From: a virus
Direction: 5' to 3' (one strand)
Virus record (IMG/VR): IMGVR_UViG_3300011115_000874
Location: 64,001 to 128,000 of that record
DNA: 64,000 nt
How positions within the stretch are numbered: the first letter of the stretch is position 1; every line of letters starts with the position of its first letter. Under the pieces are notes generated by a model. It did no database searches, was not told where the DNA came from, and worked only from the letters and a program-made list of their open reading frames with translations. The position numbers and the translations under genes are program-made. Below, piece after piece: positions 1-64,000 of this stretch.

Positions 1-6815: not shown

Positions 6816-7906
6816 TCGTAACTTTCTCTATCAATATTAATAACATATGGAAATCTTGGAACACCATCTGGTGTTAGATTAAAATACTTAACTGTAGCTG
6901 ATTTGCCAATCAATTCTTGTTTTTGTTTCCAAAGTTCTTTACATTCATCCCAACTATACTTAGGTGATGAATTGAATATATGACCTGTTTTACTTCTAAA
7001 TACAAATGAACCTACCATTCCTGTTTTATTACCTTCACCTTCAACTACATCTAAAATAGTATATTCTTCATCTATAAATGATTTATGTTTAAGTAATGAT
7101 TTAGAACGTTTTGATTCATATTCTTTATCTAAGCGAATCATTTGACCTTCATAACCTTGATTAACATACTCACTATACAAATCTATTAATAAACTCTCAT
7201 CTATAACAAAATGAGTATCTACTCGTTTACAACATTTAGGTAAATCTAAACTATATAATGTTTCAGATCGTTTACTAAACACCCCACTACAACTAGGTAA
7301 ATCATAAATGTGATATTGAATTTGTTCTTTACTTTTTTCTAAATCATCACTTGTTGGTTTAGTTTTTTTAACTAATGAACAAATAGCATTAAAGTCATTT
7401 GCAAACTTATCGGCATAAAGTTCTCCATCAAATATCAAATCAGGATTAGATTCAAATAATGGTTTCATTGCTTCATAAATGTGAGGTGCTGAAACTATTT
7501 TCTTACCATTTCTACTCCACATACCATCTGCTCTAACAATACATCTAATACCATCTAATTTAGGTTGTGAGTAAACAGGATAAATAATTTTATCTTTATA
7601 GTCTTCAAATTTATGAGCTAACATTGGATTGAAGAACTTAGGTGTATCAATATCACTTATTGATTCATAACTACCTAACTCTAATTTTTTAGTCCACATC
7701 GCTTGAGCCTCAGCTAATGCTTGTTGTTCAGGTGTTGTTTCATTTTTCTTACCAATGTTCTTACCAGAACAACAAGTCCATTCAGAAGTTGTTTTAACTC
7801 CATCATTGTAACCTGATATTGTTCTGAAACAGTTGTTTTCTACTTCAACGGTCCATTCATTGATTTTACCGTTTACTGCTCTTTTATATAATGTGTTTAA
7901 TTTCAT
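6812..7906 (-). CDS. lig: ATP-dependent DNA ligase
   Basis: PMLA, motif I QPKLDGIR, FDGELY, EGQMIR, KRSKSLLKHK, PRFP. Confidence 0.95.
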   Translation of the reverse strand: MKLNTLYKRAVNGKINEWTVEVENNCFRTISGYNDGVKTTSEWTCCSGKNIGKKNETTPEQQALAEAQAMWTKKLELGSYESISDIDTPKFFNPMLAHKFEDYKDKIIYPVYSQPKLDGIRCIVRADGMWSRNGKKIVSAPHIYEAMKPLFESNPDLIFDGELYADKFANDFNAICSLVKKTKPTSDDLEKSKEQIQYHIYDLPSCSGVFSKRSETLYSLDLPKCCKRVDTHFVIDESLLIDLYSEYVNQGYEGQMIRLDKEYESKRSKSLLKHKSFIDEEYTILDVVEGEGNKTGMVGSFVFRSKTGHIFNSSPKYSWDECKELWKQKQELIGKSATVKYFNLTPDGVPRFPYVINIDRESYE

Positions 7907-7910
7907 AGAC

Positions 7911-7942
7911 TAAATATAACAAAGAATGGCCCGAAGGCCAAA
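7911..7942 (-). promoter_or_regulatory. Early promoter with GGCC-TTCG-GGCC hairpin
   Basis: Motif match, ATG 4 nt downstream. Confidence 0.8.
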
Positions 7943-7968
7943 CATTTGTTATATAGAGGTGTGTGTTT

Positions 7969-8574
7969 TTAGCGCTTACTATGTAAATAATTACTCATTA
8001 TGTTACCTATTGCACCTGTCTTTTGACGAATGTATATCCACTCATCTTTAACTATTTTATGTTTCTTTTCAATATAATGAATACCCATAACACCTATGAT
8101 ACGTCCATCTAAATCAGTTAATGATAGTAAATAAATTGATTTACATTTACCACCAGTTGTTGTATTAAGTAAATATGAGTTAGTTGACTCAGCATCTTCA
8201 ATTATAACTTCTCCATTTTCATATAACTCAGATAATGGTTTATTAAATAATGATACAGGTATGTTTTGATAGATGTTTTTAACTGATTCAATGTTTGGGT
8301 TTAATACCTCATAGAATATAGAGAATTTTTGTATTGATTTACCAGTTGGGTAAAAGTGACCACCATTATGGAATTGAGCTATGAATATTTGATCACAATC
8401 CAACTCATCAAGCATAAGGTCTAATTGGTGTTCAATCTGTTCATTATACTTAATAGACTCAGGTAGTGGGTCTGATTTCTTTTTATCGACTTTTGCTTTA
8501 ACCCATTCTAACAATACAGGTCCTAACACTGATGTAATGAGTGCTATTACAACTGGTACTAAAATATCTATCAT
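7969..8574 (-). CDS. Putative holin (N-terminal TM helix plus GAF-like domain)
   Basis: Hydrophobic N-terminus, GAF-like pattern (QIFIAQFHNG...IIGVMGIHY), directly downstream of endolysin. Confidence 0.55.
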   Translation of the reverse strand: MIDILVPVVIALITSVLGPVLLEWVKAKVDKKKSDPLPESIKYNEQIEHQLDLMLDELDCDQIFIAQFHNGGHFYPTGKSIQKFSIFYEVLNPNIESVKNIYQNIPVSLFNKPLSELYENGEVIIEDAESTNSYLLNTTTGGKCKSIYLLSLTDLDGRIIGVMGIHYIEKKHKIVKDEWIYIRQKTGAIGNIMSNYLHSKR

Positions 8575-8585
8575 CTCTGTTTCTT

Positions 8586-9410
8586 TTATTTTAATAAATT
8601 ATAGAACTCATTAAAATGTTTGATACGATCAGGTAAACCAATAGTACCACCATTAACTCGTTTAGTAACAGCGGTTACAGTTGCTTCATCAGCACCCTTA
8701 TCGCATATTGACCATAATTTATTTGAATCGAAGAAAAACGCTGCTGACGCTAATGGGTATTTAGTAGCAACTAAATCAGGATTAGCGACTGTATCTTCAC
8801 CTATGAATTTAGCAAAGTTTGTATAATTAGATTTACCAGTTAATTGGATATAACCACGTCCACGGAACTTATATCCTTCACCTGTTGATTCATCACCATT
8901 GCCCATTCTTGATCCGTAAACACGAGCTGCAATTTTTTCAGGTTGTTTAGCATATGAGTTAGCTAAGTCACCAGGAAAATATTTTCCAAATATTCTTTTT
9001 AAACCATCAACTGAGTAGTTTAAGTTTTCACTTATTGACTTAAACCCACCTGACTCGTGGCCACATTGTGCTAAGAAATGAGCTAAGCGAAGTGGAGTAG
9101 TGATATTAAATTTAGCTGCTGTGTCTGGTATTTGAGCTATTACAGCATCGGGAACGTGTCCTTTTAAAGCATCTAATTTAAATGAGCTAGGAGGAATAAC
9201 TGCTGACGCAGCGGGAGTTGGAGCTGTTGCTCCGAACATTTTACCCCACGTACCATCTCCTACAATGCCGTCAGCTGTTAGTCCGTTTTTAGCTTGCCAT
9301 TCTTTAACTTTTGTCTCAGTCATTGGTCCGAAACTTCCATCTGCTGACAAACCTAATAATGTTTGTAATTGTTTTACTTCCTCTCCTTTTGAACCGTTTT
9401 TAAGTAACAT
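8586..9410 (-). CDS. Endolysin: peptidoglycan-binding domain plus GH19 lysozyme
   Basis: DGSFGP/DGIVG PG-binding repeats; HFLAQCGHESG, FRGRGYIQLTG, VNGG; start MLLKNGS. Confidence 0.92.
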   Translation of the reverse strand: MLLKNGSKGEEVKQLQTLLGLSADGSFGPMTETKVKEWQAKNGLTADGIVGDGTWGKMFGATAPTPAASAVIPPSSFKLDALKGHVPDAVIAQIPDTAAKFNITTPLRLAHFLAQCGHESGGFKSISENLNYSVDGLKRIFGKYFPGDLANSYAKQPEKIAARVYGSRMGNGDESTGEGYKFRGRGYIQLTGKSNYTNFAKFIGEDTVANPDLVATKYPLASAAFFFDSNKLWSICDKGADEATVTAVTKRVNGGTIGLPDRIKHFNEFYNLLK

Positions 9411-9425
9411 AGTAAATCGTTTAGT

Positions 9426-9433
9426 GATAAATA
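9426..9433 (-). promoter_or_regulatory. Putative late promoter (TATTTAT)
   Basis: Second motif class found just upstream of lysis, virion and homing-endonuclease genes. Confidence 0.55.
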
Positions 9434-9444
9434 TCACCTACTTT

Positions 9445-9762
9445 TTACTTCTTGCAATCACAGTCAACAATTTCTTCATCCATTCCTAAACAAAAAGCAA
9501 CCTGCCCTATAGCTGGTTTGTTATTAGTGTAGTACATAATCCCATTCTCAGTTATTACTTGCCAAGCCATATCAATGCTTTTATCTATATTTCTTTCTAC
9601 AGATACTACTCTAATAGGCCATGCCTTAGTAGTGTCAGTTGGAATAATTGGTTGGTTACTTATAGTAACTGTATCAGTACGAGGGATTAGAATTGGTTGA
9701 GGTGTAATTAAATTACAACTAATTAAACCTAAACTTAATAATGTTAATGATATTTTTTTCAT
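9445..9762 (-). CDS. Lipoprotein
   Basis: Signal II MKKISLTLLSLGLIS-C. Confidence 0.75.
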   Translation of the reverse strand: MKKISLTLLSLGLISCNLITPQPILIPRTDTVTISNQPIIPTDTTKAWPIRVVSVERNIDKSIDMAWQVITENGIMYYTNNKPAIGQVAFCLGMDEEIVDCDCKK

Positions 9763-9953
9763 CTTGATTCCACTTTTATTTGTTTTGCTTCTTCTTTATC
9801 TAATATAAATGCTAGGCCTGAACCTACAGCCACTAATAATGAGTTGTCATTAACGTGGCATACTTTGATTTCACCCCCATTACTAAATCTATTATCAATT
9901 GTCTCGATAACATTATAGACTCTAGGATATATCGTTACTTCACTTAACTTCAT
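9759..9953 (-). CDS. Hypothetical protein
   Basis: ORF track, overlaps. Confidence 0.65.
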   Translation of the reverse strand: MKLSEVTIYPRVYNVIETIDNRFSNGGEIKVCHVNDNSLLVAVGSGLAFILDKEEAKQIKVESR

Positions 9954-10678
9954 AATATAGTTGGGTAATCACCTATTTTAAACTCTCCATCTTCATAAAC
10001 CAAAAACTTATTTGAAGTATCAAATGTATCAATAAAATAATATTTCCCACCAGTTGATTTACCTTCAATATCAATCTTTTTAACATGAGTATGACCTACT
10101 ACTTGAATATAATCTTCTTTCAAGAATGTATCTCGATTACCAGCCATTAATGCTTGAGGACGAATCCAAATTGGTGTTTGTGTTTTAGAATTACCATATG
10201 GGTCAATTCCATAAAACATAAACTTATTAGGTTGATACTCCCAAATAGCGTTTACAAAATCAGCTATTGTACCTGAATCTACTCCTGGTTCATATTTGTT
10301 TTGATATGTTAACCAATCACTTCCAATACCCGCATGTGTAAACAAGATATTATCTAATTGGTAACACATTTGTAGGTGGTGTTTATTTTCTTGAAGTAAC
10401 TGTCGGATTGCAGGTGCAGCACCTGCTTTATATCCTGAGTATGTCTCACCACCTGGGTAGTAATGATAATCATGATTACCAACTAACATAATTACCTCAC
10501 ACTCACCTTTCTCTTTAAACTCAATTATCTCTTTAAAGTTAAACATTTGCTCAGCAGGGCCAATATCAAAACTATCAAAGTAATCTCCTATAAAGATAAC
10601 TCGATCTGCTTGTTCTTGGAACACAATGTCTTTCCAAACATTGCGTCCATGAATATCTCCTAATACTATTGTTTTCAT
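9950..10678 (-). CDS. Metallophosphoesterase
   Basis: GDIHG, GDYFD, GNHD, THAG, GHT. Confidence 0.9.
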   Translation of the reverse strand: MKTIVLGDIHGRNVWKDIVFQEQADRVIFIGDYFDSFDIGPAEQMFNFKEIIEFKEKGECEVIMLVGNHDYHYYPGGETYSGYKAGAAPAIRQLLQENKHHLQMCYQLDNILFTHAGIGSDWLTYQNKYEPGVDSGTIADFVNAIWEYQPNKFMFYGIDPYGNSKTQTPIWIRPQALMAGNRDTFLKEDYIQVVGHTHVKKIDIEGKSTGGKYYFIDTFDTSNKFLVYEDGEFKIGDYPTIL

Positions 10679-11001
10679 TTTACTAATTTCTTAACTTTGA
10701 TTATGAAACGACGTTTAAAACATTTCATTGTAGTTGAAAATGTATCTACTGGTGTTTCAGTTCTTAACTCACTAAATGCCTTTTTCATTGCAACTTTAAT
10801 CTTAGGATTAATTTTAATCAATTCAAAGAATTTATCTAAATGAGAAGATGATTTTGAATTCCATCTACCATTATAAAACTCAGTTAATGTTACTCGAGTA
10901 TCACTTAATGTATCAAATAAGTAAACTGTAACTGTTTTTTCCCAACTGTCTGAAATGAATTGTAATTCTTGATTACCTGAAAGTGTGATTGATTTGCTCA
11001 T
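10675..11001 (-). CDS. Hypothetical protein
   Basis: ORF track; promoter at 11027-11058. Confidence 0.7.
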   Translation of the reverse strand: MSKSITLSGNQELQFISDSWEKTVTVYLFDTLSDTRVTLTEFYNGRWNSKSSSHLDKFFELIKINPKIKVAMKKAFSELRTETPVDTFSTTMKCFKRRFIIKVKKLVK

Positions 11002-11026
11002 AACTTTTATTATTTTTTATTATATC

Positions 11027-11058
11027 TAAATATAACAAAGAAAGACCCGAGGGCCAAA
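11027..11058 (-). promoter_or_regulatory. Early promoter with degenerate hairpin
   Basis: TTTGGCCCTCGGGTC...TATATTTA. Confidence 0.75.
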
Positions 11059-11079
11059 CATTTATTATGAAAAGTTTAC

Positions 11080-11298
11080 TTAAAATGGAGTATCGTATTC
11101 AGTTTCTTCATTAGTTTTGAAATACTCTTTCAAAAACTGTTCAGGATACAACATTACATGACCTGTGTATTTAGGGTTAGACACTTTTCGTGTGTCATGT
11201 TTCCATCCGCCTTGTAATGAGGCAAGATATACTTTTTTACCTAATTCAGTTCCAGCTGCTTTACCTAAGAACTCATATAATGACATCATTTTATCCAT
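11080..11298 (-). CDS. Hypothetical protein
   Basis: ORF track. Confidence 0.7.
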   Translation of the reverse strand: MDKMMSLYEFLGKAAGTELGKKVYLASLQGGWKHDTRKVSNPKYTGHVMLYPEQFLKEYFKTNEETEYDTPF

Positions 11299-11545
11299 TG
11301 ATCACCTCCTCTAATGTTTTCCATTCTGCTTCTACTTCACCTTCTTCACTAAAGTTACCTGTAGCGATTGCTAAATAGATTACTGCGTTTTCATCTTTAC
11401 CAATTGCTACAGCTCCAAAGCCCTCACAAAGATAATAATTAGTCATTGTACTATTAGGCATTTCTGAAGCGATTGCTTCAATATCAAAATCCCAACCCAT
11501 TTCCGGATCATTTTTTTCGACCCATTGTTTGCTAAATTCAGCCAT
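11291..11545 (-). CDS. Acidic hypothetical protein
   Basis: ORF track. Confidence 0.7.
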   Translation of the reverse strand: MAEFSKQWVEKNDPEMGWDFDIEAIASEMPNSTMTNYYLCEGFGAVAIGKDENAVIYLAIATGNFSEEGEVEAEWKTLEEVING

Positions 11546-11576
11546 AACTTATTTTTTATTTATACTTTAATATAAT

Positions 11577-11600
11577 AAAAATAGGCCCGAAGGCCTATTT
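11577..11600 (-). terminator. Intrinsic terminator AAATAGGCC-TTCG-GGCCTATTT-TT next to a promoter -7 element
   Basis: Perfect 9-bp stem with cUUCGg loop and U tract. Confidence 0.85.
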
Positions 11601-11622
11601 ATTTTTAATCTAGTTTTAGATT

Positions 11623-12159
11623 TTAATAATCACCTAAATCTCCACTAGACATACCTCTAGTGCTACGACCTGGCATACCCATTCTATCTATAGCAGGTAA
11701 ATCATCTTCCATGTTTGTAAGTGGTTTAGGTTGAAAGAAGTTCCTAGGATTTTTAGCTAATAACTCAGCAGCTACAGCTTTAGCTTCTTCATAAGTGTAT
11801 GGTCCAAAATCATATGGTATACTATTTTTTTCAATACCGTACATTTTCTTATCACCTCCCATTTCATCTAATTTTGGGTTTTTATCTAAACCCATTTGGT
11901 AATCAATTGTTTTATCTGAGTTACCCATATCTTTATATTCACCAGCATTTATGAATGTTGGTATTCCACTTATAACTTTAGTGAATTGAACTTGGTCAGG
12001 TAATTCATCTACAGTCACTACTTTATTAAACCAACGTACTTGACCTCCAGGCCCAACTTTAGCTATTACTTCGTCTTTAGAATAAGTGCCATAGTTGAAA
12101 TCATTTTCATTTTCAAGTAATAATTGATCGCGTCTCCATTTGTAGATATTAAATGCCAT
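11623..12159 (-). CDS. Late protein, putative virion internal protein
   Basis: Late motif at 12173-12180; N-terminal ...LLLE leader. Confidence 0.6.
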   Translation of the reverse strand: MAFNIYKWRRDQLLLENENDFNYGTYSKDEVIAKVGPGGQVRWFNKVVTVDELPDQVQFTKVISGIPTFINAGEYKDMGNSDKTIDYQMGLDKNPKLDEMGGDKKMYGIEKNSIPYDFGPYTYEEAKAVAAELLAKNPRNFFQPKPLTNMEDDLPAIDRMGMPGRSTRGMSSGDLGDY

Positions 12160-12258
12160 AGTTTTATTTTATTATAAATATATATTTTTTAGAACAAATC
12201 ATCAAATTCTTTAGGACACTCAGAAATGATATGTTTCTTAACAAATCGTTTCCACCAA

Positions 12259-12831
12259 TTATTCAATCTCATCAACCATCCCATACTTAAGTGCTTCTTC
12301 TGCTGTGAGATACCAATCACGTCTTGATTTTTTAACATCATCTAATTGTTTTTGAGATATAGTTGAGTTTAATAATAAAATTTCATCATACTGTTTCATT
12401 ATACGATTACATTCATCTAAATCATCTTTAATAATAGATAATTTATCAAATTGAGGATAGCTATTTAAAGCTTCATGATACATAAATGTAGCATATTTAC
12501 TCGCTATACGTCTATGACCAACTGCAAATATTGGTAACCCCATTGACATAGCATAACCATAACAGTAAGTATGAATTGGTGTTCTAGAAGTTTTAATTAC
12601 ACCTATTAAAGCGAAACCATCATAAATTACTCCACCAAAACTATTAACAACTAATTTAATCGGTTTACGTTCAAAGTCTTTAGAGACTGAGTCTTGCTCA
12701 TCATCATATTCATTAGCGTCTAAAATAAATTGAATTACTTCCTCAACACTCTCATTATCAATATCATTACTTAAAATAATACTTCTAAATTGATCTTCTC
12801 TATCAAAATATCTATTTTTTCTGCTAGTCAT
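12259..12831 (-). CDS. clpP: ClpP-family protease subunit
   Basis: NSFGG, GYAMSMG (catalytic Ser), FMYHE (His), RDWYLTAEEALKYGMVD (Asp). Confidence 0.88.
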   Translation of the reverse strand: MTSRKNRYFDREDQFRSIILSNDIDNESVEEVIQFILDANEYDDEQDSVSKDFERKPIKLVVNSFGGVIYDGFALIGVIKTSRTPIHTYCYGYAMSMGLPIFAVGHRRIASKYATFMYHEALNSYPQFDKLSIIKDDLDECNRIMKQYDEILLLNSTISQKQLDDVKKSRRDWYLTAEEALKYGMVDEIE

Positions 12832-13010
12832 TATCTATGTTTTTTAGGTGAACATTGATGATTAAGTTGACTTTTGCCTTTATTAACTCGTTTAGTTTGT
12901 TTATACATTATCTGCTGTCTATTACTATGATGTTTATAGTTATAGCCTTTTTGAGGGGCAGAACATGATGCTAATACAGCTACAATTAAAAATAAAATTA
13001 GTTTTTTCAT
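12831..13010 (-). CDS. Small lipoprotein
   Basis: MKKLILFLIVAVLAS-C lipobox. Confidence 0.7.
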   Translation of the reverse strand: MKKLILFLIVAVLASCSAPQKGYNYKHHSNRQQIMYKQTKRVNKGKSQLNHQCSPKKHR

Positions 13011-13231
13011 AATATTTCCTCCCATTCTGGTTCTTTGATTTCTTGTAAAAATATTAATGTCTCACCCTCTTGATACACTTGATCTGACTCAGTATATTCT
13101 TTCCATAACTCAATAAGATCATTTCTTACTTGACCTCCATTTAAATTATCTACAAACTTACCAAACCAAACTCTACGTCTTATAACATAAGGTGTACCAT
13201 TAAGAGTAAGTACATCAGTCCTCGTTACCAT
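13007..13231 (-). CDS. Hypothetical protein
   Basis: ORF track. Confidence 0.65.
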   Translation of the reverse strand: MVTRTDVLTLNGTPYVIRRRVWFGKFVDNLNGGQVRNDLIELWKEYTESDQVYQEGETLIFLQEIKEPEWEEIL

Positions 13232-13349
13232 GTTTATATTTTTTTCTATTATATACTTTACCTGAAGGTTTTGCCTTCTGTATCATTCTGCGCCTTACTA
13301 TTTGGGCGACGTGTCGTAATGACAAACCATTTAAATTACTATTTTCCAT
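13215..13349 (-). CDS. Small basic protein
   Basis: Start MENSNL downstream of promoter 13368-13399. Confidence 0.6.
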   Translation of the reverse strand: MENSNLNGLSLRHVAQIVRRRMIQKAKPSGKVYNRKKYKHGNED

Positions 13350-13367
13350 GTGTTTTAATTTATATAA

Positions 13368-13403
13368 TAAATATAACAAAAAAGGCTTGGGAAGCCAAGC
13401 CTT
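13368..13403 (-). promoter_or_regulatory. Fused terminator hairpin (AAGGCTTGG-CTTC-CCAAGCCTT plus T-run) and early promoter
   Basis: 9-bp perfect stem overlapping CTTG-N20-TATATTTA. Confidence 0.75.
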
Positions 13404-13427
13404 AATCATGAAAAGTTAAGTAAAATC

Positions 13428-13751
13428 TTACTTCTGTTCAGCTGACATTTTTGGGGCTGATTTTTTCTTAAAGTACTTTTTCTTTTTCTTTGGCTCTTCA
13501 GTTTTAGGAGCATCTACAACACCATGCATTGATTTACTTTCCATCACTCGAATTTGAGATTTCAATACTGTTACTTCATTACGAAGCAACTGACGTGTTG
13601 CGTCCACCATTTCTTTTTCTTGGCGGGCTGTTTCTAATGAACCATATAATTCATCAATTTGATTCTTTAAAGAAGTGTTTTCTTTAGATGTGAAACCTAA
13701 AGCAGTTGCTAATCCAATAATTAGGATAATTGTGATTGTTGTTACTAACAT
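13428..13751 (-). CDS. Membrane-anchored coiled-coil protein with basic tail
   Basis: N-terminal TM, heptad-rich middle, KKKKK tail. Confidence 0.7.
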   Translation of the reverse strand: MLVTTITIILIIGLATALGFTSKENTSLKNQIDELYGSLETARQEKEMVDATRQLLRNEVTVLKSQIRVMESKSMHGVVDAPKTEEPKKKKKYFKKKSAPKMSAEQK

Positions 13752-13768
13752 ATTTATTTTTTATTTGT

Positions 13769-13936
13769 TTACATTCTATCCATTTTAACTCTAAAATGGG
13801 CTAATTCTATTATTTCATTTTGACTTTTATGTGGGTGAGATATTTTATACTCACTTATATATTGATGTAATGTGTCTACATCTCCGGCTGTGTGTGCTTG
13901 GTAAAAAATTTCTTCAATACGTTCTTCGTTAGTCAT
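13769..13936 (-). CDS. Small hypothetical protein (55 aa, MTNEERIEE...)
   Basis: Read manually. Confidence 0.6.
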   Translation of the reverse strand: MTNEERIEEIFYQAHTAGDVDTLHQYISEYKISHPHKSQNEIIELAHFRVKMDRM

Positions 13937-14138
13937 AAAAACTATTTCTTTTAAATTTATAAATCATATTAAATGTAGCCAAATTATCTCTAATTTCTTT
14001 TACATTTGCTTTTTTAAATCTCCAGTAATCTACAAAATTACTTATTATAGTTCTTCCACACTCTAACTGTCCCTCATTCTCTATAGAGTTAAGTATTCTG
14101 ATTATTTTTGCTATATGTTGTCTGAATACTTGTTCCAT
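13929..14138 (-). CDS. Hypothetical protein
   Basis: Start MEQVF after late-like motif 14153-14160. Confidence 0.6.
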   Translation of the reverse strand: MEQVFRQHIAKIIRILNSIENEGQLECGRTIISNFVDYWRFKKANVKEIRDNLATFNMIYKFKRNSFYD

Positions 14139-14162
14139 TCTATAGATATGGATATACATATA

Positions 14163-14504
14163 TTACTCCTTATAGTTTTTCTTAAATTCAGGATCTTCTA
14201 ACCAATGTCTTTCACCTGTTCTTAATCTTGCTTTACTTTTATAATTATGAGCATAAACATAACCTGGAGGGCATTTCTTTTTCATAACCATATTTGTCTC
14301 AAACAAATAGACTGGTCCATTATATTCTTGATGATTAGGTGATCCATCTTCATTCCAGTATAGTATTCTTCTAGGACCATTATAACTCCTAAAACGATTA
14401 CATGTCACTCTAAACCAACTACCATCTTCTAACTGCACTTCAGTAGCTCGTTGAGTTGGGAAATCATAAATTAATTTCACTGTTAAACCTTTTTTCTCAG
14501 CCAT
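14163..14504 (-). CDS. Hypothetical protein
   Basis: ORF track. Confidence 0.7.
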   Translation of the reverse strand: MAEKKGLTVKLIYDFPTQRATEVQLEDGSWFRVTCNRFRSYNGPRRILYWNEDGSPNHQEYNGPVYLFETNMVMKKKCPPGYVYAHNYKSKARLRTGERHWLEDPEFKKNYKE

Positions 14505-14505
14505 A

Positions 14506-14844
14506 TTACTTCCAAAATAATTGTACCATTAATATAATAAAACTTAATACTAAACAAATAGCTGTTTTCATAGTTATTGGTTCTCCAAATAATGAAATAG
14601 ACATAATTGTAAACATAATTGTACCTATAACAAAACCAATTAATCGTGACGGCCATAATTGACCATCAAAATGTTCAACCATTAAACTAACTGATGTCAT
14701 AAACAATATTGAAATAGGAATGCCTAACAATACCACAGCCCACTGATGAGTTCTCATCCATTCAAACTTCCATCTTCCTTGTAATTGAAGAAAAGTCAAT
14801 ACTTGAGCTAACACCCCCACTAACATTCCTAATAATAGTTTCAT
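14506..14844 (-). CDS. Four-TM small membrane protein (DMT/SMR-like)
   Basis: Four hydrophobic segments, FGEP motif. Confidence 0.7.
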   Translation of the reverse strand: MKLLLGMLVGVLAQVLTFLQLQGRWKFEWMRTHQWAVVLLGIPISILFMTSVSLMVEHFDGQLWPSRLIGFVIGTIMFTIMSISLFGEPITMKTAICLVLSFIILMVQLFWK

Positions 14845-15047
14845 ATATATTCTTTTTCTAATTTACCGTATGTGTATACTCTTAATGTTGCTACTTGTTC
14901 ATCATTATAGAGTGGTTTAGCTAAATCTAAATCATCTGAGAATATTGCTTCGCCTTGTTTGAATCCAATAAATGCTTGGCATTGGTCATTCAAAACAATA
15001 AACTCAGGTTCTTTAGCTATATCAAATACTCTTTTTTTCCTTTTCAT
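14841..15047 (-). CDS. Hypothetical protein
   Basis: ORF track. Confidence 0.65.
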   Translation of the reverse strand: MKRKKRVFDIAKEPEFIVLNDQCQAFIGFKQGEAIFSDDLDLAKPLYNDEQVATLRVYTYGKLEKEYI

Positions 15048-15277
15048 AATTTAGCATCATATTCAGGTAACACTCCTAAATCCTCAATTTTAACCCACAC
15101 TCTCATTTTCCACAAATCAACTTTCAAGTTGTCAATCATTGTCTCTCCTTCCTCAGTAGCCTTAGCTAGAATAAGTAAACATGTATCTAATTGTTCAATT
15201 GCAGATGGTACATCTTTTGATTTGATAAATTGTAATGCTTTCTTCCACGTGTTAGTAATCTTCCCTACTTTCTTCAT
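15044..15277 (-). CDS. Hypothetical protein
   Basis: ORF track. Confidence 0.65.
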   Translation of the reverse strand: MKKVGKITNTWKKALQFIKSKDVPSAIEQLDTCLLILAKATEEGETMIDNLKVDLWKMRVWVKIEDLGVLPEYDAKL

Positions 15278-15280
15278 AAC

Positions 15281-15400
15281 TTAAAATATTAAATATGCGA
15301 CTAAATTAATTACAGCTAATGCTGCGTATACTGACACTACTGTCACAGCCATTGTAGCCGCTAAGACAAAGAACACTTCATCTGGTTTTACTTTTTTCAT
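15281..15400 (-). CDS. Small membrane protein (39 aa)
   Basis: Read manually: MKKVKPDEVFFVLAATMAVTVV... Confidence 0.55.
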   Translation of the reverse strand: MKKVKPDEVFFVLAATMAVTVVSVYAALAVINLVAYLIF

Positions 15401-15405
15401 AACCT

Positions 15406-15729
15406 TTATTTTAATTGTTTTATATGTTTACAAACTCTATCTTTAGCTCTATAATAACCAGGGCATGTACAGTGGTATTTGTTACCTACTTTTCTAATTA
15501 TATACTTACTTGAACCATCTGATGATTTTACTTCAATAGTATCAGATTTTGGTTTTGTTTGTGTACCATCATCTTTAATCCATACAATATCATCGAGTGT
15601 AGTATTAAGTGGAACATTAACCCACCATGGACAAATTGCTAATTTATCTACAAAATTAAACAGTACAGGAGGAATAATACCACCCACTACATAATGTTTA
15701 CCGTCTTTGAAATAATAACTTCTTTCCAT
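15406..15729 (-). CDS. SWIM zinc-finger protein
   Basis: C-terminal CTCPG...CKH. Confidence 0.8.
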   Translation of the reverse strand: MERSYYFKDGKHYVVGGIIPPVLFNFVDKLAICPWWVNVPLNTTLDDIVWIKDDGTQTKPKSDTIEVKSSDGSSKYIIRKVGNKYHCTCPGYYRAKDRVCKHIKQLK

Positions 15730-15743
15730 AACCTTTATTTATC

Positions 15744-15775
15744 TAAATATAATAAAAAATGACCCGAAGGCCAAA
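15744..15775 (-). promoter_or_regulatory. Early promoter with TTCG hairpin
   Basis: TTTGGCCTTCGGGTCATTTTTTATTATATTTA. Confidence 0.75.
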
Positions 15776-15923
15776 TTTTTAATTGGGAAGGTTTTGGGGA
15801 GGGTTGTCCTGTTCAATTAACTCTAAATCTAAAGTTAATAATAAACAAAAGTCTTTTAAACTATCCCAGTCATGTTCTGCTAACATAACCAAATCCTTGT
15901 CGGGGATGTCGTCTAAATAATTT

Positions 15924-16070
15924 TTAATACTCACTTCTGTAAGCGTTTTTAGTTATATATGTCTTCTCGTTTCGTAGTTTAGTAACTTCTTTTTTCTTAC
16001 GTTTACCTTCTAGAACTTGAATATACGACTTTAAACACTCGTACTTTTGCATTGCACTGTTTTTACTCAT
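15924..16070 (-). CDS. Small basic protein (48 aa)
   Basis: Read manually: MSKNSAMQKY... Confidence 0.5.
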   Translation of the reverse strand: MSKNSAMQKYECLKSYIQVLEGKRKKKEVTKLRNEKTYITKNAYRSEY

Positions 16071-16087
16071 AACTATTTTTATTTAAT

Positions 16088-16234
16088 TTATTTTCCTTGA
16101 CCACGATAGGCCTTTTTATAATTTTTACTTGACTTTGATTTTGATGTTTTTTTCTTACTATGTACTCCTGGTCTTTTCTTTTTAGGACTTGGATTGTACA
16201 TCTTTGTTGCTGATGTTTGTTTTGTTTTTGCCAT
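16088..16234 (-). CDS. Very basic 48-aa protein ending YRGQGK
   Basis: Read manually: MAKTKQTSATKMYNPSPKRKRPGVHSKKK...KNYKKAYRGQGK. Confidence 0.65.
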   Translation of the reverse strand: MAKTKQTSATKMYNPSPKKKRPGVHSKKKTSKSKSSKNYKKAYRGQGK

Positions 16235-16550
16235 TTTTCTTAGGTATGTTTTGTTTTTCTTTTAGGTAATTAATTGCCTCTACAATTCTAGTGCAATCTT
16301 CATACTGTTCATTTTCAACATAGTATTTAAGATTCTCTTGTAACGTATCTGCAAAGTATTTTCTTTCCAATGTAATATCATACTCAGCATTTTCTTCTAA
16401 GCATATAACTGTTATGACATGTATATGTTGTTTGCGAGTGTTTAGGTTATTGAGTAATGTTTCTACAACTGCCTTAGCTATTGAGAAATCTCTCCGCTCA
16501 ACCATCTCCTGAAACTCCTCAGTGTTGTTCAATGTGAATTCAATAGCCAT
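16182..16550 (-). CDS. Hypothetical protein with UVR-like C-terminal helix pair
   Basis: ENEQYEDCTRIVEAI. Confidence 0.65.
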   Translation of the reverse strand: MAIEFTLNNTEEFQEMVERRDFSIAKAVVETLLNNLNTRKQHIHVITVICLEENAEYDITLERKYFADTLQENLKYYVENEQYEDCTRIVEAINYLKEKQNIPKKNGKNKTNISNKDVQSKS

Positions 16551-16551
16551 A

Positions 16552-16710
16552 TTAAAATAAATTTAGGAACCCAGGGTCAATTTCTTTACCCTTAAGTTGA
16601 TTCATCTTCTCATCCTTCTTTAACATATCAGTAGCTAACTTTTCTAAATGCTTTGCTTTAATAGCATCATAGTCAGTTATTACTTCTTTATGTTTCTTAC
16701 TCCTTTTCAT
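16552..16710 (-). CDS. Small hypothetical protein (52 aa)
   Basis: Read manually; late motif at 16716-16723. Confidence 0.6.
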   Translation of the reverse strand: MKRSKKHKEVITDYDAIKAKHLEKLATDMLKKDEKMNQLKGKEIDPGFLNLF

Positions 16711-16723
16711 TCAACTATAAATA

Positions 16724-17365
16724 TTAAAGTCTACTAATAAACTCACTTCCATCATCTTCAATCTCAGGTTTGTCTAAACCTAACTCTAACAATCGTTGTT
16801 TAGTATACTCATCTAATTCCCAATCTACTTCACTTTGGTTCATTGGCTTATGATCCTCTAACCCCTCAAGTTGTTTGTTGCTAAATATATCACCTACCAT
16901 TAAATAATAACAATTGTAACAAAGCATCTCCATATTATCTAATCGGTAATGTTGTTTGTTATTGTCCTTGAAGTGCAAGATCAGTGGGGATTTATAATCT
17001 GAAACTCGGCGTTCATGGAAGCCGCAATTACAACATTCGTCTTTTAAATAACCATCTGTTATCAACCGATACTTAATCTTTTGTGGGTTGAAATGAGATG
17101 GATCTATTCTACCTTCTATAATATCTAAAATCGCTGGCTCCTTTTTATTGAGATTAGATACAGATAAGAATTTAGGAATACCTTTACCTGACTGATTTTT
17201 GTGAGCGTCAAATAAAGATACTCCATTACTATCAACATACAGTTTCATCCACTTTTTGATATGCTGGTAGGAGCAATTCAAGTAACGAGCAGCAGCACGG
17301 ACAGACTTTGTTTTGTCCATTGCGCTGATGATCGATTCTTTAGTTAATGGTCTTGCTTTAGGCAT
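16724..17365 (-). CDS. HTH plus HNH-like zinc-binding protein
   Basis: SVRAAARYLNCS HTH; CCNC...HFKDNN...NMEMLCYNC. Confidence 0.7.
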   Translation of the reverse strand: MPKARPLTKESIISAMDKTKSVRAAARYLNCSYQHIKKWMKLYVDSNGVSLFDAHKNQSGKGIPKFLSVSNLNKKEPAILDIIEGRIDPSHFNPQKIKYRLITDGYLKDECCNCGFHERRVSDYKSPLILHFKDNNKQHYRLDNMEMLCYNCYYLMVGDIFSNKQLEGLEDHKPMNQSEVDWELDEYTKQRLLELGLDKPEIEDDGSEFISRL

Positions 17366-17699
17366 GGTCTACATCTGGCTCAGTAGCGTCTTCTTCTAGA
17401 TCGAAGTCGTTCAATGTTTTAGTATCATCATCTGCGTCTGTTGAAACAACCTCAAGTGAGGTATTCTCATCTTCAATTAATTGTTTTCTAAAGTTCTTTT
17501 CAGCTTCTTCAATCTTACGAAGATCCTCTCTATCAACAGCATATGTTTCGATCCATGTGTGATCACCCTCTCCCATTAATACTGTTACTGCTGCTTTTTT
17601 CTCAACTGTGGAATGTTGAGTGCAAGTTTGCGTATTAGGCAAAATGGCAATACGTCTTGGATCTATTTCACTCCCACATACAATACATTTTCTACTCAT
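17358..17699 (-). CDS. DksA/TraR-type zinc-finger protein with acidic tail
   Basis: CIVCGSEIDPRRIAILPNTQTCTQH. Confidence 0.7.
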   Translation of the reverse strand: MSRKCIVCGSEIDPRRIAILPNTQTCTQHSTVEKKAAVTVLMGEGDHTWIETYAVDREDLRKIEEAEKNFRKQLIEDENTSLEVVSTDADDDTKTLNDFDLEEDATEPDVDHA

Positions 17700-18096
17700 C
17701 TTTTTTACCTTTATTTTCTATTTTATCTATTTTCTCAATTAATTTCCATAATTCTTCAGGTGTCTTCAACTTATATTTTTTAGTTGGTTTACCTTCAGCA
17801 GTGATTTCTAAATCTAATATCTTTCCCTCACCATCAATTCTATCATACACATACCATAGAATCAATTCTGCCTTCCATTCCTCAAAATGTAAGTAAATTA
17901 AATCCTCAATTATATGGTAAAAATGCTCTTCATAATTCCAAAAATCAACTTGTAGTTGGGAGTGTAAGAAACTAGTTCTAATCCAACAATTGTCTAGTTG
18001 AGACACAAGTCTAACAAATAATTGTTTTTCTTTATTCTCAGATGTCCTTCCACTATCAGAAACTCTAAGTTTACTTCCGAAATTATTTAGATTCAT
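17692..18096 (-). CDS. Hypothetical protein
   Basis: ORF track; promoter at 18111-18141. Confidence 0.7.
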   Translation of the reverse strand: MNLNNFGSKLRVSDSGRTSENKEKQLFVRLVSQLDNCWIRTSFLHSQLQVDFWNYEEHFYHIIEDLIYLHFEEWKAELILWYVYDRIDGEGKILDLEITAEGKPTKKYKLKTPEELWKLIEKIDKIENKGKKDE

Positions 18097-18141
18097 TTTT
18101 CTTATTTATTTAAATATAACAAAAAATAAGTTAAAGCCAAG

Positions 18142-19317
18142 TTATAATTTAATAAGAGTATCCTGATATTCATCCATTGAATTGATAGTAATTTTTAAAT
18201 TACTTAATTCAAATGAACCTACCTCACCATTATCTTTAATTATATCTAATAACTGTTGAATATATTGGAAATTATTTTGATTTAATTGAGTAGCATTAAA
18301 TGATACTAATATTTCATTTTGTTTTTCATTATCATAAGGTTTAACTCGTTCACAAAGATCAAATGATGTATTTAATTGTTCTCTTTTAATATATTGTTCA
18401 TAATCACAATCTACATACATAGTTGAACACCATGGTTCTAAAACTTCTAATAATGGTAAATTACAATTTTTAATTATAAAACCAACATCATATTTTGATG
18501 ACACAATTGGAAATTGATATTCATCATATTTTGGGGGTGTACCCCACTTACGAATAAATTCTCTTGTTTGATTATGAGCTAATTTATTCCAATCATTTGA
18601 TTTATGATTTAAGTCTGATGTTTTAGAAGCGTGTTCAAATTGTCCTCCCCTACATGTTAAATGATAAACTAATGCTTCCCAACTTTGAATTAAGTCACAT
18701 CCATTTAATAAAAATCTATTAAATAAGTCTCTATCCTCACTATGTGATTTCATAATAGGATCATGTCCACCTACATCATTAAAATCATCTTTATGAATCA
18801 ACCAAGGAGCAAATATTCCATTTGTAGTTATATCTTTTCTATTATTTTCTACAAATTCATTAAATTTATCTACTTTAAAACCATCTATAATATCTGTCTC
18901 AGGCCATAAACCTAAGTCTAATACTACTTTAGCTGGGTCAGAAGGATGTAATGGTGGCTCAATTCTAGTAGCTGATACTATAGTTTTAGGTTTCCAATTA
19001 TTATATAATGCTACGTCAAATCCCTTACCCATAATCATATCAGCATGATATATAACTACAAAGTCAGTGTCTGATTTTTCAACTAATAAATTATAAGCAT
19101 TACCTATACCAAATAATTCTTTAGATGGGTTTTTAATATATTTTATATTATTATCAATACACCATTTTTCAGTTCCATCATTATCAGCATCAACGAATAC
19201 TAATACATCATGGTCTCTAATTGAGTTTTCTTTTATATAAAAAACAGCATGTTTTAAATACCTCAAATTATTTTTTGAGGTAATACAAAATGTAAATTTA
19301 GGTATATTATTTTCCAT
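18142..19317 (-). CDS. Glycosyltransferase family 2
   Basis: DADNDGT, HADM, EDRD motifs. Confidence 0.85.
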   Translation of the reverse strand: MENNIPKFTFCITSKNNLRYLKHAVFYIKENSIRDHDVLVFVDADNDGTEKWCIDNNIKYIKNPSKELFGIGNAYNLLVEKSDTDFVVIYHADMIMGKGFDVALYNNWKPKTIVSATRIEPPLHPSDPAKVVLDLGLWPETDIIDGFKVDKFNEFVENNRKDITTNGIFAPWLIHKDDFNDVGGHDPIMKSHSEDRDLFNRFLLNGCDLIQSWEALVYHLTCRGGQFEHASKTSDLNHKSNDWNKLAHNQTREFIRKWGTPPKYDEYQFPIVSSKYDVGFIIKNCNLPLLEVLEPWCSTMYVDCDYEQYIKREQLNTSFDLCERVKPYDNEKQNEILVSFNATQLNQNNFQYIQQLLDIIKDNGEVGSFELSNLKITINSMDEYQDTLIKL

Positions 19318-19996
19318 CAACACCATCAATTATATGTCTATCCCAACCTATATGAGTAATATATGTCTCTAAAAATCTCATAGCAATCATTCCTTGTTTA
19401 GCATACTCAACTGAGATATCACATTCTAAAGTAACACCTCCACTTTGTTCAGCAGGAGTAATTCGTTCACATCCATTATAACCATTAGGTAATTTTTTCC
19501 AATCACTTAATCGCTTTAAGCCTGGGTTGAGACTGAATCCATTCCATACACCTGTATATTCTAATAATACACATTTAAGTCCATCTAATTCATATACATC
19601 TGGTTTCCATGGGTGGGGAGCTGTAGTGTCATCTATTCCTCTTAACCATACTTGTAATATGTTTGAATCTGCTTCTAATATTTTCATTGAATCTTCAATA
19701 AATTCTTTTTTAAGAAACAACCAATCTTCTTCCATATGGAAAATATACTCAGTATCAACTAATGAGTAAACATAATCTATAGATTTAATTTGATATAATT
19801 TAGGATTATTATATATTAATTCTATAGGGAATTCATATTTATCCTTCACAAAATTATTACACCCAAAATTCATTCCATCATCTATAATAATAAAACGTTT
19901 TAATGGATATGTATTCATTTCAAAAAAACTATCTAAAGTTTTCTCTAATAAATCAGCTCTATTACAAGCTGTCAAAACTACTGTTACTTCTTTCAT
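19307..19996 (-). CDS. Glycosyltransferase family 2-like
   Basis: TACNR, IIDDG, HMEEDW, FSLNP, HIG. Confidence 0.8.
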   Translation of the reverse strand: MKEVTVVLTACNRADLLEKTLDSFFEMNTYPLKRFIIIDDGMNFGCNNFVKDKYEFPIELIYNNPKLYQIKSIDYVYSLVDTEYIFHMEEDWLFLKKEFIEDSMKILEADSNILQVWLRGIDDTTAPHPWKPDVYELDGLKCVLLEYTGVWNGFSLNPGLKRLSDWKKLPNGYNGCERITPAEQSGGVTLECDISVEYAKQGMIAMRFLETYITHIGWDRHIIDGVDGK

Positions 19997-20873
19997 AAAA
20001 TTTATTTATTTCTATTGGAAAATTCTCATGAGCTATTTTAGTAAACTCATTTTTCTTACTTATACTTGATATATATTTTTTAATAGTTTCATTAGGTCGG
20101 TGAGTATAACTTTCACCTATTATATGATTTTCTAATACAAATTGAAATACATCTTTTCCTTTTTGTCTTAAAATATTACAACACTCAGTCACATATGTGT
20201 CTTCTAAACCATAATGTCCTAAAGACTCAGGTATATTAGTTTTAATTAAAAGATCTTTAGAAATTAAAGTAAACCACCCACCCGCAAATTTAAATGTAGG
20301 GATTGGTTTTACTTCTATTTCCCCAACATCAGGTAAAGTATCTTTATACACATCTGCTACTAATTCATAATCTAAAGGATGATTTAAAAATGCTTTATTA
20401 ACAATTACATCCCAAGTGTTGTCCCATTGTTTTACAAACTGAGGTGTAAGAACAAACATATCAATATTTGATTCTTTAATTGTTTGGTAAGCTGAGGTCA
20501 TGTAACTTAAAGTAGTATCTTTAAATATAAAATCACAATCCAACCATATAAAGAAATCAGCATCACTATTATTTTGTAGACTATATCTTCTTTGAGATAC
20601 ACATCCAAGTATATCTTCATCACCCCATATTAGGGTCCATTCACACCAATCTAAAAACTTAGTAACTAACTCTTCAGTTCTTTCTTTAATATACTCTTTA
20701 GGTAATTTAGTCTCACTCCAATTAGTTAATTCATCAGACAAACACATAGTAATTTCTACTTTGTATTTAGTTGTGTTATCAAGGTAAATAGAATTTCTTT
20801 TTAGATTATATAATGTTAAAGCTAAATCCTCTAATTCTTGGGGTAAAGCAAATATAGTTATAACTCCTTTCAT
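19962..20873 (-). CDS. GT-A fold glycosyltransferase-like
   Basis: WLDCD (DxD), GHYGLEDT. Confidence 0.65.
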   Translation of the reverse strand: MKGVITIFALPQELEDLALTLYNLKRNSIYLDNTTKYKVEITMCLSDELTNWSETKLPKEYIKERTEELVTKFLDWCEWTLIWGDEDILGCVSQRRYSLQNNSDADFFIWLDCDFIFKDTTLSYMTSAYQTIKESNIDMFVLTPQFVKQWDNTWDVIVNKAFLNHPLDYELVADVYKDTLPDVGEIEVKPIPTFKFAGGWFTLISKDLLIKTNIPESLGHYGLEDTYVTECCNILRQKGKDVFQFVLENHIIGESYTHRPNETIKKYISSISKKNEFTKIAHENFPIEINKFYERSNSSFDSL

Positions 20874-20874
20874 A

Positions 20875-21588
20875 TTATCTAATTAACCCAACGTCTGATT
20901 TTTCCTCTAATGTAGGTATTATTTTTATTTTAATACTGTTTTTTACTAAATGCCATTTTAGTAAGTATTCATTTCTAAGTGGAGAGTCTTGTCCTGGCCA
21001 TCCACCAAATAATGAGTGGAATAAATCAACATCATCTGTAACATATGATATAACATTTGAAAATACTTCTGAGTATACTATCATATCTTGTTGTTTACCT
21101 ATTGCAAACACATCATAGTATCCTCTGTCTTTAACTCTAATATCTGTATTCCACTCTGGTAATATAATACCTTCTTGTGGTAACTCCAAATTAAATTTAG
21201 AGTAATCTATATCAAATCTTGTTCTGATAATATAATCATATTCTTCCTCAACTAATTGGATTGATTTATATATTGAATAAAACATACTTAAACTATTATT
21301 CAGAGGTTGTCTCCAAATAGGACATTTAATTCCACTAGCGTCAAACACTATAGGTTTTTCTACAATATATTTTTTAGGATTATATAATTGAATAAGATCA
21401 TTATAATCACTATCTGTTAATGAATATTGATTATTTCCAAATCCAAAGTTAGTTGACTCAAAATTAGGAGTTTTCCAAGTATGAAAGTATACATCACAAT
21501 CATGTTTATCTAAAAAATATGTTTTTAGACTATCATAACTTTGTTTAAAATTTCTTGCTTGACCACTTATACAAATAGCTATTTTCAT
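20875..21588 (-). CDS. Putative glycosyltransferase-like protein (KIAICISGQ.R family)
   Basis: ISGQAR, YDYIIRTRFD motifs typical of glycan loci. Confidence 0.65.
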   Translation of the reverse strand: MKIAICISGQARNFKQSYDSLKTYFLDKHDCDVYFHTWKTPNFESTNFGFGNNQYSLTDSDYNDLIQLYNPKKYIVEKPIVFDASGIKCPIWRQPLNNSLSMFYSIYKSIQLVEEEYDYIIRTRFDIDYSKFNLELPQEGIILPEWNTDIRVKDRGYYDVFAIGKQQDMIVYSEVFSNVISYVTDDVDLFHSLFGGWPGQDSPLRNEYLLKWHLVKNSIKIKIIPTLEEKSDVGLIR

Positions 21589-22025
21589 TACTTATAATTT
21601 TGAATATAATCACTACATACCCCCAAACATTGAGAGATATCATCATTATGTATCTCAGGCATAACTGCTATACTATCTTTAATAGGTTGTTTACCTGGGT
21701 AGACCCATATATATTTCTTTGAAGTTAAAGTTAATGTATCTTCCTGATGCCAGAAATAATTTATTTGGGGATAATTTTCTTGTAAGTAAATTAAAGCTTC
21801 TGGGTTTTTACAGTGTACCCATATTCTATAAAGATATTGAGTTAACCATGAATCACTTATTAAGTATTGAGGTTCATCATGACCTAGATATAATTTATCT
21901 TCTATAACCCAAAAATCAATCTCAACATCAAATCCTTTATATAATGCTTCTTGAAGATATGATGGTGAATTCTCTTTTTTAGGGTTAGGACCTATCAAAT
22001 TTCCTCTATGAGATATTAGTTTCAT
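21588..22025 (-). CDS. GDPD/PLC-like phosphodiesterase
   Basis: ISHRGN, EN, DVEID, GHD, HCKN. Confidence 0.75.
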   Translation of the reverse strand: MKLISHRGNLIGPNPKKENSPSYLQEALYKGFDVEIDFWVIEDKLYLGHDEPQYLISDSWLTQYLYRIWVHCKNPEALIYLQENYPQINYFWHQEDTLTLTSKKYIWVYPGKQPIKDSIAVMPEIHNDDISQCLGVCSDYIQNYK

Positions 22026-22027
22026 AA

Positions 22028-22888
22028 TTAATATTTTTCTCCAATATATAATTTACGTTCATCACCTCGGTCTTCCAATCTATTCTCAGAAATAATTTCA
22101 TGAAACATATGAATACCATATGCTTTATGTTCTCCACTAAACCATACTCCACTTTGTTTTAAACCATAAAATAAATTATGAGGTCCACCCCAAGTTGAGT
22201 TCATATCAAATACTTGGGGATGATAAGCTATCTCTCTTCCTAACTCTAATATATCATTAGTTATAACATGTAAATTAAAATCATGGATATAATTGTGAGA
22301 TACATAATTTATAGATGAATGATAATCCATTTCCCCATTAGGTGAAACTTCATTAAGAGGTAAAGCATTATTATAGTTATCTCCTCCTCTATAATATGTC
22401 TCAAAATCTGAAGGTTGGAATTCAGATAAGTCTAATTTAGTTAGAATAGTATCATAACTAATCTTCTGTTTTGCTCCCAATGTTGGAAGTGACCACATAC
22501 ATTTAGGAGTATTATGTTTTAAAAATACACTATTGAAATTATTTGAAACACAGTAATCTGATTTTAACCAGAGTATTTTACCTGGTATGTTTTGTAATTC
22601 TAAAGATAATCCTATATCAAACCAATTTCTTATATCCTGTAGTAAATTCTTTTTATTAATCTCAGGATCATAAGGAAATATTAAAATGTCTTTAACATAG
22701 TTTTTAACATCGTATTTTTTAATTAATTCAATAATATTATCATTAGATAATTCATGTTCATGGGTATTATATATAACAAAATTATCCCATATAATATTAC
22801 TTGTTTGAAGGGATAATAATGCTTTTAAACTATAATCAGTATGTTTTAAATCTAAAGTAGTATGAGTTGTAAATATACAAGTATTCAT
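22028..22888 (-). CDS. Hypothetical glycan-locus protein (GT-like)
   Basis: Context; no clear motif. Confidence 0.55.
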   Translation of the reverse strand: MNTCIFTTHTTLDLKHTDYSLKALLSLQTSNIIWDNFVIYNTHEHELSNDNIIELIKKYDVKNYVKDILIFPYDPEINKKNLLQDIRNWFDIGLSLELQNIPGKILWLKSDYCVSNNFNSVFLKHNTPKCMWSLPTLGAKQKISYDTILTKLDLSEFQPSDFETYYRGGDNYNNALPLNEVSPNGEMDYHSSINYVSHNYIHDFNLHVITNDILELGREIAYHPQVFDMNSTWGGPHNLFYGLKQSGVWFSGEHKAYGIHMFHEIISENRLEDRGDERKLYIGEKY

Positions 22889-22889
22889 C

Positions 22890-23507
22890 TTAACTAATTA
22901 ATTTACGATATGTGTCAGCGTCTATATTTTTTCTTTCATTAAATATTTCCAACCCACTTGTTTGCTCTGATTCACCTCCCATAACCCATCCTTCTATAGC
23001 ATAGTTATGTTTACCAGCTTGTTTAATTTTATCAAACATCCAATTATCTCCATAATGTATTTTTAACTCATGAGGAATTGGTATATAAGAATTTTTATGT
23101 ATAAAAAATAAACAAGCGTAACATGCCATTAAACTACCAAATTCCTCAACTCTAAACTCACCTTGAGGATTATCCCAACATTTATTTCCAGCACCAATAA
23201 TTCCTCTATCTTCTGTTATATAAGGATAAACTAAATTAATTACACTCCAATCTGTTTCAACATCATCATTAACAATTAATATTTTATCATATTTTGCTAA
23301 TGATACCCCTTTATTCCAAGCTGGGGTAACAAATATATTTTCAGATTCTTTAATATGATTTAATTTAGGTATGTAAGATATATCTATATCTTGAGGAGCA
23401 TTATCAATTAAGATAATCTCTCCCACTAATTCATTATTAGAAATTTGAATTAATCTATCTATAAATCCTTCAGATTTCCATAGGGTAGGTATAACAACTG
23501 ATATCAT
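22890..23507 (-). CDS. Glycosyltransferase family 2
   Basis: ISVVIPT, IDN, AWNKG, NDD, YGDNW. Confidence 0.85.
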   Translation of the reverse strand: MISVVIPTLWKSEGFIDRLIQISNNELVGEIILIDNAPQDIDISYIPKLNHIKESENIFVTPAWNKGVSLAKYDKILIVNDDVETDWSVINLVYPYITEDRGIIGAGNKCWDNPQGEFRVEEFGSLMACYACLFFIHKNSYIPIPHELKIHYGDNWMFDKIKQAGKHNYAIEGWVMGGESEQTSGLEIFNERKNIDADTYRKLIS

Positions 23508-23510
23508 ATT

Positions 23511-24080
23511 TTATTTTTTAAATCCGTAAAAGAATAAATCACAATGGTTTGTTTCTACTTCAAATTCATACTTTTTAAAGTTAGCATCAATGTCTATACA
23601 CTCTCTGATATCTTCTTCAGTTAAATTTTTATAGTATTCATTATCCCAATTTTCTCTAGACACATTAGGCATTGTTTTCCAATTTGGAAATTTTTCTTTA
23701 CCTTCATCTTCTAATGATTTTACTCCATGAACTGGTCTTCCAGTTGTAGCGCATGTAAATAAAAGCATACCACCAGGCTTAAGCATTCTAACAGCGTTTT
23801 GGATTGTTTCTTTGTAGTATGGGTTATGTTCAAAACATTCACATGATATAATAACATCAAATGTATTATCAGGTGCATCATAATCTTGAGCAGGACATAC
23901 TATATCTACTCCAGGGCCAGGACCTAAATCTAATCCTGAGTAGTCACAGTTTTCAAAATATACATCTTCTGTACCGCAGACATTAAATGTACCTATTCCT
24001 AATACTTTTTTGTTGTTAAAATAATTAGGAAACGTTACCTTAATTTTATTAACATAATTGATTTGTTCTTTATGAGCCAT
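23511..24080 (-). CDS. Class I SAM-dependent methyltransferase
   Basis: KVLGIG, GLD, FDVIISCECFEH, LKPGG. Confidence 0.85.
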   Translation of the reverse strand: MAHKEQINYVNKIKVTFPNYFNNKKVLGIGTFNVCGTEDVYFENCDYSGLDLGPGPGVDIVCPAQDYDAPDNTFDVIISCECFEHNPYYKETIQNAVRMLKPGGMLLFTCATTGRPVHGVKSLEDEGKEKFPNWKTMPNVSRENWDNEYYKNLTEEDIRECIDIDANFKKYEFEVETNHCDLFFYGFKK

Positions 24081-24083
24081 AAT

Positions 24084-25436
24084 TTATTTATAATTTTCTA
24101 AATAGTTTTTTAAATCTTCAGGAGTTCCTAACCCCCACATTCCCTTAACATTAAATGTTCTAATTTGTTTAGAGTCTTTAATTGCTTGATTAAACACAGG
24201 ACAAACATAAAATTCATTACTCACACGAATGTTTTCCTCAATCATTTCCTCAGCATACTTAACAAAATCAGATCCATGTTTCCAATAATAATATCCTACT
24301 GTCGCAATATCTGATATTGGATTCTTTTCAGCTACCTCAGTTACTAATCCTTTCTCATCTATTTTAGCAAATGACCATTTTGGATGTGTAGCTGTGAATG
24401 TGACTATACCTCCATCAGCTTCAGTTTCATTCATTTTATACATGAACTCATTACTATCCCATTCAACAAACTGATCTGAGTTAGCGAAGAAGAGTGGATT
24501 ACCGTTGTCAATATATTCTTTAGCCAATAATGCAGTGCACGCAGCACCTTCGGTTAAACCATCTGTTTCCACTATTTTACACCCAGGAGTTAATAGGTTT
24601 AATAATGTATCTAAATTATATTTTTCACGGTGTGATTTTTGCACAACATATATATAATTTGCTTCTAGATTTAAGTTTTCAATTACAACTTGAATCATAG
24701 GTTTATTTTTAACTTCAATAAGAGGTTTAGGGAATGTATACCCTGCTTGTTCAAATCTAGAACCAGCACCAGCCATTGGAATCAAAACATTAAGTTTCTC
24801 ATCTTTCCATTTAGGTGTCATATTTATTTTTTCTTTATTTAAATGTTTATAGATATTATTATAATTAACTTCTTTTGGAGAGCCAACTCTCATTACATTA
24901 GCTTTACTTCTACTTGCTGCTAATAATCCATATGGTGAATCTTCAACAATTAAAGTTTCCTCAGGTAAATACCCCATTCTACTCATCGCCTTCCAATACA
25001 TTTCAGGATGTGGTTTACTATTCTTAACATCTTCATTTGATAATATTAAATCAAAACGATCAATAATATCAAACTTAGATAATACTGTTAGTACAGTTTT
25101 ACGAATACTATTTGAACATACTGCTAATTTGTATCCATTATTAATTAACATATCCATACAGACTTGCAATTGAGGACTGGGTTGTAAATTAGATAGTGCT
25201 TCTAAAGTATATTTTTGTTTATTGTCCCAAATTTGTTTATGACTCTTAATAGGCAAGTTTTTTCTTTCAGTTAACATATCTAACTTTTGATTTGTCTTTA
25301 AACCATCATAAACTGATAGATGCTCATCCCAAGATATAGAGTATTTTTCCCCTAATGCTTTATTTAAAGCATCATAATGTATTTGTTTTGCTTCTACTAA
25401 TACACCATCTAAATCAAATATAACTAATTTTATCAT
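24084..25436 (-). CDS. HAD phosphatase fused to sugar nucleotidyltransferase
   Basis: FDLDGVL, KPHP, VEDS; PMAGAGSRF..PKPLI, EK..IS, GLGTPEDL. Confidence 0.88.
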   Translation of the reverse strand: MIKLVIFDLDGVLVEAKQIHYDALNKALGEKYSISWDEHLSVYDGLKTNQKLDMLTERKNLPIKSHKQIWDNKQKYTLEALSNLQPSPQLQVCMDMLINNGYKLAVCSNSIRKTVLTVLSKFDIIDRFDLILSNEDVKNSKPHPEMYWKAMSRMGYLPEETLIVEDSPYGLLAASRSKANVMRVGSPKEVNYNNIYKHLNKEKINMTPKWKDEKLNVLIPMAGAGSRFEQAGYTFPKPLIEVKNKPMIQVVIENLNLEANYIYVVQKSHREKYNLDTLLNLLTPGCKIVETDGLTEGAACTALLAKEYIDNGNPLFFANSDQFVEWDSNEFMYKMNETEADGGIVTFTATHPKWSFAKIDEKGLVTEVAEKNPISDIATVGYYYWKHGSDFVKYAEEMIEENIRVSNEFYVCPVFNQAIKDSKQIRTFNVKGMWGLGTPEDLKNYLENYK

Positions 25437-26278
25437 ATATTATTCAATTGACATATTTCTTTTATTGTGCTTACTATTCTAGGAAGATATTCATTATATT
25501 GTAAAGCTAATTGGAAATTTTCCTCCATAACTTCTTTTTTAGATTCATAAAATTCAGGGGTTAGATTATTAACAATTGATATTAATTCATCTACTGTTTC
25601 AAATGTGATAACACCTTCCATATTAAAATATTCTCCTAAATTTGGACATCCCCAATAAATTGGTAAGGTTCTAGTTAGAAAAGCATCTGTAATTTTTTCT
25701 GTGAAGTAATTTTTATGTCTAGTATTTTCAACACCTATATGGAACATACTTTCCCAACATATGTCCTTTCCATTTTCCCATGGATGTTTATCTTCTGTAG
25801 AGTAAATAAAATTAGTTGGTATAGTGATTTTATCAACATTATTAAAGATATTATGTCTTAAAAAATGTCCTTCAACTAAATACTTTTTACCACATAGAAA
25901 TGAAATATTAAACTTTTTATTATCAATAAATTCTGGGTAACGAGTTTCTGGTATAAGTGCATTTTCGTCCCAGAATCTACAGTATCTATTAGACATACCA
26001 TATGGTAGTAAAATTGAGTTAGGGCATGAGTTTAATATATCTTCATTCCAAGTTAATATACAACTAAAAGCTTGATGATTAATTTTAGCCCAATCATGTA
26101 AACCAAATATTTCATTTGGTTCAGATAATATTAAAAAGTTATATGGGTTTTGACTTATATCATGTTGGGAACAAGGATAATCATTAAATAAACTAATAGG
26201 TTTATCCTTTAAATACTCATCACCATTCATATAATGATCAAACATTTCTATAGGCATGTAATGGCACTTAATATACAT
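25433..26278 (-). CDS. GT10 fucosyltransferase-like protein
   Basis: ENT...YFTEKI.DAF...PIYWG. Confidence 0.8.
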   Translation of the reverse strand: MYIKCHYMPIEMFDHYMNGDEYLKDKPISLFNDYPCSQHDISQNPYNFLILSEPNEIFGLHDWAKINHQAFSCILTWNEDILNSCPNSILLPYGMSNRYCRFWDENALIPETRYPEFIDNKKFNISFLCGKKYLVEGHFLRHNIFNNVDKITIPTNFIYSTEDKHPWENGKDICWESMFHIGVENTRHKNYFTEKITDAFLTRTLPIYWGCPNLGEYFNMEGVITFETVDELISIVNNLTPEFYESKKEVMEENFQLALQYNEYLPRIVSTIKEICQLNNI

Positions 26279-26280
26279 TG

Positions 26281-26901
26281 TTATAAGGTATTATAGAAAC
26301 TATTTTGTGATTCTTGTTTTGATATATGTTTATGATGATATAAAGAATATTCTTCCTCTTCAGGTAAATAGGCATATGTTTTATATCCATCTAATACTTC
26401 ATGTAACTTATTTATCCACTTAATATCAGGAGTATTCTTATATATTCTCCATTGATGGTCAGGCCATTGTATCCATCCTTTATCATTTTGTTTCCATCCC
26501 CAAGCTTGTATATGTTGAGGTGTTATTCCTTCCACAGTATTAACTCTAGGAGTTAGAATAATATCAGTTTCTGATTCAGATAATACTTCTGGTAGTATTG
26601 AAATTAGTTCTTTGTTAGGTAATTCATCAGCATCAATTTGAAAGATATAATCACCAGAACACATTCCATTTAATTCATTTTTCCAATCAGCAAAATGACC
26701 TTGGAATGTACTTTCTTTTAAGATAATAATATTTTTAGATGACCAATAATGTAATTCATCTAACAATTTTTTAGATGCCTTTGGTTTATCTAATAAAACA
26801 CAAATTTCATCTACAAGTCGTTTATGTTGATGAAGGAAATTAAGTAAACAACTTACTTCTTCCAGTTCATTACAAACTGTAATTGCATAACTAATTTTCA
26901 T
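26281..26901 (-). CDS. Glycosyltransferase family 2
   Basis: ITVCNE, IDADE, WPD.Q.R, LHE. Confidence 0.85.
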   Translation of the reverse strand: MKISYAITVCNELEEVSCLLNFLHQHKRLVDEICVLLDKPKASKKLLDELHYWSSKNIIILKESTFQGHFADWKNELNGMCSGDYIFQIDADELPNKELISILPEVLSESETDIILTPRVNTVEGITPQHIQAWGWKQNDKGWIQWPDHQWRIYKNTPDIKWINKLHEVLDGYKTYAYLPEEEEYSLYHHKHISKQESQNSFYNTL

Positions 26902-26917
26902 ATAACCTAATATAATA

Positions 26918-27376
26918 TTACTTTGTCAGTAAGCCAATATAATCTAAAGCTTCTATAAAATCTTTTTCATCAAAATGTTGAAGTGTCTCCATATCCATTC
27001 TATATTCATAAAATTTACCTGGTTGTTTAGGGATTGGGAATTTATGTTTTTCTTCCTCAGTTACAGGAACTGCTTTAACAGCTGACCATTTCCAATTATT
27101 AGCCTCAGCTCCATTAGCAAATACCATACCTTGTTTAGGTTCATTGATAGTCTGTGGTAACCATACTAATTTAGTTTCAGGGTCAGTCCAAGCTAACGCT
27201 TTATATAGTTCTGGAAGTACTTCCATTTGTTCATTATAAAACTCACTTCCCTCTGTCATAAGTGAGTTAGTCCAAAACCCACATGATAATGACATCCAAT
27301 TTGTTATTTCAGGTGTTACTTCTATTTCATAACATAAATTCCCTCCTGATTTAGGGCATGTAATAATTTTATCCAT
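26918..27376 (-). CDS. Hypothetical protein
   Basis: ORF track. Confidence 0.7.
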   Translation of the reverse strand: MDKIITCPKSGGNLCYEIEVTPEITNWMSLSCGFWTNSLMTEGSEFYNEQMEVLPELYKALAWTDPETKLVWLPQTINEPKQGMVFANGAEANNWKWSAVKAVPVTEEEKHKFPIPKQPGKFYEYRMDMETLQHFDEKDFIEALDYIGLLTK

Positions 27377-28355
27377 TGTTTTTATATTTATTAATCCAAT
27401 ATTCTACCATTTCATCTAACATTGACTCAAATGTATAATCATGAGTCCATCCTGTTGTTTTAATTAGTTTAGATGAATCACCTTTTAAATTATGTAATTC
27501 TTCAGGACGTAAAAACTTTTCATCTTGAGTCACATATTCTCTATAATCTAAATCTAATAAAGAAAATACATAATCACAAAGTTCTCTTACAGAATGGGAT
27601 ATTCCTGTTGCACAAACAAAATCATCTGATTTGTCTAGTTGTAGTATTTCCCACATTGCCCGAACATAGTCTTTAGCATGTCCCCAATCTCGTGTCGCGT
27701 CTAAATTGCCTAATTTTAATTCATTAGATAATCCTAATTTAATCTTAACTGCTTCCTTACAAACTTTATTTGTTACAAAATTAGTTCCTCGTCTAGGTGA
27801 CTCATGATTAAATAATACACCATTAGAAACAAACATATTATATGAGTGTCTATAATTTCTACTTATGTTATAAGCAAATACTTTAGCACATCCATAAGGT
27901 GAAACGGGATTCATTGGTGTTGTTTCTCTTTGATAACCATCGTTATCAATACTATTTCCAAACATTTCTGAGCTACTAGCCTGGTATACTTTAGTATTAG
28001 GTGATACCATTCTAACTGCTTCTAATACATTTAAAGCACCTATAGCAGTAGCATTCGCAGTATATAATGGTTGGTCAAAACTAATTCTAACATGAGATTG
28101 AGCAGCTAAATTATATAATTCATTAGGTTGTACTTTTTGTATTACCCTAATTAGAGATGCAAGATCAGTTAGATCAGCATACTCTAATTTTAGTTTAGGA
28201 TAAATTTTATCATTAATCCTTGCTGTTTGGTTTTCAGCTACAGAATTACGTTTTAATATTCCCCACACCTCATATCCTTTATCAAGCAAAAACTCAGCTA
28301 AATAAGATCCATCTTGACCATTAATACCTGTGATTAATACTTTTTTATTCTCCAA
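27369..28355 (-). CDS. gmd: GDP-mannose 4,6-dehydratase
   Basis: GINGQDGSYLA, AAQSHV, QASSSE, SPYGCAK, NHESPRRG, RDWGHA. Confidence 0.95.
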   Translation of the reverse strand: MENKKVLITGINGQDGSYLAEFLLDKGYEVWGILKRNSVAENQTARINDKIYPKLKLEYADLTDLASLIRVIQKVQPNELYNLAAQSHVRISFDQPLYTANATAIGALNVLEAVRMVSPNTKVYQASSSEMFGNSIDNDGYQRETTPMNPVSPYGCAKVFAYNISRNYRHSYNMFVSNGVLFNHESPRRGTNFVTNKVCKEAVKIKLGLSNELKLGNLDATRDWGHAKDYVRAMWEILQLDKSDDFVCATGISHSVRELCDYVFSLLDLDYREYVTQDEKFLRPEELHNLKGDSSKLIKTTGWTHDYTFESMLDEMVEYWINKYKNNG

Positions 28356-29646
28356 TTTTCTTTAATTTAGGTAATTCAATTTTCTTTAATTGAGGTAATT
28401 TTAATTCTACCTGTTTTGGAAACTCAGGAATGTATTTAGTAAATAATTCATCTACTTTATCCTTCATTTTATCCCAACTAAACTCAGTTTTACTTTTATG
28501 TGCCTGACGTTTAGCTCCATCAAGATATTTTTTATAATCTTCAAATACATCTTTAATAGATGTTCCAGCGTGGCCTAAATCTACTGAGAACCATTGTGAT
28601 TCTTTTAATAACCATTGATTAGCAGCACTTGGGTGTACATCTGTTAACTTACCTGGTAGCATTGTTGTGAATTCAGGGTTTAAGAAATCTACTTGTCCAC
28701 TCCAATTAGTAGTAATGATTGGTTTTTTAGTTAAACTAAATTCAAGTAATGGTCTTCCATAACCCTCTCCTTTAGTTAAATTAATCATTGCTTTTACTTT
28801 AGAATGATTATATAATTCATTCATCTCAGTATCACTAAACTCACCATGTAAAACATAGATATTAGGTAAATCTTTACTATTAATTGATTTTTTGATTAAA
28901 GTAATTTTTCTTAAGATTTCATCTCTATCTAGATATGAAGATCCCATTTGAGATGTTTTTAAGATTAATGCTGGTTTGTCTTTCTTGTTTTTAAATATCT
29001 CATAAAACATTTTAATTAACAATCCTACATTCTTTCTGTCTTCACCTAAATCACCATTGATCCAATGGCCAACAAACAAGAATGCAAATTTTTCTTTAAT
29101 ATTAGTTATTTCAGAGAATGAATCTACTTTATCAAGTGGTTTATAAACATTAATATCTGCACCCTCAAATAACACTTCAATTGGTTTTTCAATTTTAGCC
29201 TCTCCAACTGGTTGATTGGTACGTTGATCTACTTTTTGCAACACAGTATCAATAAATGTTTTCTTTGAATGCTCAGAAGAAGTTAATACTAAATTCATCC
29301 TATTACATCCTTCAATCCAATCACCTGGTGCTATAGTTGTTTCAATACCTGCTGTTACTCCAATATTATATTTTCCTATCGGTTGGAATTCACTTGGTAT
29401 AGTGATTTGCATCCATATTTCTGGTTGTTTTGGTAGTTGAGGTTGAGCCCAAATATGTTGGCTTAAAAATCCCCATTCTGGGTTGTCAGTGATAAAATTC
29501 CAAGGTGTGTTACCCCACATTTGAGGGATAATTTTAACATCATATTTGTCTGTGGCTATAATTGCTCTGACTAAATCTCGAGAGCGTGCTCCGTAACCAC
29601 TATAAGTGTCAATAGGGCAGGAGATAAAAAACAATGGTTTACTCAT
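28345..29646 (-). CDS. Glycosyltransferase family 4 (GT-B)
   Basis: SGYG, GEGYGRPLLE. Confidence 0.85.
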   Translation of the reverse strand: MSKPLFFISCPIDTYSGYGARSRDLVRAIIATDKYDVKIIPQMWGNTPWNFITDNPEWGFLSQHIWAQPQLPKQPEIWMQITIPSEFQPIGKYNIGVTAGIETTIAPGDWIEGCNRMNLVLTSSEHSKKTFIDTVLQKVDQRTNQPVGEAKIEKPIEVLFEGADINVYKPLDKVDSFSEITNIKEKFAFLFVGHWINGDLGEDRKNVGLLIKMFYEIFKNKKDKPALILKTSQMGSSYLDRDEILRKITLIKKSINSKDLPNIYVLHGEFSDTEMNELYNHSKVKAMINLTKGEGYGRPLLEFSLTKKPIITTNWSGQVDFLNPEFTTMLPGKLTDVHPSAANQWLLKESQWFSVDLGHAGTSIKDVFEDYKKYLDGAKRQAHKSKTEFSWDKMKDKVDELFTKYIPEFPKQVELKLPQLKKIELPKLKKIGE

Positions 29647-29655
29647 AACTTTATT

Positions 29656-31092
29656 TTAATATACTAATTTGTGTGGTACTACTTTTTCTTGAGTTTCATT
29701 TGCGTTTATTAACTCGTATTTTTCTCTTGGTTTCCAAGTTTTAAACAATTTGTCTAATGTTTCAATAACTTTTTTACCCATATTTTCAGCTGTAAATCCT
29801 GCTTCATCTGATAAAGCCCATTCACGGCCTTTTAATCCTAACGCTTGTCTTTTTTCTTTACCTAGATTATAAACAGCTTTAATTTGTTCTGCTGCATCTT
29901 CAGCATTACATCTATCATCCCAAATATAAGGTGTTAATGGAGAACCTTGAATTGATCTATTAGTTGGATATACTGGGAAGGCCCATTCACCATGTTCTTT
30001 AATAGTACCATTATGGTTTGAAGGAAAATCAGCATCAAAATCAATCCATTTGCCTTTTTTACTAAAGCGCATTTGGTCTTGCATCCCACCTGTCACATTA
30101 GCAATAATTGGGTTACCAGCTAAAATTGCCTCAGTTAAACTTAATCCCCATCCTTCATTATTAGTTAATAAGATTTGGACATCAGAACAATTATATAGTA
30201 AATTCATTCCTTTAGGATCTAATACCTGGTTAGAGAATAAAATATTATATTTAGAATCACTTCCAAATAACATTTCTCTTACTGCTTCTAAATCAGTACC
30301 ATTATCATCTACTACTTGAGTATGTAATACAAAAGCACATTTTCTTGCTTGTTCATCAGTTAATGAATCAATAAAGATTTTATAAGCAAATAATGTATCA
30401 GGAATTTGTTTACGTCTAATGTTTCTAGAATTAAAGAACATAACAAAATCAAATTCTTTACCTCCAAATAGTTGTTTTTTAAACTCAACTAATTCTTTAT
30501 CATTCTTATCAAGTGGTTTAAATGTTTCTTCATTTAATCCATGAGGAACATATTCAATGATTTTATTTTTAGCTTTATCACCTAATACTAATTCATTAAT
30601 ATTTTTAGTTTGTTTTGATATAGCTAATAAAGCATCACATGACTCATAATATCCTCTATTATACATTGGAGCCGGATAATCATCCCAAATGTTAAGATAG
30701 ATAATAGGCATCTTCTTTCTAACCTCATTTTCAATTTGGAATAACCAAATAAAATATCTTGGGTCTGTGATCAAGAATATAGCATCCGGTTTTTCTATGC
30801 TAATCAGTTGTCTAATTAAATTAGCATCACCATACCCATTACTTGGATATAAGATAATTGAACTGTCAGTTAACCCAGTGTTAGTGTTGGTATCAGGAGA
30901 TAAATCTAATCGTTTACCTTGTTCAGGATGATTAATAGCTCCTCCTACATTCACCCAATTAAAATGTTGGGCTGTGTTTAATACTAATTCTCGAGCGACT
31001 GTAGCTACACCTGAGTGTACTCTAATGTCATCACAAATTAGTAAGATTTTCTTCCTCTCATTTTGAGGAAGATAAGCAAAACTTGAATTCAT
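29656..31092 (-). CDS. Glycosyltransferase family 4 (GT-B)
   Basis: SGVA, RNIRRK, EGWGLSLTEA. Confidence 0.85.
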   Translation of the reverse strand: MNSSFAYLPQNERKKILLICDDIRVHSGVATVARELVLNTAQHFNWVNVGGAINHPEQGKRLDLSPDTNTNTGLTDSSIILYPSNGYGDANLIRQLISIEKPDAIFLITDPRYFIWLFQIENEVRKKMPIIYLNIWDDYPAPMYNRGYYESCDALLAISKQTKNINELVLGDKAKNKIIEYVPHGLNEETFKPLDKNDKELVEFKKQLFGGKEFDFVMFFNSRNIRRKQIPDTLFAYKIFIDSLTDEQARKCAFVLHTQVVDDNGTDLEAVREMLFGSDSKYNILFSNQVLDPKGMNLLYNCSDVQILLTNNEGWGLSLTEAILAGNPIIANVTGGMQDQMRFSKKGKWIDFDADFPSNHNGTIKEHGEWAFPVYPTNRSIQGSPLTPYIWDDRCNAEDAAEQIKAVYNLGKEKRQALGLKGREWALSDEAGFTAENMGKKVIETLDKLFKTWKPREKYELINANETQEKVVPHKLVY

Positions 31093-31102
31093 ATAACTTT
31101 TT

Positions 31103-31288
31103 TTATCGATTTAAATTATTGTGGTTGTGGATATTTTTGCGAAATTCTTCATCCGTAAGATATAAATGAACTGTGCGATCTACAAGCTTTTGTAAAGAAA
31201 ACTTATGTTTTACACAACTCATTTTAAAATCATCGAATAACTCGCTTTGTACTTTGACACTAGTTAGTGTCATTTCTTTTTTAGTCAT
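31103..31288 (-). CDS. Small DNA-binding protein (ribbon-helix-helix-like)
   Basis: LTSVKV strand followed by two helices. Confidence 0.55.
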   Translation of the reverse strand: MTKKEMTLTSVKVQSELFDDFKMSCVKHKFSLQKLVDRTVHLYLTDEEFRKNIHNHNNLNR

Positions 31289-31340
31289 AGCTTTTATTTA
31301 TTGTTTTAACGTATATAAATATATATACTATTAATAAAAG

Positions 31341-32276
31341 TTACTTATTACATAAATCTTTTTTATCATTATATGGACACCATTTACAACCCTTACTTTC
31401 AATAATTGGGTGAGTAGTATCCTTATATGAACCATCAGTGTTAAAACATTGTTCAAGAAAGTTATTAATTGCTGTTACTGCTTTCTTTATTTTAATTTTA
31501 CCACTTGGGGGTGAGTATTCCTGAAGACGACTTTGAGGAAACTCACTTTGTTCCCATATTTTTCTTTTTAGTATAAGAAAATCTACTTCAATTTGATCTT
31601 CAGGAACATTAAATTGTTGACTAAAGAAATACTTATAAAGTATCAATTGAAATTGTTTACCTTCATCCTTTTTAGTCTCATCATTCCATCCTCGAGTAGA
31701 CGTCTTAAAGTCGATTATCTTAAATGTACTTGTGGGTTCGTGATATAATACCAAGTCGATGAAGCCCTTGAATAAAACGTTTTTAAACGCGTTATTAGGC
31801 GTCATTACAATTGGTAACTCAACCTTAACTAAACTCCATCCTTTTTTACTAAAATATTGACCTCGTTTCTTTTTGAATTGGCTAAGTATGTTTAGTCCGT
31901 CTTCATAAAACTCTCTCATTTCAACAGCGCCACTAAAGTGAGTACTTTTATTTTTCTTGTACTCGTCTAGATACACCTTACGAAATGTCTCCTCAAACTG
32001 TTCCTCAATATTAACTCTATCAGCTGCAGCAGCACTTTCTTCAAACATCACTGTTAAGTGACTTTGAAGCACCTCATGCATTGCAGTCCCAAACACAGTA
32101 TGAATGGTTGGTTTATACTCTTGTAATCCGTCTTTATATTGTAGTTCCCATTTATGAGGACATTCTTTATAAACAGAAAACTGACTATAAGAGATAGTTT
32201 TATGATAAGCATAATTTATCTCTTGAGGAGTATAATTCTTAATAGCCTTAACTATTGCTGGTATTTTTGTGCTCAA
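31341..32276 (-). CDS. PD-(D/E)XK nuclease (RecB/Cas4-like)
   Basis: SYSQ..CP, GTAMHE, GFID, IIDFKT, C-terminal CKWCPY...C. Confidence 0.88.
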   Translation of the reverse strand: MSTKIPAIVKAIKNYTPQEINYAYHKTISYSQFSVYKECPHKWELQYKDGLQEYKPTIHTVFGTAMHEVLQSHLTVMFEESAAAADRVNIEEQFEETFRKVYLDEYKKNKSTHFSGAVEMREFYEDGLNILSQFKKKRGQYFSKKGWSLVKVELPIVMTPNNAFKNVLFKGFIDLVLYHEPTSTFKIIDFKTSTRGWNDETKKDEGKQFQLILYKYFFSQQFNVPEDQIEVDFLILKRKIWEQSEFPQSRLQEYSPPSGKIKIKKAVTAINNFLEQCFNTDGSYKDTTHPIIESKGCKWCPYNDKKDLCNK

Positions 32277-32279
32277 AAT

Positions 32280-32477
32280 TTATTGTTGTTCTTCTTGGAG
32301 GAACTGCCATTTAATTTTTTCTAGATACAATATTGCATCCATATGTTCTTGTTTAGCATGTTCGATCCATTCTACTAAAGATAGATCAGTTCTATCTAAA
32401 TCAGTGCCATACTTTGCTTTACCCATCGCACTTCGTTCTTCGAACTGCTTGATTATTGATGTAACTATACTATCCAT
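32280..32477 (-). CDS. Small all-alpha NTP pyrophosphatase-like protein
   Basis: G..KYG...W..HA..E..D..LY pattern. Confidence 0.55.
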   Translation of the reverse strand: MDSIVTSIIKQFEERSAMGKAKYGTDLDRTDLSLVEWIEHAKQEHMDAILYLEKIKWQFLQEEQQ

Positions 32478-32480
32478 TTT

Positions 32481-33182
32481 TTAATAACTTTTATTTTTAT
32501 TTCTATTTCCTATTTCATTTATATATCCATGCTGTTGAGCTATTTCTGTTGTTTTAAATAACACTTGAGTATTTTTAAAGTTAAAGCATTGTTTTTGATG
32601 ATCTAAATCTATTAAATCAAAGCTTGAGCATGGTTTTATATGATCTATTTCCCAAACATTCCCCCAATTTTCCCAACTCATTCCTTCTTTAAACTGTTGT
32701 TCTATATATATTTTATACTCCTCAACTGAGCATCCTAGTAAATCAAATGATTTTGATTTTTTTGAGTCTGTTTTTAAAGCTGAGTTTATTCTTGCTCTAA
32801 GAGTGTTTGAAAGTTTAAATAGTAAGTCGGTTGCATATCTATTTTTTTGGTAGGTATGCATATATTCTTTTGTTTTTTCTTTTATATAGGGTTGAGAAGA
32901 ATACTCTTTTATTTTGGGTAAAATATGTTCTTTATTATCAATATAATATTGTTTTATTCTACTTTTATTTTTCTTATAATATTCTTTCTCAGTCTTGTTA
33001 ATCTTATCTTTATTCTTTTGACGATATTCTTTAACAGCCTGTTTCTTTTGCTCTTTATTTTCTTGGTACGATTTTTTAGAATATGTTTTTGAACTTTCAA
33101 TATGACACTTTTTACACTTATTTTGTTTAGCATAAAACTCAACATCAGGTTTTGATTCACAACACGTTAAACATTTTCTCAT
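32481..33182 (-). CDS. Free-standing HNH-type endonuclease
   Basis: N-terminal CxxC..CxxC, GMSWENWG..WEIDHIKPC...N; late motif 33193-33200. Confidence 0.75.
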   Translation of the reverse strand: MRKCLTCCESKPDVEFYAKQNKCKKCHIESSKTYSKKSYQENKEQKKQAVKEYRQKNKDKINKTEKEYYKKNKSRIKQYYIDNKEHILPKIKEYSSQPYIKEKTKEYMHTYQKNRYATDLLFKLSNTLRARINSALKTDSKKSKSFDLLGCSVEEYKIYIEQQFKEGMSWENWGNVWEIDHIKPCSSFDLIDLDHQKQCFNFKNTQVLFKTTEIAQQHGYINEIGNRNKNKSY

Positions 33183-33610
33183 GATATTTTATTATAAATA
33201 TTCACAAGGAGTTTTTTTTGTTCTTTCTCTTCAACACCTAAGCTAGTTAGGATACTTTTTACACCTGATTCTCTTAATATGTCAATATACTCCTCTGCCT
33301 CACCAAATGAACATTCAAAATAGTTAGCAATATGTTTAAGCAATGATTCTTGCTTTTTCTTTTTAGAGGATTTGATGTATTTGAAGAACATATTATTTTT
33401 AGGTATCATATATAAATATATATTATATGTTTTCTCCTTATCAGTATATGGAAAAGTCTGCACTAAATTCACGAATTCTATGTACTCAGGATTCATACTG
33501 AGGAAACGATGAATCATATAACAATTAAATGACTCTTTGTCTTCCTCAGTAAATGATTCCCATTTTGATTTATTATAGGTAATTTCCTTTAACCAATCAA
33601 ATATTGTCAT
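33179..33610 (-). CDS. Clamp loader small subunit (T4 gp62-like)
   Basis: FDWL..I, YMIHRFLS, IA.YF.CS..EA.EY; context. Confidence 0.75.
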   Translation of the reverse strand: MTIFDWLKEITYNKSKWESFTEEDKESFNCYMIHRFLSMNPEYIEFVNLVQTFPYTDKEKTYNIYLYMIPKNNMFFKYIKSSKKKKQESLLKHIANYFECSFGEAEEYIDILRESGVKSILTSLGVEEKEQKKLLVNIYNKIS

Positions 33611-33839
33611 ACTCTTCTCTAACTTCTTTAGGTAACAATTCTACTAATACTTTTCCTGTCACTACATCATAGAAGCATGGAATAGGCATAATAGAATCTT
33701 CTGTTGTTCCAGTTAAAAACTTAGATACCTTACGTAAAATTACTCCCTCAGCAAATACATGATTTCCATCTGGTGAAATAATAGGTTGGGTTTGCTTAAA
33801 GTCTACATTGACATTAAGCGGTTGTTTTGGTTCACTCAT
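33597..33839 (-). CDS. Hypothetical protein
   Basis: ORF track. Confidence 0.7.
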   Translation of the reverse strand: MSEPKQPLNVNVDFKQTQPIISPDGNHVFAEGVILRKVSKFLTGTTEDSIMPIPCFYDVVTGKVLVELLPKEVREEYDNI

Positions 33840-33843
33840 AACT

Positions 33844-34503
33844 TTATTTATTATTAATTATTTTATATTCCCAAATATAATTAAAGGAGGTGTATTTTCC
33901 TAATTTATTTTTATCCCTTTGTCTAATTATATTTTTATCATTATTACGACAACAATTATTTATAGCAGTATAACTTAAATTTAAAACTTGAGATGCTAGT
34001 TTTCCAGTTTCCCACTCTTTTATAATATTACCATTTAAATCTTTTTGTAGTACTGGGCGGCCAAATGATTTAGATGATGACTTAGATAAGTTTTTTCTCC
34101 ATTCATTATTTTTAGAATGGCCTTCCATTGCTTTACTTATAGATTGTTTATGGTCTTGGCTTAATGGTATTCCTTTATGAGCCATAGATATTTTATTTTT
34201 AGTAGTTTTTGATAATGGTTTATATTTTCTTCCTTCCCATGAACCATAAGCCTTATTTGTTCTATTATAGAATTCAGGGTTAGATTTTACATCAAAAAGA
34301 TTTAACCAATATTCTTCTCTTTGCCATAATTCTTCTTTGCTATTACAGTGTTCTAAAATTTCTTTTTTAAAATTTTTTCTACCATATTTTTTTATAGCCT
34401 TTTTTAAATCTAAGCCACTTCCTAAGTATTTAGGATTATTATTTACATCTTTACCAATATATTTTTTATTGTTGGTAAGATTTATTGTTTGATATATTAC
34501 CAT
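33844..34503 (-). CDS. GIY-YIG homing endonuclease (Seg-like, NUMOD repeats)
   Basis: VIYQTINLTNNKKYIGK, YLGSG, REEYW, FYN; late motif 34522-34529. Confidence 0.88.
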   Translation of the reverse strand: MVIYQTINLTNNKKYIGKDVNNNPKYLGSGLDLKKAIKKYGRKNFKKEILEHCNSKEELWQREEYWLNLFDVKSNPEFYNRTNKAYGSWEGRKYKPLSKTTKNKISMAHKGIPLSQDHKQSISKAMEGHSKNNEWRKNLSKSSSKSFGRPVLQKDLNGNIIKEWETGKLASQVLNLSYTAINNCCRNNDKNIIRQRDKNKLGKYTSFNYIWEYKIINNK

Positions 34504-34554
34504 AATTATTTAGTTATCAATTATAAATATATCAACATTGATAAAGAAATAATC

Positions 34555-35475
34555 TTAAGTAATGATTTTAAGTATAGAAGCAATCAAGGCACAAACATTG
34601 ATTTCTTTATCAATTCTAAAGTTAGCATGATACATATAACTTTCTATTTCAATAACAATCATTGCTTTTGCTAAATCATTATTACCATACTCATCTAAAT
34701 TATCATATAGGAATCTATAAATCTCTTCAAAATCATCCAAATTACTATCAGCAAGTATTTGTCTAATGTTTTTAAAACTAGATTTAGATGGTGATTTAAG
34801 TTCCTTTAATACTCCATCTTTATAACTGTTTGATGCTAATACTGTTTTATCTATTTTAAGAGTACCTTCAACATTATTTACTTGACAAGTATTTAATATT
34901 TTTCTAATATCAGGATAATGTTTATTAACTACTAATGCTAAGTCTCCTAATTCATAGTTAATATTTTCTTGCTCTAAAATAGTAGATATATGTTGTGCTA
35001 CTTCTTTTTTAGATGGAGGAGTAATCTTTAATACTTGGCAACGAGATTGAAGTGGATCAATTATTCGTTCAAGGTAATTACATGTTAAAATAAAACGGGT
35101 GGTGCGAGAATATGTTTCAATAATATTCCTAAGTGATGCTTGTGCTTGAATAGTTAAGAAATCTGCTTCATCTAAAATAATAATTTTAATAGGCTTAAAT
35201 GAAGCACTAGAAGCAAAACCTTGAACTTTATCTCTAATAGTATCAATACCTCTTTCATCTGAAGCATTAATATAAAGATAATCACAGTCAAAATTGTTTA
35301 CAATTAATTTAGCTAATGTTGTTTTACCTGTACCAGGTGTTCCATACAATAGTAAATTTTGTAAATCGTTGTTTTTTAGATATTGATGAACAATTTGTTT
35401 TAACTGTTCATTACCAACATACTCGTCTAATGTTTTAGAACGATATTTTTCTACAAATAAACTATTTTCTTTCAT
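34555..35475 (-). CDS. Clamp loader AAA+ subunit (T4 gp44/RFC)
   Basis: VEKYR, GTPGTGKTT, NASDERGID, LDEAD, SRC; start corrected to MKENS. Confidence 0.95.
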   Translation of the reverse strand: MKENSLFVEKYRSKTLDEYVGNEQLKQIVHQYLKNNDLQNLLLYGTPGTGKTTLAKLIVNNFDCDYLYINASDERGIDTIRDKVQGFASSASFKPIKIIILDEADFLTIQAQASLRNIIETYSRTTRFILTCNYLERIIDPLQSRCQVLKITPPSKKEVAQHISTILEQENINYELGDLALVVNKHYPDIRKILNTCQVNNVEGTLKIDKTVLASNSYKDGVLKELKSPSKSSFKNIRQILADSNLDDFEEIYRFLYDNLDEYGNNDLAKAMIVIEIESYMYHANFRIDKEINVCALIASILKIIT

Positions 35476-35480
35476 ATAAC

Positions 35481-35512
35481 CAAATATAATAAAAAATGGC
35501 CCGAAGGCCAAA
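35481..35512 (-). promoter_or_regulatory. Early promoter, perfect TTTG-N20-TATATTTG, with TTCG hairpin
   Basis: Exact Bacteroidota -33/-7 consensus. Confidence 0.85.
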
Positions 35513-35537
35513 TTTTAATATAATATGTTTTTAAAGA

Positions 35538-35792
35538 TTATTTACCAATTCTAGGTTTAATATCAGATGGGAGAGGTCCTGTACTTTTAATACTAAACTT
35601 AGAAAGAAATTTGTTTTTAAGAGTTGATTTTTGTTCTGGGGTTAATTTATTTTTCTTTGAAAAATAATCTATAACAGATTCAGTTGCATCTTCATCACCT
35701 ATGTATTCTTCAAAATCCTTAATAAACTTATTTTCAGATAATACTTTAGTAATTTCTTCTTTAATAATATGTTTTAACTCAGATACTTTCAT
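35538..35792 (-). CDS. Late protein with MKVSELKHIIKEE leader (putative internal head protein)
   Basis: Leader shared with ORFs at 49595 and 50114. Confidence 0.65.
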   Translation of the reverse strand: MKVSELKHIIKEEITKVLSENKFIKDFEEYIGDEDATESVIDYFSKKNKLTPEQKSTLKNKFLSKFSIKSTGPLPSDIKPRIGK

Positions 35793-35794
35793 AA

Positions 35795-36307
35795 TTAATA
35801 TTTTTTACCTAATTCTAATATTTTAGACAAACCAATTAAAGCAGCACCAACACCAGCAGTAAGACCAAGACCAGAAAGAAATGCTACATTACCAGGCATA
35901 TCATTAAATATTGCTTTCATTAAAAACATATTCATAAAAGGAACAAGGTTTGAAGCATATAAAACTTTTCCTAAAGTACCAGAAACTTTAGCTATTTTAT
36001 CTTTTGGACTTAAAGCTTCATCAATCTCAGCTACAACACTTTGAATTTTAGGTTCAATCTTATCAACTGCAGTTTCAATAGATGTGCTAGATGTTATACC
36101 TAAATCAGCTAATGCTGATTGAAGATTAACTTTTTCTTCATCTGAAAGTTTATCAACCATTGCTTCTATTGATGGATCTGATTCTACTTTATCTTCAATT
36201 TTTTCAGCAGCGGCTATTGCTTTAGCATCTTCTTCAGTTAATTCTTTATATTGGCTTTCAGTGATCAAACCAGCTATTTTTTGCATTTTATAAAATTCTC
36301 TATTCAT
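35795..36307 (-). CDS. Late protein with MQKIAGLITE leader and C-terminal hydrophobic hairpin
   Basis: Late-like motif 36322-36329. Confidence 0.65.
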   Translation of the reverse strand: MNREFYKMQKIAGLITESQYKELTEEDAKAIAAAEKIEDKVESDPSIEAMVDKLSDEEKVNLQSALADLGITSSTSIETAVDKIEPKIQSVVAEIDEALSPKDKIAKVSGTLGKVLYASNLVPFMNMFLMKAIFNDMPGNVAFLSGLGLTAGVGAALIGLSKILELGKKY

Positions 36308-36329
36308 AGTATTAGTTTAATTATACATA

Positions 36330-36587
36330 TTAATAGTCTCCGTACATGTTAAATTTCTTTGGTGGAATTGGTTTTATTTCTGCTACAGTTGTTGAAATAG
36401 CATACAATTCACCTTTTATAGGTGATAATCTAAAATCACATGGGTGTTGAGTTTCTTGAAAGTAACCTTCTAATGCCTCAGTTAATGAAGGATATACTGT
36501 ATTAGGGTCGCTTAGCAGCGCCCAACTGTCTCCAGGTGGGCGTCGCTTAGCGATTAATACTAATTCTTCTTTGACTTCAGTAGCCAT
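36330..36587 (-). CDS. Hypothetical protein
   Basis: ORF track. Confidence 0.7.
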   Translation of the reverse strand: MATEVKEELVLIAKRRPPGDSWALLSDPNTVYPSLTEALEGYFQETQHPCDFRLSPIKGELYAISTTVAEIKPIPPKKFNMYGDY

Positions 36588-38203
36588 TAGAACATACCTC
36601 CCATTCCGCCCATCATATCATCCTGTTTTTTATCTTCAGGTTTATCTACGACAGTACATTCTGTTAATAGAATTGTTCCAGCTACTGATGCTGCGTTCTC
36701 GATTGCGGTACGAGTAACTTTAGTTGGATCAATAATACCTGCGTCTTTCATGTTAACGAATTTTTCAGTTAATAAATTATATCCTTTCCAGTTATCACTA
36801 CCACCTAATTTATTAATCAAATAATAAGCCTCTTGTTCTGTAGAACCAGCGTTAGTAAGAATTTTCATAAATGGTGCACCACATGCTGTGTAAACAATTT
36901 GGCCACCTACTGATTTACGATTCTTGATTGCTTCACGAGCGTATAATAAAGCAGCGCCACCTCCAGGTACAATACCTTCTTCAATTGCGGCTTTAGTTGC
37001 TTGAAGCGCATCATCAACTCGGTCTTTCTTTTCTTTGACCTCAGTTTCAGTATTTCCACCTACGTGAACAATAGCTACTCCTCCGACAAATTTCGCGAGT
37101 CTTTCTTGTAGTTTTTCTTGTTCGAAAGGTGTTTTTGCTTTTTCGATTTGGAGCTGTAACTCTTCAATACGTGCTTGTATTCGTTCAGATTCTCCTCTTC
37201 CGTCAACGATTGTTGTTTCATCTTTTGTAATTGTAACTAATCGGGCTTCACCAAACCATTTTGAATCAAAACGATCTAATTTCATACCCTTATCAGTACT
37301 AAATACCTCACCTCCTGTTAAAATTGCAATATCATCTAAAATAAGTTTTCTACGGTCACCAAAGTCAGGAGCTTTAACTGCTGCTACTTTAATAGTACCT
37401 CTCATTTTATTAACGATAAGTGTTGCTAATGCTTCACCATCAATGTCTTCTGCAATGATAAGTAATGATTTACCTTGTGATGAAACGCTTTCTAACAATG
37501 GTAACAATTCTTTGATTGAAGTAAATTTCTTATCAGCAATCAAAATCATAGCATTCTCAAGTGTACAACTCATTGTATTGTTATCTGTAACAAAGTAATG
37601 AGATTTGTAACCACGATCAAACTGCATACCTTCTACTGTTTCAAGATATGTTTCACCTGATTTAGATTCTTCAATGTAAACAACTCCTTCACGACCTACT
37701 TTATTCATTGCTGTAGCAATCAATTCTCCTACTTCAGGATCGTTATTACCTGAGATAGTAGCTACTTGTTTTAGTTGATCTTCAGAGCTAATGTCTTGTG
37801 AGATACTCTTGCGTAATTCTCCAATTACATCTTTAACTGCGGCATCAATATCACGCTTGATAGATACTGCATTTATTCCGTTGTTTAAGTGCACTAAACC
37901 GGCTTTAACCATTTCTTGAGCCAACAATGTAGATGTAGTAGTACCATCACCTGCACCTTCAGCTGTCTTAATAGCTGCTTGTTTTACAAGTTGTACACCC
38001 AATTCTTCAATTGGATCTTCAAGTGAAATGTTTTTAGCTACTGTTACACCATCTTTTGTTGATTGTGGGTAACCATTTTGATTTGCTATAACCACATTAC
38101 GACCATTTGGACCTAATGTAGACGTAACTGCGTTTGCTAGCTTGTCAATACCAGTTACGAGTTTTTTCCTTGCTTCAGGACCGAATTCGATAATTTTACT
38201 CAT
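36587..38203 (-). CDS. groEL: Chaperonin GroEL
   Basis: TLGPNGRNV, TKDGVTVA, GDGTTT, EGMQFDRGY, GGMGGMF tail. Confidence 0.97.
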   Translation of the reverse strand: MSKIIEFGPEARKKLVTGIDKLANAVTSTLGPNGRNVVIANQNGYPQSTKDGVTVAKNISLEDPIEELGVQLVKQAAIKTAEGAGDGTTTSTLLAQEMVKAGLVHLNNGINAVSIKRDIDAAVKDVIGELRKSISQDISSEDQLKQVATISGNNDPEVGELIATAMNKVGREGVVYIEESKSGETYLETVEGMQFDRGYKSHYFVTDNNTMSCTLENAMILIADKKFTSIKELLPLLESVSSQGKSLLIIAEDIDGEALATLIVNKMRGTIKVAAVKAPDFGDRRKLILDDIAILTGGEVFSTDKGMKLDRFDSKWFGEARLVTITKDETTIVDGRGESERIQARIEELQLQIEKAKTPFEQEKLQERLAKFVGGVAIVHVGGNTETEVKEKKDRVDDALQATKAAIEEGIVPGGGAALLYAREAIKNRKSVGGQIVYTACGAPFMKILTNAGSTEQEAYYLINKLGGSDNWKGYNLLTEKFVNMKDAGIIDPTKVTRTAIENAASVAGTILLTECTVVDKPEDKKQDDMMGGMGGMF

Positions 38204-38204
38204 A

Positions 38205-38507
38205 TTATTGTTCTGTTGTTTTTATAATTGCTAAAACTTGATTTTCAGGACATACCCAATACTCTTGACCTTCCAATTCAATTTTGTTAGGACCCATACT
38301 TGGTAACATTACTTCCATTCCTACTTCTAATACTGTAGGAATAAATGCTCCTGAGTAAGATGATTGACCTGGGCCTACAGATACGATAGTACCAATAAGT
38401 GCTTTTTCTTTACCCATGTCGGGTACAATGATGGAACCATACATTCCTTCTTCTTCTTCACGGGGTTTAACTATAACCGCGTTAAACGTTGCTTGTAACT
38501 GTTTCAT
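38205..38507 (-). CDS. groES: Co-chaperonin GroES
   Basis: VIVKP, GSIIVPD, GTIVSVGPG, QVLAII; adjacent to groEL. Confidence 0.9.
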   Translation of the reverse strand: MKQLQATFNAVIVKPREEEEGMYGSIIVPDMGKEKALIGTIVSVGPGQSSYSGAFIPTVLEVGMEVMLPSMGPNKIELEGQEYWVCPENQVLAIIKTTEQ

Positions 38508-38508
38508 A

Positions 38509-38829
38509 TTATTCACTAAAATTAACTATTTGATTGATTTCTTCTTTTACTCGTTTCCATTCAGTAATATACTCATGAATAGTATTATACTCTTGACGTT
38601 TTTCTACTTTTAGTTTAGCGATTGAATTTAATGCTGAACCAAAATTAGTATGGAATGAAATAGATTTGACTGCTTCTTTAGTCCGCGTTTTGCGACCTCT
38701 TCCTTTTGTGTTTGTACCTGGGTAGACAGTTTCGTAGATTGTGTAACTGTTTGCATCACGACCGATGAAATACGGTTCGATAGACGGGTCTTTGATCAGT
38801 GTAACTGACGATAAATCGTTTTTTTCCAT
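38509..38829 (-). CDS. Hypothetical protein
   Basis: Start MEKNDL after promoter 38845-38876. Confidence 0.7.
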   Translation of the reverse strand: MEKNDLSSVTLIKDPSIEPYFIGRDANSYTIYETVYPGTNTKGRGRKTRTKEAVKSISFHTNFGSALNSIAKLKVEKRQEYNTIHEYITEWKRVKEEINQIVNFSE

Positions 38830-38897
38830 AACTTTTATTTTATTGTAATATAACATTTTTTGCTTGGGTAGCCAAGCTTTATTATAAATATGTCAAC

Positions 38898-39623
38898 TTA
38901 TTGTTCTTTTGCAACAATATAGTAAGTACTTTGTAACTCTTTGTTAGAGAATGTGAGTTTCATTAAACCATTTTGATTTATATATAAAGTACCAGATTCA
39001 GAACCTTTATTAGCAACTAATATTTCCTTCAACAAATCAGAACCATATACTAAATTAAATATTGAAGGTACATTAATAGTTGGATTTTGGATGGAATAAG
39101 TAACTTTATTAGCATATTCAACATCGCCTCCGAAAGTAAACTCTAAACCGTTTAAACCCAACCTAACAACAACGTTATCGCTATTTGTTAATGCGTTTTT
39201 AGATTTAACTAACGCTGTTATTGCTTCATCATCAATTGCTACTTGAACCTCATGGTCTTCAGAACCATTATATTTACCTGTTTTAGGAATGGTTAATAAG
39301 TCAGCTAAAGCATAATTTAGATTAAACTGGTTGTCTGCTATTAATAGTTTAGTTATTACTTTACCTTCTTTAGCATAACCAAGATCCAAATCACCTCCTG
39401 TGATAGATAATAGTTTATCTAGTTGAGTAGTGTTATTAATTCCTATCTCAGATTCAGGTAATGGAAAACCATTATAAGTTACTGTTCCTAACATTTCACG
39501 AGTAGGAGCAGTAAAATTAATAGTTAGCTTTTTATTAGCGTCTATTTCCCATTTAACATTTTCTATTTGACCATTTAAATGGTACTTTTCAATAATTGCT
39601 TGTAGCTGTAGTTTCGATATCAT
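38898..39623 (-). CDS. Sliding clamp (T4 gp45-like)
   Basis: Size, two-domain beta/alpha pattern, GLMKLTF...STYYIV end, replication context. Confidence 0.75.
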   Translation of the reverse strand: MISKLQLQAIIEKYHLNGQIENVKWEIDANKKLTINFTAPTREMLGTVTYNGFPLPESEIGINNTTQLDKLLSITGGDLDLGYAKEGKVITKLLIADNQFNLNYALADLLTIPKTGKYNGSEDHEVQVAIDDEAITALVKSKNALTNSDNVVVRLGLNGLEFTFGGDVEYANKVTYSIQNPTINVPSIFNLVYGSDLLKEILVANKGSESGTLYINQNGLMKLTFSNKELQSTYYIVAKEQ

Positions 39624-39628
39624 ATAAC

Positions 39629-39660
39629 CTAATATAATAAAAAATGACCCAAAGGCCAAA
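39629..39660 (-). promoter_or_regulatory. Early promoter with degenerate hairpin
   Basis: TTTG-N20-TATATTAG, ATG 5 nt downstream. Confidence 0.75.
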
Positions 39661-39666
39661 CTAAGT

Positions 39667-40173
39667 TTAGATTACGTCTTTTACTGTGTCTGCAAATTCT
39701 TTAAAGTCCTCATCATCTGCTAGCATAAATTTATATTTGTCTGCTTCTTGTTTTGAGTATATAAAATTATTACCTTCTTCATCACGATATGAACTATACA
39801 AATCATCAACATCCTCTTCTTTAAAACATTCTGTTCCTTCAGGAACATATAATTCTATACCATTTATTAAGCTTTGTAATCTTCTTCCAAAGAACATTCT
39901 ATCAGCGTCTGTTTTAGAATCAGTATTAAAACCTATATCTTGCATTTTGTTAGTGAATTTGTCTCCTCCACTTTTAGTTGTTCTTTCAAAATCTTGCATT
40001 TGTTGATATTCTCCCCACAATGCTATCATCACTTGTGGTTCAGTAAGTGTTCCACTATCTAATCCTATATCTCGAGTCCCACTACTACCTTCAGTATAAT
40101 ATATATTAAAAGGTAAAACAAGCATTTCAAGGTTAGCTAATGCTTCTTTTAATAAGTTTGTTAATTTAATCAT
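39667..40173 (-). CDS. Late acidic protein with MIKLTNLLKE leader (putative internal head protein)
   Basis: Late motif 40177-40184. Confidence 0.65.
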   Translation of the reverse strand: MIKLTNLLKEALANLEMLVLPFNIYYTEGSSGTRDIGLDSGTLTEPQVMIALWGEYQQMQDFERTTKSGGDKFTNKMQDIGFNTDSKTDADRMFFGRRLQSLINGIELYVPEGTECFKEEDVDDLYSSYRDEEGNNFIYSKQEADKYKFMLADDEDFKEFADTVKDVI

Positions 40174-40187
40174 GAATATAAATATGA

Positions 40188-42770
40188 TTAAAAAGCGAAA
40201 AATTTAGCTACGTTAGCATTTAATGGTGGGAACTCCCACTTTAAATCTTTATAAAGTTCCTTTAATTTGTTTAGTAGTAATGATTCAAAAATTTCATCTA
40301 CATCAATATATGTCTTAACAAATTTTTCAATCTCATCAGGTACCTTAGCATTTGGTAATCCAATTGTATCTAACTTATAAGGATTAGCTTTTAAGTTAAT
40401 TATGAATATCTTATCACCTTCTACTACTGATTCGTATTGTTTATCTAAACGTTTGAATTTTAATAAGTCATTGTAACGAACAGCTGCTTTAGTATTACTA
40501 GGTGCTTTCAATCTGAATGTGCTAAACATTTCACCTGCTCTAGGAGCGTTCCTATATGATGCTATTTGTTTTACACCTGTTGGTTTGCCTAATTCTCGAG
40601 GATCTAATGTCTTAACTAATTTATAGAAATCAATAATGGTTTGATCTATTTCTGTTTTAGACTTACCAAACAAAATATCTTTAATTAGTTGTTCACCAAA
40701 GCCTTTAAATCGTTTATTCATGTTAGACTTCATCAACTCAAGTCCTTTCATGTCTAGCTCTTCAACAGCAACACCTTCCTTATTAGTAATATACATTGCA
40801 TATCTTCTCTTACCTGTAACTAAGATACCTTTAGCAATTACCTCTTGTTTTAATTGGAAATAATGTTTTTTAGGATTAATATTAAATACTTTCTTACATA
40901 ACTCATTTAAATAGTAGTTAGACTCATCTTGAATTTCAGTAGCCATTTTTAATATTAATTCATCTTTTTGTTCAGGTGTTGAATTAGGATACCTATGTTT
41001 TAGTAAGTCACCTAACTCAATATACATGGAGTCAGTATCACTAATACAAATAAACTGTTTATCAGTATTTAACTCAGTATTAAGTTTATTATTAGCAAAC
41101 ACAATTGATTCCTGTGTAAGTCTTTGTCCGCTGTTAGTAATAGCAGCACTACAAATTAAATGTCCGTCTGTATATCTCCATCCATTCTTAGCAAATGTGC
41201 CATACATAGCGTTTTGCAAGATCTTAAATGCATGTTGGAACAAATCATATAGTTTATAATTAGCCCAATCTTCAGATTTACCTGCTGTTTTCTTTAAACC
41301 TCTATAATGTTCTCGTTTTTCAAACCAACCTTCTAAAATCTTAGCAACTACACTTTGTTCATCAGTCCTAAACATAGCACCTGAAGCTGATAATGTGAAT
41401 TCATTATCTTCAATTATCTTAATCAGCTTGCCAATTGATATTTGAGCTGCTTGTAATGTGTAATTTTTTTTATTTAGTTTTTCAATTGTTATTACTTCAC
41501 TAGGATCTCGTTCCTTAAGTTTTTCTAAACTATGATTTTGTTCATAGGTTGGATTTAAAGTAACAATTCTACCTACTAATGTTTCAATTCCTAAATTAAG
41601 TGACTTAATGATTGAGGGATATAGTGAAGTAAAGTCTAAGTCAATTACATCAAAGTATAGACCTGGTATTGGTTCTAATAAGTAACCACCTGCATATGTT
41701 GAGTTAGTTGCCTTACGAGATGGGTTATGAGTTGTTGGTTTATTAGGTGAAATAATACCTTCACGTCGTAAGTGCTTTAATATAGCACCTTCATTCATTA
41801 CAGTGTTATAATAAATTGACTCATAAGGTATATTACAAATATGAGAAATCATAACTGTCAATTCAATAAACTTTAATTTGTCTTCTAGTTTTTCTAGAAT
41901 CTCAACGTCTCGTAAGTTATAGTCAATAAAAGTATTTAAATCATTTTTAAACAATGTATTCAAATTACCTTCATATTCAATCTTACCTAACCCAACATAT
42001 TTGGTTCCAATGTCACCTAATTTATATGATGGTTCTTCTTTCATAATGTACTTCTTATGAAGTAACATATAATCTAGATGATTCACACCTCCAATTTTAA
42101 CTTGGTTTTCACCATTAAAATCACGTGCCTCAACTCTACCTATTGGTGATAACCGGCTTACCTCGTCTGTACCTACAACTTGCGACATTCGGTAGTATAA
42201 GTACGGTAAGTCGAAGTAAGCCGAGTTATAGCCGACTAATATGGTGGGATCTAACTCTTCATACTTAGATAAAAACTTACCTATTAATTCTCGTTCTGAG
42301 CCACAAGGTATAATAATTTTATCGTCCTGGTTCGTTTCAGGTATTTGTTTTGACTTATCAACAATAAAACATATCTTTTGTTTAGTAGTCACATCTATCA
42401 GAGCAATAGATGTTAAGGGCATAGGAGCAGACCTAATATATTCAGGTGTTAGTGCTCCACCCATTTCAATCTCGATATCTATATAGACTATATTATGCCA
42501 AGATGGAACTACATCATCAAATTTATAATATAGTTCTCGTAACACATATAATGACTTGTCGATATCTTTTTCTAGTAGGTCAGGATCGTTTTTATCTAAT
42601 TTCTTAGTAGGTATAGCCCATCCTCCAGTTAGTACTGGTTTAGCCCCTTCTTGTTGTTCATTTACTCTTTTCCAGTAAGTAGGCTGGAATTGGAAATCCA
42701 TCCAGCCTTGCTTATCGTCTCGTAAATGGTAAGTATAAGTTTGAAAGTCATAATAAATACTTTGATACAT
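40188..42770 (-). CDS. polB: Family B DNA polymerase (T4 gp43-like)
   Basis: ExoI DIE, ExoII GYNSAYFD, ExoIII YNLRD, DFTSLYPS, KILQNAMYG, SDTDS, KRRY. Confidence 0.96.
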   Translation of the reverse strand: MYQSIYYDFQTYTYHLRDDKQGWMDFQFQPTYWKRVNEQQEGAKPVLTGGWAIPTKKLDKNDPDLLEKDIDKSLYVLRELYYKFDDVVPSWHNIVYIDIEIEMGGALTPEYIRSAPMPLTSIALIDVTTKQKICFIVDKSKQIPETNQDDKIIIPCGSERELIGKFLSKYEELDPTILVGYNSAYFDLPYLYYRMSQVVGTDEVSRLSPIGRVEARDFNGENQVKIGGVNHLDYMLLHKKYIMKEEPSYKLGDIGTKYVGLGKIEYEGNLNTLFKNDLNTFIDYNLRDVEILEKLEDKLKFIELTVMISHICNIPYESIYYNTVMNEGAILKHLRREGIISPNKPTTHNPSRKATNSTYAGGYLLEPIPGLYFDVIDLDFTSLYPSIIKSLNLGIETLVGRIVTLNPTYEQNHSLEKLKERDPSEVITIEKLNKKNYTLQAAQISIGKLIKIIEDNEFTLSASGAMFRTDEQSVVAKILEGWFEKREHYRGLKKTAGKSEDWANYKLYDLFQHAFKILQNAMYGTFAKNGWRYTDGHLICSAAITNSGQRLTQESIVFANNKLNTELNTDKQFICISDTDSMYIELGDLLKHRYPNSTPEQKDELILKMATEIQDESNYYLNELCKKVFNINPKKHYFQLKQEVIAKGILVTGKRRYAMYITNKEGVAVEELDMKGLELMKSNMNKRFKGFGEQLIKDILFGKSKTEIDQTIIDFYKLVKTLDPRELGKPTGVKQIASYRNAPRAGEMFSTFRLKAPSNTKAAVRYNDLLKFKRLDKQYESVVEGDKIFIINLKANPYKLDTIGLPNAKVPDEIEKFVKTYIDVDEIFESLLLNKLKELYKDLKWEFPPLNANVAKFFAF

Positions 42771-42788
42771 AACCTTTATTTAAAAATT

Positions 42789-43127
42789 TTAAGTTATTAC
42801 TAACGTGAATACTCCTGTTCCTTTTAATCTATAATTTGTCCCAGTAATAGCTACTGATGGGGTGAATGTAATAACTGTGGTTCCAGGTTGTATAACAGCT
42901 GAAGCAACATACGGGGTTTGTATAAATCCTGATAATGCGGGGGCAGACCATGATCCATTAGCACAAGCTTGAGGAATATTAATAAATGTTCCATTATTAT
43001 CTGGTATTGTTTCTAAAGTGAAATATGATGAACCACCAGTATTAGTAAAAGTAAATGTTTTTAATCCTAATAAGTTCTCTCCAACTGTTCCTATTCCGTA
43101 TAATTGTGCTGATGTATAAGATGCCAT
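42789..43127 (-). CDS. Late beta-rich virion-like protein
   Basis: T/S/G-rich; late motif 43142-43149. Confidence 0.55.
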   Translation of the reverse strand: MASYTSAQLYGIGTVGENLLGLKTFTFTNTGGSSYFTLETIPDNNGTFINIPQACANGSWSAPALSGFIQTPYVASAVIQPGTTVITFTPSVAITGTNYRLKGTGVFTLVIT

Positions 43128-43152
43128 TATTTATTGTTTATCATAAATATGG

Positions 43153-43647
43153 TCACTTGTCTAGAAACTGTTTAAGATTAGGTCTAAAATAGTTTATTGA
43201 TTTCATTACCTTACGATCTCGAGAGCGATATACTACATAGTAATCACCTTGTTTTTCATAATGGCAACGTTCACCTTGTTCTTGTTCTCTAAGACGAACA
43301 GTGAAATTAGCTTCCTCTTCTGTCTTACAAGCTTTACTCATGTTTGAAGCTTGAACCTCAGCATACGCGGGTAAGATTTTATCTTTTAGACCATGAAGCA
43401 TAGCTCCATTACCTAATGAAACATAAGTAATATCACAAAGTGCATCTAACACTTCTACAACATTTCCTGTTTCACAAGCGTGTTTATATTCCTCTAATTC
43501 CTCTAGAATAAAATCATAAACAAACATCCATTCTTTTTTATCTGGGATAGTAGGTTCATAGTTATTTGGTTTACCCATTGTAGCGTTAAATTCCTCTACC
43601 TCGCTAACAAATGGAACATAATTTTCTTTAGATTGAGACATGGCCAT
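43153..43647 (-). CDS. MazG-like/PRA-PH family NTP pyrophosphohydrolase
   Basis: V.EFN, EELEEY, EVLDALCD, EVQASNMSK, KVMKS. Confidence 0.85.
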   Translation of the reverse strand: MAMSQSKENYVPFVSEVEEFNATMGKPNNYEPTIPDKKEWMFVYDFILEELEEYKHACETGNVVEVLDALCDITYVSLGNGAMLHGLKDKILPAYAEVQASNMSKACKTEEEANFTVRLREQEQGERCHYEKQGDYYVVYRSRDRKVMKSINYFRPNLKQFLDK

Positions 43648-44323
43648 TATTTATTTTAAGTGAATCAAAAAATTCTTTACGTGCTAAATTATCGTTTTCC
43701 ATAAACACACCTGATGCTTTAGTAGTAACCATTGCAGCACCTTGATGTTTAATACCTCTACAACTAACACAATTGTGAGTTGCAACTACAGTAACAATAA
43801 CACCATGATTACCTTCACAAACTTTATTTACTGCTTGATGAATTGCTGCTGTTAATTGTTCTTGGATAGCACCTCTACGACCAAAGTGTTCTACAATACG
43901 ATTTAATTTAGATAAACCAATTACTCGACCTTCAGCACCTGCAATGTAACCAATATGTACTACACCTCTAATTGTTTGGTGATGGTGTGAACACATTGAA
44001 GTTAATTGAATATTACGTTCAATAATTACCCCATCATAACCATCCGATGGGAATGAAGTAATATCAGTAAATCCATTATAGCGACCAGCCCATAGATCAT
44101 TAACATATGCTTTAGCTACACGACGAGGTGTATCAGCAGAGTTAGGATCGTTTTTCCAATCACATTTTAATGCTGTTAAGAAGTTACCAAAATGTTCAGT
44201 TGCTTCTTCAATCATTTGTTGCTTTTCTTCATCCGTTAATGGGCGATCTAAAGCTGATCCATTTGCTAGACCTGTATTCACACACTCAATGTCGTTGTGA
44301 AATTTTCTTCTATTATTTTCCAT
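43628..44323 (-). CDS. folE: GTP cyclohydrolase I
   Basis: TPRRVAK, SMCSHH, GLSKLNR, IQEQLT, HNCVSCRG. Confidence 0.95.
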   Translation of the reverse strand: MENNRRKFHNDIECVNTGLANGSALDRPLTDEEKQQMIEEATEHFGNFLTALKCDWKNDPNSADTPRRVAKAYVNDLWAGRYNGFTDITSFPSDGYDGVIIERNIQLTSMCSHHHQTIRGVVHIGYIAGAEGRVIGLSKLNRIVEHFGRRGAIQEQLTAAIHQAVNKVCEGNHGVIVTVVATHNCVSCRGIKHQGAAMVTTKASGVFMENDNLARKEFFDSLKINNGHVSI

Positions 44324-44347
44324 ATAACCTAATATATTAATTTATTT

Positions 44348-44857
44348 CTAGACTGCCAAAATATATGGCAAACTCCTTTTCTTACCTAAATCATCATCCA
44401 TTCCAAACCCAACTACCCATTCATCCTCAAGAACAAAACCGTAAAGTGAACCTGTAGGCATATCTACTTCATTAATATAACGTTTAATTAAAGTGACCAT
44501 TTGAACACTTGCTGGGTCAAATTGGTAGAAATGATTTGCTAATGCATTCATTGTTATTCCTGAGTCGTAAATGTCATCTATAAGATAAACATGCTTACCA
44601 GTTACATCTACTGATTTGTCTAGTATCATATTTAGGTCACCTCGTTCTTTACCTTCATATGATCTTACTTTTACAAAATCACATTCTGGATCTAGTGAGG
44701 ATAATTTTTCAACTAGTTTAGAATAAAAAACAAACCCACCATTTAGTACACATACTAAAACAATAGGAATTTTTTCTGATTTATGGCGATTTAAAATTTG
44801 TGTAGCGATAGAATCAATTCTTGATTCAATAATTCTATTTTCAAATAATACTTTCAT
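44348..44857 (-). CDS. hpt: Purine phosphoribosyltransferase (HPRT-like)
   Basis: VCVLNGG, VRSY, PRPP loop LIDDIYDSGITM, WVVGFGMD. Confidence 0.88.
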   Translation of the reverse strand: MKVLFENRIIESRIDSIATQILNRHKSEKIPIVLVCVLNGGFVFYSKLVEKLSSLDPECDFVKVRSYEGKERGDLNMILDKSVDVTGKHVYLIDDIYDSGITMNALANHFYQFDPASVQMVTLIKRYINEVDMPTGSLYGFVLEDEWVVGFGMDDDLGKKRSLPYILAV

Positions 44858-45116
44858 GTAATTCTTTTATTGAGTGTAATCCTGGGTAATGTTTAATTTT
44901 TCCTTTATTAGATAATATTACGTGTGGGTAATAATCTACTGAAAATGCTGTTTCTAAATCTGTGTCTTCATTAATAAAAATCATTTCGAATCCAAGTTTA
45001 TCAGCAATTTCCTGGATCATAGGGCGAGCTACTTTACATCCTCCACACCATTCAGCATAGAAGAATGTGACAGTATTTTTTGTTTTAAGCGCCTCAGTTA
45101 ATAATTTTTTATCCAT
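44841..45116 (-). CDS. Thioredoxin
   Basis: FYAEWCGGCK, cis-Pro region YYP. Confidence 0.85.
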   Translation of the reverse strand: MDKKLLTEALKTKNTVTFFYAEWCGGCKVARPMIQEIADKLGFEMIFINEDTDLETAFSVDYYPHVILSNKGKIKHYPGLHSIKELHESII

Positions 45117-45898
45117 TATACTTCTCGTTTAGTGTCAAATGCAATAATATGTTCTCTACCTGTAAAATTATAACCATTGTCTCTACAGAAATCCATCACC
45201 ATAGGATATACTCGAATTAATTCATCTCTTGTATCACCAGGAGGCATTAACCAAGTTTTACGTTTTGGAATATCCATCTCAACTCTAAATGCTTCAATCT
45301 CAGTCCATGCTTCAGGCATTTCGATAGGATTGCAAACTGGTTTAAAATGATAGTCATAATGGTATTCTAATGTTTTTCTTATCGTTTCTTTATCCAAACG
45401 GTGTTTATTATGTTGGTCCACCATTTTTTGGTCTGCGACTTTACCTTGCGGTGTAAGAGTCCCAATTGCAGGAACACTGTTACTGAACTTAGGACTAAGA
45501 GATATAAGGCCAATAGGGAAGTCAGTTTCAACGAAATGACTACCTTCTGTTTCAATTGTAATAAATAAGCCACGTTTTTCTGCTAAATGAGTTAATTCGT
45601 TTACTAGATCAGGATGCATTGTAGGTGAACCACCTGTTAACATCATTTCTCTAATATGAGGGTTATTGTCATAAATAGCTATAATATCATTAAATGTATA
45701 TTTTCCTTTCTCAGGATGAATACTTGTATACCAACTATCACACCACCCACCATCACCAAACCAACATCTATGAGTACATCCTGTAGTTCTAATAACTACT
45801 GTAGGCATCCCAGCTCTACTACCTTCTGATTGTACAGCTGTATACAGCTCTACAATAGGTAATTTTTTATTATAGTCTTCTATTCTTCCTGGTTTCAT
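45116..45898 (-). CDS. queE: 7-carboxy-7-deazaguanine synthase (radical SAM)
   Basis: VQSEG, GCTHRC-x7-CD, LTGG.P, IETEG, SLSPK. Confidence 0.92.
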   Translation of the reverse strand: MKPGRIEDYNKKLPIVELYTAVQSEGSRAGMPTVVIRTTGCTHRCWFGDGGWCDSWYTSIHPEKGKYTFNDIIAIYDNNPHIREMMLTGGSPTMHPDLVNELTHLAEKRGLFITIETEGSHFVETDFPIGLISLSPKFSNSVPAIGTLTPQGKVADQKMVDQHNKHRLDKETIRKTLEYHYDYHFKPVCNPIEMPEAWTEIEAFRVEMDIPKRKTWLMPPGDTRDELIRVYPMVMDFCRDNGYNFTGREHIIAFDTKREV

Positions 45899-46377
45899 AT
45901 TTCTTCGTAAATTGAGCTGTTATTATCATTTTCAAAACACTCTACTTTAATACATTTACAACGACCAGCATCTGTTTTAGCTAATACTTCATTAAAGTGT
46001 TCATACACTAAACGAGCATTACTTTCAGCACCCATCTTTTCTAAGAAATGTACTTTACATAGTCCTTCCATTTGCATTTGCTCAAACAAATCACGATATG
46101 GATCATCTGCTTGAATTAATGTTGTATGATCCCACATATGGTCCATCCAATCCTTTAAGCCATTACCTTTAGGTGGTGTTTTAAATCCACCATAATCAAC
46201 AATCCAATTCATATCATCTAATTGTTCATCAATATTAGGTTCATTAGATGCAAACCATACTTTAAATTTTAAAGCATAACCATGTAATAGCTGGCAGTGT
46301 GAATGTGCTGCTTTATATTGTCTGATTGCTACTGAGTAGTTTTCAAATAATTTAGTTGATATATATCTTGTTGCCAT
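45895..46377 (-). CDS. queD: 6-carboxytetrahydropterin synthase
   Basis: SHCQLLHGY, WIVDYG, DH, GAE, ECFE. Confidence 0.9.
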   Translation of the reverse strand: MATRYISTKLFENYSVAIRQYKAAHSHCQLLHGYALKFKVWFASNEPNIDEQLDDMNWIVDYGGFKTPPKGNGLKDWMDHMWDHTTLIQADDPYRDLFEQMQMEGLCKVHFLEKMGAESNARLVYEHFNEVLAKTDAGRCKCIKVECFENDNNSSIYEEI

Positions 46378-46378
46378 A

Positions 46379-46633
46379 TTATTCTCCGTTTAACCAATTA
46401 ACAATTTGTGAGTGTGATTTTACTCCTGTAAAACGTCTTAATTCTTGTCCGTTTTCAGCTAGTACTACTGTAGGTACATTTCGTATATTAGCAACCTCTA
46501 GTATTGCTGGGTCAACATAATCAATATTTTGTTTATGGACTGGGATCTGTCTTGCAATTTCATCCATAATTGGGCCCAATGTCTGACATGGAGTGCACCA
46601 ATTTGCTGTGTAGTAGTATAATTCTTTAGGCAT
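46379..46633 (-). CDS. Thioredoxin
   Basis: TANWCTPC, VPT. Confidence 0.85.
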   Translation of the reverse strand: MPKELYYYTANWCTPCQTLGPIMDEIARQIPVHKQNIDYVDPAILEVANIRNVPTVVLAENGQELRRFTGVKSHSQIVNWLNGE

Positions 46634-46790
46634 TGTCTTCAGTTTCTGGATTTTGTCGTTGTAATTGTTCTTTTAGCATAGCCATAAATTTACGTTCCAT
46701 GACTAATTTATTTTTAGCAACAGTTTCATTACGCTTTGCAATACGTTTGTTGTGGGCTTTCTTACCACCTCGTTTTTTAGATGTTGGCAT
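46626..46790 (-). CDS. Small basic protein (54 aa, MPTSKKRGGKK...)
   Basis: Read manually. Confidence 0.6.
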   Translation of the reverse strand: MPTSKKRGGKKAHNKRIAKRNETVAKNKLVMERKFMAMLKEQLQRQNPETEDNA

Positions 46791-47589
46791 TATTATGATT
46801 ATTTAAAATTGTTTTTACATGTTCTACTACTGTTTCCCAACTTACTGGGCCTGTCTCATCAGCATATTCAACTGGATCTGGTTTGCCTAGTTTCATAAAT
46901 GCTTCAACTCGTTCTACAGATGATGCTGATTTATAATCGCTGTACCAGTTAAGAAAGTAATAAATTGGTTTATATGATGTATTAGTGCGCTTATACACTT
47001 CATTAAAGTTTAAACCAAGTTTATTTACACATTTATCTCCATCTTCTAAAATACCAAACTTATCAGTATTAAGATAAGGAGTATAATGATATACTTTTTC
47101 AGCACCCCAGTTACCTGCTTTAAATGCTTCAAAATCAGCATCTCTAAATTCTTGACGACAGTCAGGATAAATAGCATGATCACCAGCATGAATACCCATT
47201 GCGATAGCACATTCAGTATCTTTTTGTTCAGCAATTGATAATGCGACTGCTTGAATAATAGAACTAAATATTTTATTACGATTTGGAACTACTGTTGCTT
47301 TCATATTTTCTTCAGCATAATGTCCTTCAGGTACTTCTTCACCTCCAGTTACTAAAGCTGAGTTTAGTAGTTGTGATAATCCATCTAATTTAATTACTTG
47401 ATGTTTTACATTTTGTCCTTTTTGATTTATGTATGATACTAAATCTTTAGCACGCTCTAATTCTACATTATGTTTTTGTTCATAATCGAATGATAGTGCT
47501 GTAACTTCATAGCCATTGGCAAGTAGATGAAGCAATAGTGTGGAGCTATCCATTCCTCCACTTAGTGATAACACTGCTTGTTTCTTCAT
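46777..47589 (-). CDS. queC: 7-cyano-7-deazaguanine (preQ0) synthase
   Basis: SGGMDS, VPNRN, YPDCR; start corrected to MKKQAV. Confidence 0.95.
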   Translation of the reverse strand: MKKQAVLSLSGGMDSSTLLLHLLANGYEVTALSFDYEQKHNVELERAKDLVSYINQKGQNVKHQVIKLDGLSQLLNSALVTGGEEVPEGHYAEENMKATVVPNRNKIFSSIIQAVALSIAEQKDTECAIAMGIHAGDHAIYPDCRQEFRDADFEAFKAGNWGAEKVYHYTPYLNTDKFGILEDGDKCVNKLGLNFNEVYKRTNTSYKPIYYFLNWYSDYKSASSVERVEAFMKLGKPDPVEYADETGPVSWETVVEHVKTILNNHNNANI

Positions 47590-47590
47590 T

Positions 47591-47854
47591 TTAACAATAT
47601 TTTTTATATAAATTTTCAATAATTTCTATTTCTTCATTACTCATTGAGTAAAACTTTGAAGATAATCCAATTAATTTATCATGGAATTGAGATTCCAATA
47701 ATGATGTAGTTGGTGGGATATCATAACCTTCTAATTTGGTTGTTATGGTTGTATATCCATCATCTTCTAGCCATTCGGCCATTTTTTGTTTTTCATAAGA
47801 ACCCATGTTATCATAAACATCATCTAAATCTACGTCAATACTAATCCAACTCAT
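47591..47854 (-). CDS. Acidic hypothetical protein
   Basis: ORF track. Confidence 0.7.
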   Translation of the reverse strand: MSWISIDVDLDDVYDNMGSYEKQKMAEWLEDDGYTTITTKLEGYDIPPTTSLLESQFHDKLIGLSSKFYSMSNEEIEIIENLYKKYC

Positions 47855-47859
47855 AACTT

Positions 47860-48666
47860 TTATTTTACTATTTTATCTAAACGATTAATTTTTCTAAATT
47901 TATTTACATTGTAATGTAAAGCATACCAGTTAATATCTTCAGGAGCGCGATTCATAACATGGTCAATTTTAGTAATTGGTTTTTCATCTAAACCATGTTC
48001 CTTATACATTTTATCTTCCATTGCAGCCATAATTGGATTTGAAGTATCTATACTTTCAATGAATGGGTAATTCTGGTGGAATAAAAACTCTTGAGGAGCA
48101 GCACATCCAAGTAAGTGAACTCTATCACTAGATTGAATAACATCGTTATTATACAACTTACCTATAACGTTTACTCGACCCATTGCAGTAGAAATTGCTG
48201 GTAGTGGGTGTATGAAATGGTTTTTATAATAACCCGCACCATATGAAAATGCTATTTTCTTATAACCTAATGCTTTGTATTTTAAATAACATTCAGCTGC
48301 TTCATCAATGTTAGTTGCTTGAACTACTGCTACTTTAGTAGTATAGTGAGGTAATTTAATTTTAGCCCATTCAACAGCATTATCAATAGATGCTTGCATA
48401 TCTTGCCATACATCAGGTACTATAAATTCATTTGGTTCAAAATAATTAACCCAATGTAATAGACGTTCTGTTTCATAGGCATGACCTAATTCATGTAAAC
48501 TATTATCCATGATAATATAACGACCATCTTTCTTTGCTTGATCAAAATACTTAAAGTATTCATACTCACTATCTAGTAAGTGAGGCAAACAATAATCATA
48601 ATCATTGAATGTTTGGGAAATGTTTAGTACTGCTAATGGTACTTCATGTGAGACTTTTACTTTCAT
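47860..48666 (-). CDS. TGT/DpdA-fold protein (7-deazaguanine insertion or transfer)
   Basis: IIMDNS, VPD, VAVVQ, VHLLG, SIDTS motifs of the TGT TIM barrel; heads the que cluster. Confidence 0.75.
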   Translation of the reverse strand: MKVKVSHEVPLAVLNISQTFNDYDYCLPHLLDSEYEYFKYFDQAKKDGRYIIMDNSLHELGHAYETERLLHWVNYFEPNEFIVPDVWQDMQASIDNAVEWAKIKLPHYTTKVAVVQATNIDEAAECYLKYKALGYKKIAFSYGAGYYKNHFIHPLPAISTAMGRVNVIGKLYNNDVIQSSDRVHLLGCAAPQEFLFHQNYPFIESIDTSNPIMAAMEDKMYKEHGLDEKPITKIDHVMNRAPEDINWYALHYNVNKFRKINRLDKIVK

Positions 48667-48717
48667 AACTTATTATTTAATATAAATATATCTTATTATA
48701 TAGCCAAACTACCTTTC

Positions 48718-49239
48718 TTAATAAGGTAGATCATTTTCTGGTGTATTCTTTAGAAATGTTTTGTACTGGTTGATCAACTCTTCAGTAGTACCTTCAGCAT
48801 GTTCATAAATGAATGTATGTACTTGTTCTTTAGTACCACCAATCCAATGTCTTAGACTGTATTTTAGACTCTCCATTCGTTCTCGTTCATCACGTTCAAA
48901 ATCTTTTCTTAGATTCTCAATACGTCTATTATACATTTTAATAGCATTACGTTCGTGTTCTTGTTTTACTTCAAAACCTTTATCACTGTTACGTATTTCT
49001 GCTATTTCTTCAGCCATCCACCAATACTCATAATTGATATACTTGGCATATGGTGAGTATTCAAAGTCACCATTTTTCATTTTTTCATCAATACGAGCTT
49101 TAGCTCCTAATGGCTTATGAATTGGGTAACGTCTATGCCAATAAAATACATTAAACTTAGCTAGTTTAGCTGGTTTAGGTGGTGCTTCAATGCCAAATAT
49201 AGGATTGAATTCTTTTAAAACTTGTTCTACTGTAACCAT
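48718..49239 (-). CDS. Hypothetical protein
   Basis: ORF track. Confidence 0.7.
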   Translation of the reverse strand: MVTVEQVLKEFNPIFGIEAPPKPAKLAKFNVFYWHRRYPIHKPLGAKARIDEKMKNGDFEYSPYAKYINYEYWWMAEEIAEIRNSDKGFEVKQEHERNAIKMYNRRIENLRKDFERDERERMESLKYSLRHWIGGTKEQVHTFIYEHAEGTTEELINQYKTFLKNTPENDLPY

Positions 49240-49532
49240 TATTTTTCTATTAATTCACCCGCAAATACTTCTTCTAATAATTCCTCAATGTCAGGTAAGT
49301 CAGTTAACTCTCTAAAACGTTCAGCATCAAAATTAGGCTCTAATAATTGACCTTGATATTGAACTGTTCTAGCATTGGTTATTTCTTCTAAAGTAACACC
49401 AATACCGTGAGGGAATTTGTCTACAGTCCTAATTGTGTAATATTTTCCTTTGATAGGACGATTAGGTACAGTTTCTATTGTCTTTTGTTTCCATGTATCA
49501 TTGATACATTCTACTAGTGCTCCTACTTTCAT
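49239..49532 (-). CDS. Hypothetical protein (SH3-like)
   Basis: MKVGALVECI...F...RF pattern; promoter at 49537-49568. Confidence 0.7.
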   Translation of the reverse strand: MKVGALVECINDTWKQKTIETVPNRPIKGKYYTIRTVDKFPHGIGVTLEEITNARTVQYQGQLLEPNFDAERFRELTDLPDIEELLEEVFAGELIEK

Positions 49533-49536
49533 ATCT

Positions 49537-49568
49537 TAAATATAACAAAGAATGGCCCGAAGGCCAAA
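49537..49568 (-). promoter_or_regulatory. Early promoter with GGCC-TTCG-GGCC hairpin
   Basis: Identical to 7911-7942 over the motif. Confidence 0.8.
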
Positions 49569-49594
49569 CTTTAAATGTGATATGTTTTTAAATC

Positions 49595-50110
49595 TTAAAG
49601 ATTTAATCTATTAAATTTCTTTGCTTTGTCAGCTATACTTTGAAGCATTTTAGTTTCACGAGTATCTTCTCCACCTTCCCATTGGTCTGATAGTTTTACT
49701 ATTTTATCCATCATTTGTTTATTGGGAACTTCATAAAATGTATAATAATCGTTTATATCATCTTTAAATATATCTTTAAACTTTTGTGTGAAATCATTTT
49801 TATCTGAGGCTTCTATCCCATGGAAATTACCTAACTCATCAGATTGGCCTTTAAAATTAACAATTATAAAGTATTTGTTTTTACCTTCTGTTTCATTTAT
49901 TGGATTTTCGTCTTTTGGATTTTCATCTTCAGGATATATTATATCCATAACAGCTTGTACATCAATATTAACTCCTAGTTGTTGTATTGCTTTAAGAGTA
50001 TCCATAATGCCGTTTTGGTAAGCAGATGGAGTTTGTTCTTTACCTGGGTAATCAAATCCAAGTTCATTTAACTCTTCTTTGATGATTTGTTTTAGTTGTG
50101 ATAGTTTCAT
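49595..50110 (-). CDS. Late protein with MKLSQLKQIIKEE leader
   Basis: First 40 nt are 38/40 identical to the start of ORF 50114-50470. Confidence 0.7.
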   Translation of the reverse strand: MKLSQLKQIIKEELNELGFDYPGKEQTPSAYQNGIMDTLKAIQQLGVNIDVQAVMDIIYPEDENPKDENPINETEGKNKYFIIVNFKGQSDELGNFHGIEASDKNDFTQKFKDIFKDDINDYYTFYEVPNKQMMDKIVKLSDQWEGGEDTRETKMLQSIADKAKKFNRLNL

Positions 50111-50113
50111 AAT

Positions 50114-50470
50114 TTATATTTCTTCAACGTGTGATATGTTAAAAAATGTTTTACCTTCATTAGTAATAAAGTTAACTCGAAATGGCTTATCCATTGGAGC
50201 CCTTCTCTCATCAGCTGCTTCAATTACTACTTGATCTACAACACCACTACCTTGTTTAAGTCTAGCATCTCCTTTCCATGTAGAAAATTCTAAATTTTTA
50301 CCTTTATACTCATTAGTATATTGTTTAGAAAGTTTAGCGTAAACACTAGGCATTATTCTTTCTACATCTACAGATATGTTGTATGTTACATCATTCCATT
50401 GAGCGTTACTTTCTTCAACAGTTTTGTTAAACTCTTCTTTAATGAGTTGTTTTAGTTGTGATAGTTTCAT
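50114..50470 (-). CDS. Late protein with MKLSQLKQLIKEE leader
   Basis: Late motif 50487-50494. Confidence 0.7.
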   Translation of the reverse strand: MKLSQLKQLIKEEFNKTVEESNAQWNDVTYNISVDVERIMPSVYAKLSKQYTNEYKGKNLEFSTWKGDARLKQGSGVVDQVVIEAADERRAPMDKPFRVNFITNEGKTFFNISHVEEI

Positions 50471-50496
50471 TTTAAAAATAGTTTATTATAAATATA

Positions 50497-52221
50497 TTAT
50501 CCCTCACAACTGATGCATTCTGATAAACGCTGTAGGTTATCTCCTCTTAATACTGACTCAGTGCGTAAGTAGTATAATGTTTTAATACCTAACTTATGAG
50601 CTTCTTTATGTACTTGGCTAATCCACTTAGGAGTATCATTTGGGTCAAAGCATAAATTTAATGAGATAGCTTGATCTACATATTCTTGTCTAACACCATT
50701 TTGTCTTACAATTTCTAATTGGTTGATTTCTTTAAATGTTAAGAATACTTCCTTTTCCTCATCAGTTAAAATATAAGAAGGAACATTAATAACTGAGCCT
50801 TGGTCTTTTAGAATTTGTTCCCAAACACTATCAATGTTATATCCTTTAGTTTCAAGTAATTCCTCTAATATTTTATTACGCTTAATGAATACACCTTTTG
50901 CTGTTTTCAAATTATAAACATTAGCAGGAATAGGTTCGATTGAAGGTGATACACCTCCTGAAATATGAGCATTAGATACTGTAGGTGCGATTGCTAAGTG
51001 ATGAGTATGTCTCATACCTGTACCTTTACACCATTCTGGTTCACCATATAATTCTGCTTGGTCGTGAGATGCTTTTAAAGCGCCTTTCTCAATAAAGTCA
51101 GATATCATTCTTGTATAAGCAGTTGCTTGAATACCTACAAATGGTAAGTTCTTTGATTGTAAAAATGTATGCCATCCTAAAACACCAATTCCAATTGCTC
51201 TACCTTTAGTAGCAGAACGAACTGTATTTTCCATAAACTTAACATTCTTAGCTCTATCAATGAATTCTTGTAATACACCTTCTAAGAACCAACAAGTCAA
51301 TTCAGGTAATGTCATTCCATTTTCAAATGTGTATTCTTTCCATTCATCCCAACGAGCCAAGTTTAAAGATGATAAACAACAAATAAATGAGTGTAATTCG
51401 TCTGTGTATAATGAAATTTCAGAACAAATGTTAGTCATTGACACATGTAAGTTATTTTTCTTATATGCTTCAGGATTTGAATTATTAACATTATCTTCAA
51501 ACATGATATAAGGTTCACCTGTTTCAAGACGTGTTTTTAATATTTCACCCCACAACTTCATCGCTCTAGGCTCTTTGTTGTCTAGGTCAGTCATAAACTG
51601 ATCATCAATAACAACACATTGGTGTAAATTTAAACATTGACGATTAACATCACCTTTTGGTCTACGAATTTGTAAAAATTCTTCAACATCAGGGTGATTA
51701 ATGTTTAAGTTAACTGATGCTGCTCCTCTACGAACTGAACCTTGGTTAGTAGCTAAAATAGTTGAATCATAGATTTTAGCCCATGGAACAATACCTTCAG
51801 ACACACCATTGTCTTTAATTGCTTTACCTCGGCCTCTAATGCGAGATAAACCAATACCTACTCCTCCGCCTTGAGATGATAATCTCATTAATTCAGAGTT
51901 AGCATCTGCAATGCCTTCAATACTATCTCCAACATCGATACCAAAGCATGAAATTGGCATTCCACGTTCTGTACCTAAGTTTGATAATACTGGTGATGCT
52001 AAGCATAACCAATTCTTAACTATTGCCTCGTAAAAGAATGGTTGTAAATCTTTACGCTTTAATCTACGTGATGCAGATTTAGTTACTCTCTTGTATGCAT
52101 CAAACACATCTTCATCAGGTAGTAAATAACCTTTTGAAATCATACTAACTGCAATCTCATCCATCCAACTAGGATAGTTTTTTCCTTTAATCCACCCGTC
52201 TGTGTCTACTTGTATACTCAT
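50497..52221 (-). CDS. nrdA: Ribonucleotide reductase class I alpha subunit (no ATP cone)
   Basis: ISCF, GGGVG, NQGSVRRGA, TNICSE, APT, TLYYLR, C-terminal CISCEG. Confidence 0.96.
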   Translation of the reverse strand: MSIQVDTDGWIKGKNYPSWMDEIAVSMISKGYLLPDEDVFDAYKRVTKSASRRLKRKDLQPFFYEAIVKNWLCLASPVLSNLGTERGMPISCFGIDVGDSIEGIADANSELMRLSSQGGGVGIGLSRIRGRGKAIKDNGVSEGIVPWAKIYDSTILATNQGSVRRGAASVNLNINHPDVEEFLQIRRPKGDVNRQCLNLHQCVVIDDQFMTDLDNKEPRAMKLWGEILKTRLETGEPYIMFEDNVNNSNPEAYKKNNLHVSMTNICSEISLYTDELHSFICCLSSLNLARWDEWKEYTFENGMTLPELTCWFLEGVLQEFIDRAKNVKFMENTVRSATKGRAIGIGVLGWHTFLQSKNLPFVGIQATAYTRMISDFIEKGALKASHDQAELYGEPEWCKGTGMRHTHHLAIAPTVSNAHISGGVSPSIEPIPANVYNLKTAKGVFIKRNKILEELLETKGYNIDSVWEQILKDQGSVINVPSYILTDEEKEVFLTFKEINQLEIVRQNGVRQEYVDQAISLNLCFDPNDTPKWISQVHKEAHKLGIKTLYYLRTESVLRGDNLQRLSECISCEG

Positions 52222-52231
52222 TTTTTGTTTT

Positions 52232-53182
52232 TTATAAATCGTCCCAATCTGCTGTTGACTTTGAGTAGCTAGTTACTCTTCCTGCAAAGAAATCTTGATG
52301 TGTTTTACCACTTGTTAAATGACCAAACCACTCAATTTGTTTTAATAAATTTGGATCAATGTCATTATAAATTGCTTTATAACCTAATTCTATCATTTTC
52401 TCATTAGCGCGTGCTTTAATGAAGTTTTTTAGTTGATTAACATTTAATCCATCAACATCTCCCATTTCAAATGCTTTATCAATGAAATCAAATTCTAATT
52501 GTACTGCTATTTGACATGCTTCTATTACAGCGTCTCTTAATCTATCATTATCTAATTCAGGTTGTTCATTAAGTAATGTTCTAAATAACCAACATCCTGC
52601 TTTAGAATGTAATGATTCATCTCTAACACTCCATTCAACAATCTGACCTGTTCCCTTCATTAAGTTTCTTAATTGGAAACTCATTAATATAGCAAACGAA
52701 CTAAACAAATTTACTCCTTCAGTGAACGCTGAAAATATAGCTAATGATAATGCTCTTTCCTCTAATGTTTCACCTGGTGTTTCAATTAAACACTCAATTT
52801 TTGCTTTTGATGTTTCGTCTTCTAAGAACGCTTGAAAATCATCTAAACCTAATTCTTCATTTAAGCGAGCGTATGCTTCAGCATGAATTGATTCAAAATC
52901 AGCAAACACACGAGCCATTGCTTGTATTTCAGGTTTTGGAAACCATACTGATACTTTTGTCGACCAGTAATCGTTTACGTGAACCTCTGTTTGAGCGAAT
53001 GACTTTAATATGTTTCCAATTAAATTCTTCTCAGATTCTGTTAATTTGCCTTTCCAGTCACCTAAATCAGATGCTAGTGGAACTTCGTCTGCTAACCAAT
53101 GTGAGCGATGTTGATCTTTATAAAAATCAAACGCTTGTTGGTACTCAAACGGCTTGTAAAAATTTCTTATTTCAGTAATCAT
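52232..53182 (-). CDS. nrdB: Ribonucleotide reductase class I beta subunit
   Basis: FESIHAEAY, EGVNLFSSF, RDESLH, DFF; start corrected to MITEIRN. Confidence 0.96.
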   Translation of the reverse strand: MITEIRNFYKPFEYQQAFDFYKDQHRSHWLADEVPLASDLGDWKGKLTESEKNLIGNILKSFAQTEVHVNDYWSTKVSVWFPKPEIQAMARVFADFESIHAEAYARLNEELGLDDFQAFLEDETSKAKIECLIETPGETLEERALSLAIFSAFTEGVNLFSSFAILMSFQLRNLMKGTGQIVEWSVRDESLHSKAGCWLFRTLLNEQPELDNDRLRDAVIEACQIAVQLEFDFIDKAFEMGDVDGLNVNQLKNFIKARANEKMIELGYKAIYNDIDPNLLKQIEWFGHLTSGKTHQDFFAGRVTSYSKSTADWDDL

Positions 53183-53198
53183 ATATTTTAATATAACA

Positions 53199-54563
53199 TC
53201 AAGATTGTAGTTCAAAAAATTTCTTTTGAAGAATGTCTCGATCTAGGCTATTTATTTCACTAAAACTGTTCACAGGTTTAGATGGTGTATATGATTCTTC
53301 ATTCTCATCATAGTCATTAAATATTTCAAAACGACCTGTTGATGTATCAATTTTGGCTCCAAATGTCATACCATCACCTCCATATCTGTTTTTCATAATG
53401 TGAAATCTACCTGTTCCCGCTACTTTGTCTTCTTTCTTACGTGAGAGAGAAATAGCCACATCTGTAATCATGACTTTGTCATAGCTACCTGCGGCTTTAT
53501 CACCTTCAATAACGTCGTCTTTAGCTCCTGCTCTATTAACTTGAGATACACTCCAAATAGGTAACTTCAATTCACGAGCAAGACCTTTAGTACTAAGATA
53601 AATATCATCAATTTCATCCTTACGTTCACGATTGTTTCTTTTTGATCGAAGTAAGTCTACATAATCAATAAGAATCAGATCTGGTTTGAAATCTAAGTCA
53701 ATACACTTTTGAATATGTGATTCTATTGTAGAAATAGATGCCTTACCAGGTGAATATTCTTTAATAACTAAGTTACCTGGTAACTCAAGTATTTCTTTTT
53801 CAACTTGGTCTTTAAAATTCATAATATTATTTACAGGTATTCCTGTTAAACAAGCATCATATCGTCTTCCAACATAATTTTCACCTAACTCTAAAGTATA
53901 GTGCACTACATTAAAACCTAATTGAACAGCATGTGCTCCTAAGGCAATCAATGTCCATGATTTACCTCCTCCAGGATTACCAAATATCAATCCAAAGTCA
54001 CCTTCACCTAAGCCACCTTGTAATAGATCATTAAATAAAAACCAAGGTGTAGGAATTGGATTTCTGTCTTCTTCTCTATATCGAGACTCAACATCTTTAC
54101 TATATTCTAATCCTAAATTCTTATCACCACCAGCTTTTAAAGCGTTATCAACTAAGTTTCTAATTGAATCATAATCACCAGCATTTAATAAATCTACTGA
54201 TGTTAATAATGCTTTTTTTAATTGTTGGTTTTTGCAGAAGTTAGAAAACTCTTCCTCTACATAAGCTAAATCATCGTCTGATGCTTTATATGCTTCTTTT
54301 AATTGTTCTTTAATTGATAATTGTAAAACTTCATTATCAATTTTCTTAACTTGTACTTTCAAGACTTCCATACTTGGTGTAGTATGGTATTTGTCATAGT
54401 ACTTTAAGATTTCGCTTATAATCCATTTATGTGCTGTGTTACTAAAGTAATCATCACTAATTATATCATGGATATTAATTAGAAGTTCTTTATGTGTTAA
54501 TAAACACGATATTATTTTAGTTTGAAAATGAGTACCGTATGCCTCTAGGGTTGATAATGTCAC
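53199..54563 (-). CDS. Replicative DnaB-like helicase (T4 gp41-like)
   Basis: GNPGGGKS, YTLEL, IDYVDLL, SQVNR, KNRYG. Confidence 0.92.
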   Translation of the reverse strand: MTLSTLEAYGTHFQTKIISCLLTHKELLINIHDIISDDYFSNTAHKWIISEILKYYDKYHTTPSMEVLKVQVKKIDNEVLQLSIKEQLKEAYKASDDDLAYVEEEFSNFCKNQQLKKALLTSVDLLNAGDYDSIRNLVDNALKAGGDKNLGLEYSKDVESRYREEDRNPIPTPWFLFNDLLQGGLGEGDFGLIFGNPGGGKSWTLIALGAHAVQLGFNVVHYTLELGENYVGRRYDACLTGIPVNNIMNFKDQVEKEILELPGNLVIKEYSPGKASISTIESHIQKCIDLDFKPDLILIDYVDLLRSKRNNRERKDEIDDIYLSTKGLARELKLPIWSVSQVNRAGAKDDVIEGDKAAGSYDKVMITDVAISLSRKKEDKVAGTGRFHIMKNRYGGDGMTFGAKIDTSTGRFEIFNDYDENEESYTPSKPVNSFSEINSLDRDILQKKFFELQS

Positions 54564-54586
54564 AACTTTTATTTTTAAATTAATAA

Positions 54587-55204
54587 TTAATCTTTATACC
54601 TCCAGATAAATTTACCTGCAGTTTTTGTTTTTTGTTGGCAGCATAAACTTATACTACCATAATGTATTCCTAATTGTCGATATGCTTCTCTTCCACTTAC
54701 CCATTCTTTAATTAAATTATTTTCTAAATCAAATTGAAGGATAGGTTTATTGTTAAAATTTTTAACTTTAGCTTTTCCTTTAGTTTTATCTCCAAAACCT
54801 TTAGGTTTAGGTTTACCTTTTAAACTTTTACTAATCTTATCTCCCCATGTTATTTTCCTTCCCTTATTTGATGGTTTAGATTTACCTGTAATTTTGTTTA
54901 TAAATGATAGTCTGATGGTTTCATATATGCGGCTACTAAGTTTAAATTCGTCTAAACTTTTTGGTTTCTGTTTTCCAATAGCCATTAACCATAAAGCATA
55001 TAATAATTTATCATTATTAGGATAGATTTCACAAAGTAATCTATGGCATATAAAATGTTCTCGCGCTGTTAACTCAACTAAATTAGTTTTATCATTTGAA
55101 CCACCCATACATTTAGGTACAATATGATGTTTTTCTTTATAACCATCTAACTGTCTTGTTTTAGTTCGTTCTACAATTTGATTGTATATTTTTTGATAAT
55201 TCAT
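54587..55204 (-). CDS. HNH homing endonuclease with NUMOD motifs
   Basis: MNYQKIY, EKHHIVPKCMGGSN...NLVELTAREH; late motif 55217-55224. Confidence 0.88.
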   Translation of the reverse strand: MNYQKIYNQIVERTKTRQLDGYKEKHHIVPKCMGGSNDKTNLVELTAREHFICHRLLCEIYPNNDKLLYALWLMAIGKQKPKSLDEFKLSSRIYETIRLSFINKITGKSKPSNKGRKITWGDKISKSLKGKPKPKGFGDKTKGKAKVKNFNNKPILQFDLENNLIKEWVSGREAYRQLGIHYGSISLCCQQKTKTAGKFIWRYKD

Positions 55205-55243
55205 CTTATATTTTATTATAAATATAAGCAATATTATCAAAAA

Positions 55244-55384
55244 TTATTTTTCTAATTGACTAATAACATCTTGAATACTTTCCATCCATGCTCTTACTAA
55301 ACTCCTATTACAGTTAAATATAGACATGTCAGCATCCCAAATTTCTTTTGGAACTTCTACTTTAATAATCCTTCTATTTTCCAT
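55244..55384 (-). CDS. Small hypothetical protein (46 aa)
   Basis: Read manually: MENRRIIKVEV... Confidence 0.5.
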   Translation of the reverse strand: MENRRIIKVEVPKEIWDADMSIFNCNRSLVRAWMESIQDVISQLEK

Positions 55385-55393
55385 AACTTTTAT

Positions 55394-56440
55394 TTATTTA
55401 AAACTGTTTAAAACTTTGAATGTGTCTCTAATCCAATACTCTACATTTTTGATTGTGTGATGTAACCCATCTTCGTTATATAACTTAATAAACTCAGCTG
55501 ATTTTGTTCTTTCAATTGGTTGTTCAATTATACTCTCGATATGCTTCTTCTCACCCTCATCTAATAACGGATTACCTAAATCCATAATCAAATAATTGTT
55601 CCTAATACTCTCGTTATTAAAAACCACCCTAGAATAAATAATATTGTCTTTGTATTTAGACTCACTTATTTCAAAAACCTCTTCTAAAGTCATTTCTCTT
55701 TCTGCTAATTCAGGAAATAATTTAAATAACTTTTTAGGTCCTAGTCCCTGTACTCCAGGTATTTTATCTGAATTATCACCCATTAATGTCTTATATAAGA
55801 TAAAATTATGAGCTGGGAGGCCAAATTTTTCTTTTACTAGTTTTGGTGTGTAATACTCTTTAGCTATAGGACTGTAGACTGTTATGTTATCGTTTACTAA
55901 TTGTAAGAAATCTTTATCCGCCGACACAATCGTACATTTACTATCGTATTTAGTTGCCATATAACGGGATAAATGCGCTATGATGTCATCTGCCTCGACT
56001 TTATCGAGCATAATAAGATTAACGGGTAAACACCTTAAATAGTGAATGAGTCGAGAAATTTGATTTACTTTAGATTCATGTTCTTCATCTAAATCATCAA
56101 ATGTATCATGGTTAGTCATTCGGGTTTGATTCCTACCTGATTTGTATTCCGGGAGCAAGTTCTTCCTGTTTATGGAAGAACCCACTCCGTCGAATACAAT
56201 ATACACAGATGTAGGTTTATTTGTGTTAATTAGAAAACTTAATGATCTTAAAAAACCACCTAAACCACCAACATGGACTCCGCTCTGATTAACATAATTC
56301 AATACTGCAAAGTTTCTTAAAAATAGATTTAAACCATCTATAATTAGTACTTTATCATGTTTTGAAAATGTACCTGTAACTTCATCATCGTCTCCTGATT
56401 TAATGTCATCTAATAACCGGAATAAATCTTTTTTATCCAT
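55394..56440 (-). CDS. 5'-3' exonuclease/flap endonuclease (T4 RNase H-like)
   Basis: IIDG.N, VFDG, YKSGR, EADD, SADKDFLQL, GDNSDKIPGV.GLGPK. Confidence 0.93.
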   Translation of the reverse strand: MDKKDLFRLLDDIKSGDDDEVTGTFSKHDKVLIIDGLNLFLRNFAVLNYVNQSGVHVGGLGGFLRSLSFLINTNKPTSVYIVFDGVGSSINRKNLLPEYKSGRNQTRMTNHDTFDDLDEEHESKVNQISRLIHYLRCLPVNLIMLDKVEADDIIAHLSRYMATKYDSKCTIVSADKDFLQLVNDNITVYSPIAKEYYTPKLVKEKFGLPAHNFILYKTLMGDNSDKIPGVQGLGPKKLFKLFPELAEREMTLEEVFEISESKYKDNIIYSRVVFNNESIRNNYLIMDLGNPLLDEGEKKHIESIIEQPIERTKSAEFIKLYNEDGLHHTIKNVEYWIRDTFKVLNSFK

Positions 56441-56441
56441 T

Positions 56442-57527
56442 TTAATCCTCGTCAATTATTGTAATATTCTCTTTACTTTCTTCCCATTCTGATTTATCTT
56501 CAGCAAGACCAATACCATCAATACTACCTAAAATATGTACCCATTCATGGGCATGTTGTTTTTTATAGTCAGTAATATCTTTGTTATCATCTTGAATAAA
56601 ACCGTGAATTGTAGCTACAACTGTATTTTTAGTTTGTAATCCTGTAACGTGATTCTTATCTACTGCTACTTTAGTACGAACTGCAAATTCAACTTCTTTA
56701 CCATCCTTAGTTGCTTTTAATTTACTTGTACCACTATTAGTAATATTACCAAATGTTAATACAATAGAAGCATCTAAAAACATTGTCTCACCATTTTTCA
56801 TTTTCATTTTTGGTTGAGCAAACATATTTTCAGCTGGTGCTATCCATATTTTGTTAACTGCTACCATTGAGTTTGTGTATGGTGATGATTCTTTCCTTGA
56901 TAATGGGAAGCGTTGGTTAATAAAATTACCAAACTGTTGTGATACTGCACCTGCATTCCACATCGGATTGTTTTTATTCTGCTCAACACTCATCTTACAA
57001 GGTATAGAACCGATTGAGTCCCAAAAGAAACATAAGTCATAAGGTAAATTACCTTTCTTTTGTTCGTCTAACAAGTCAGCTATAAACTCTGCTACATCTT
57101 CAATAGTTCCTAATGAACTTCTATCAGTGTATAGGAAAAATCCTTTATAGTCTATAATTTCACCTGTTGCTTCATCAACAATATCATCAACTTGGAAACC
57201 CATTTGTTTAGCATGTTCCCAAGACCATTTCATCTCTGTAATAATGAACACAGGCAAAATGCCCATTTTCTGGGCATTAATTGCTAGTTCTAATAACGCA
57301 GTTGTTTTACCTGTATTACTGTGTCCTCTTAAAAGATTAATATGTCCTATTGCTGCACCTGGAAGTGAAGTTGAATCTTGTAATGCTTCAGAAAATGGAA
57401 TCCATCTCTGTTCTTTAAACTTAACAGTTGTGTTAAGTAGTTTTTTCTCTTTAAATTTATCTAGGTTAAAACTAGATTTCATTTCAGCAGAGACCGCTGT
57501 CATTAAAGATTCTTTCTTTTTGGCCAT
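56442..57527 (-). CDS. RecA/UvsX-like recombinase
   Basis: GHSNTGKTT, TE, WDSIG, VN, KNH. Confidence 0.85.
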   Translation of the reverse strand: MAKKKESLMTAVSAEMKSSFNLDKFKEKKLLNTTVKFKEQRWIPFSEALQDSTSLPGAAIGHINLLRGHSNTGKTTALLELAINAQKMGILPVFIITEMKWSWEHAKQMGFQVDDIVDEATGEIIDYKGFFLYTDRSSLGTIEDVAEFIADLLDEQKKGNLPYDLCFFWDSIGSIPCKMSVEQNKNNPMWNAGAVSQQFGNFINQRFPLSRKESSPYTNSMVAVNKIWIAPAENMFAQPKMKMKNGETMFLDASIVLTFGNITNSGTSKLKATKDGKEVEFAVRTKVAVDKNHVTGLQTKNTVVATIHGFIQDDNKDITDYKKQHAHEWVHILGSIDGIGLAEDKSEWEESKENITIIDED

Positions 57528-57543
57528 ATAAGTTTTTATTTAT

Positions 57544-58404
57544 TTAGAATGGTGAACCTTCGCCTTCGCTTTCTCTTTCTTCTTCGTCATCAAACAAAGC
57601 ATCAAACTTATCTGCTTTAGATACCTTAGCTACTGGTGCTGCTTTCAAACTATAGTTTGTTTTAGGCTCCTCTTGTGCTTTAGCTATGATCGGATCTTCA
57701 TCTTCATCTATTACTACTGCTACTGTCTCTTCCTCTTCTGGGTTTAAGAAATTAGCTAAAATAGTTTTAAGATCATCAAACGCTGTTTTACGTTGTAGTT
57801 CAAGAACATTTGGTTGTTCAGTTAACCACATTTTGATAGTTTCTTTATCAGAACCTAATGGTGATGTTTTAGGTTTAACACGAATTGATGATTTCAATCC
57901 TTGACGACCACCAATATCACCTGTTACTACGTCAACTGTAAAGTCACGTCCTTCGCTAATGTCAGTGAAATCTCCATAATCCTCATCCTCAGCAATACCT
58001 AATAATTGCATATAGATTTCTTTTCCGAACTCCCAAAGACGAACACCTTTTTCTTCTTCACCACGAACAACTACAGGAGCAAAAACTCTCATTTTTGGAT
58101 CTAATTTCTTAGCCAACTGCCAGTTTTCTTTTTCTGATGTAGTACGGAGTGATTTTGCAAACTCAACTATTGGATCTTTTTCACCCCAGTTAGTTAGAGC
58201 ATAAATTGGGAATTTTGAGAACCCGTAGTGTACGAACACTTCTTGGAATGGGTTACTCTTGTTTAATACTGAAGGTACCACTCGGATTTGATACTTACCT
58301 TCTGCTTTAGGCTTCCAATAATACTTGGAATAGTCAACCTTTTCTTTCTTGGCGCCTGATGACTGTAGAGAGCTTAATCTCTGTTTAATCGCATTGATGT
58401 CCAT
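57544..58404 (-). CDS. Single-stranded DNA-binding protein (T4 gp32-like)
   Basis: WKP, IRVVP, HY, DP, WEFGK.IY, DFTD...GRD, acidic tail ending PF. Confidence 0.88.
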   Translation of the reverse strand: MDINAIKQRLSSLQSSGAKKEKVDYSKYYWKPKAEGKYQIRVVPSVLNKSNPFQEVFVHYGFSKFPIYALTNWGEKDPIVEFAKSLRTTSEKENWQLAKKLDPKMRVFAPVVVRGEEEKGVRLWEFGKEIYMQLLGIAEDEDYGDFTDISEGRDFTVDVVTGDIGGRQGLKSSIRVKPKTSPLGSDKETIKMWLTEQPNVLELQRKTAFDDLKTILANFLNPEEEETVAVVIDEDEDPIIAKAQEEPKTNYSLKAAPVAKVSKADKFDALFDDEEERESEGEGSPF

Positions 58405-58431
58405 TTTTATTTGGTTTTAAATTGTTACTAT

Positions 58432-58463
58432 TTAATATACTACATTTTTCTTAATAGGCCAAG
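58432..58463 (-). promoter_or_regulatory. Early promoter
   Basis: CTTG-N20-TATATTAA. Confidence 0.65.
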
Positions 58464-58524
58464 TTAGCTAATACAAGCTCTTAAAATGCCTTTTCTCGTA
58501 GTGTTTTCTTTAACGTTACGTACC

Positions 58525-58968
58525 TTATAATTCAATGATCTTGAATACCTTTGTATTCAATTGTTTTAACTCGTTATGTTGGGTTAATAATATGCTATTT
58601 CTATAATGGGGCCAATTTACTCTATAAGCCATATCAACTACTCCATCATTTAACTTTTTAATAAGTTCATTTAGAGCGTTTATAGTATAAAGTGTATTGG
58701 TTTCTTTTTTACGATGAACTAGAATTGTGTTCTCGGGGATTGTATTTACGTTACCTTGATCGACATTGTAAGTGACAACATATTCATTTGTGCTTTTAAC
58801 AAACAATACAAACATCTTGTTATACATGATAGTGTAGACTGTAGATAATTCACTTACCAACTCATCTAATTCCTCACCACTTGTGAATGTGCAAAATAAC
58901 TTATTATTCAAATCCTTAATATTAACGTTGTTCGCGTCATACATATCGTATCCTGGTTTAAAAGTCAT
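58525..58968 (-). CDS. Conserved hypothetical phage protein
   Basis: TILVHRKKETNTLYTINALN motif; start uncertain. Confidence 0.7.
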   Translation of the reverse strand: MTFKPGYDMYDANNVNIKDLNNKLFCTFTSGEELDELVSELSTVYTIMYNKMFVLFVKSTNEYVVTYNVDQGNVNTIPENTILVHRKKETNTLYTINALNELIKKLNDGVVDMAYRVNWPHYRNSILLTQHNELKQLNTKVFKIIEL

Positions 58969-60235
58969 AATCCGTCCCTCCATTAATTTTTATTGATAAC
59001 TTCATTTCCTTAAATATATTTTTGATTTGTTCTAATTCTTGCTCTTCATCTTCATCCCAATCAAGTAGAAATGAGTCATATGTGTATAAAACTATTTTAG
59101 TATTTTTACCTGTTAATATCTTATGAATTTTAAGTAGTATACCTATATTTGTTGATGTTTCTAGGTTTTGCAAGATATAATTAAATAACTTTTGTGGATT
59201 CATATTTTCCAACTTGCCCTTTTCAAACTTATAATTTGATATAGGAGCGTTAATAAAGCCTTGTTCATTAAACAACTTCCATTGTTCTTGAACATAAGTT
59301 TGTATTTTTTGAAAGAATGGGAGTGATTTGTATTCTTCAAATACTCCTCCATATAACTGTTTAAATGTTAATTCTTTTGCTTTAGCGTAATCTACGCCAT
59401 ACATGCTAGCAAAATCAGCGTGAATATCAGGGTTATCAAATTCATGAGAAACCAGTTGTCCAGCCAAAGTCGGATGGTATGCAGAAATATCAATTTCAAG
59501 AAATTCATTGTTTTGTGGTATAAAGCTTGCTCTTGAGTGGTTGTCTTTCTTTAGAGCAGCGAAGTTAATGCTATTAAAGGCATTGGATGGGCGTCTTGTT
59601 GTAGTATTGAGGTTATATTGAGTAAACACCCTACTATCACGTATCGAGTATAAGCTATTATTTGGTTCATAGTATTTATAAAACTTGTCTTCATTAATTT
59701 TAATTCCGTTCTTTTCAATTCCAAAAAATGCTAAAGCACCTTTATTATAGAATTTAACATATTCTGGTTTTGGCTCCAATATAATTTGTTGGAGTTGAGT
59801 ATAAATATTCTCACAAACCTCATAATGCTTAACTATTGGAATTATTTTGTTAATATCTGTTTTATTAGGATGTTTCCTATAAAAGATATCAAATACAGGT
59901 TCAGATGGTGTTTCTATATGTTTAATAGAAGAAATATCTGTTACTTTGTTTAATTGAAAGTAGTATAGAAATGATTTTTTATCCCTAACATATATTGTAT
60001 CTATATGTTTTAATAATTTTTCAATGTATGTTTTTCCAAGTGACATTGTTTCACTGTGGTCAATACAGAACATATATCCTTTAGAATCATAAGTTGGTCT
60101 AATATAGACTAAACATACATCATTTAAAGCAGGATGAATTTGATTATGATAGGGAATAATCTCAACAAAGACTTCTTTATAGTCTTGATTAAAAAATTCT
60201 CTTAATTGATCTTTAGTTTCTACTAACCAATACAT
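58958..60235 (-). CDS. Compact, divergent family A DNA polymerase-like protein
   Basis: TTRRPSN, motif A EIDISAYH, motif B AKELTFKQLYG, motif C YTYDSF. Confidence 0.8.
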   Translation of the reverse strand: MYWLVETKDQLREFFNQDYKEVFVEIIPYHNQIHPALNDVCLVYIRPTYDSKGYMFCIDHSETMSLGKTYIEKLLKHIDTIYVRDKKSFLYYFQLNKVTDISSIKHIETPSEPVFDIFYRKHPNKTDINKIIPIVKHYEVCENIYTQLQQIILEPKPEYVKFYNKGALAFFGIEKNGIKINEDKFYKYYEPNNSLYSIRDSRVFTQYNLNTTTRRPSNAFNSINFAALKKDNHSRASFIPQNNEFLEIDISAYHPTLAGQLVSHEFDNPDIHADFASMYGVDYAKAKELTFKQLYGGVFEEYKSLPFFQKIQTYVQEQWKLFNEQGFINAPISNYKFEKGKLENMNPQKLFNYILQNLETSTNIGILLKIHKILTGKNTKIVLYTYDSFLLDWDEDEEQELEQIKNIFKEMKLSIKINGGTDYDF

Positions 60236-60250
60236 AACCTTTATTTTCTA

Positions 60251-60282
60251 ATAATATAGTAATAAAGATTTTTTAAGCCAAG
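60251..60282 (-). promoter_or_regulatory. Early promoter
   Basis: CTTG-N20-TATATTAT. Confidence 0.6.
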
Positions 60283-60533
60283 TTATTATAAATAGAAAAT
60301 GCAGTTGTATGATCTTGAAGCATTAATGATATAAAGTAATCTAATTTAGAATCATCTAAATAAAAATCTCTAATCATTTGATCAAATTCATCAATTCTAT
60401 TTTCTATAGATACTATTTTTTGAGATAAATCAGATGGGTTATTAAATAAAGTAAAACGTACTTTAGCATCCATAGTATCAAGTAATTCTAAGATATAATT
60501 TGTACTTAGTTGTGTAAATCTATTTTGTATCAT
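60273..60533 (-). CDS. Hypothetical protein (possible fibre-associated)
   Basis: ORF track, follows fibre gene. Confidence 0.6.
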   Translation of the reverse strand: MIQNRFTQLSTNYILELLDTMDAKVRFTLFNNPSDLSQKIVSIENRIDEFDQMIRDFYLDDSKLDYFISLMLQDHTTAFSIYNNLA

Positions 60534-60542
60534 ATTTTATAC

Positions 60543-62396
60543 TTATGTGTTAAATATTCCAAAACTATATTGATTAACTGTAGGTCCATTAGCTATACTA
60601 GTACTTATTTGAAGTGAAATTTCATCTCCTAATATAACTGATGCACTGTTAATTATATTAGAATATAAACCTGCTGCTTGCCCTCCAGAAATATTTATTT
60701 TAACATTAGTAGCTACACCATTAACTCTAATAGTGAATGTAGTAAAACTAGTAGCAACAGCGGCACCATTAGTTCTTATATAAATATTTTTTAATGTACC
60801 AGCCTGTGGTGTTACTATTTGACGTTGTGTTTCATTAGCAGATACTAATGTAGTTCCAAAAGGTAAATAAGTAACTATGGGATTGGTAAAACCAGAACCC
60901 GCCGCATAGTTACCAAATATAATCAAAGCAGCATTTGGGGCTGTTGATGCAGTGGCTACAGACATAGAACTAGTTTGACTGTTTAAAACAAAACTTGAAG
61001 TTTGTGAGTTTGTCACAAATGAACTAGTTTGGGATGTTAAAACATATGGTTGTAACATAGAACCAGTTTGGCTATTTAAAACAAAACTAGATGTTTGATC
61101 GTTAGTAACAAAAGATGAAGTTTGAGCGTTAGTAATAAAGCTACTTGTTTGACTATTTAGGACAAATGAAGAAGTTTGAGCGTTAGTGACAAAACTGCTT
61201 GTTTGAGCATTTGTTACAAATGAACTTGTAGCACTATTTAAAACATAATTTGGAGCTAAAGACGTAGTAGCAGCATAACTACTACTAACAGCATTTAAAG
61301 CATTTGTAGCCCAACTTGATGTTCCAAAAACAGAACCTGTTAATGGACCTAAAAATACTCCACCAGTTATAGCTGATTGTATGCTCAAGCTTCTTGCGGC
61401 AGGGTTTATAGTTATATTAGTAGCTGTAAATAAAGTTTCTACTGTTGGGGTTGCATTATTGGTGTCAACAAATGTTAAAAAATAATTAGCATTAGTACTA
61501 TCAGTTTGTGTGAGTATTCTAGATGCTGTTAAAGCATTTGTAGCCCAACTTGCAGTACCAAATAATGAACCTGTAAATGAACCACTAAATGAACCTGTGT
61601 TTGATAAAAATTGATCTACACGATTTGCTGTTACTATTAAAGAAGGAATACCTGGCACTACTCCAAATGCTGGTTCAGCGTGTAAACGTACATTTGCATC
61701 TGGTGAGTACCACATTAGTTGGAAGTAATCACCTGCAGCCGCATTTACAAAGAAATTCCATGCTGCAACGTAATGTGCTCCATTTCCTTGGAGTTGTACT
61801 GATGTTGCAGTATCTGTTAAATTTGTTCCATTTTTTCTAATCCATATCCATATCTCATCAGTTCCACTATCTGTTTTATCTACTTGAGCAGAAAACTGTA
61901 TATCATACACACCAGCATTTGCTACTTTAATATATGTGTTAAAAGGATTTGTTGACCCAGAAATAGATACACCATTTGTAATGTCTGTTGTATTAAGAGA
62001 CATTGAACGAGCAGTACTAGCAACATTAGTTTGAATTGTTGTGTCATAAAAAGATCCATAAGATCCTGTTGCTGTATTAAATCCTCCTCCACCTGCTGTT
62101 GAACTAATTGTAACTTGTCCAACTCCGGTAGTTGGCGATAGGGATATGTTTGGTCCTGCTAATAATTGAGTTACACCACCGTTAGCTGCGTATGAAGCTG
62201 TCCCTAATAATGAACCTGTAAACCCAAGAGTAGAAGTTGTTGAACCAGTTACTATTAATGATCCTGTTATTCTAGCAGAACCGGTATATGGAAATGCTGC
62301 TCCACCACCTCCATTCAAAGCAAAGGAAGCTGTAGTAGCATAAGATGCACTTTCTGCATTTATTAGATACCCATTTATTTCACTTATATTAGCCAT
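60543..62396 (-). CDS. Tail fibre/virion fibre-like protein
   Basis: S/T/G/A-rich, GSL.GTASYA repeats, C1q-like beta domain, 9-aa repeats. Confidence 0.75.
   Translation of the reverse strand: MANISEINGYLINAESASYATTASFALNGGGGAAFPYTGSARITGSLIVTGSTTSTLGFTGSLLGTASYAANGGVTQLLAGPNISLSPTTGVGQVTISSTAGGGGFNTATGSYGSFYDTTIQTNVASTARSMSLNTTDITNGVSISGSTNPFNTYIKVANAGVYDIQFSAQVDKTDSGTDEIWIWIRKNGTNLTDTATSVQLQGNGAHYVAAWNFFVNAAAGDYFQLMWYSPDANVRLHAEPAFGVVPGIPSLIVTANRVDQFLSNTGSFSGSFTGSLFGTASWATNALTASRILTQTDSTNANYFLTFVDTNNATPTVETLFTATNITINPAARSLSIQSAITGGVFLGPLTGSVFGTSSWATNALNAVSSSYAATTSLAPNYVLNSATSSFVTNAQTSSFVTNAQTSSFVLNSQTSSFITNAQTSSFVTNDQTSSFVLNSQTGSMLQPYVLTSQTSSFVTNSQTSSFVLNSQTSSMSVATASTAPNAALIIFGNYAAGSGFTNPIVTYLPFGTTLVSANETQRQIVTPQAGTLKNIYIRTNGAAVATSFTTFTIRVNGVATNVKINISGGQAAGLYSNIINSASVILGDEISLQISTSIANGPTVNQYSFGIFNT
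60965..61250 (-). repeat. 27-nt coding repeats (TSSFV[TL]N[AS]Q) x about 9
   Basis: Seen in translation. Confidence 0.85.
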
Positions 62397-62399
62397 ATA

Positions 62400-63371
62400 T
62401 TATATTTTTATCCAAGTATTGTCAGGTCTAAATTTCATAATCCATTGGTGAGTATCTCCAGCATTATTATAATAAGCATGTCCTAAAAGTCTTACATAAT
62501 TAGTTGTAGGAGCAATAGTTGACATAGATGCTAGACTTCCACTTTCTATATAAATAGGTAAACCATGGTCTACACCAGGAACATATGGTCCTACTCCAGT
62601 ATCAACATCATTTACAGTAACATGACCTTCTAATAATACAGATCCATTTCCTGGTTTACCCACAATGACACATATTCCTAACATTTTAGTACTAGTTGAT
62701 GTTGTTTGGTTTACTTGGTACCATTTACCATCAGTAGATTCTAAGTATACTAAATCTGATACTTTAACAGTAGTATATAAATTAGCCTCAATTATATCTC
62801 CAGCAAAACTAGAAGAGTCAGATGAAAATCCTTCTTGTACACCAGATTTTGGTTTTGCACTAGCATGATAAAAATCAGAATAAGTATATACTTCATTATC
62901 AAATCCAAAAGCAAAATTACTACCGGGTGAATATAAATATCTACCTTCCCAATCTATAGAGCTATTACCAGAAGTATCAAGTAAATTTCTATTTTCCCAA
63001 TCTATAGAAACATTAGTAGAAGAGTCAATCGCATATCTACTTAACCAATCTACACTAGTAATAGCAGTACTATCAATTAAAGTTCGATTAGTAGTATCAA
63101 TTTTATTAGTTACTGATAAATCACCATTTATAGTTACAAGAGCTGAAGCTGAGGCGTATTTAAAATTAGAATCACCTCCAAAAGAACCTAATTGATTAAA
63201 TTGAATATTAGTATTAGCACCACCTGGTGTTCCCCCACCACCTCCCCCAGGAGCATAAGAAGCAGATATAGCATAACTAGCAGTGCCAGTTAAGTCACCA
63301 TAAAAGTTACCATAAAAATTACCGTAATAATTTCCAGTACCACTAACATCTATAGGAAAATATTCTGCCAT
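62400..63371 (-). CDS. Virion structural/fibre-like protein
   Basis: GTASYA, poly-G linker, IQFN..G.FGG motif, three SIDW..R repeats. Confidence 0.7.
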   Translation of the reverse strand: MAEYFPIDVSGTGNYYGNFYGNFYGDLTGTASYAISASYAPGGGGGGTPGGANTNIQFNQLGSFGGDSNFKYASASALVTINGDLSVTNKIDTTNRTLIDSTAITSVDWLSRYAIDSSTNVSIDWENRNLLDTSGNSSIDWEGRYLYSPGSNFAFGFDNEVYTYSDFYHASAKPKSGVQEGFSSDSSSFAGDIIEANLYTTVKVSDLVYLESTDGKWYQVNQTTSTSTKMLGICVIVGKPGNGSVLLEGHVTVNDVDTGVGPYVPGVDHGLPIYIESGSLASMSTIAPTTNYVRLLGHAYYNNAGDTHQWIMKFRPDNTWIKI

Positions 63372-63890
63372 TTATTTATAGTATTTAAAATAGTCTTCTT
63401 TTAAGTAAGATTGAAGACCATAAACATTACTTTTTTGTTCTGCTACTAAAACCATATTTCTATTTGTAGTATAAGTAGCATCTTTATCACCTACAAGTTG
63501 CCATTGAATTTGGAATTTAATATATAATGTAGTATTAACATTATTATATTGATCTTTAGTTAGTTCATCAAATAAAAATTCATTTCGTTTTTTAATAAAA
63601 TAACGAGTAAATACTCCTACTTCATAATCTTTAGGAGTAGGATATAATGGAGGAACGTTTGTAGTAATTGAAGGTTTAGTGGAAGGAGGTGGAGGAGAAA
63701 ATATAGTAGGAATAATTTCAATATTGTCACCATCACTAGGAAATTTACCAGTATATGTTTTACCATTATATAATTTATAGTAATATCCTGAATAAGAAGG
63801 ACCATTGTTGTTGTAATTTTCAATAGTCTTATATTCGTCTCCATTAGTTTGGAGATTTTGTTGGATTTTATTTTTAGGATAGTAAGCCAT
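63372..63890 (-). CDS. Putative tail/baseplate-associated protein
   Basis: MAYYPK..I...L.TNG.E, YTG, RYF motifs; structural context. Confidence 0.55.
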   Translation of the reverse strand: MAYYPKNKIQQNLQTNGDEYKTIENYNNNGPSYSGYYYKLYNGKTYTGKFPSDGDNIEIIPTIFSPPPPSTKPSITTNVPPLYPTPKDYEVGVFTRYFIKKRNEFLFDELTKDQYNNVNTTLYIKFQIQWQLVGDKDATYTTNRNMVLVAEQKSNVYGLQSYLKEDYFKYYK

Positions 63891-64000
63891 TTGCTTTTAA
63901 AATGAATTATATCTTTTCATAGCTGTGTTATATATAGCTAATTTTTCATTAAATTTAGTTGTACCTTTAGTATAACTAGCTTTATCGGAAGGAGACCACC

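Follow-up and report, generated by a model that had tools for sequence, protein, structure and literature searches.

By which route would a phage that makes a 7-deazaguanine base bring it into its DNA, as a nucleotide that its polymerase incorporates or by exchange with guanine already in the DNA? The question is raised by the block at 40188-48666 of the window (the whole stretch of 64,000 nucleotides that was analysed, positions 64,001 to 128,000 of IMG/VR record IMGVR_UViG_3300011115_000874), where a sequence-only reading had recognized a 7-deazaguanine cluster with a phosphoribosyltransferase (PRTase), a MazG-like pyrophosphatase and PolB, and had proposed a pre-replicative replacement of guanine. 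Every gene named in that reading was recovered, all on the minus strand, with nrdA and nrdB close by on the same strand (50497-53215), in a general replication and nucleotide-metabolism region. The block comes from the complete 160.8-kb genome of an uncultured freshwater/aquatic phage, whose gene order is related to that of Flavobacterium phage immuto. The arrangement is not due to chance, since the same block is carried by dozens of IMG/VR contigs. The features are the following:

40188-42770, minus strand: PolB with a 3'-5' exonuclease domain (PF00136, E 6e-28; exonuclease domain PF03104, E 5e-17)
42789-43127, minus strand: small ORF of 112 aa, without a match in family searches and with a homolog in only one related locus; probably outside the pathway
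43153-43647, minus strand: all-alpha NTP pyrophosphohydrolase, PRA-PH/MazG-like, DR2231-type (PF01503, E 1e-9)
43628-44323, minus strand: FolE, GTP cyclohydrolase I (PF01227, E 6e-42)
44348-44857, minus strand: Hpt-like 6-oxopurine PRTase, directly upstream of FolE (PF00156, E 1e-19)
44841-45116, minus strand: second thioredoxin, CGGC active site (PF00085, E 7e-12; CxxC)
45116-45898, minus strand: QueE, radical-SAM CDG synthase (PF04055)
45895-46377, minus strand: QueD/PTPS-family CPH4 synthase (PF01242, E 2e-10)
46379-46633, minus strand: thioredoxin, CTPC active site (PF00085, E 4e-13; CxxC)
46777-47619, minus strand: QueC, CDG to preQ0 via ADG (PF06508, E 2e-39; PP-loop SGGMDS)
47591-47854, minus strand: small ORF of 87 aa between DpdA3 and QueC, without Pfam or PHROG family and with a homolog in only two related loci
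47860-48666, minus strand: DpdA3-subfamily DNA-guanine transglycosylase of 268 aa (tblastn, profile, fold)
48718-49239, minus strand: conserved ORF of 173 aa immediately upstream of DpdA3, with a homologous family in 64 of 80 clade loci; Pfam, PHROG and Atlas gave no lead
50497-52221, minus strand: NrdA, class I ribonucleotide reductase (PF02867, E 1e-94)
52232-53215, minus strand: NrdB, class I ribonucleotide reductase (PF00268, E 2e-64)

The two thioredoxins (44841-45116 and 46379-46633) and three small uncharacterized ORFs in the block had gone unmentioned in the sequence-only reading. A thioredoxin of the 46379-46633 type is found in 35 of 35 related loci.

The four enzymes FolE, QueD, QueE and QueC, which lead to preQ0, are all encoded, as had been claimed. 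QueC occurs in all 35 related loci, and QueD, QueE and FolE are respectively 36%, 68% and 61% identical to their immuto counterparts. In the complete genome, neither QueF nor a formyltransferase was detected by tblastn with the immuto proteins, the PTPS search gave a single match (QueD itself) and hence no second QueD, and the sole PF14489 match is weak and lies inside FolE. By the same searches, no DpdN or DpdL tailoring gene was present in the genome, and the QueC domain stands alone in its ORF, with no Gat-QueC fusion. The absences of queF, of a formyltransferase and of such a fusion, noted earlier for the block, thus hold, the first two for the whole genome. Since FolE, QueD, QueE and QueC are present without QueF, formyltransferase or decarboxylase, the predicted end product is preQ0 or its amide ADG, and the inserted base is probably preQ0.

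The TGT/DpdA-fold gene proved real, and its placement, which the sequence-only reading had named as a check, is in the published DpdA3 subfamily. By tblastn, the transglycosylase matched only the DpdA of immuto (36%, E 7e-46), the CP220 group (33-34%) and Bacillus BSTP phages, and its family profile aligned with CGPG_00065 of phage phiST with a probability of 99.3% (hhalign). The sequence match with bDpdA (7ui4) was weak (E 0.31). Foldseek related the AlphaFold2 model (pLDDT 96.9), with a probability of 1.0, both to TGT, bacterial as well as archaeal, and to DpdA 7ui4; the fold is a minimal TGT type that lacks the zinc subdomain. Residues D54, D85, H184, G187, D207 and P211 are invariant among 98 sequences, and the HLLG..P..SID..P motif aligns with bDpdA; acidic residues of DpdA3 would be equivalent to D102 and D280 of TGT. 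The DpdA3 phages tested so far are CP220, phiST and immuto, and all three replace all of their G. Activity on DNA has never been demonstrated for any DpdA3, the original authors' attempts in E. coli having failed. Since the transglycosylase is a DpdA3 and all tested DpdA3 phages are fully modified, complete replacement of G is plausible in this phage as well. In other cases, replacing a base completely is the usual mark of pre-replicative systems, which counts against insertion by exchange in DNA.

With the three tested phages, this phage shares the DpdA3 subfamily and the FolE, QueD and QueE core and, with immuto, the order PRTase, FolE, NTP pyrophosphohydrolase as well as polymerase, GroES, GroEL. 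It differs from them by having QueC without QueF, DpdN formyltransferase and DpdL, and none of the three makes preQ0 or ADG by such a gene set. Furthermore, its PRTase is Hpt-type rather than Gpt-type and its polymerase PolB rather than the PolA of immuto; two thioredoxins lie in the block, and the AAA_28 kinase is not adjacent.

The role of the PRTase is central to the choice of route. The enzyme matches HGXPRT/HPRT 6-oxopurine PRT structures (E 1e-24) and retains the PRPP motif (DDIYDSG), SY loop and purine site (W-V-G-x-G-x-D). Its conserved residues include D94, D95, D98, S66, Y67 and D154, with R or K at the O6 position and W at the stacking position. Compared with bacterial Hpt, the phage enzymes show three systematic active-site changes, R replacing K, W replacing F and D replacing E. 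Among the 80 nearest cellular matches, 78 are housekeeping hpt genes that have no cluster of Que genes in their vicinity. Co-occurrence was counted over the 35 related loci with enough flank: a PRTase is present in every one, in a single slot adjoining FolE, 30 being Hpt-type and 5 Gpt-type, both of them 6-oxopurine enzymes. This constancy, together with the displacement of one type by the other at that place, points to selection linked with the module, and it fits a guanine-salvage loop feeding FolE. In the Queuovirinae phage VpKK5, FolE is fused to a Gpt-type PRT whose motifs are intact, and in Stenotrophomonas, Pseudomonas and Sphingomonas phages the gene annotated as FolE also covers such a PRT. 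The canonical 6-oxopurine motifs, the housekeeping hpt kin and this fusion weaken the claim that the PRTase makes the modified nucleotide. The alternative that the same reading had offered, recycling of guanine released by DpdA, fits better: the PRTase most likely recycles expelled guanine rather than building a nucleotide for the polymerase.

The same data bear on another possibility, namely that modification is partial and sequence-specific as in DpdA1/DpdA2 phages, the accessory genes serving general nucleotide metabolism in a replication module. Queuovirinae and other DpdA1/DpdA2 phages (9g, CAjan, VpKK5; Hutinet et al. 2019, PMC6884629) also carry the preQ0 pathway and a DpdA by the polymerase, and a purine PRTase is likewise tied to FolE; their DpdA belongs to another subfamily, only 0.1-30% of G is modified (about a quarter in the type member 9g), and the VpKK5 cluster, unlike this phage, has no NTP pyrophosphohydrolase. 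Partial modification would agree with the location of the block among general replication and nucleotide genes and with the identity of only 33-36% between this DpdA3 and those of the tested phages. Full modification in all three tested DpdA3 phages and the selection on the PRTase slot speak against it, and we regard it as improbable.

The two other legs of the proposed pre-replicative route were the hydrolase and the polymerase. The MazG-like enzyme has the four-helix core of all-alpha NTP pyrophosphatases, and its EELEE and DALCD metal motifs (the EExxE and D..D of that family) are invariant. No match with solved structures was obtained by sequence, and the best PDB fold match of the AlphaFold2 model (pLDDT 92) was DR2231 (TM 0.6-0.7), whose structures were crystallised with dUMP and dUMPNPP. 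The protein is 77% identical to the immuto NTP pyrophosphohydrolase. In 8 of 35 relatives, its slot is taken by a gene for a trimeric dUTPase or for a dCTP-deaminase-like protein, never together with the MazG-like gene, and no other dUTPase was found in the genome. The dUMP-bound fold and these swaps weaken its proposed function as a remover of dGTP. Most simply, the enzyme would serve in dUTPase-type house-cleaning, the fold leaving the substrate unfixed. An NTP pyrophosphohydrolase adjoins FolE in each of three distant lineages with DpdA3, a recurrence that could point beyond house-cleaning.

PolB displays the motifs A DLDFTSLYPS, B KILQNAMYG and C ISDTDS, the last being confirmed at residues 576-581 (nt 41028-41045). 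In relatives with the same block, the first two residues of motif C vary (YVDTDS, YSDTDS, TSDTDS, ISDTDS), and immuto has PolA in the syntenic position. Since both family and motif C vary, the polymerase is not tied to the module and does not appear to have co-evolved with it, and the idea that PolB selects the analogue loses weight accordingly. Z-genome phages (PurZ, MazZ, DatZ, DpoZ) combine base synthesis, a pool-depleting hydrolase and a polymerase. Here, by contrast, the MazG-like fold is nearest to DR2231 with its dUMP, no dedicated polymerase is seen and a DNA-type transglycosylase is present.

The original route can now be weighed as a whole: the PRTase would couple PRPP with preQ0 or CDG, the dNTP would be formed by kinases and RNR, the MazG-like enzyme would remove dGTP and PolB would select the analogue. 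A precedent exists in TubE, a proven CDG-specific PRPP transferase, and in ToyH, proposed for preQ0 (PMC6112128). In their tubercidin and toyocamycin clusters (PMC6112128), a PF00156 PRTase lies among FolE, QueD and QueE genes; these clusters contain no DpdA or TGT, their products are free nucleoside antibiotics, and the phage PRTase has housekeeping Hpt as its nearest cellular kin. The universality of the PRTase in the clade, the rarity of purine PRTases in cultured phages other than deazaguanine phages, the three active-site changes and the nearby RNR also speak for this route. However, it leaves no role to the ever-present DpdA3, CP220 replaces all G without a PRTase, and the fusion joins the PRTase to the first, not the last, enzyme of the pathway, in a subfamily with partial modification. 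Together with the hpt kinship, the exchange of the MazG slot with dUTPases and the variable polymerase, these observations make it a poor candidate, with little probability.

A different pre-replicative scheme is suggested by the AAA_28 kinase. DpdA3 would exchange the base on dG, dGMP or dGTP before replication, AAA_28 and host kinases would form the triphosphate, the phosphohydrolase would supply substrate and lower dGTP, and the polymerase would use the analogue, the PRTase still recycling guanine. In 29 of 32 distant loci, this small P-loop kinase is encoded no more than 3 kb away from DpdA3, and the same holds for immuto and CP220; in the latter, the AAA_28 kinase and a protein that fuses an HD domain to a kinase flank DpdA3. 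In phiST, the PRTase, a dNMP-kinase-like gene and RNR are close together. The present genome encodes an orthologous kinase (E 1e-17 to that of immuto), as do 3 of 4 near-complete genomes of the clade. But here it is located 109 kb from the block, none of the 26 loci of the clade has it within 10 kb, one 97%-complete genome lacks it, and Streptomyces phages without FolE carry the same kinase family. In addition, the hydrolase slot resembles a dUTPase slot, and no TGT-fold enzyme is known to act on mononucleotides. For this phage, we consider such a scheme rather unlikely. The wider proposition that DpdA3 phages replace guanine before replication, by TGT-fold exchange on a free deoxynucleoside or nucleotide, with the AAA_28 kinase (in some lineages a purine PRTase) feeding a 7-deaza-dGTP pool and the phosphohydrolase beside FolE lowering the canonical pool, is tentative and on the doubtful side.

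The best explanation, to which we give an about even chance of being right, is a DpdA3-type 7-deazaguanine DNA-hypermodification module working by exchange on DNA with guanine salvage. The analysis established what the genes are, their folds, which motifs are conserved and how the genes co-occur. As regards enzyme substrates, extent of replacement and exchange on DNA, we infer that FolE, QueD, QueE and QueC would convert GTP to preQ0, and that DpdA3 would swap DNA guanine for preQ0 or ADG, probably at most G positions or even at all of them. Each exchange would expel one guanine while each new base would cost one GTP, and the Hpt-like PRTase would return the expelled guanine through GMP to GTP for FolE. 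The MazG-like enzyme would act in dUTPase-type house-cleaning and PolB would be an ordinary replicase. Of the sequence-only reading, the 7-deazaguanine cluster therefore stands, with its full preQ0 set and a DpdA3, and the pre-replicative route through PRTase, MazG-like enzyme and PolB is weakened in all three legs. The module itself is already known.

The window lies in a complete phage genome, 160,798 bp long, that has a 128-bp terminal repeat and carries nearly every gene on the minus strand. All the genes named in the sequence-only reading, which had reported a 7-deazaguanine cluster with a phosphoribosyltransferase (PRTase), a MazG-like NTP pyrophosphatase (NTP-PPase) and a family B polymerase (PolB), were found in the block at 40188-48666, and that observation is confirmed.

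Gene order in and around the block, minus strand, 5' to 3'
NrdB
NrdA
four small ORFs
47860-48666, minus strand, TGT-fold gene
87-aa ORF
QueC
thioredoxin
QueD
QueE
second thioredoxin
Hpt-like PRTase
FolE
MazG-like NTP-PPase
112-aa ORF
PolB
GroES
GroEL

Neither QueF, nor an immuto-type formyltransferase, nor a second QueD was detected in the whole genome, and no cultured phage was matched by the block in a megablast search. A promoter-like TTGGCx...TATATT element recurs on the minus strand (48707-48679, 49567-49539, 44359-44331 and 39659-39631) and is at times coupled to a GGCC hairpin, among other places immediately upstream of the TGT-fold gene and of FolE. Homing-endonuclease-type genes (GIY-YIG; NUMOD1) are scattered through the replication region (33844-34503 and 54587-55240, minus strand), and a GDP-mannose 4,6-dehydratase with two group-1 glycosyltransferases is encoded a few kb downstream of the replication genes (27369-31092, minus strand).

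From its relatives, profile match and predicted fold, the transglycosylase encoded at 47860-48666 is assigned to the DpdA3 subfamily of DpdA enzymes. Among cultured phages it is related only to the DpdA of Flavobacterium phage immuto (36%), to that of the Campylobacter phages of the CP220 group (33-34%) and to that of some Bacillus phages, and a 98-sequence profile matched CGPG_00065 of phage phiST at 99.3% probability. The AlphaFold2 model (pLDDT 96.9) gave a Foldseek probability of 1.0 to TGT and to DpdA 7ui4, and the acidic and predicted pocket residues are invariant in 98 sequences. The family comprises 3852 clusters at 90% identity and 1419 at 50%. The subfamily was defined by Cui, Hutinet et al. 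(2023), who found G fully replaced in CP220, phiST and immuto; their sole argument for post-replicative insertion is the presence of a DpdA, and their attempts to get DpdA3 working in E. coli were unsuccessful. That modification should be only partial and sequence-specific in the present phage is improbable.

Two apparent leads on DpdA3 were discarded: its pI and net charge are not discriminating as a hint of DNA binding, the DpdA of VpKK5 being equally acidic, and the NadR link in Bacillus BSTP phages arises from a wrong label on the DpdA3-like gene. The search for informative fusion partners of DpdA3 yielded only formyltransferase fusions and homing-endonuclease merges. The metagenome proteins P0180 and P0229 (447 aa) are natural fusions of DpdA3 to a DpdN-like formyltransferase domain; in P0123 and P0151, DpdA3 is merged with endonuclease domains akin to the homing-endonuclease-type genes of the window. 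An ORF of 173 aa immediately upstream of DpdA3 (48718-49239, minus strand) is kept in 64/80 loci of the clade and matched no Pfam, PHROG or Atlas family.

The block is conserved as a unit, as counted in the 35 IMG/VR loci that extend at least 7.5 kb downstream and have a DpdA3 sharing 54% identity or more with that of the window.

Occurrence of block genes among the 35 related loci
QueC: 35/35
QueD: 35/35
thioredoxin: 35/35
PRTase of any type: 35/35
QueE: 34/35
PolB: 34/35
FolE: 33/35

Immuto and the window are syntenic (PRTase, FolE, NTP-PPase and DpdA3, then polymerase, GroES and GroEL), but immuto additionally carries QueF, a formyltransferase and a small kinase, and its polymerase is PolA. 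In the closest relatives, L005 and L008 (DpdA3 95% identical), QueD is just 39% identical to that of the window, whereas in the more distant L012 (DpdA3 75% identical) it is 99% identical; such mosaic alleles point to recombination inside the module. Contigs with the same phage block are also contained in two bacterial MAGs, Lacinutrix (L181) and Microbacteriaceae (L182), and probably represent contamination by phage or phage DNA associated with a host; the Lacinutrix case is consistent with a Flavobacteriia host.

The MazG-like enzyme had been proposed to remove dGTP. By sequence it matched no solved structure, and the only fold matched by its model (pLDDT 92) is that of DR2231 from Deinococcus, a MazG-like enzyme known from crystals with dUMP and dUMPNPP. 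At the 8/35 loci lacking the MazG-like gene, the slot between FolE and PolB is occupied by a dCTP-deaminase-like gene (6) or a trimeric dUTPase (2), and the MazG-like gene never shares a locus with either; no other dUTPase was found in the genome of the window. In phiST, a MazG/dUTPase_2-type gene directly follows FolE, and hhalign revealed no relation between its product and the MazG-like protein of the window. Handling of dUTP and dCTP is thus the common denominator of the enzyme families in this slot, so the dGTP-removing role is unsupported, though still conceivable because the fold leaves the substrate unfixed. The ISDTDS sequence, correctly singled out by the first reading, is the genuine motif C of PolB, motifs A and B being ordinary. 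The selectivity attributed to this polymerase is weakened: related loci differ in the two residues that open motif C (YV, YS, TS or IS before DTDS), and the polymerase family changes between syntenic phages (PolB in the window, PolA in immuto). The module is linked to no particular polymerase.

The PRTase matches HGXPRT and HPRT structures (E 1e-24) and conserves the PRPP motif, the catalytic Asp, the SY loop and the purine site, as expected of a canonical 6-oxopurine enzyme. Its closest counterparts in cellular genomes (29-38% identity) are ordinary hpt genes from Bacteroidota and Desulfobacterota around which no Que-gene cluster was found; the two best 'genome' matches are contigs of phages that had been binned into MAGs. 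A Gpt-type PRTase, as in immuto and phiST, replaces the Hpt-type in the same slot at 5/35 loci. In Vibrio phage VpKK5 (Queuovirinae), gp32 (L090:6998-7900) is a FolE to whose N-terminus a Gpt-type PRTase is fused, the RGG, DDIxDxGxT and PWE motifs of the PRTase being intact, and the same region is present in Stenotrophomonas, Pseudomonas and Sphingomonas phages, where it is annotated as FolE. Since at most 27% of dG is replaced in phage 9g, the Queuovirinae type member (Hutinet et al. 2019, PMC6884629), a PRTase adjoining FolE is not by itself a sign of a nucleotide-level route. The presence of the PRTase fits its proposed role as maker of a preQ0 nucleotide; its canonical motifs, its hpt kin and CP220, which replaces all G and has no PRTase, argue against it. 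A route combining this PRTase with the MazG-like enzyme and a selective PolB is very unlikely.

With moderate confidence, we favour exchange by DpdA3 on DNA, with the PRTase as guanine-salvage helper and the NTP-PPase as house-cleaning enzyme. DpdA would expel guanine from DNA, the PRTase would convert it to GMP, and GTP arising from this GMP would feed FolE. Such a loop, whose guanine-recycling step had already been offered as an alternative in the sequence-only reading, explains the universal presence of the PRTase, its position beside FolE and its fusion to it. A phosphoribosyltransferase is mentioned neither by Cui, Hutinet et al. (2023) nor by Hutinet et al. (2019, PMC6884629).

Exchange by DpdA3 on free nucleosides or nucleotides, with the help of a kinase, is possible but rather doubtful. 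Among 32 loci with distant DpdA3 and good flanks (set L100-L179, IMG/VR), where QueF is present in 31/32 and a formyltransferase in 25/32, 29/32 have a small AAA_28 P-loop kinase, annotated as 'thymidylate kinase', within 3 kb of DpdA3. In immuto and CP220, too, DpdA3 is flanked by this kinase (L001:13478-14002; L002:12813-13355), and in CP220 an HD-domain/kinase fusion stands on the other side. The genome of the window encodes an ortholog (G000:2743-3273, E 1e-17) outside the window, 109 kb away and adjoining the terminase region; the kinase is present in 3/4 near-complete genomes of the clade, in which it is encoded far from DpdA3. A search of the genome with thymidylate kinase PF02223 matched only the clamp loader. 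Moreover, TubE proves that a purine-type PRTase can join CDG to PRPP (PMC6112128), and a modified-dGTP route was earlier proposed for Campylobacter phages, as noted by Hutinet et al. (2019, PMC6884629). However, the kinase is not an exclusive DpdA3 marker, as it also adjoins terminase in Streptomyces phages without FolE. No kinase is mentioned by Cui, Hutinet et al. (2023).

The locus is a new combination of genes within the known DpdA3 system, with a QueC endpoint, an Hpt-type PRTase and PolB; no QueC sequence mark separating a preQ0 from an ADG endpoint was found in the MED16 paper. Two regular accessories are absent from both key papers: a purine PRTase that adjoins FolE or is fused to it and, in other lineages, a small kinase beside DpdA3. 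The compact invariant set of DpdA3, QueC, QueD, QueE, FolE, purine PRTase and NTP-PPase predicts a fully preQ0-substituted genome, and the locus represents a very large uncultured clade. Fully 7-deaza-substituted DNA resists many restriction enzymes, hence the relevance of such genomes to the evasion of phage defence and to DNA tools.
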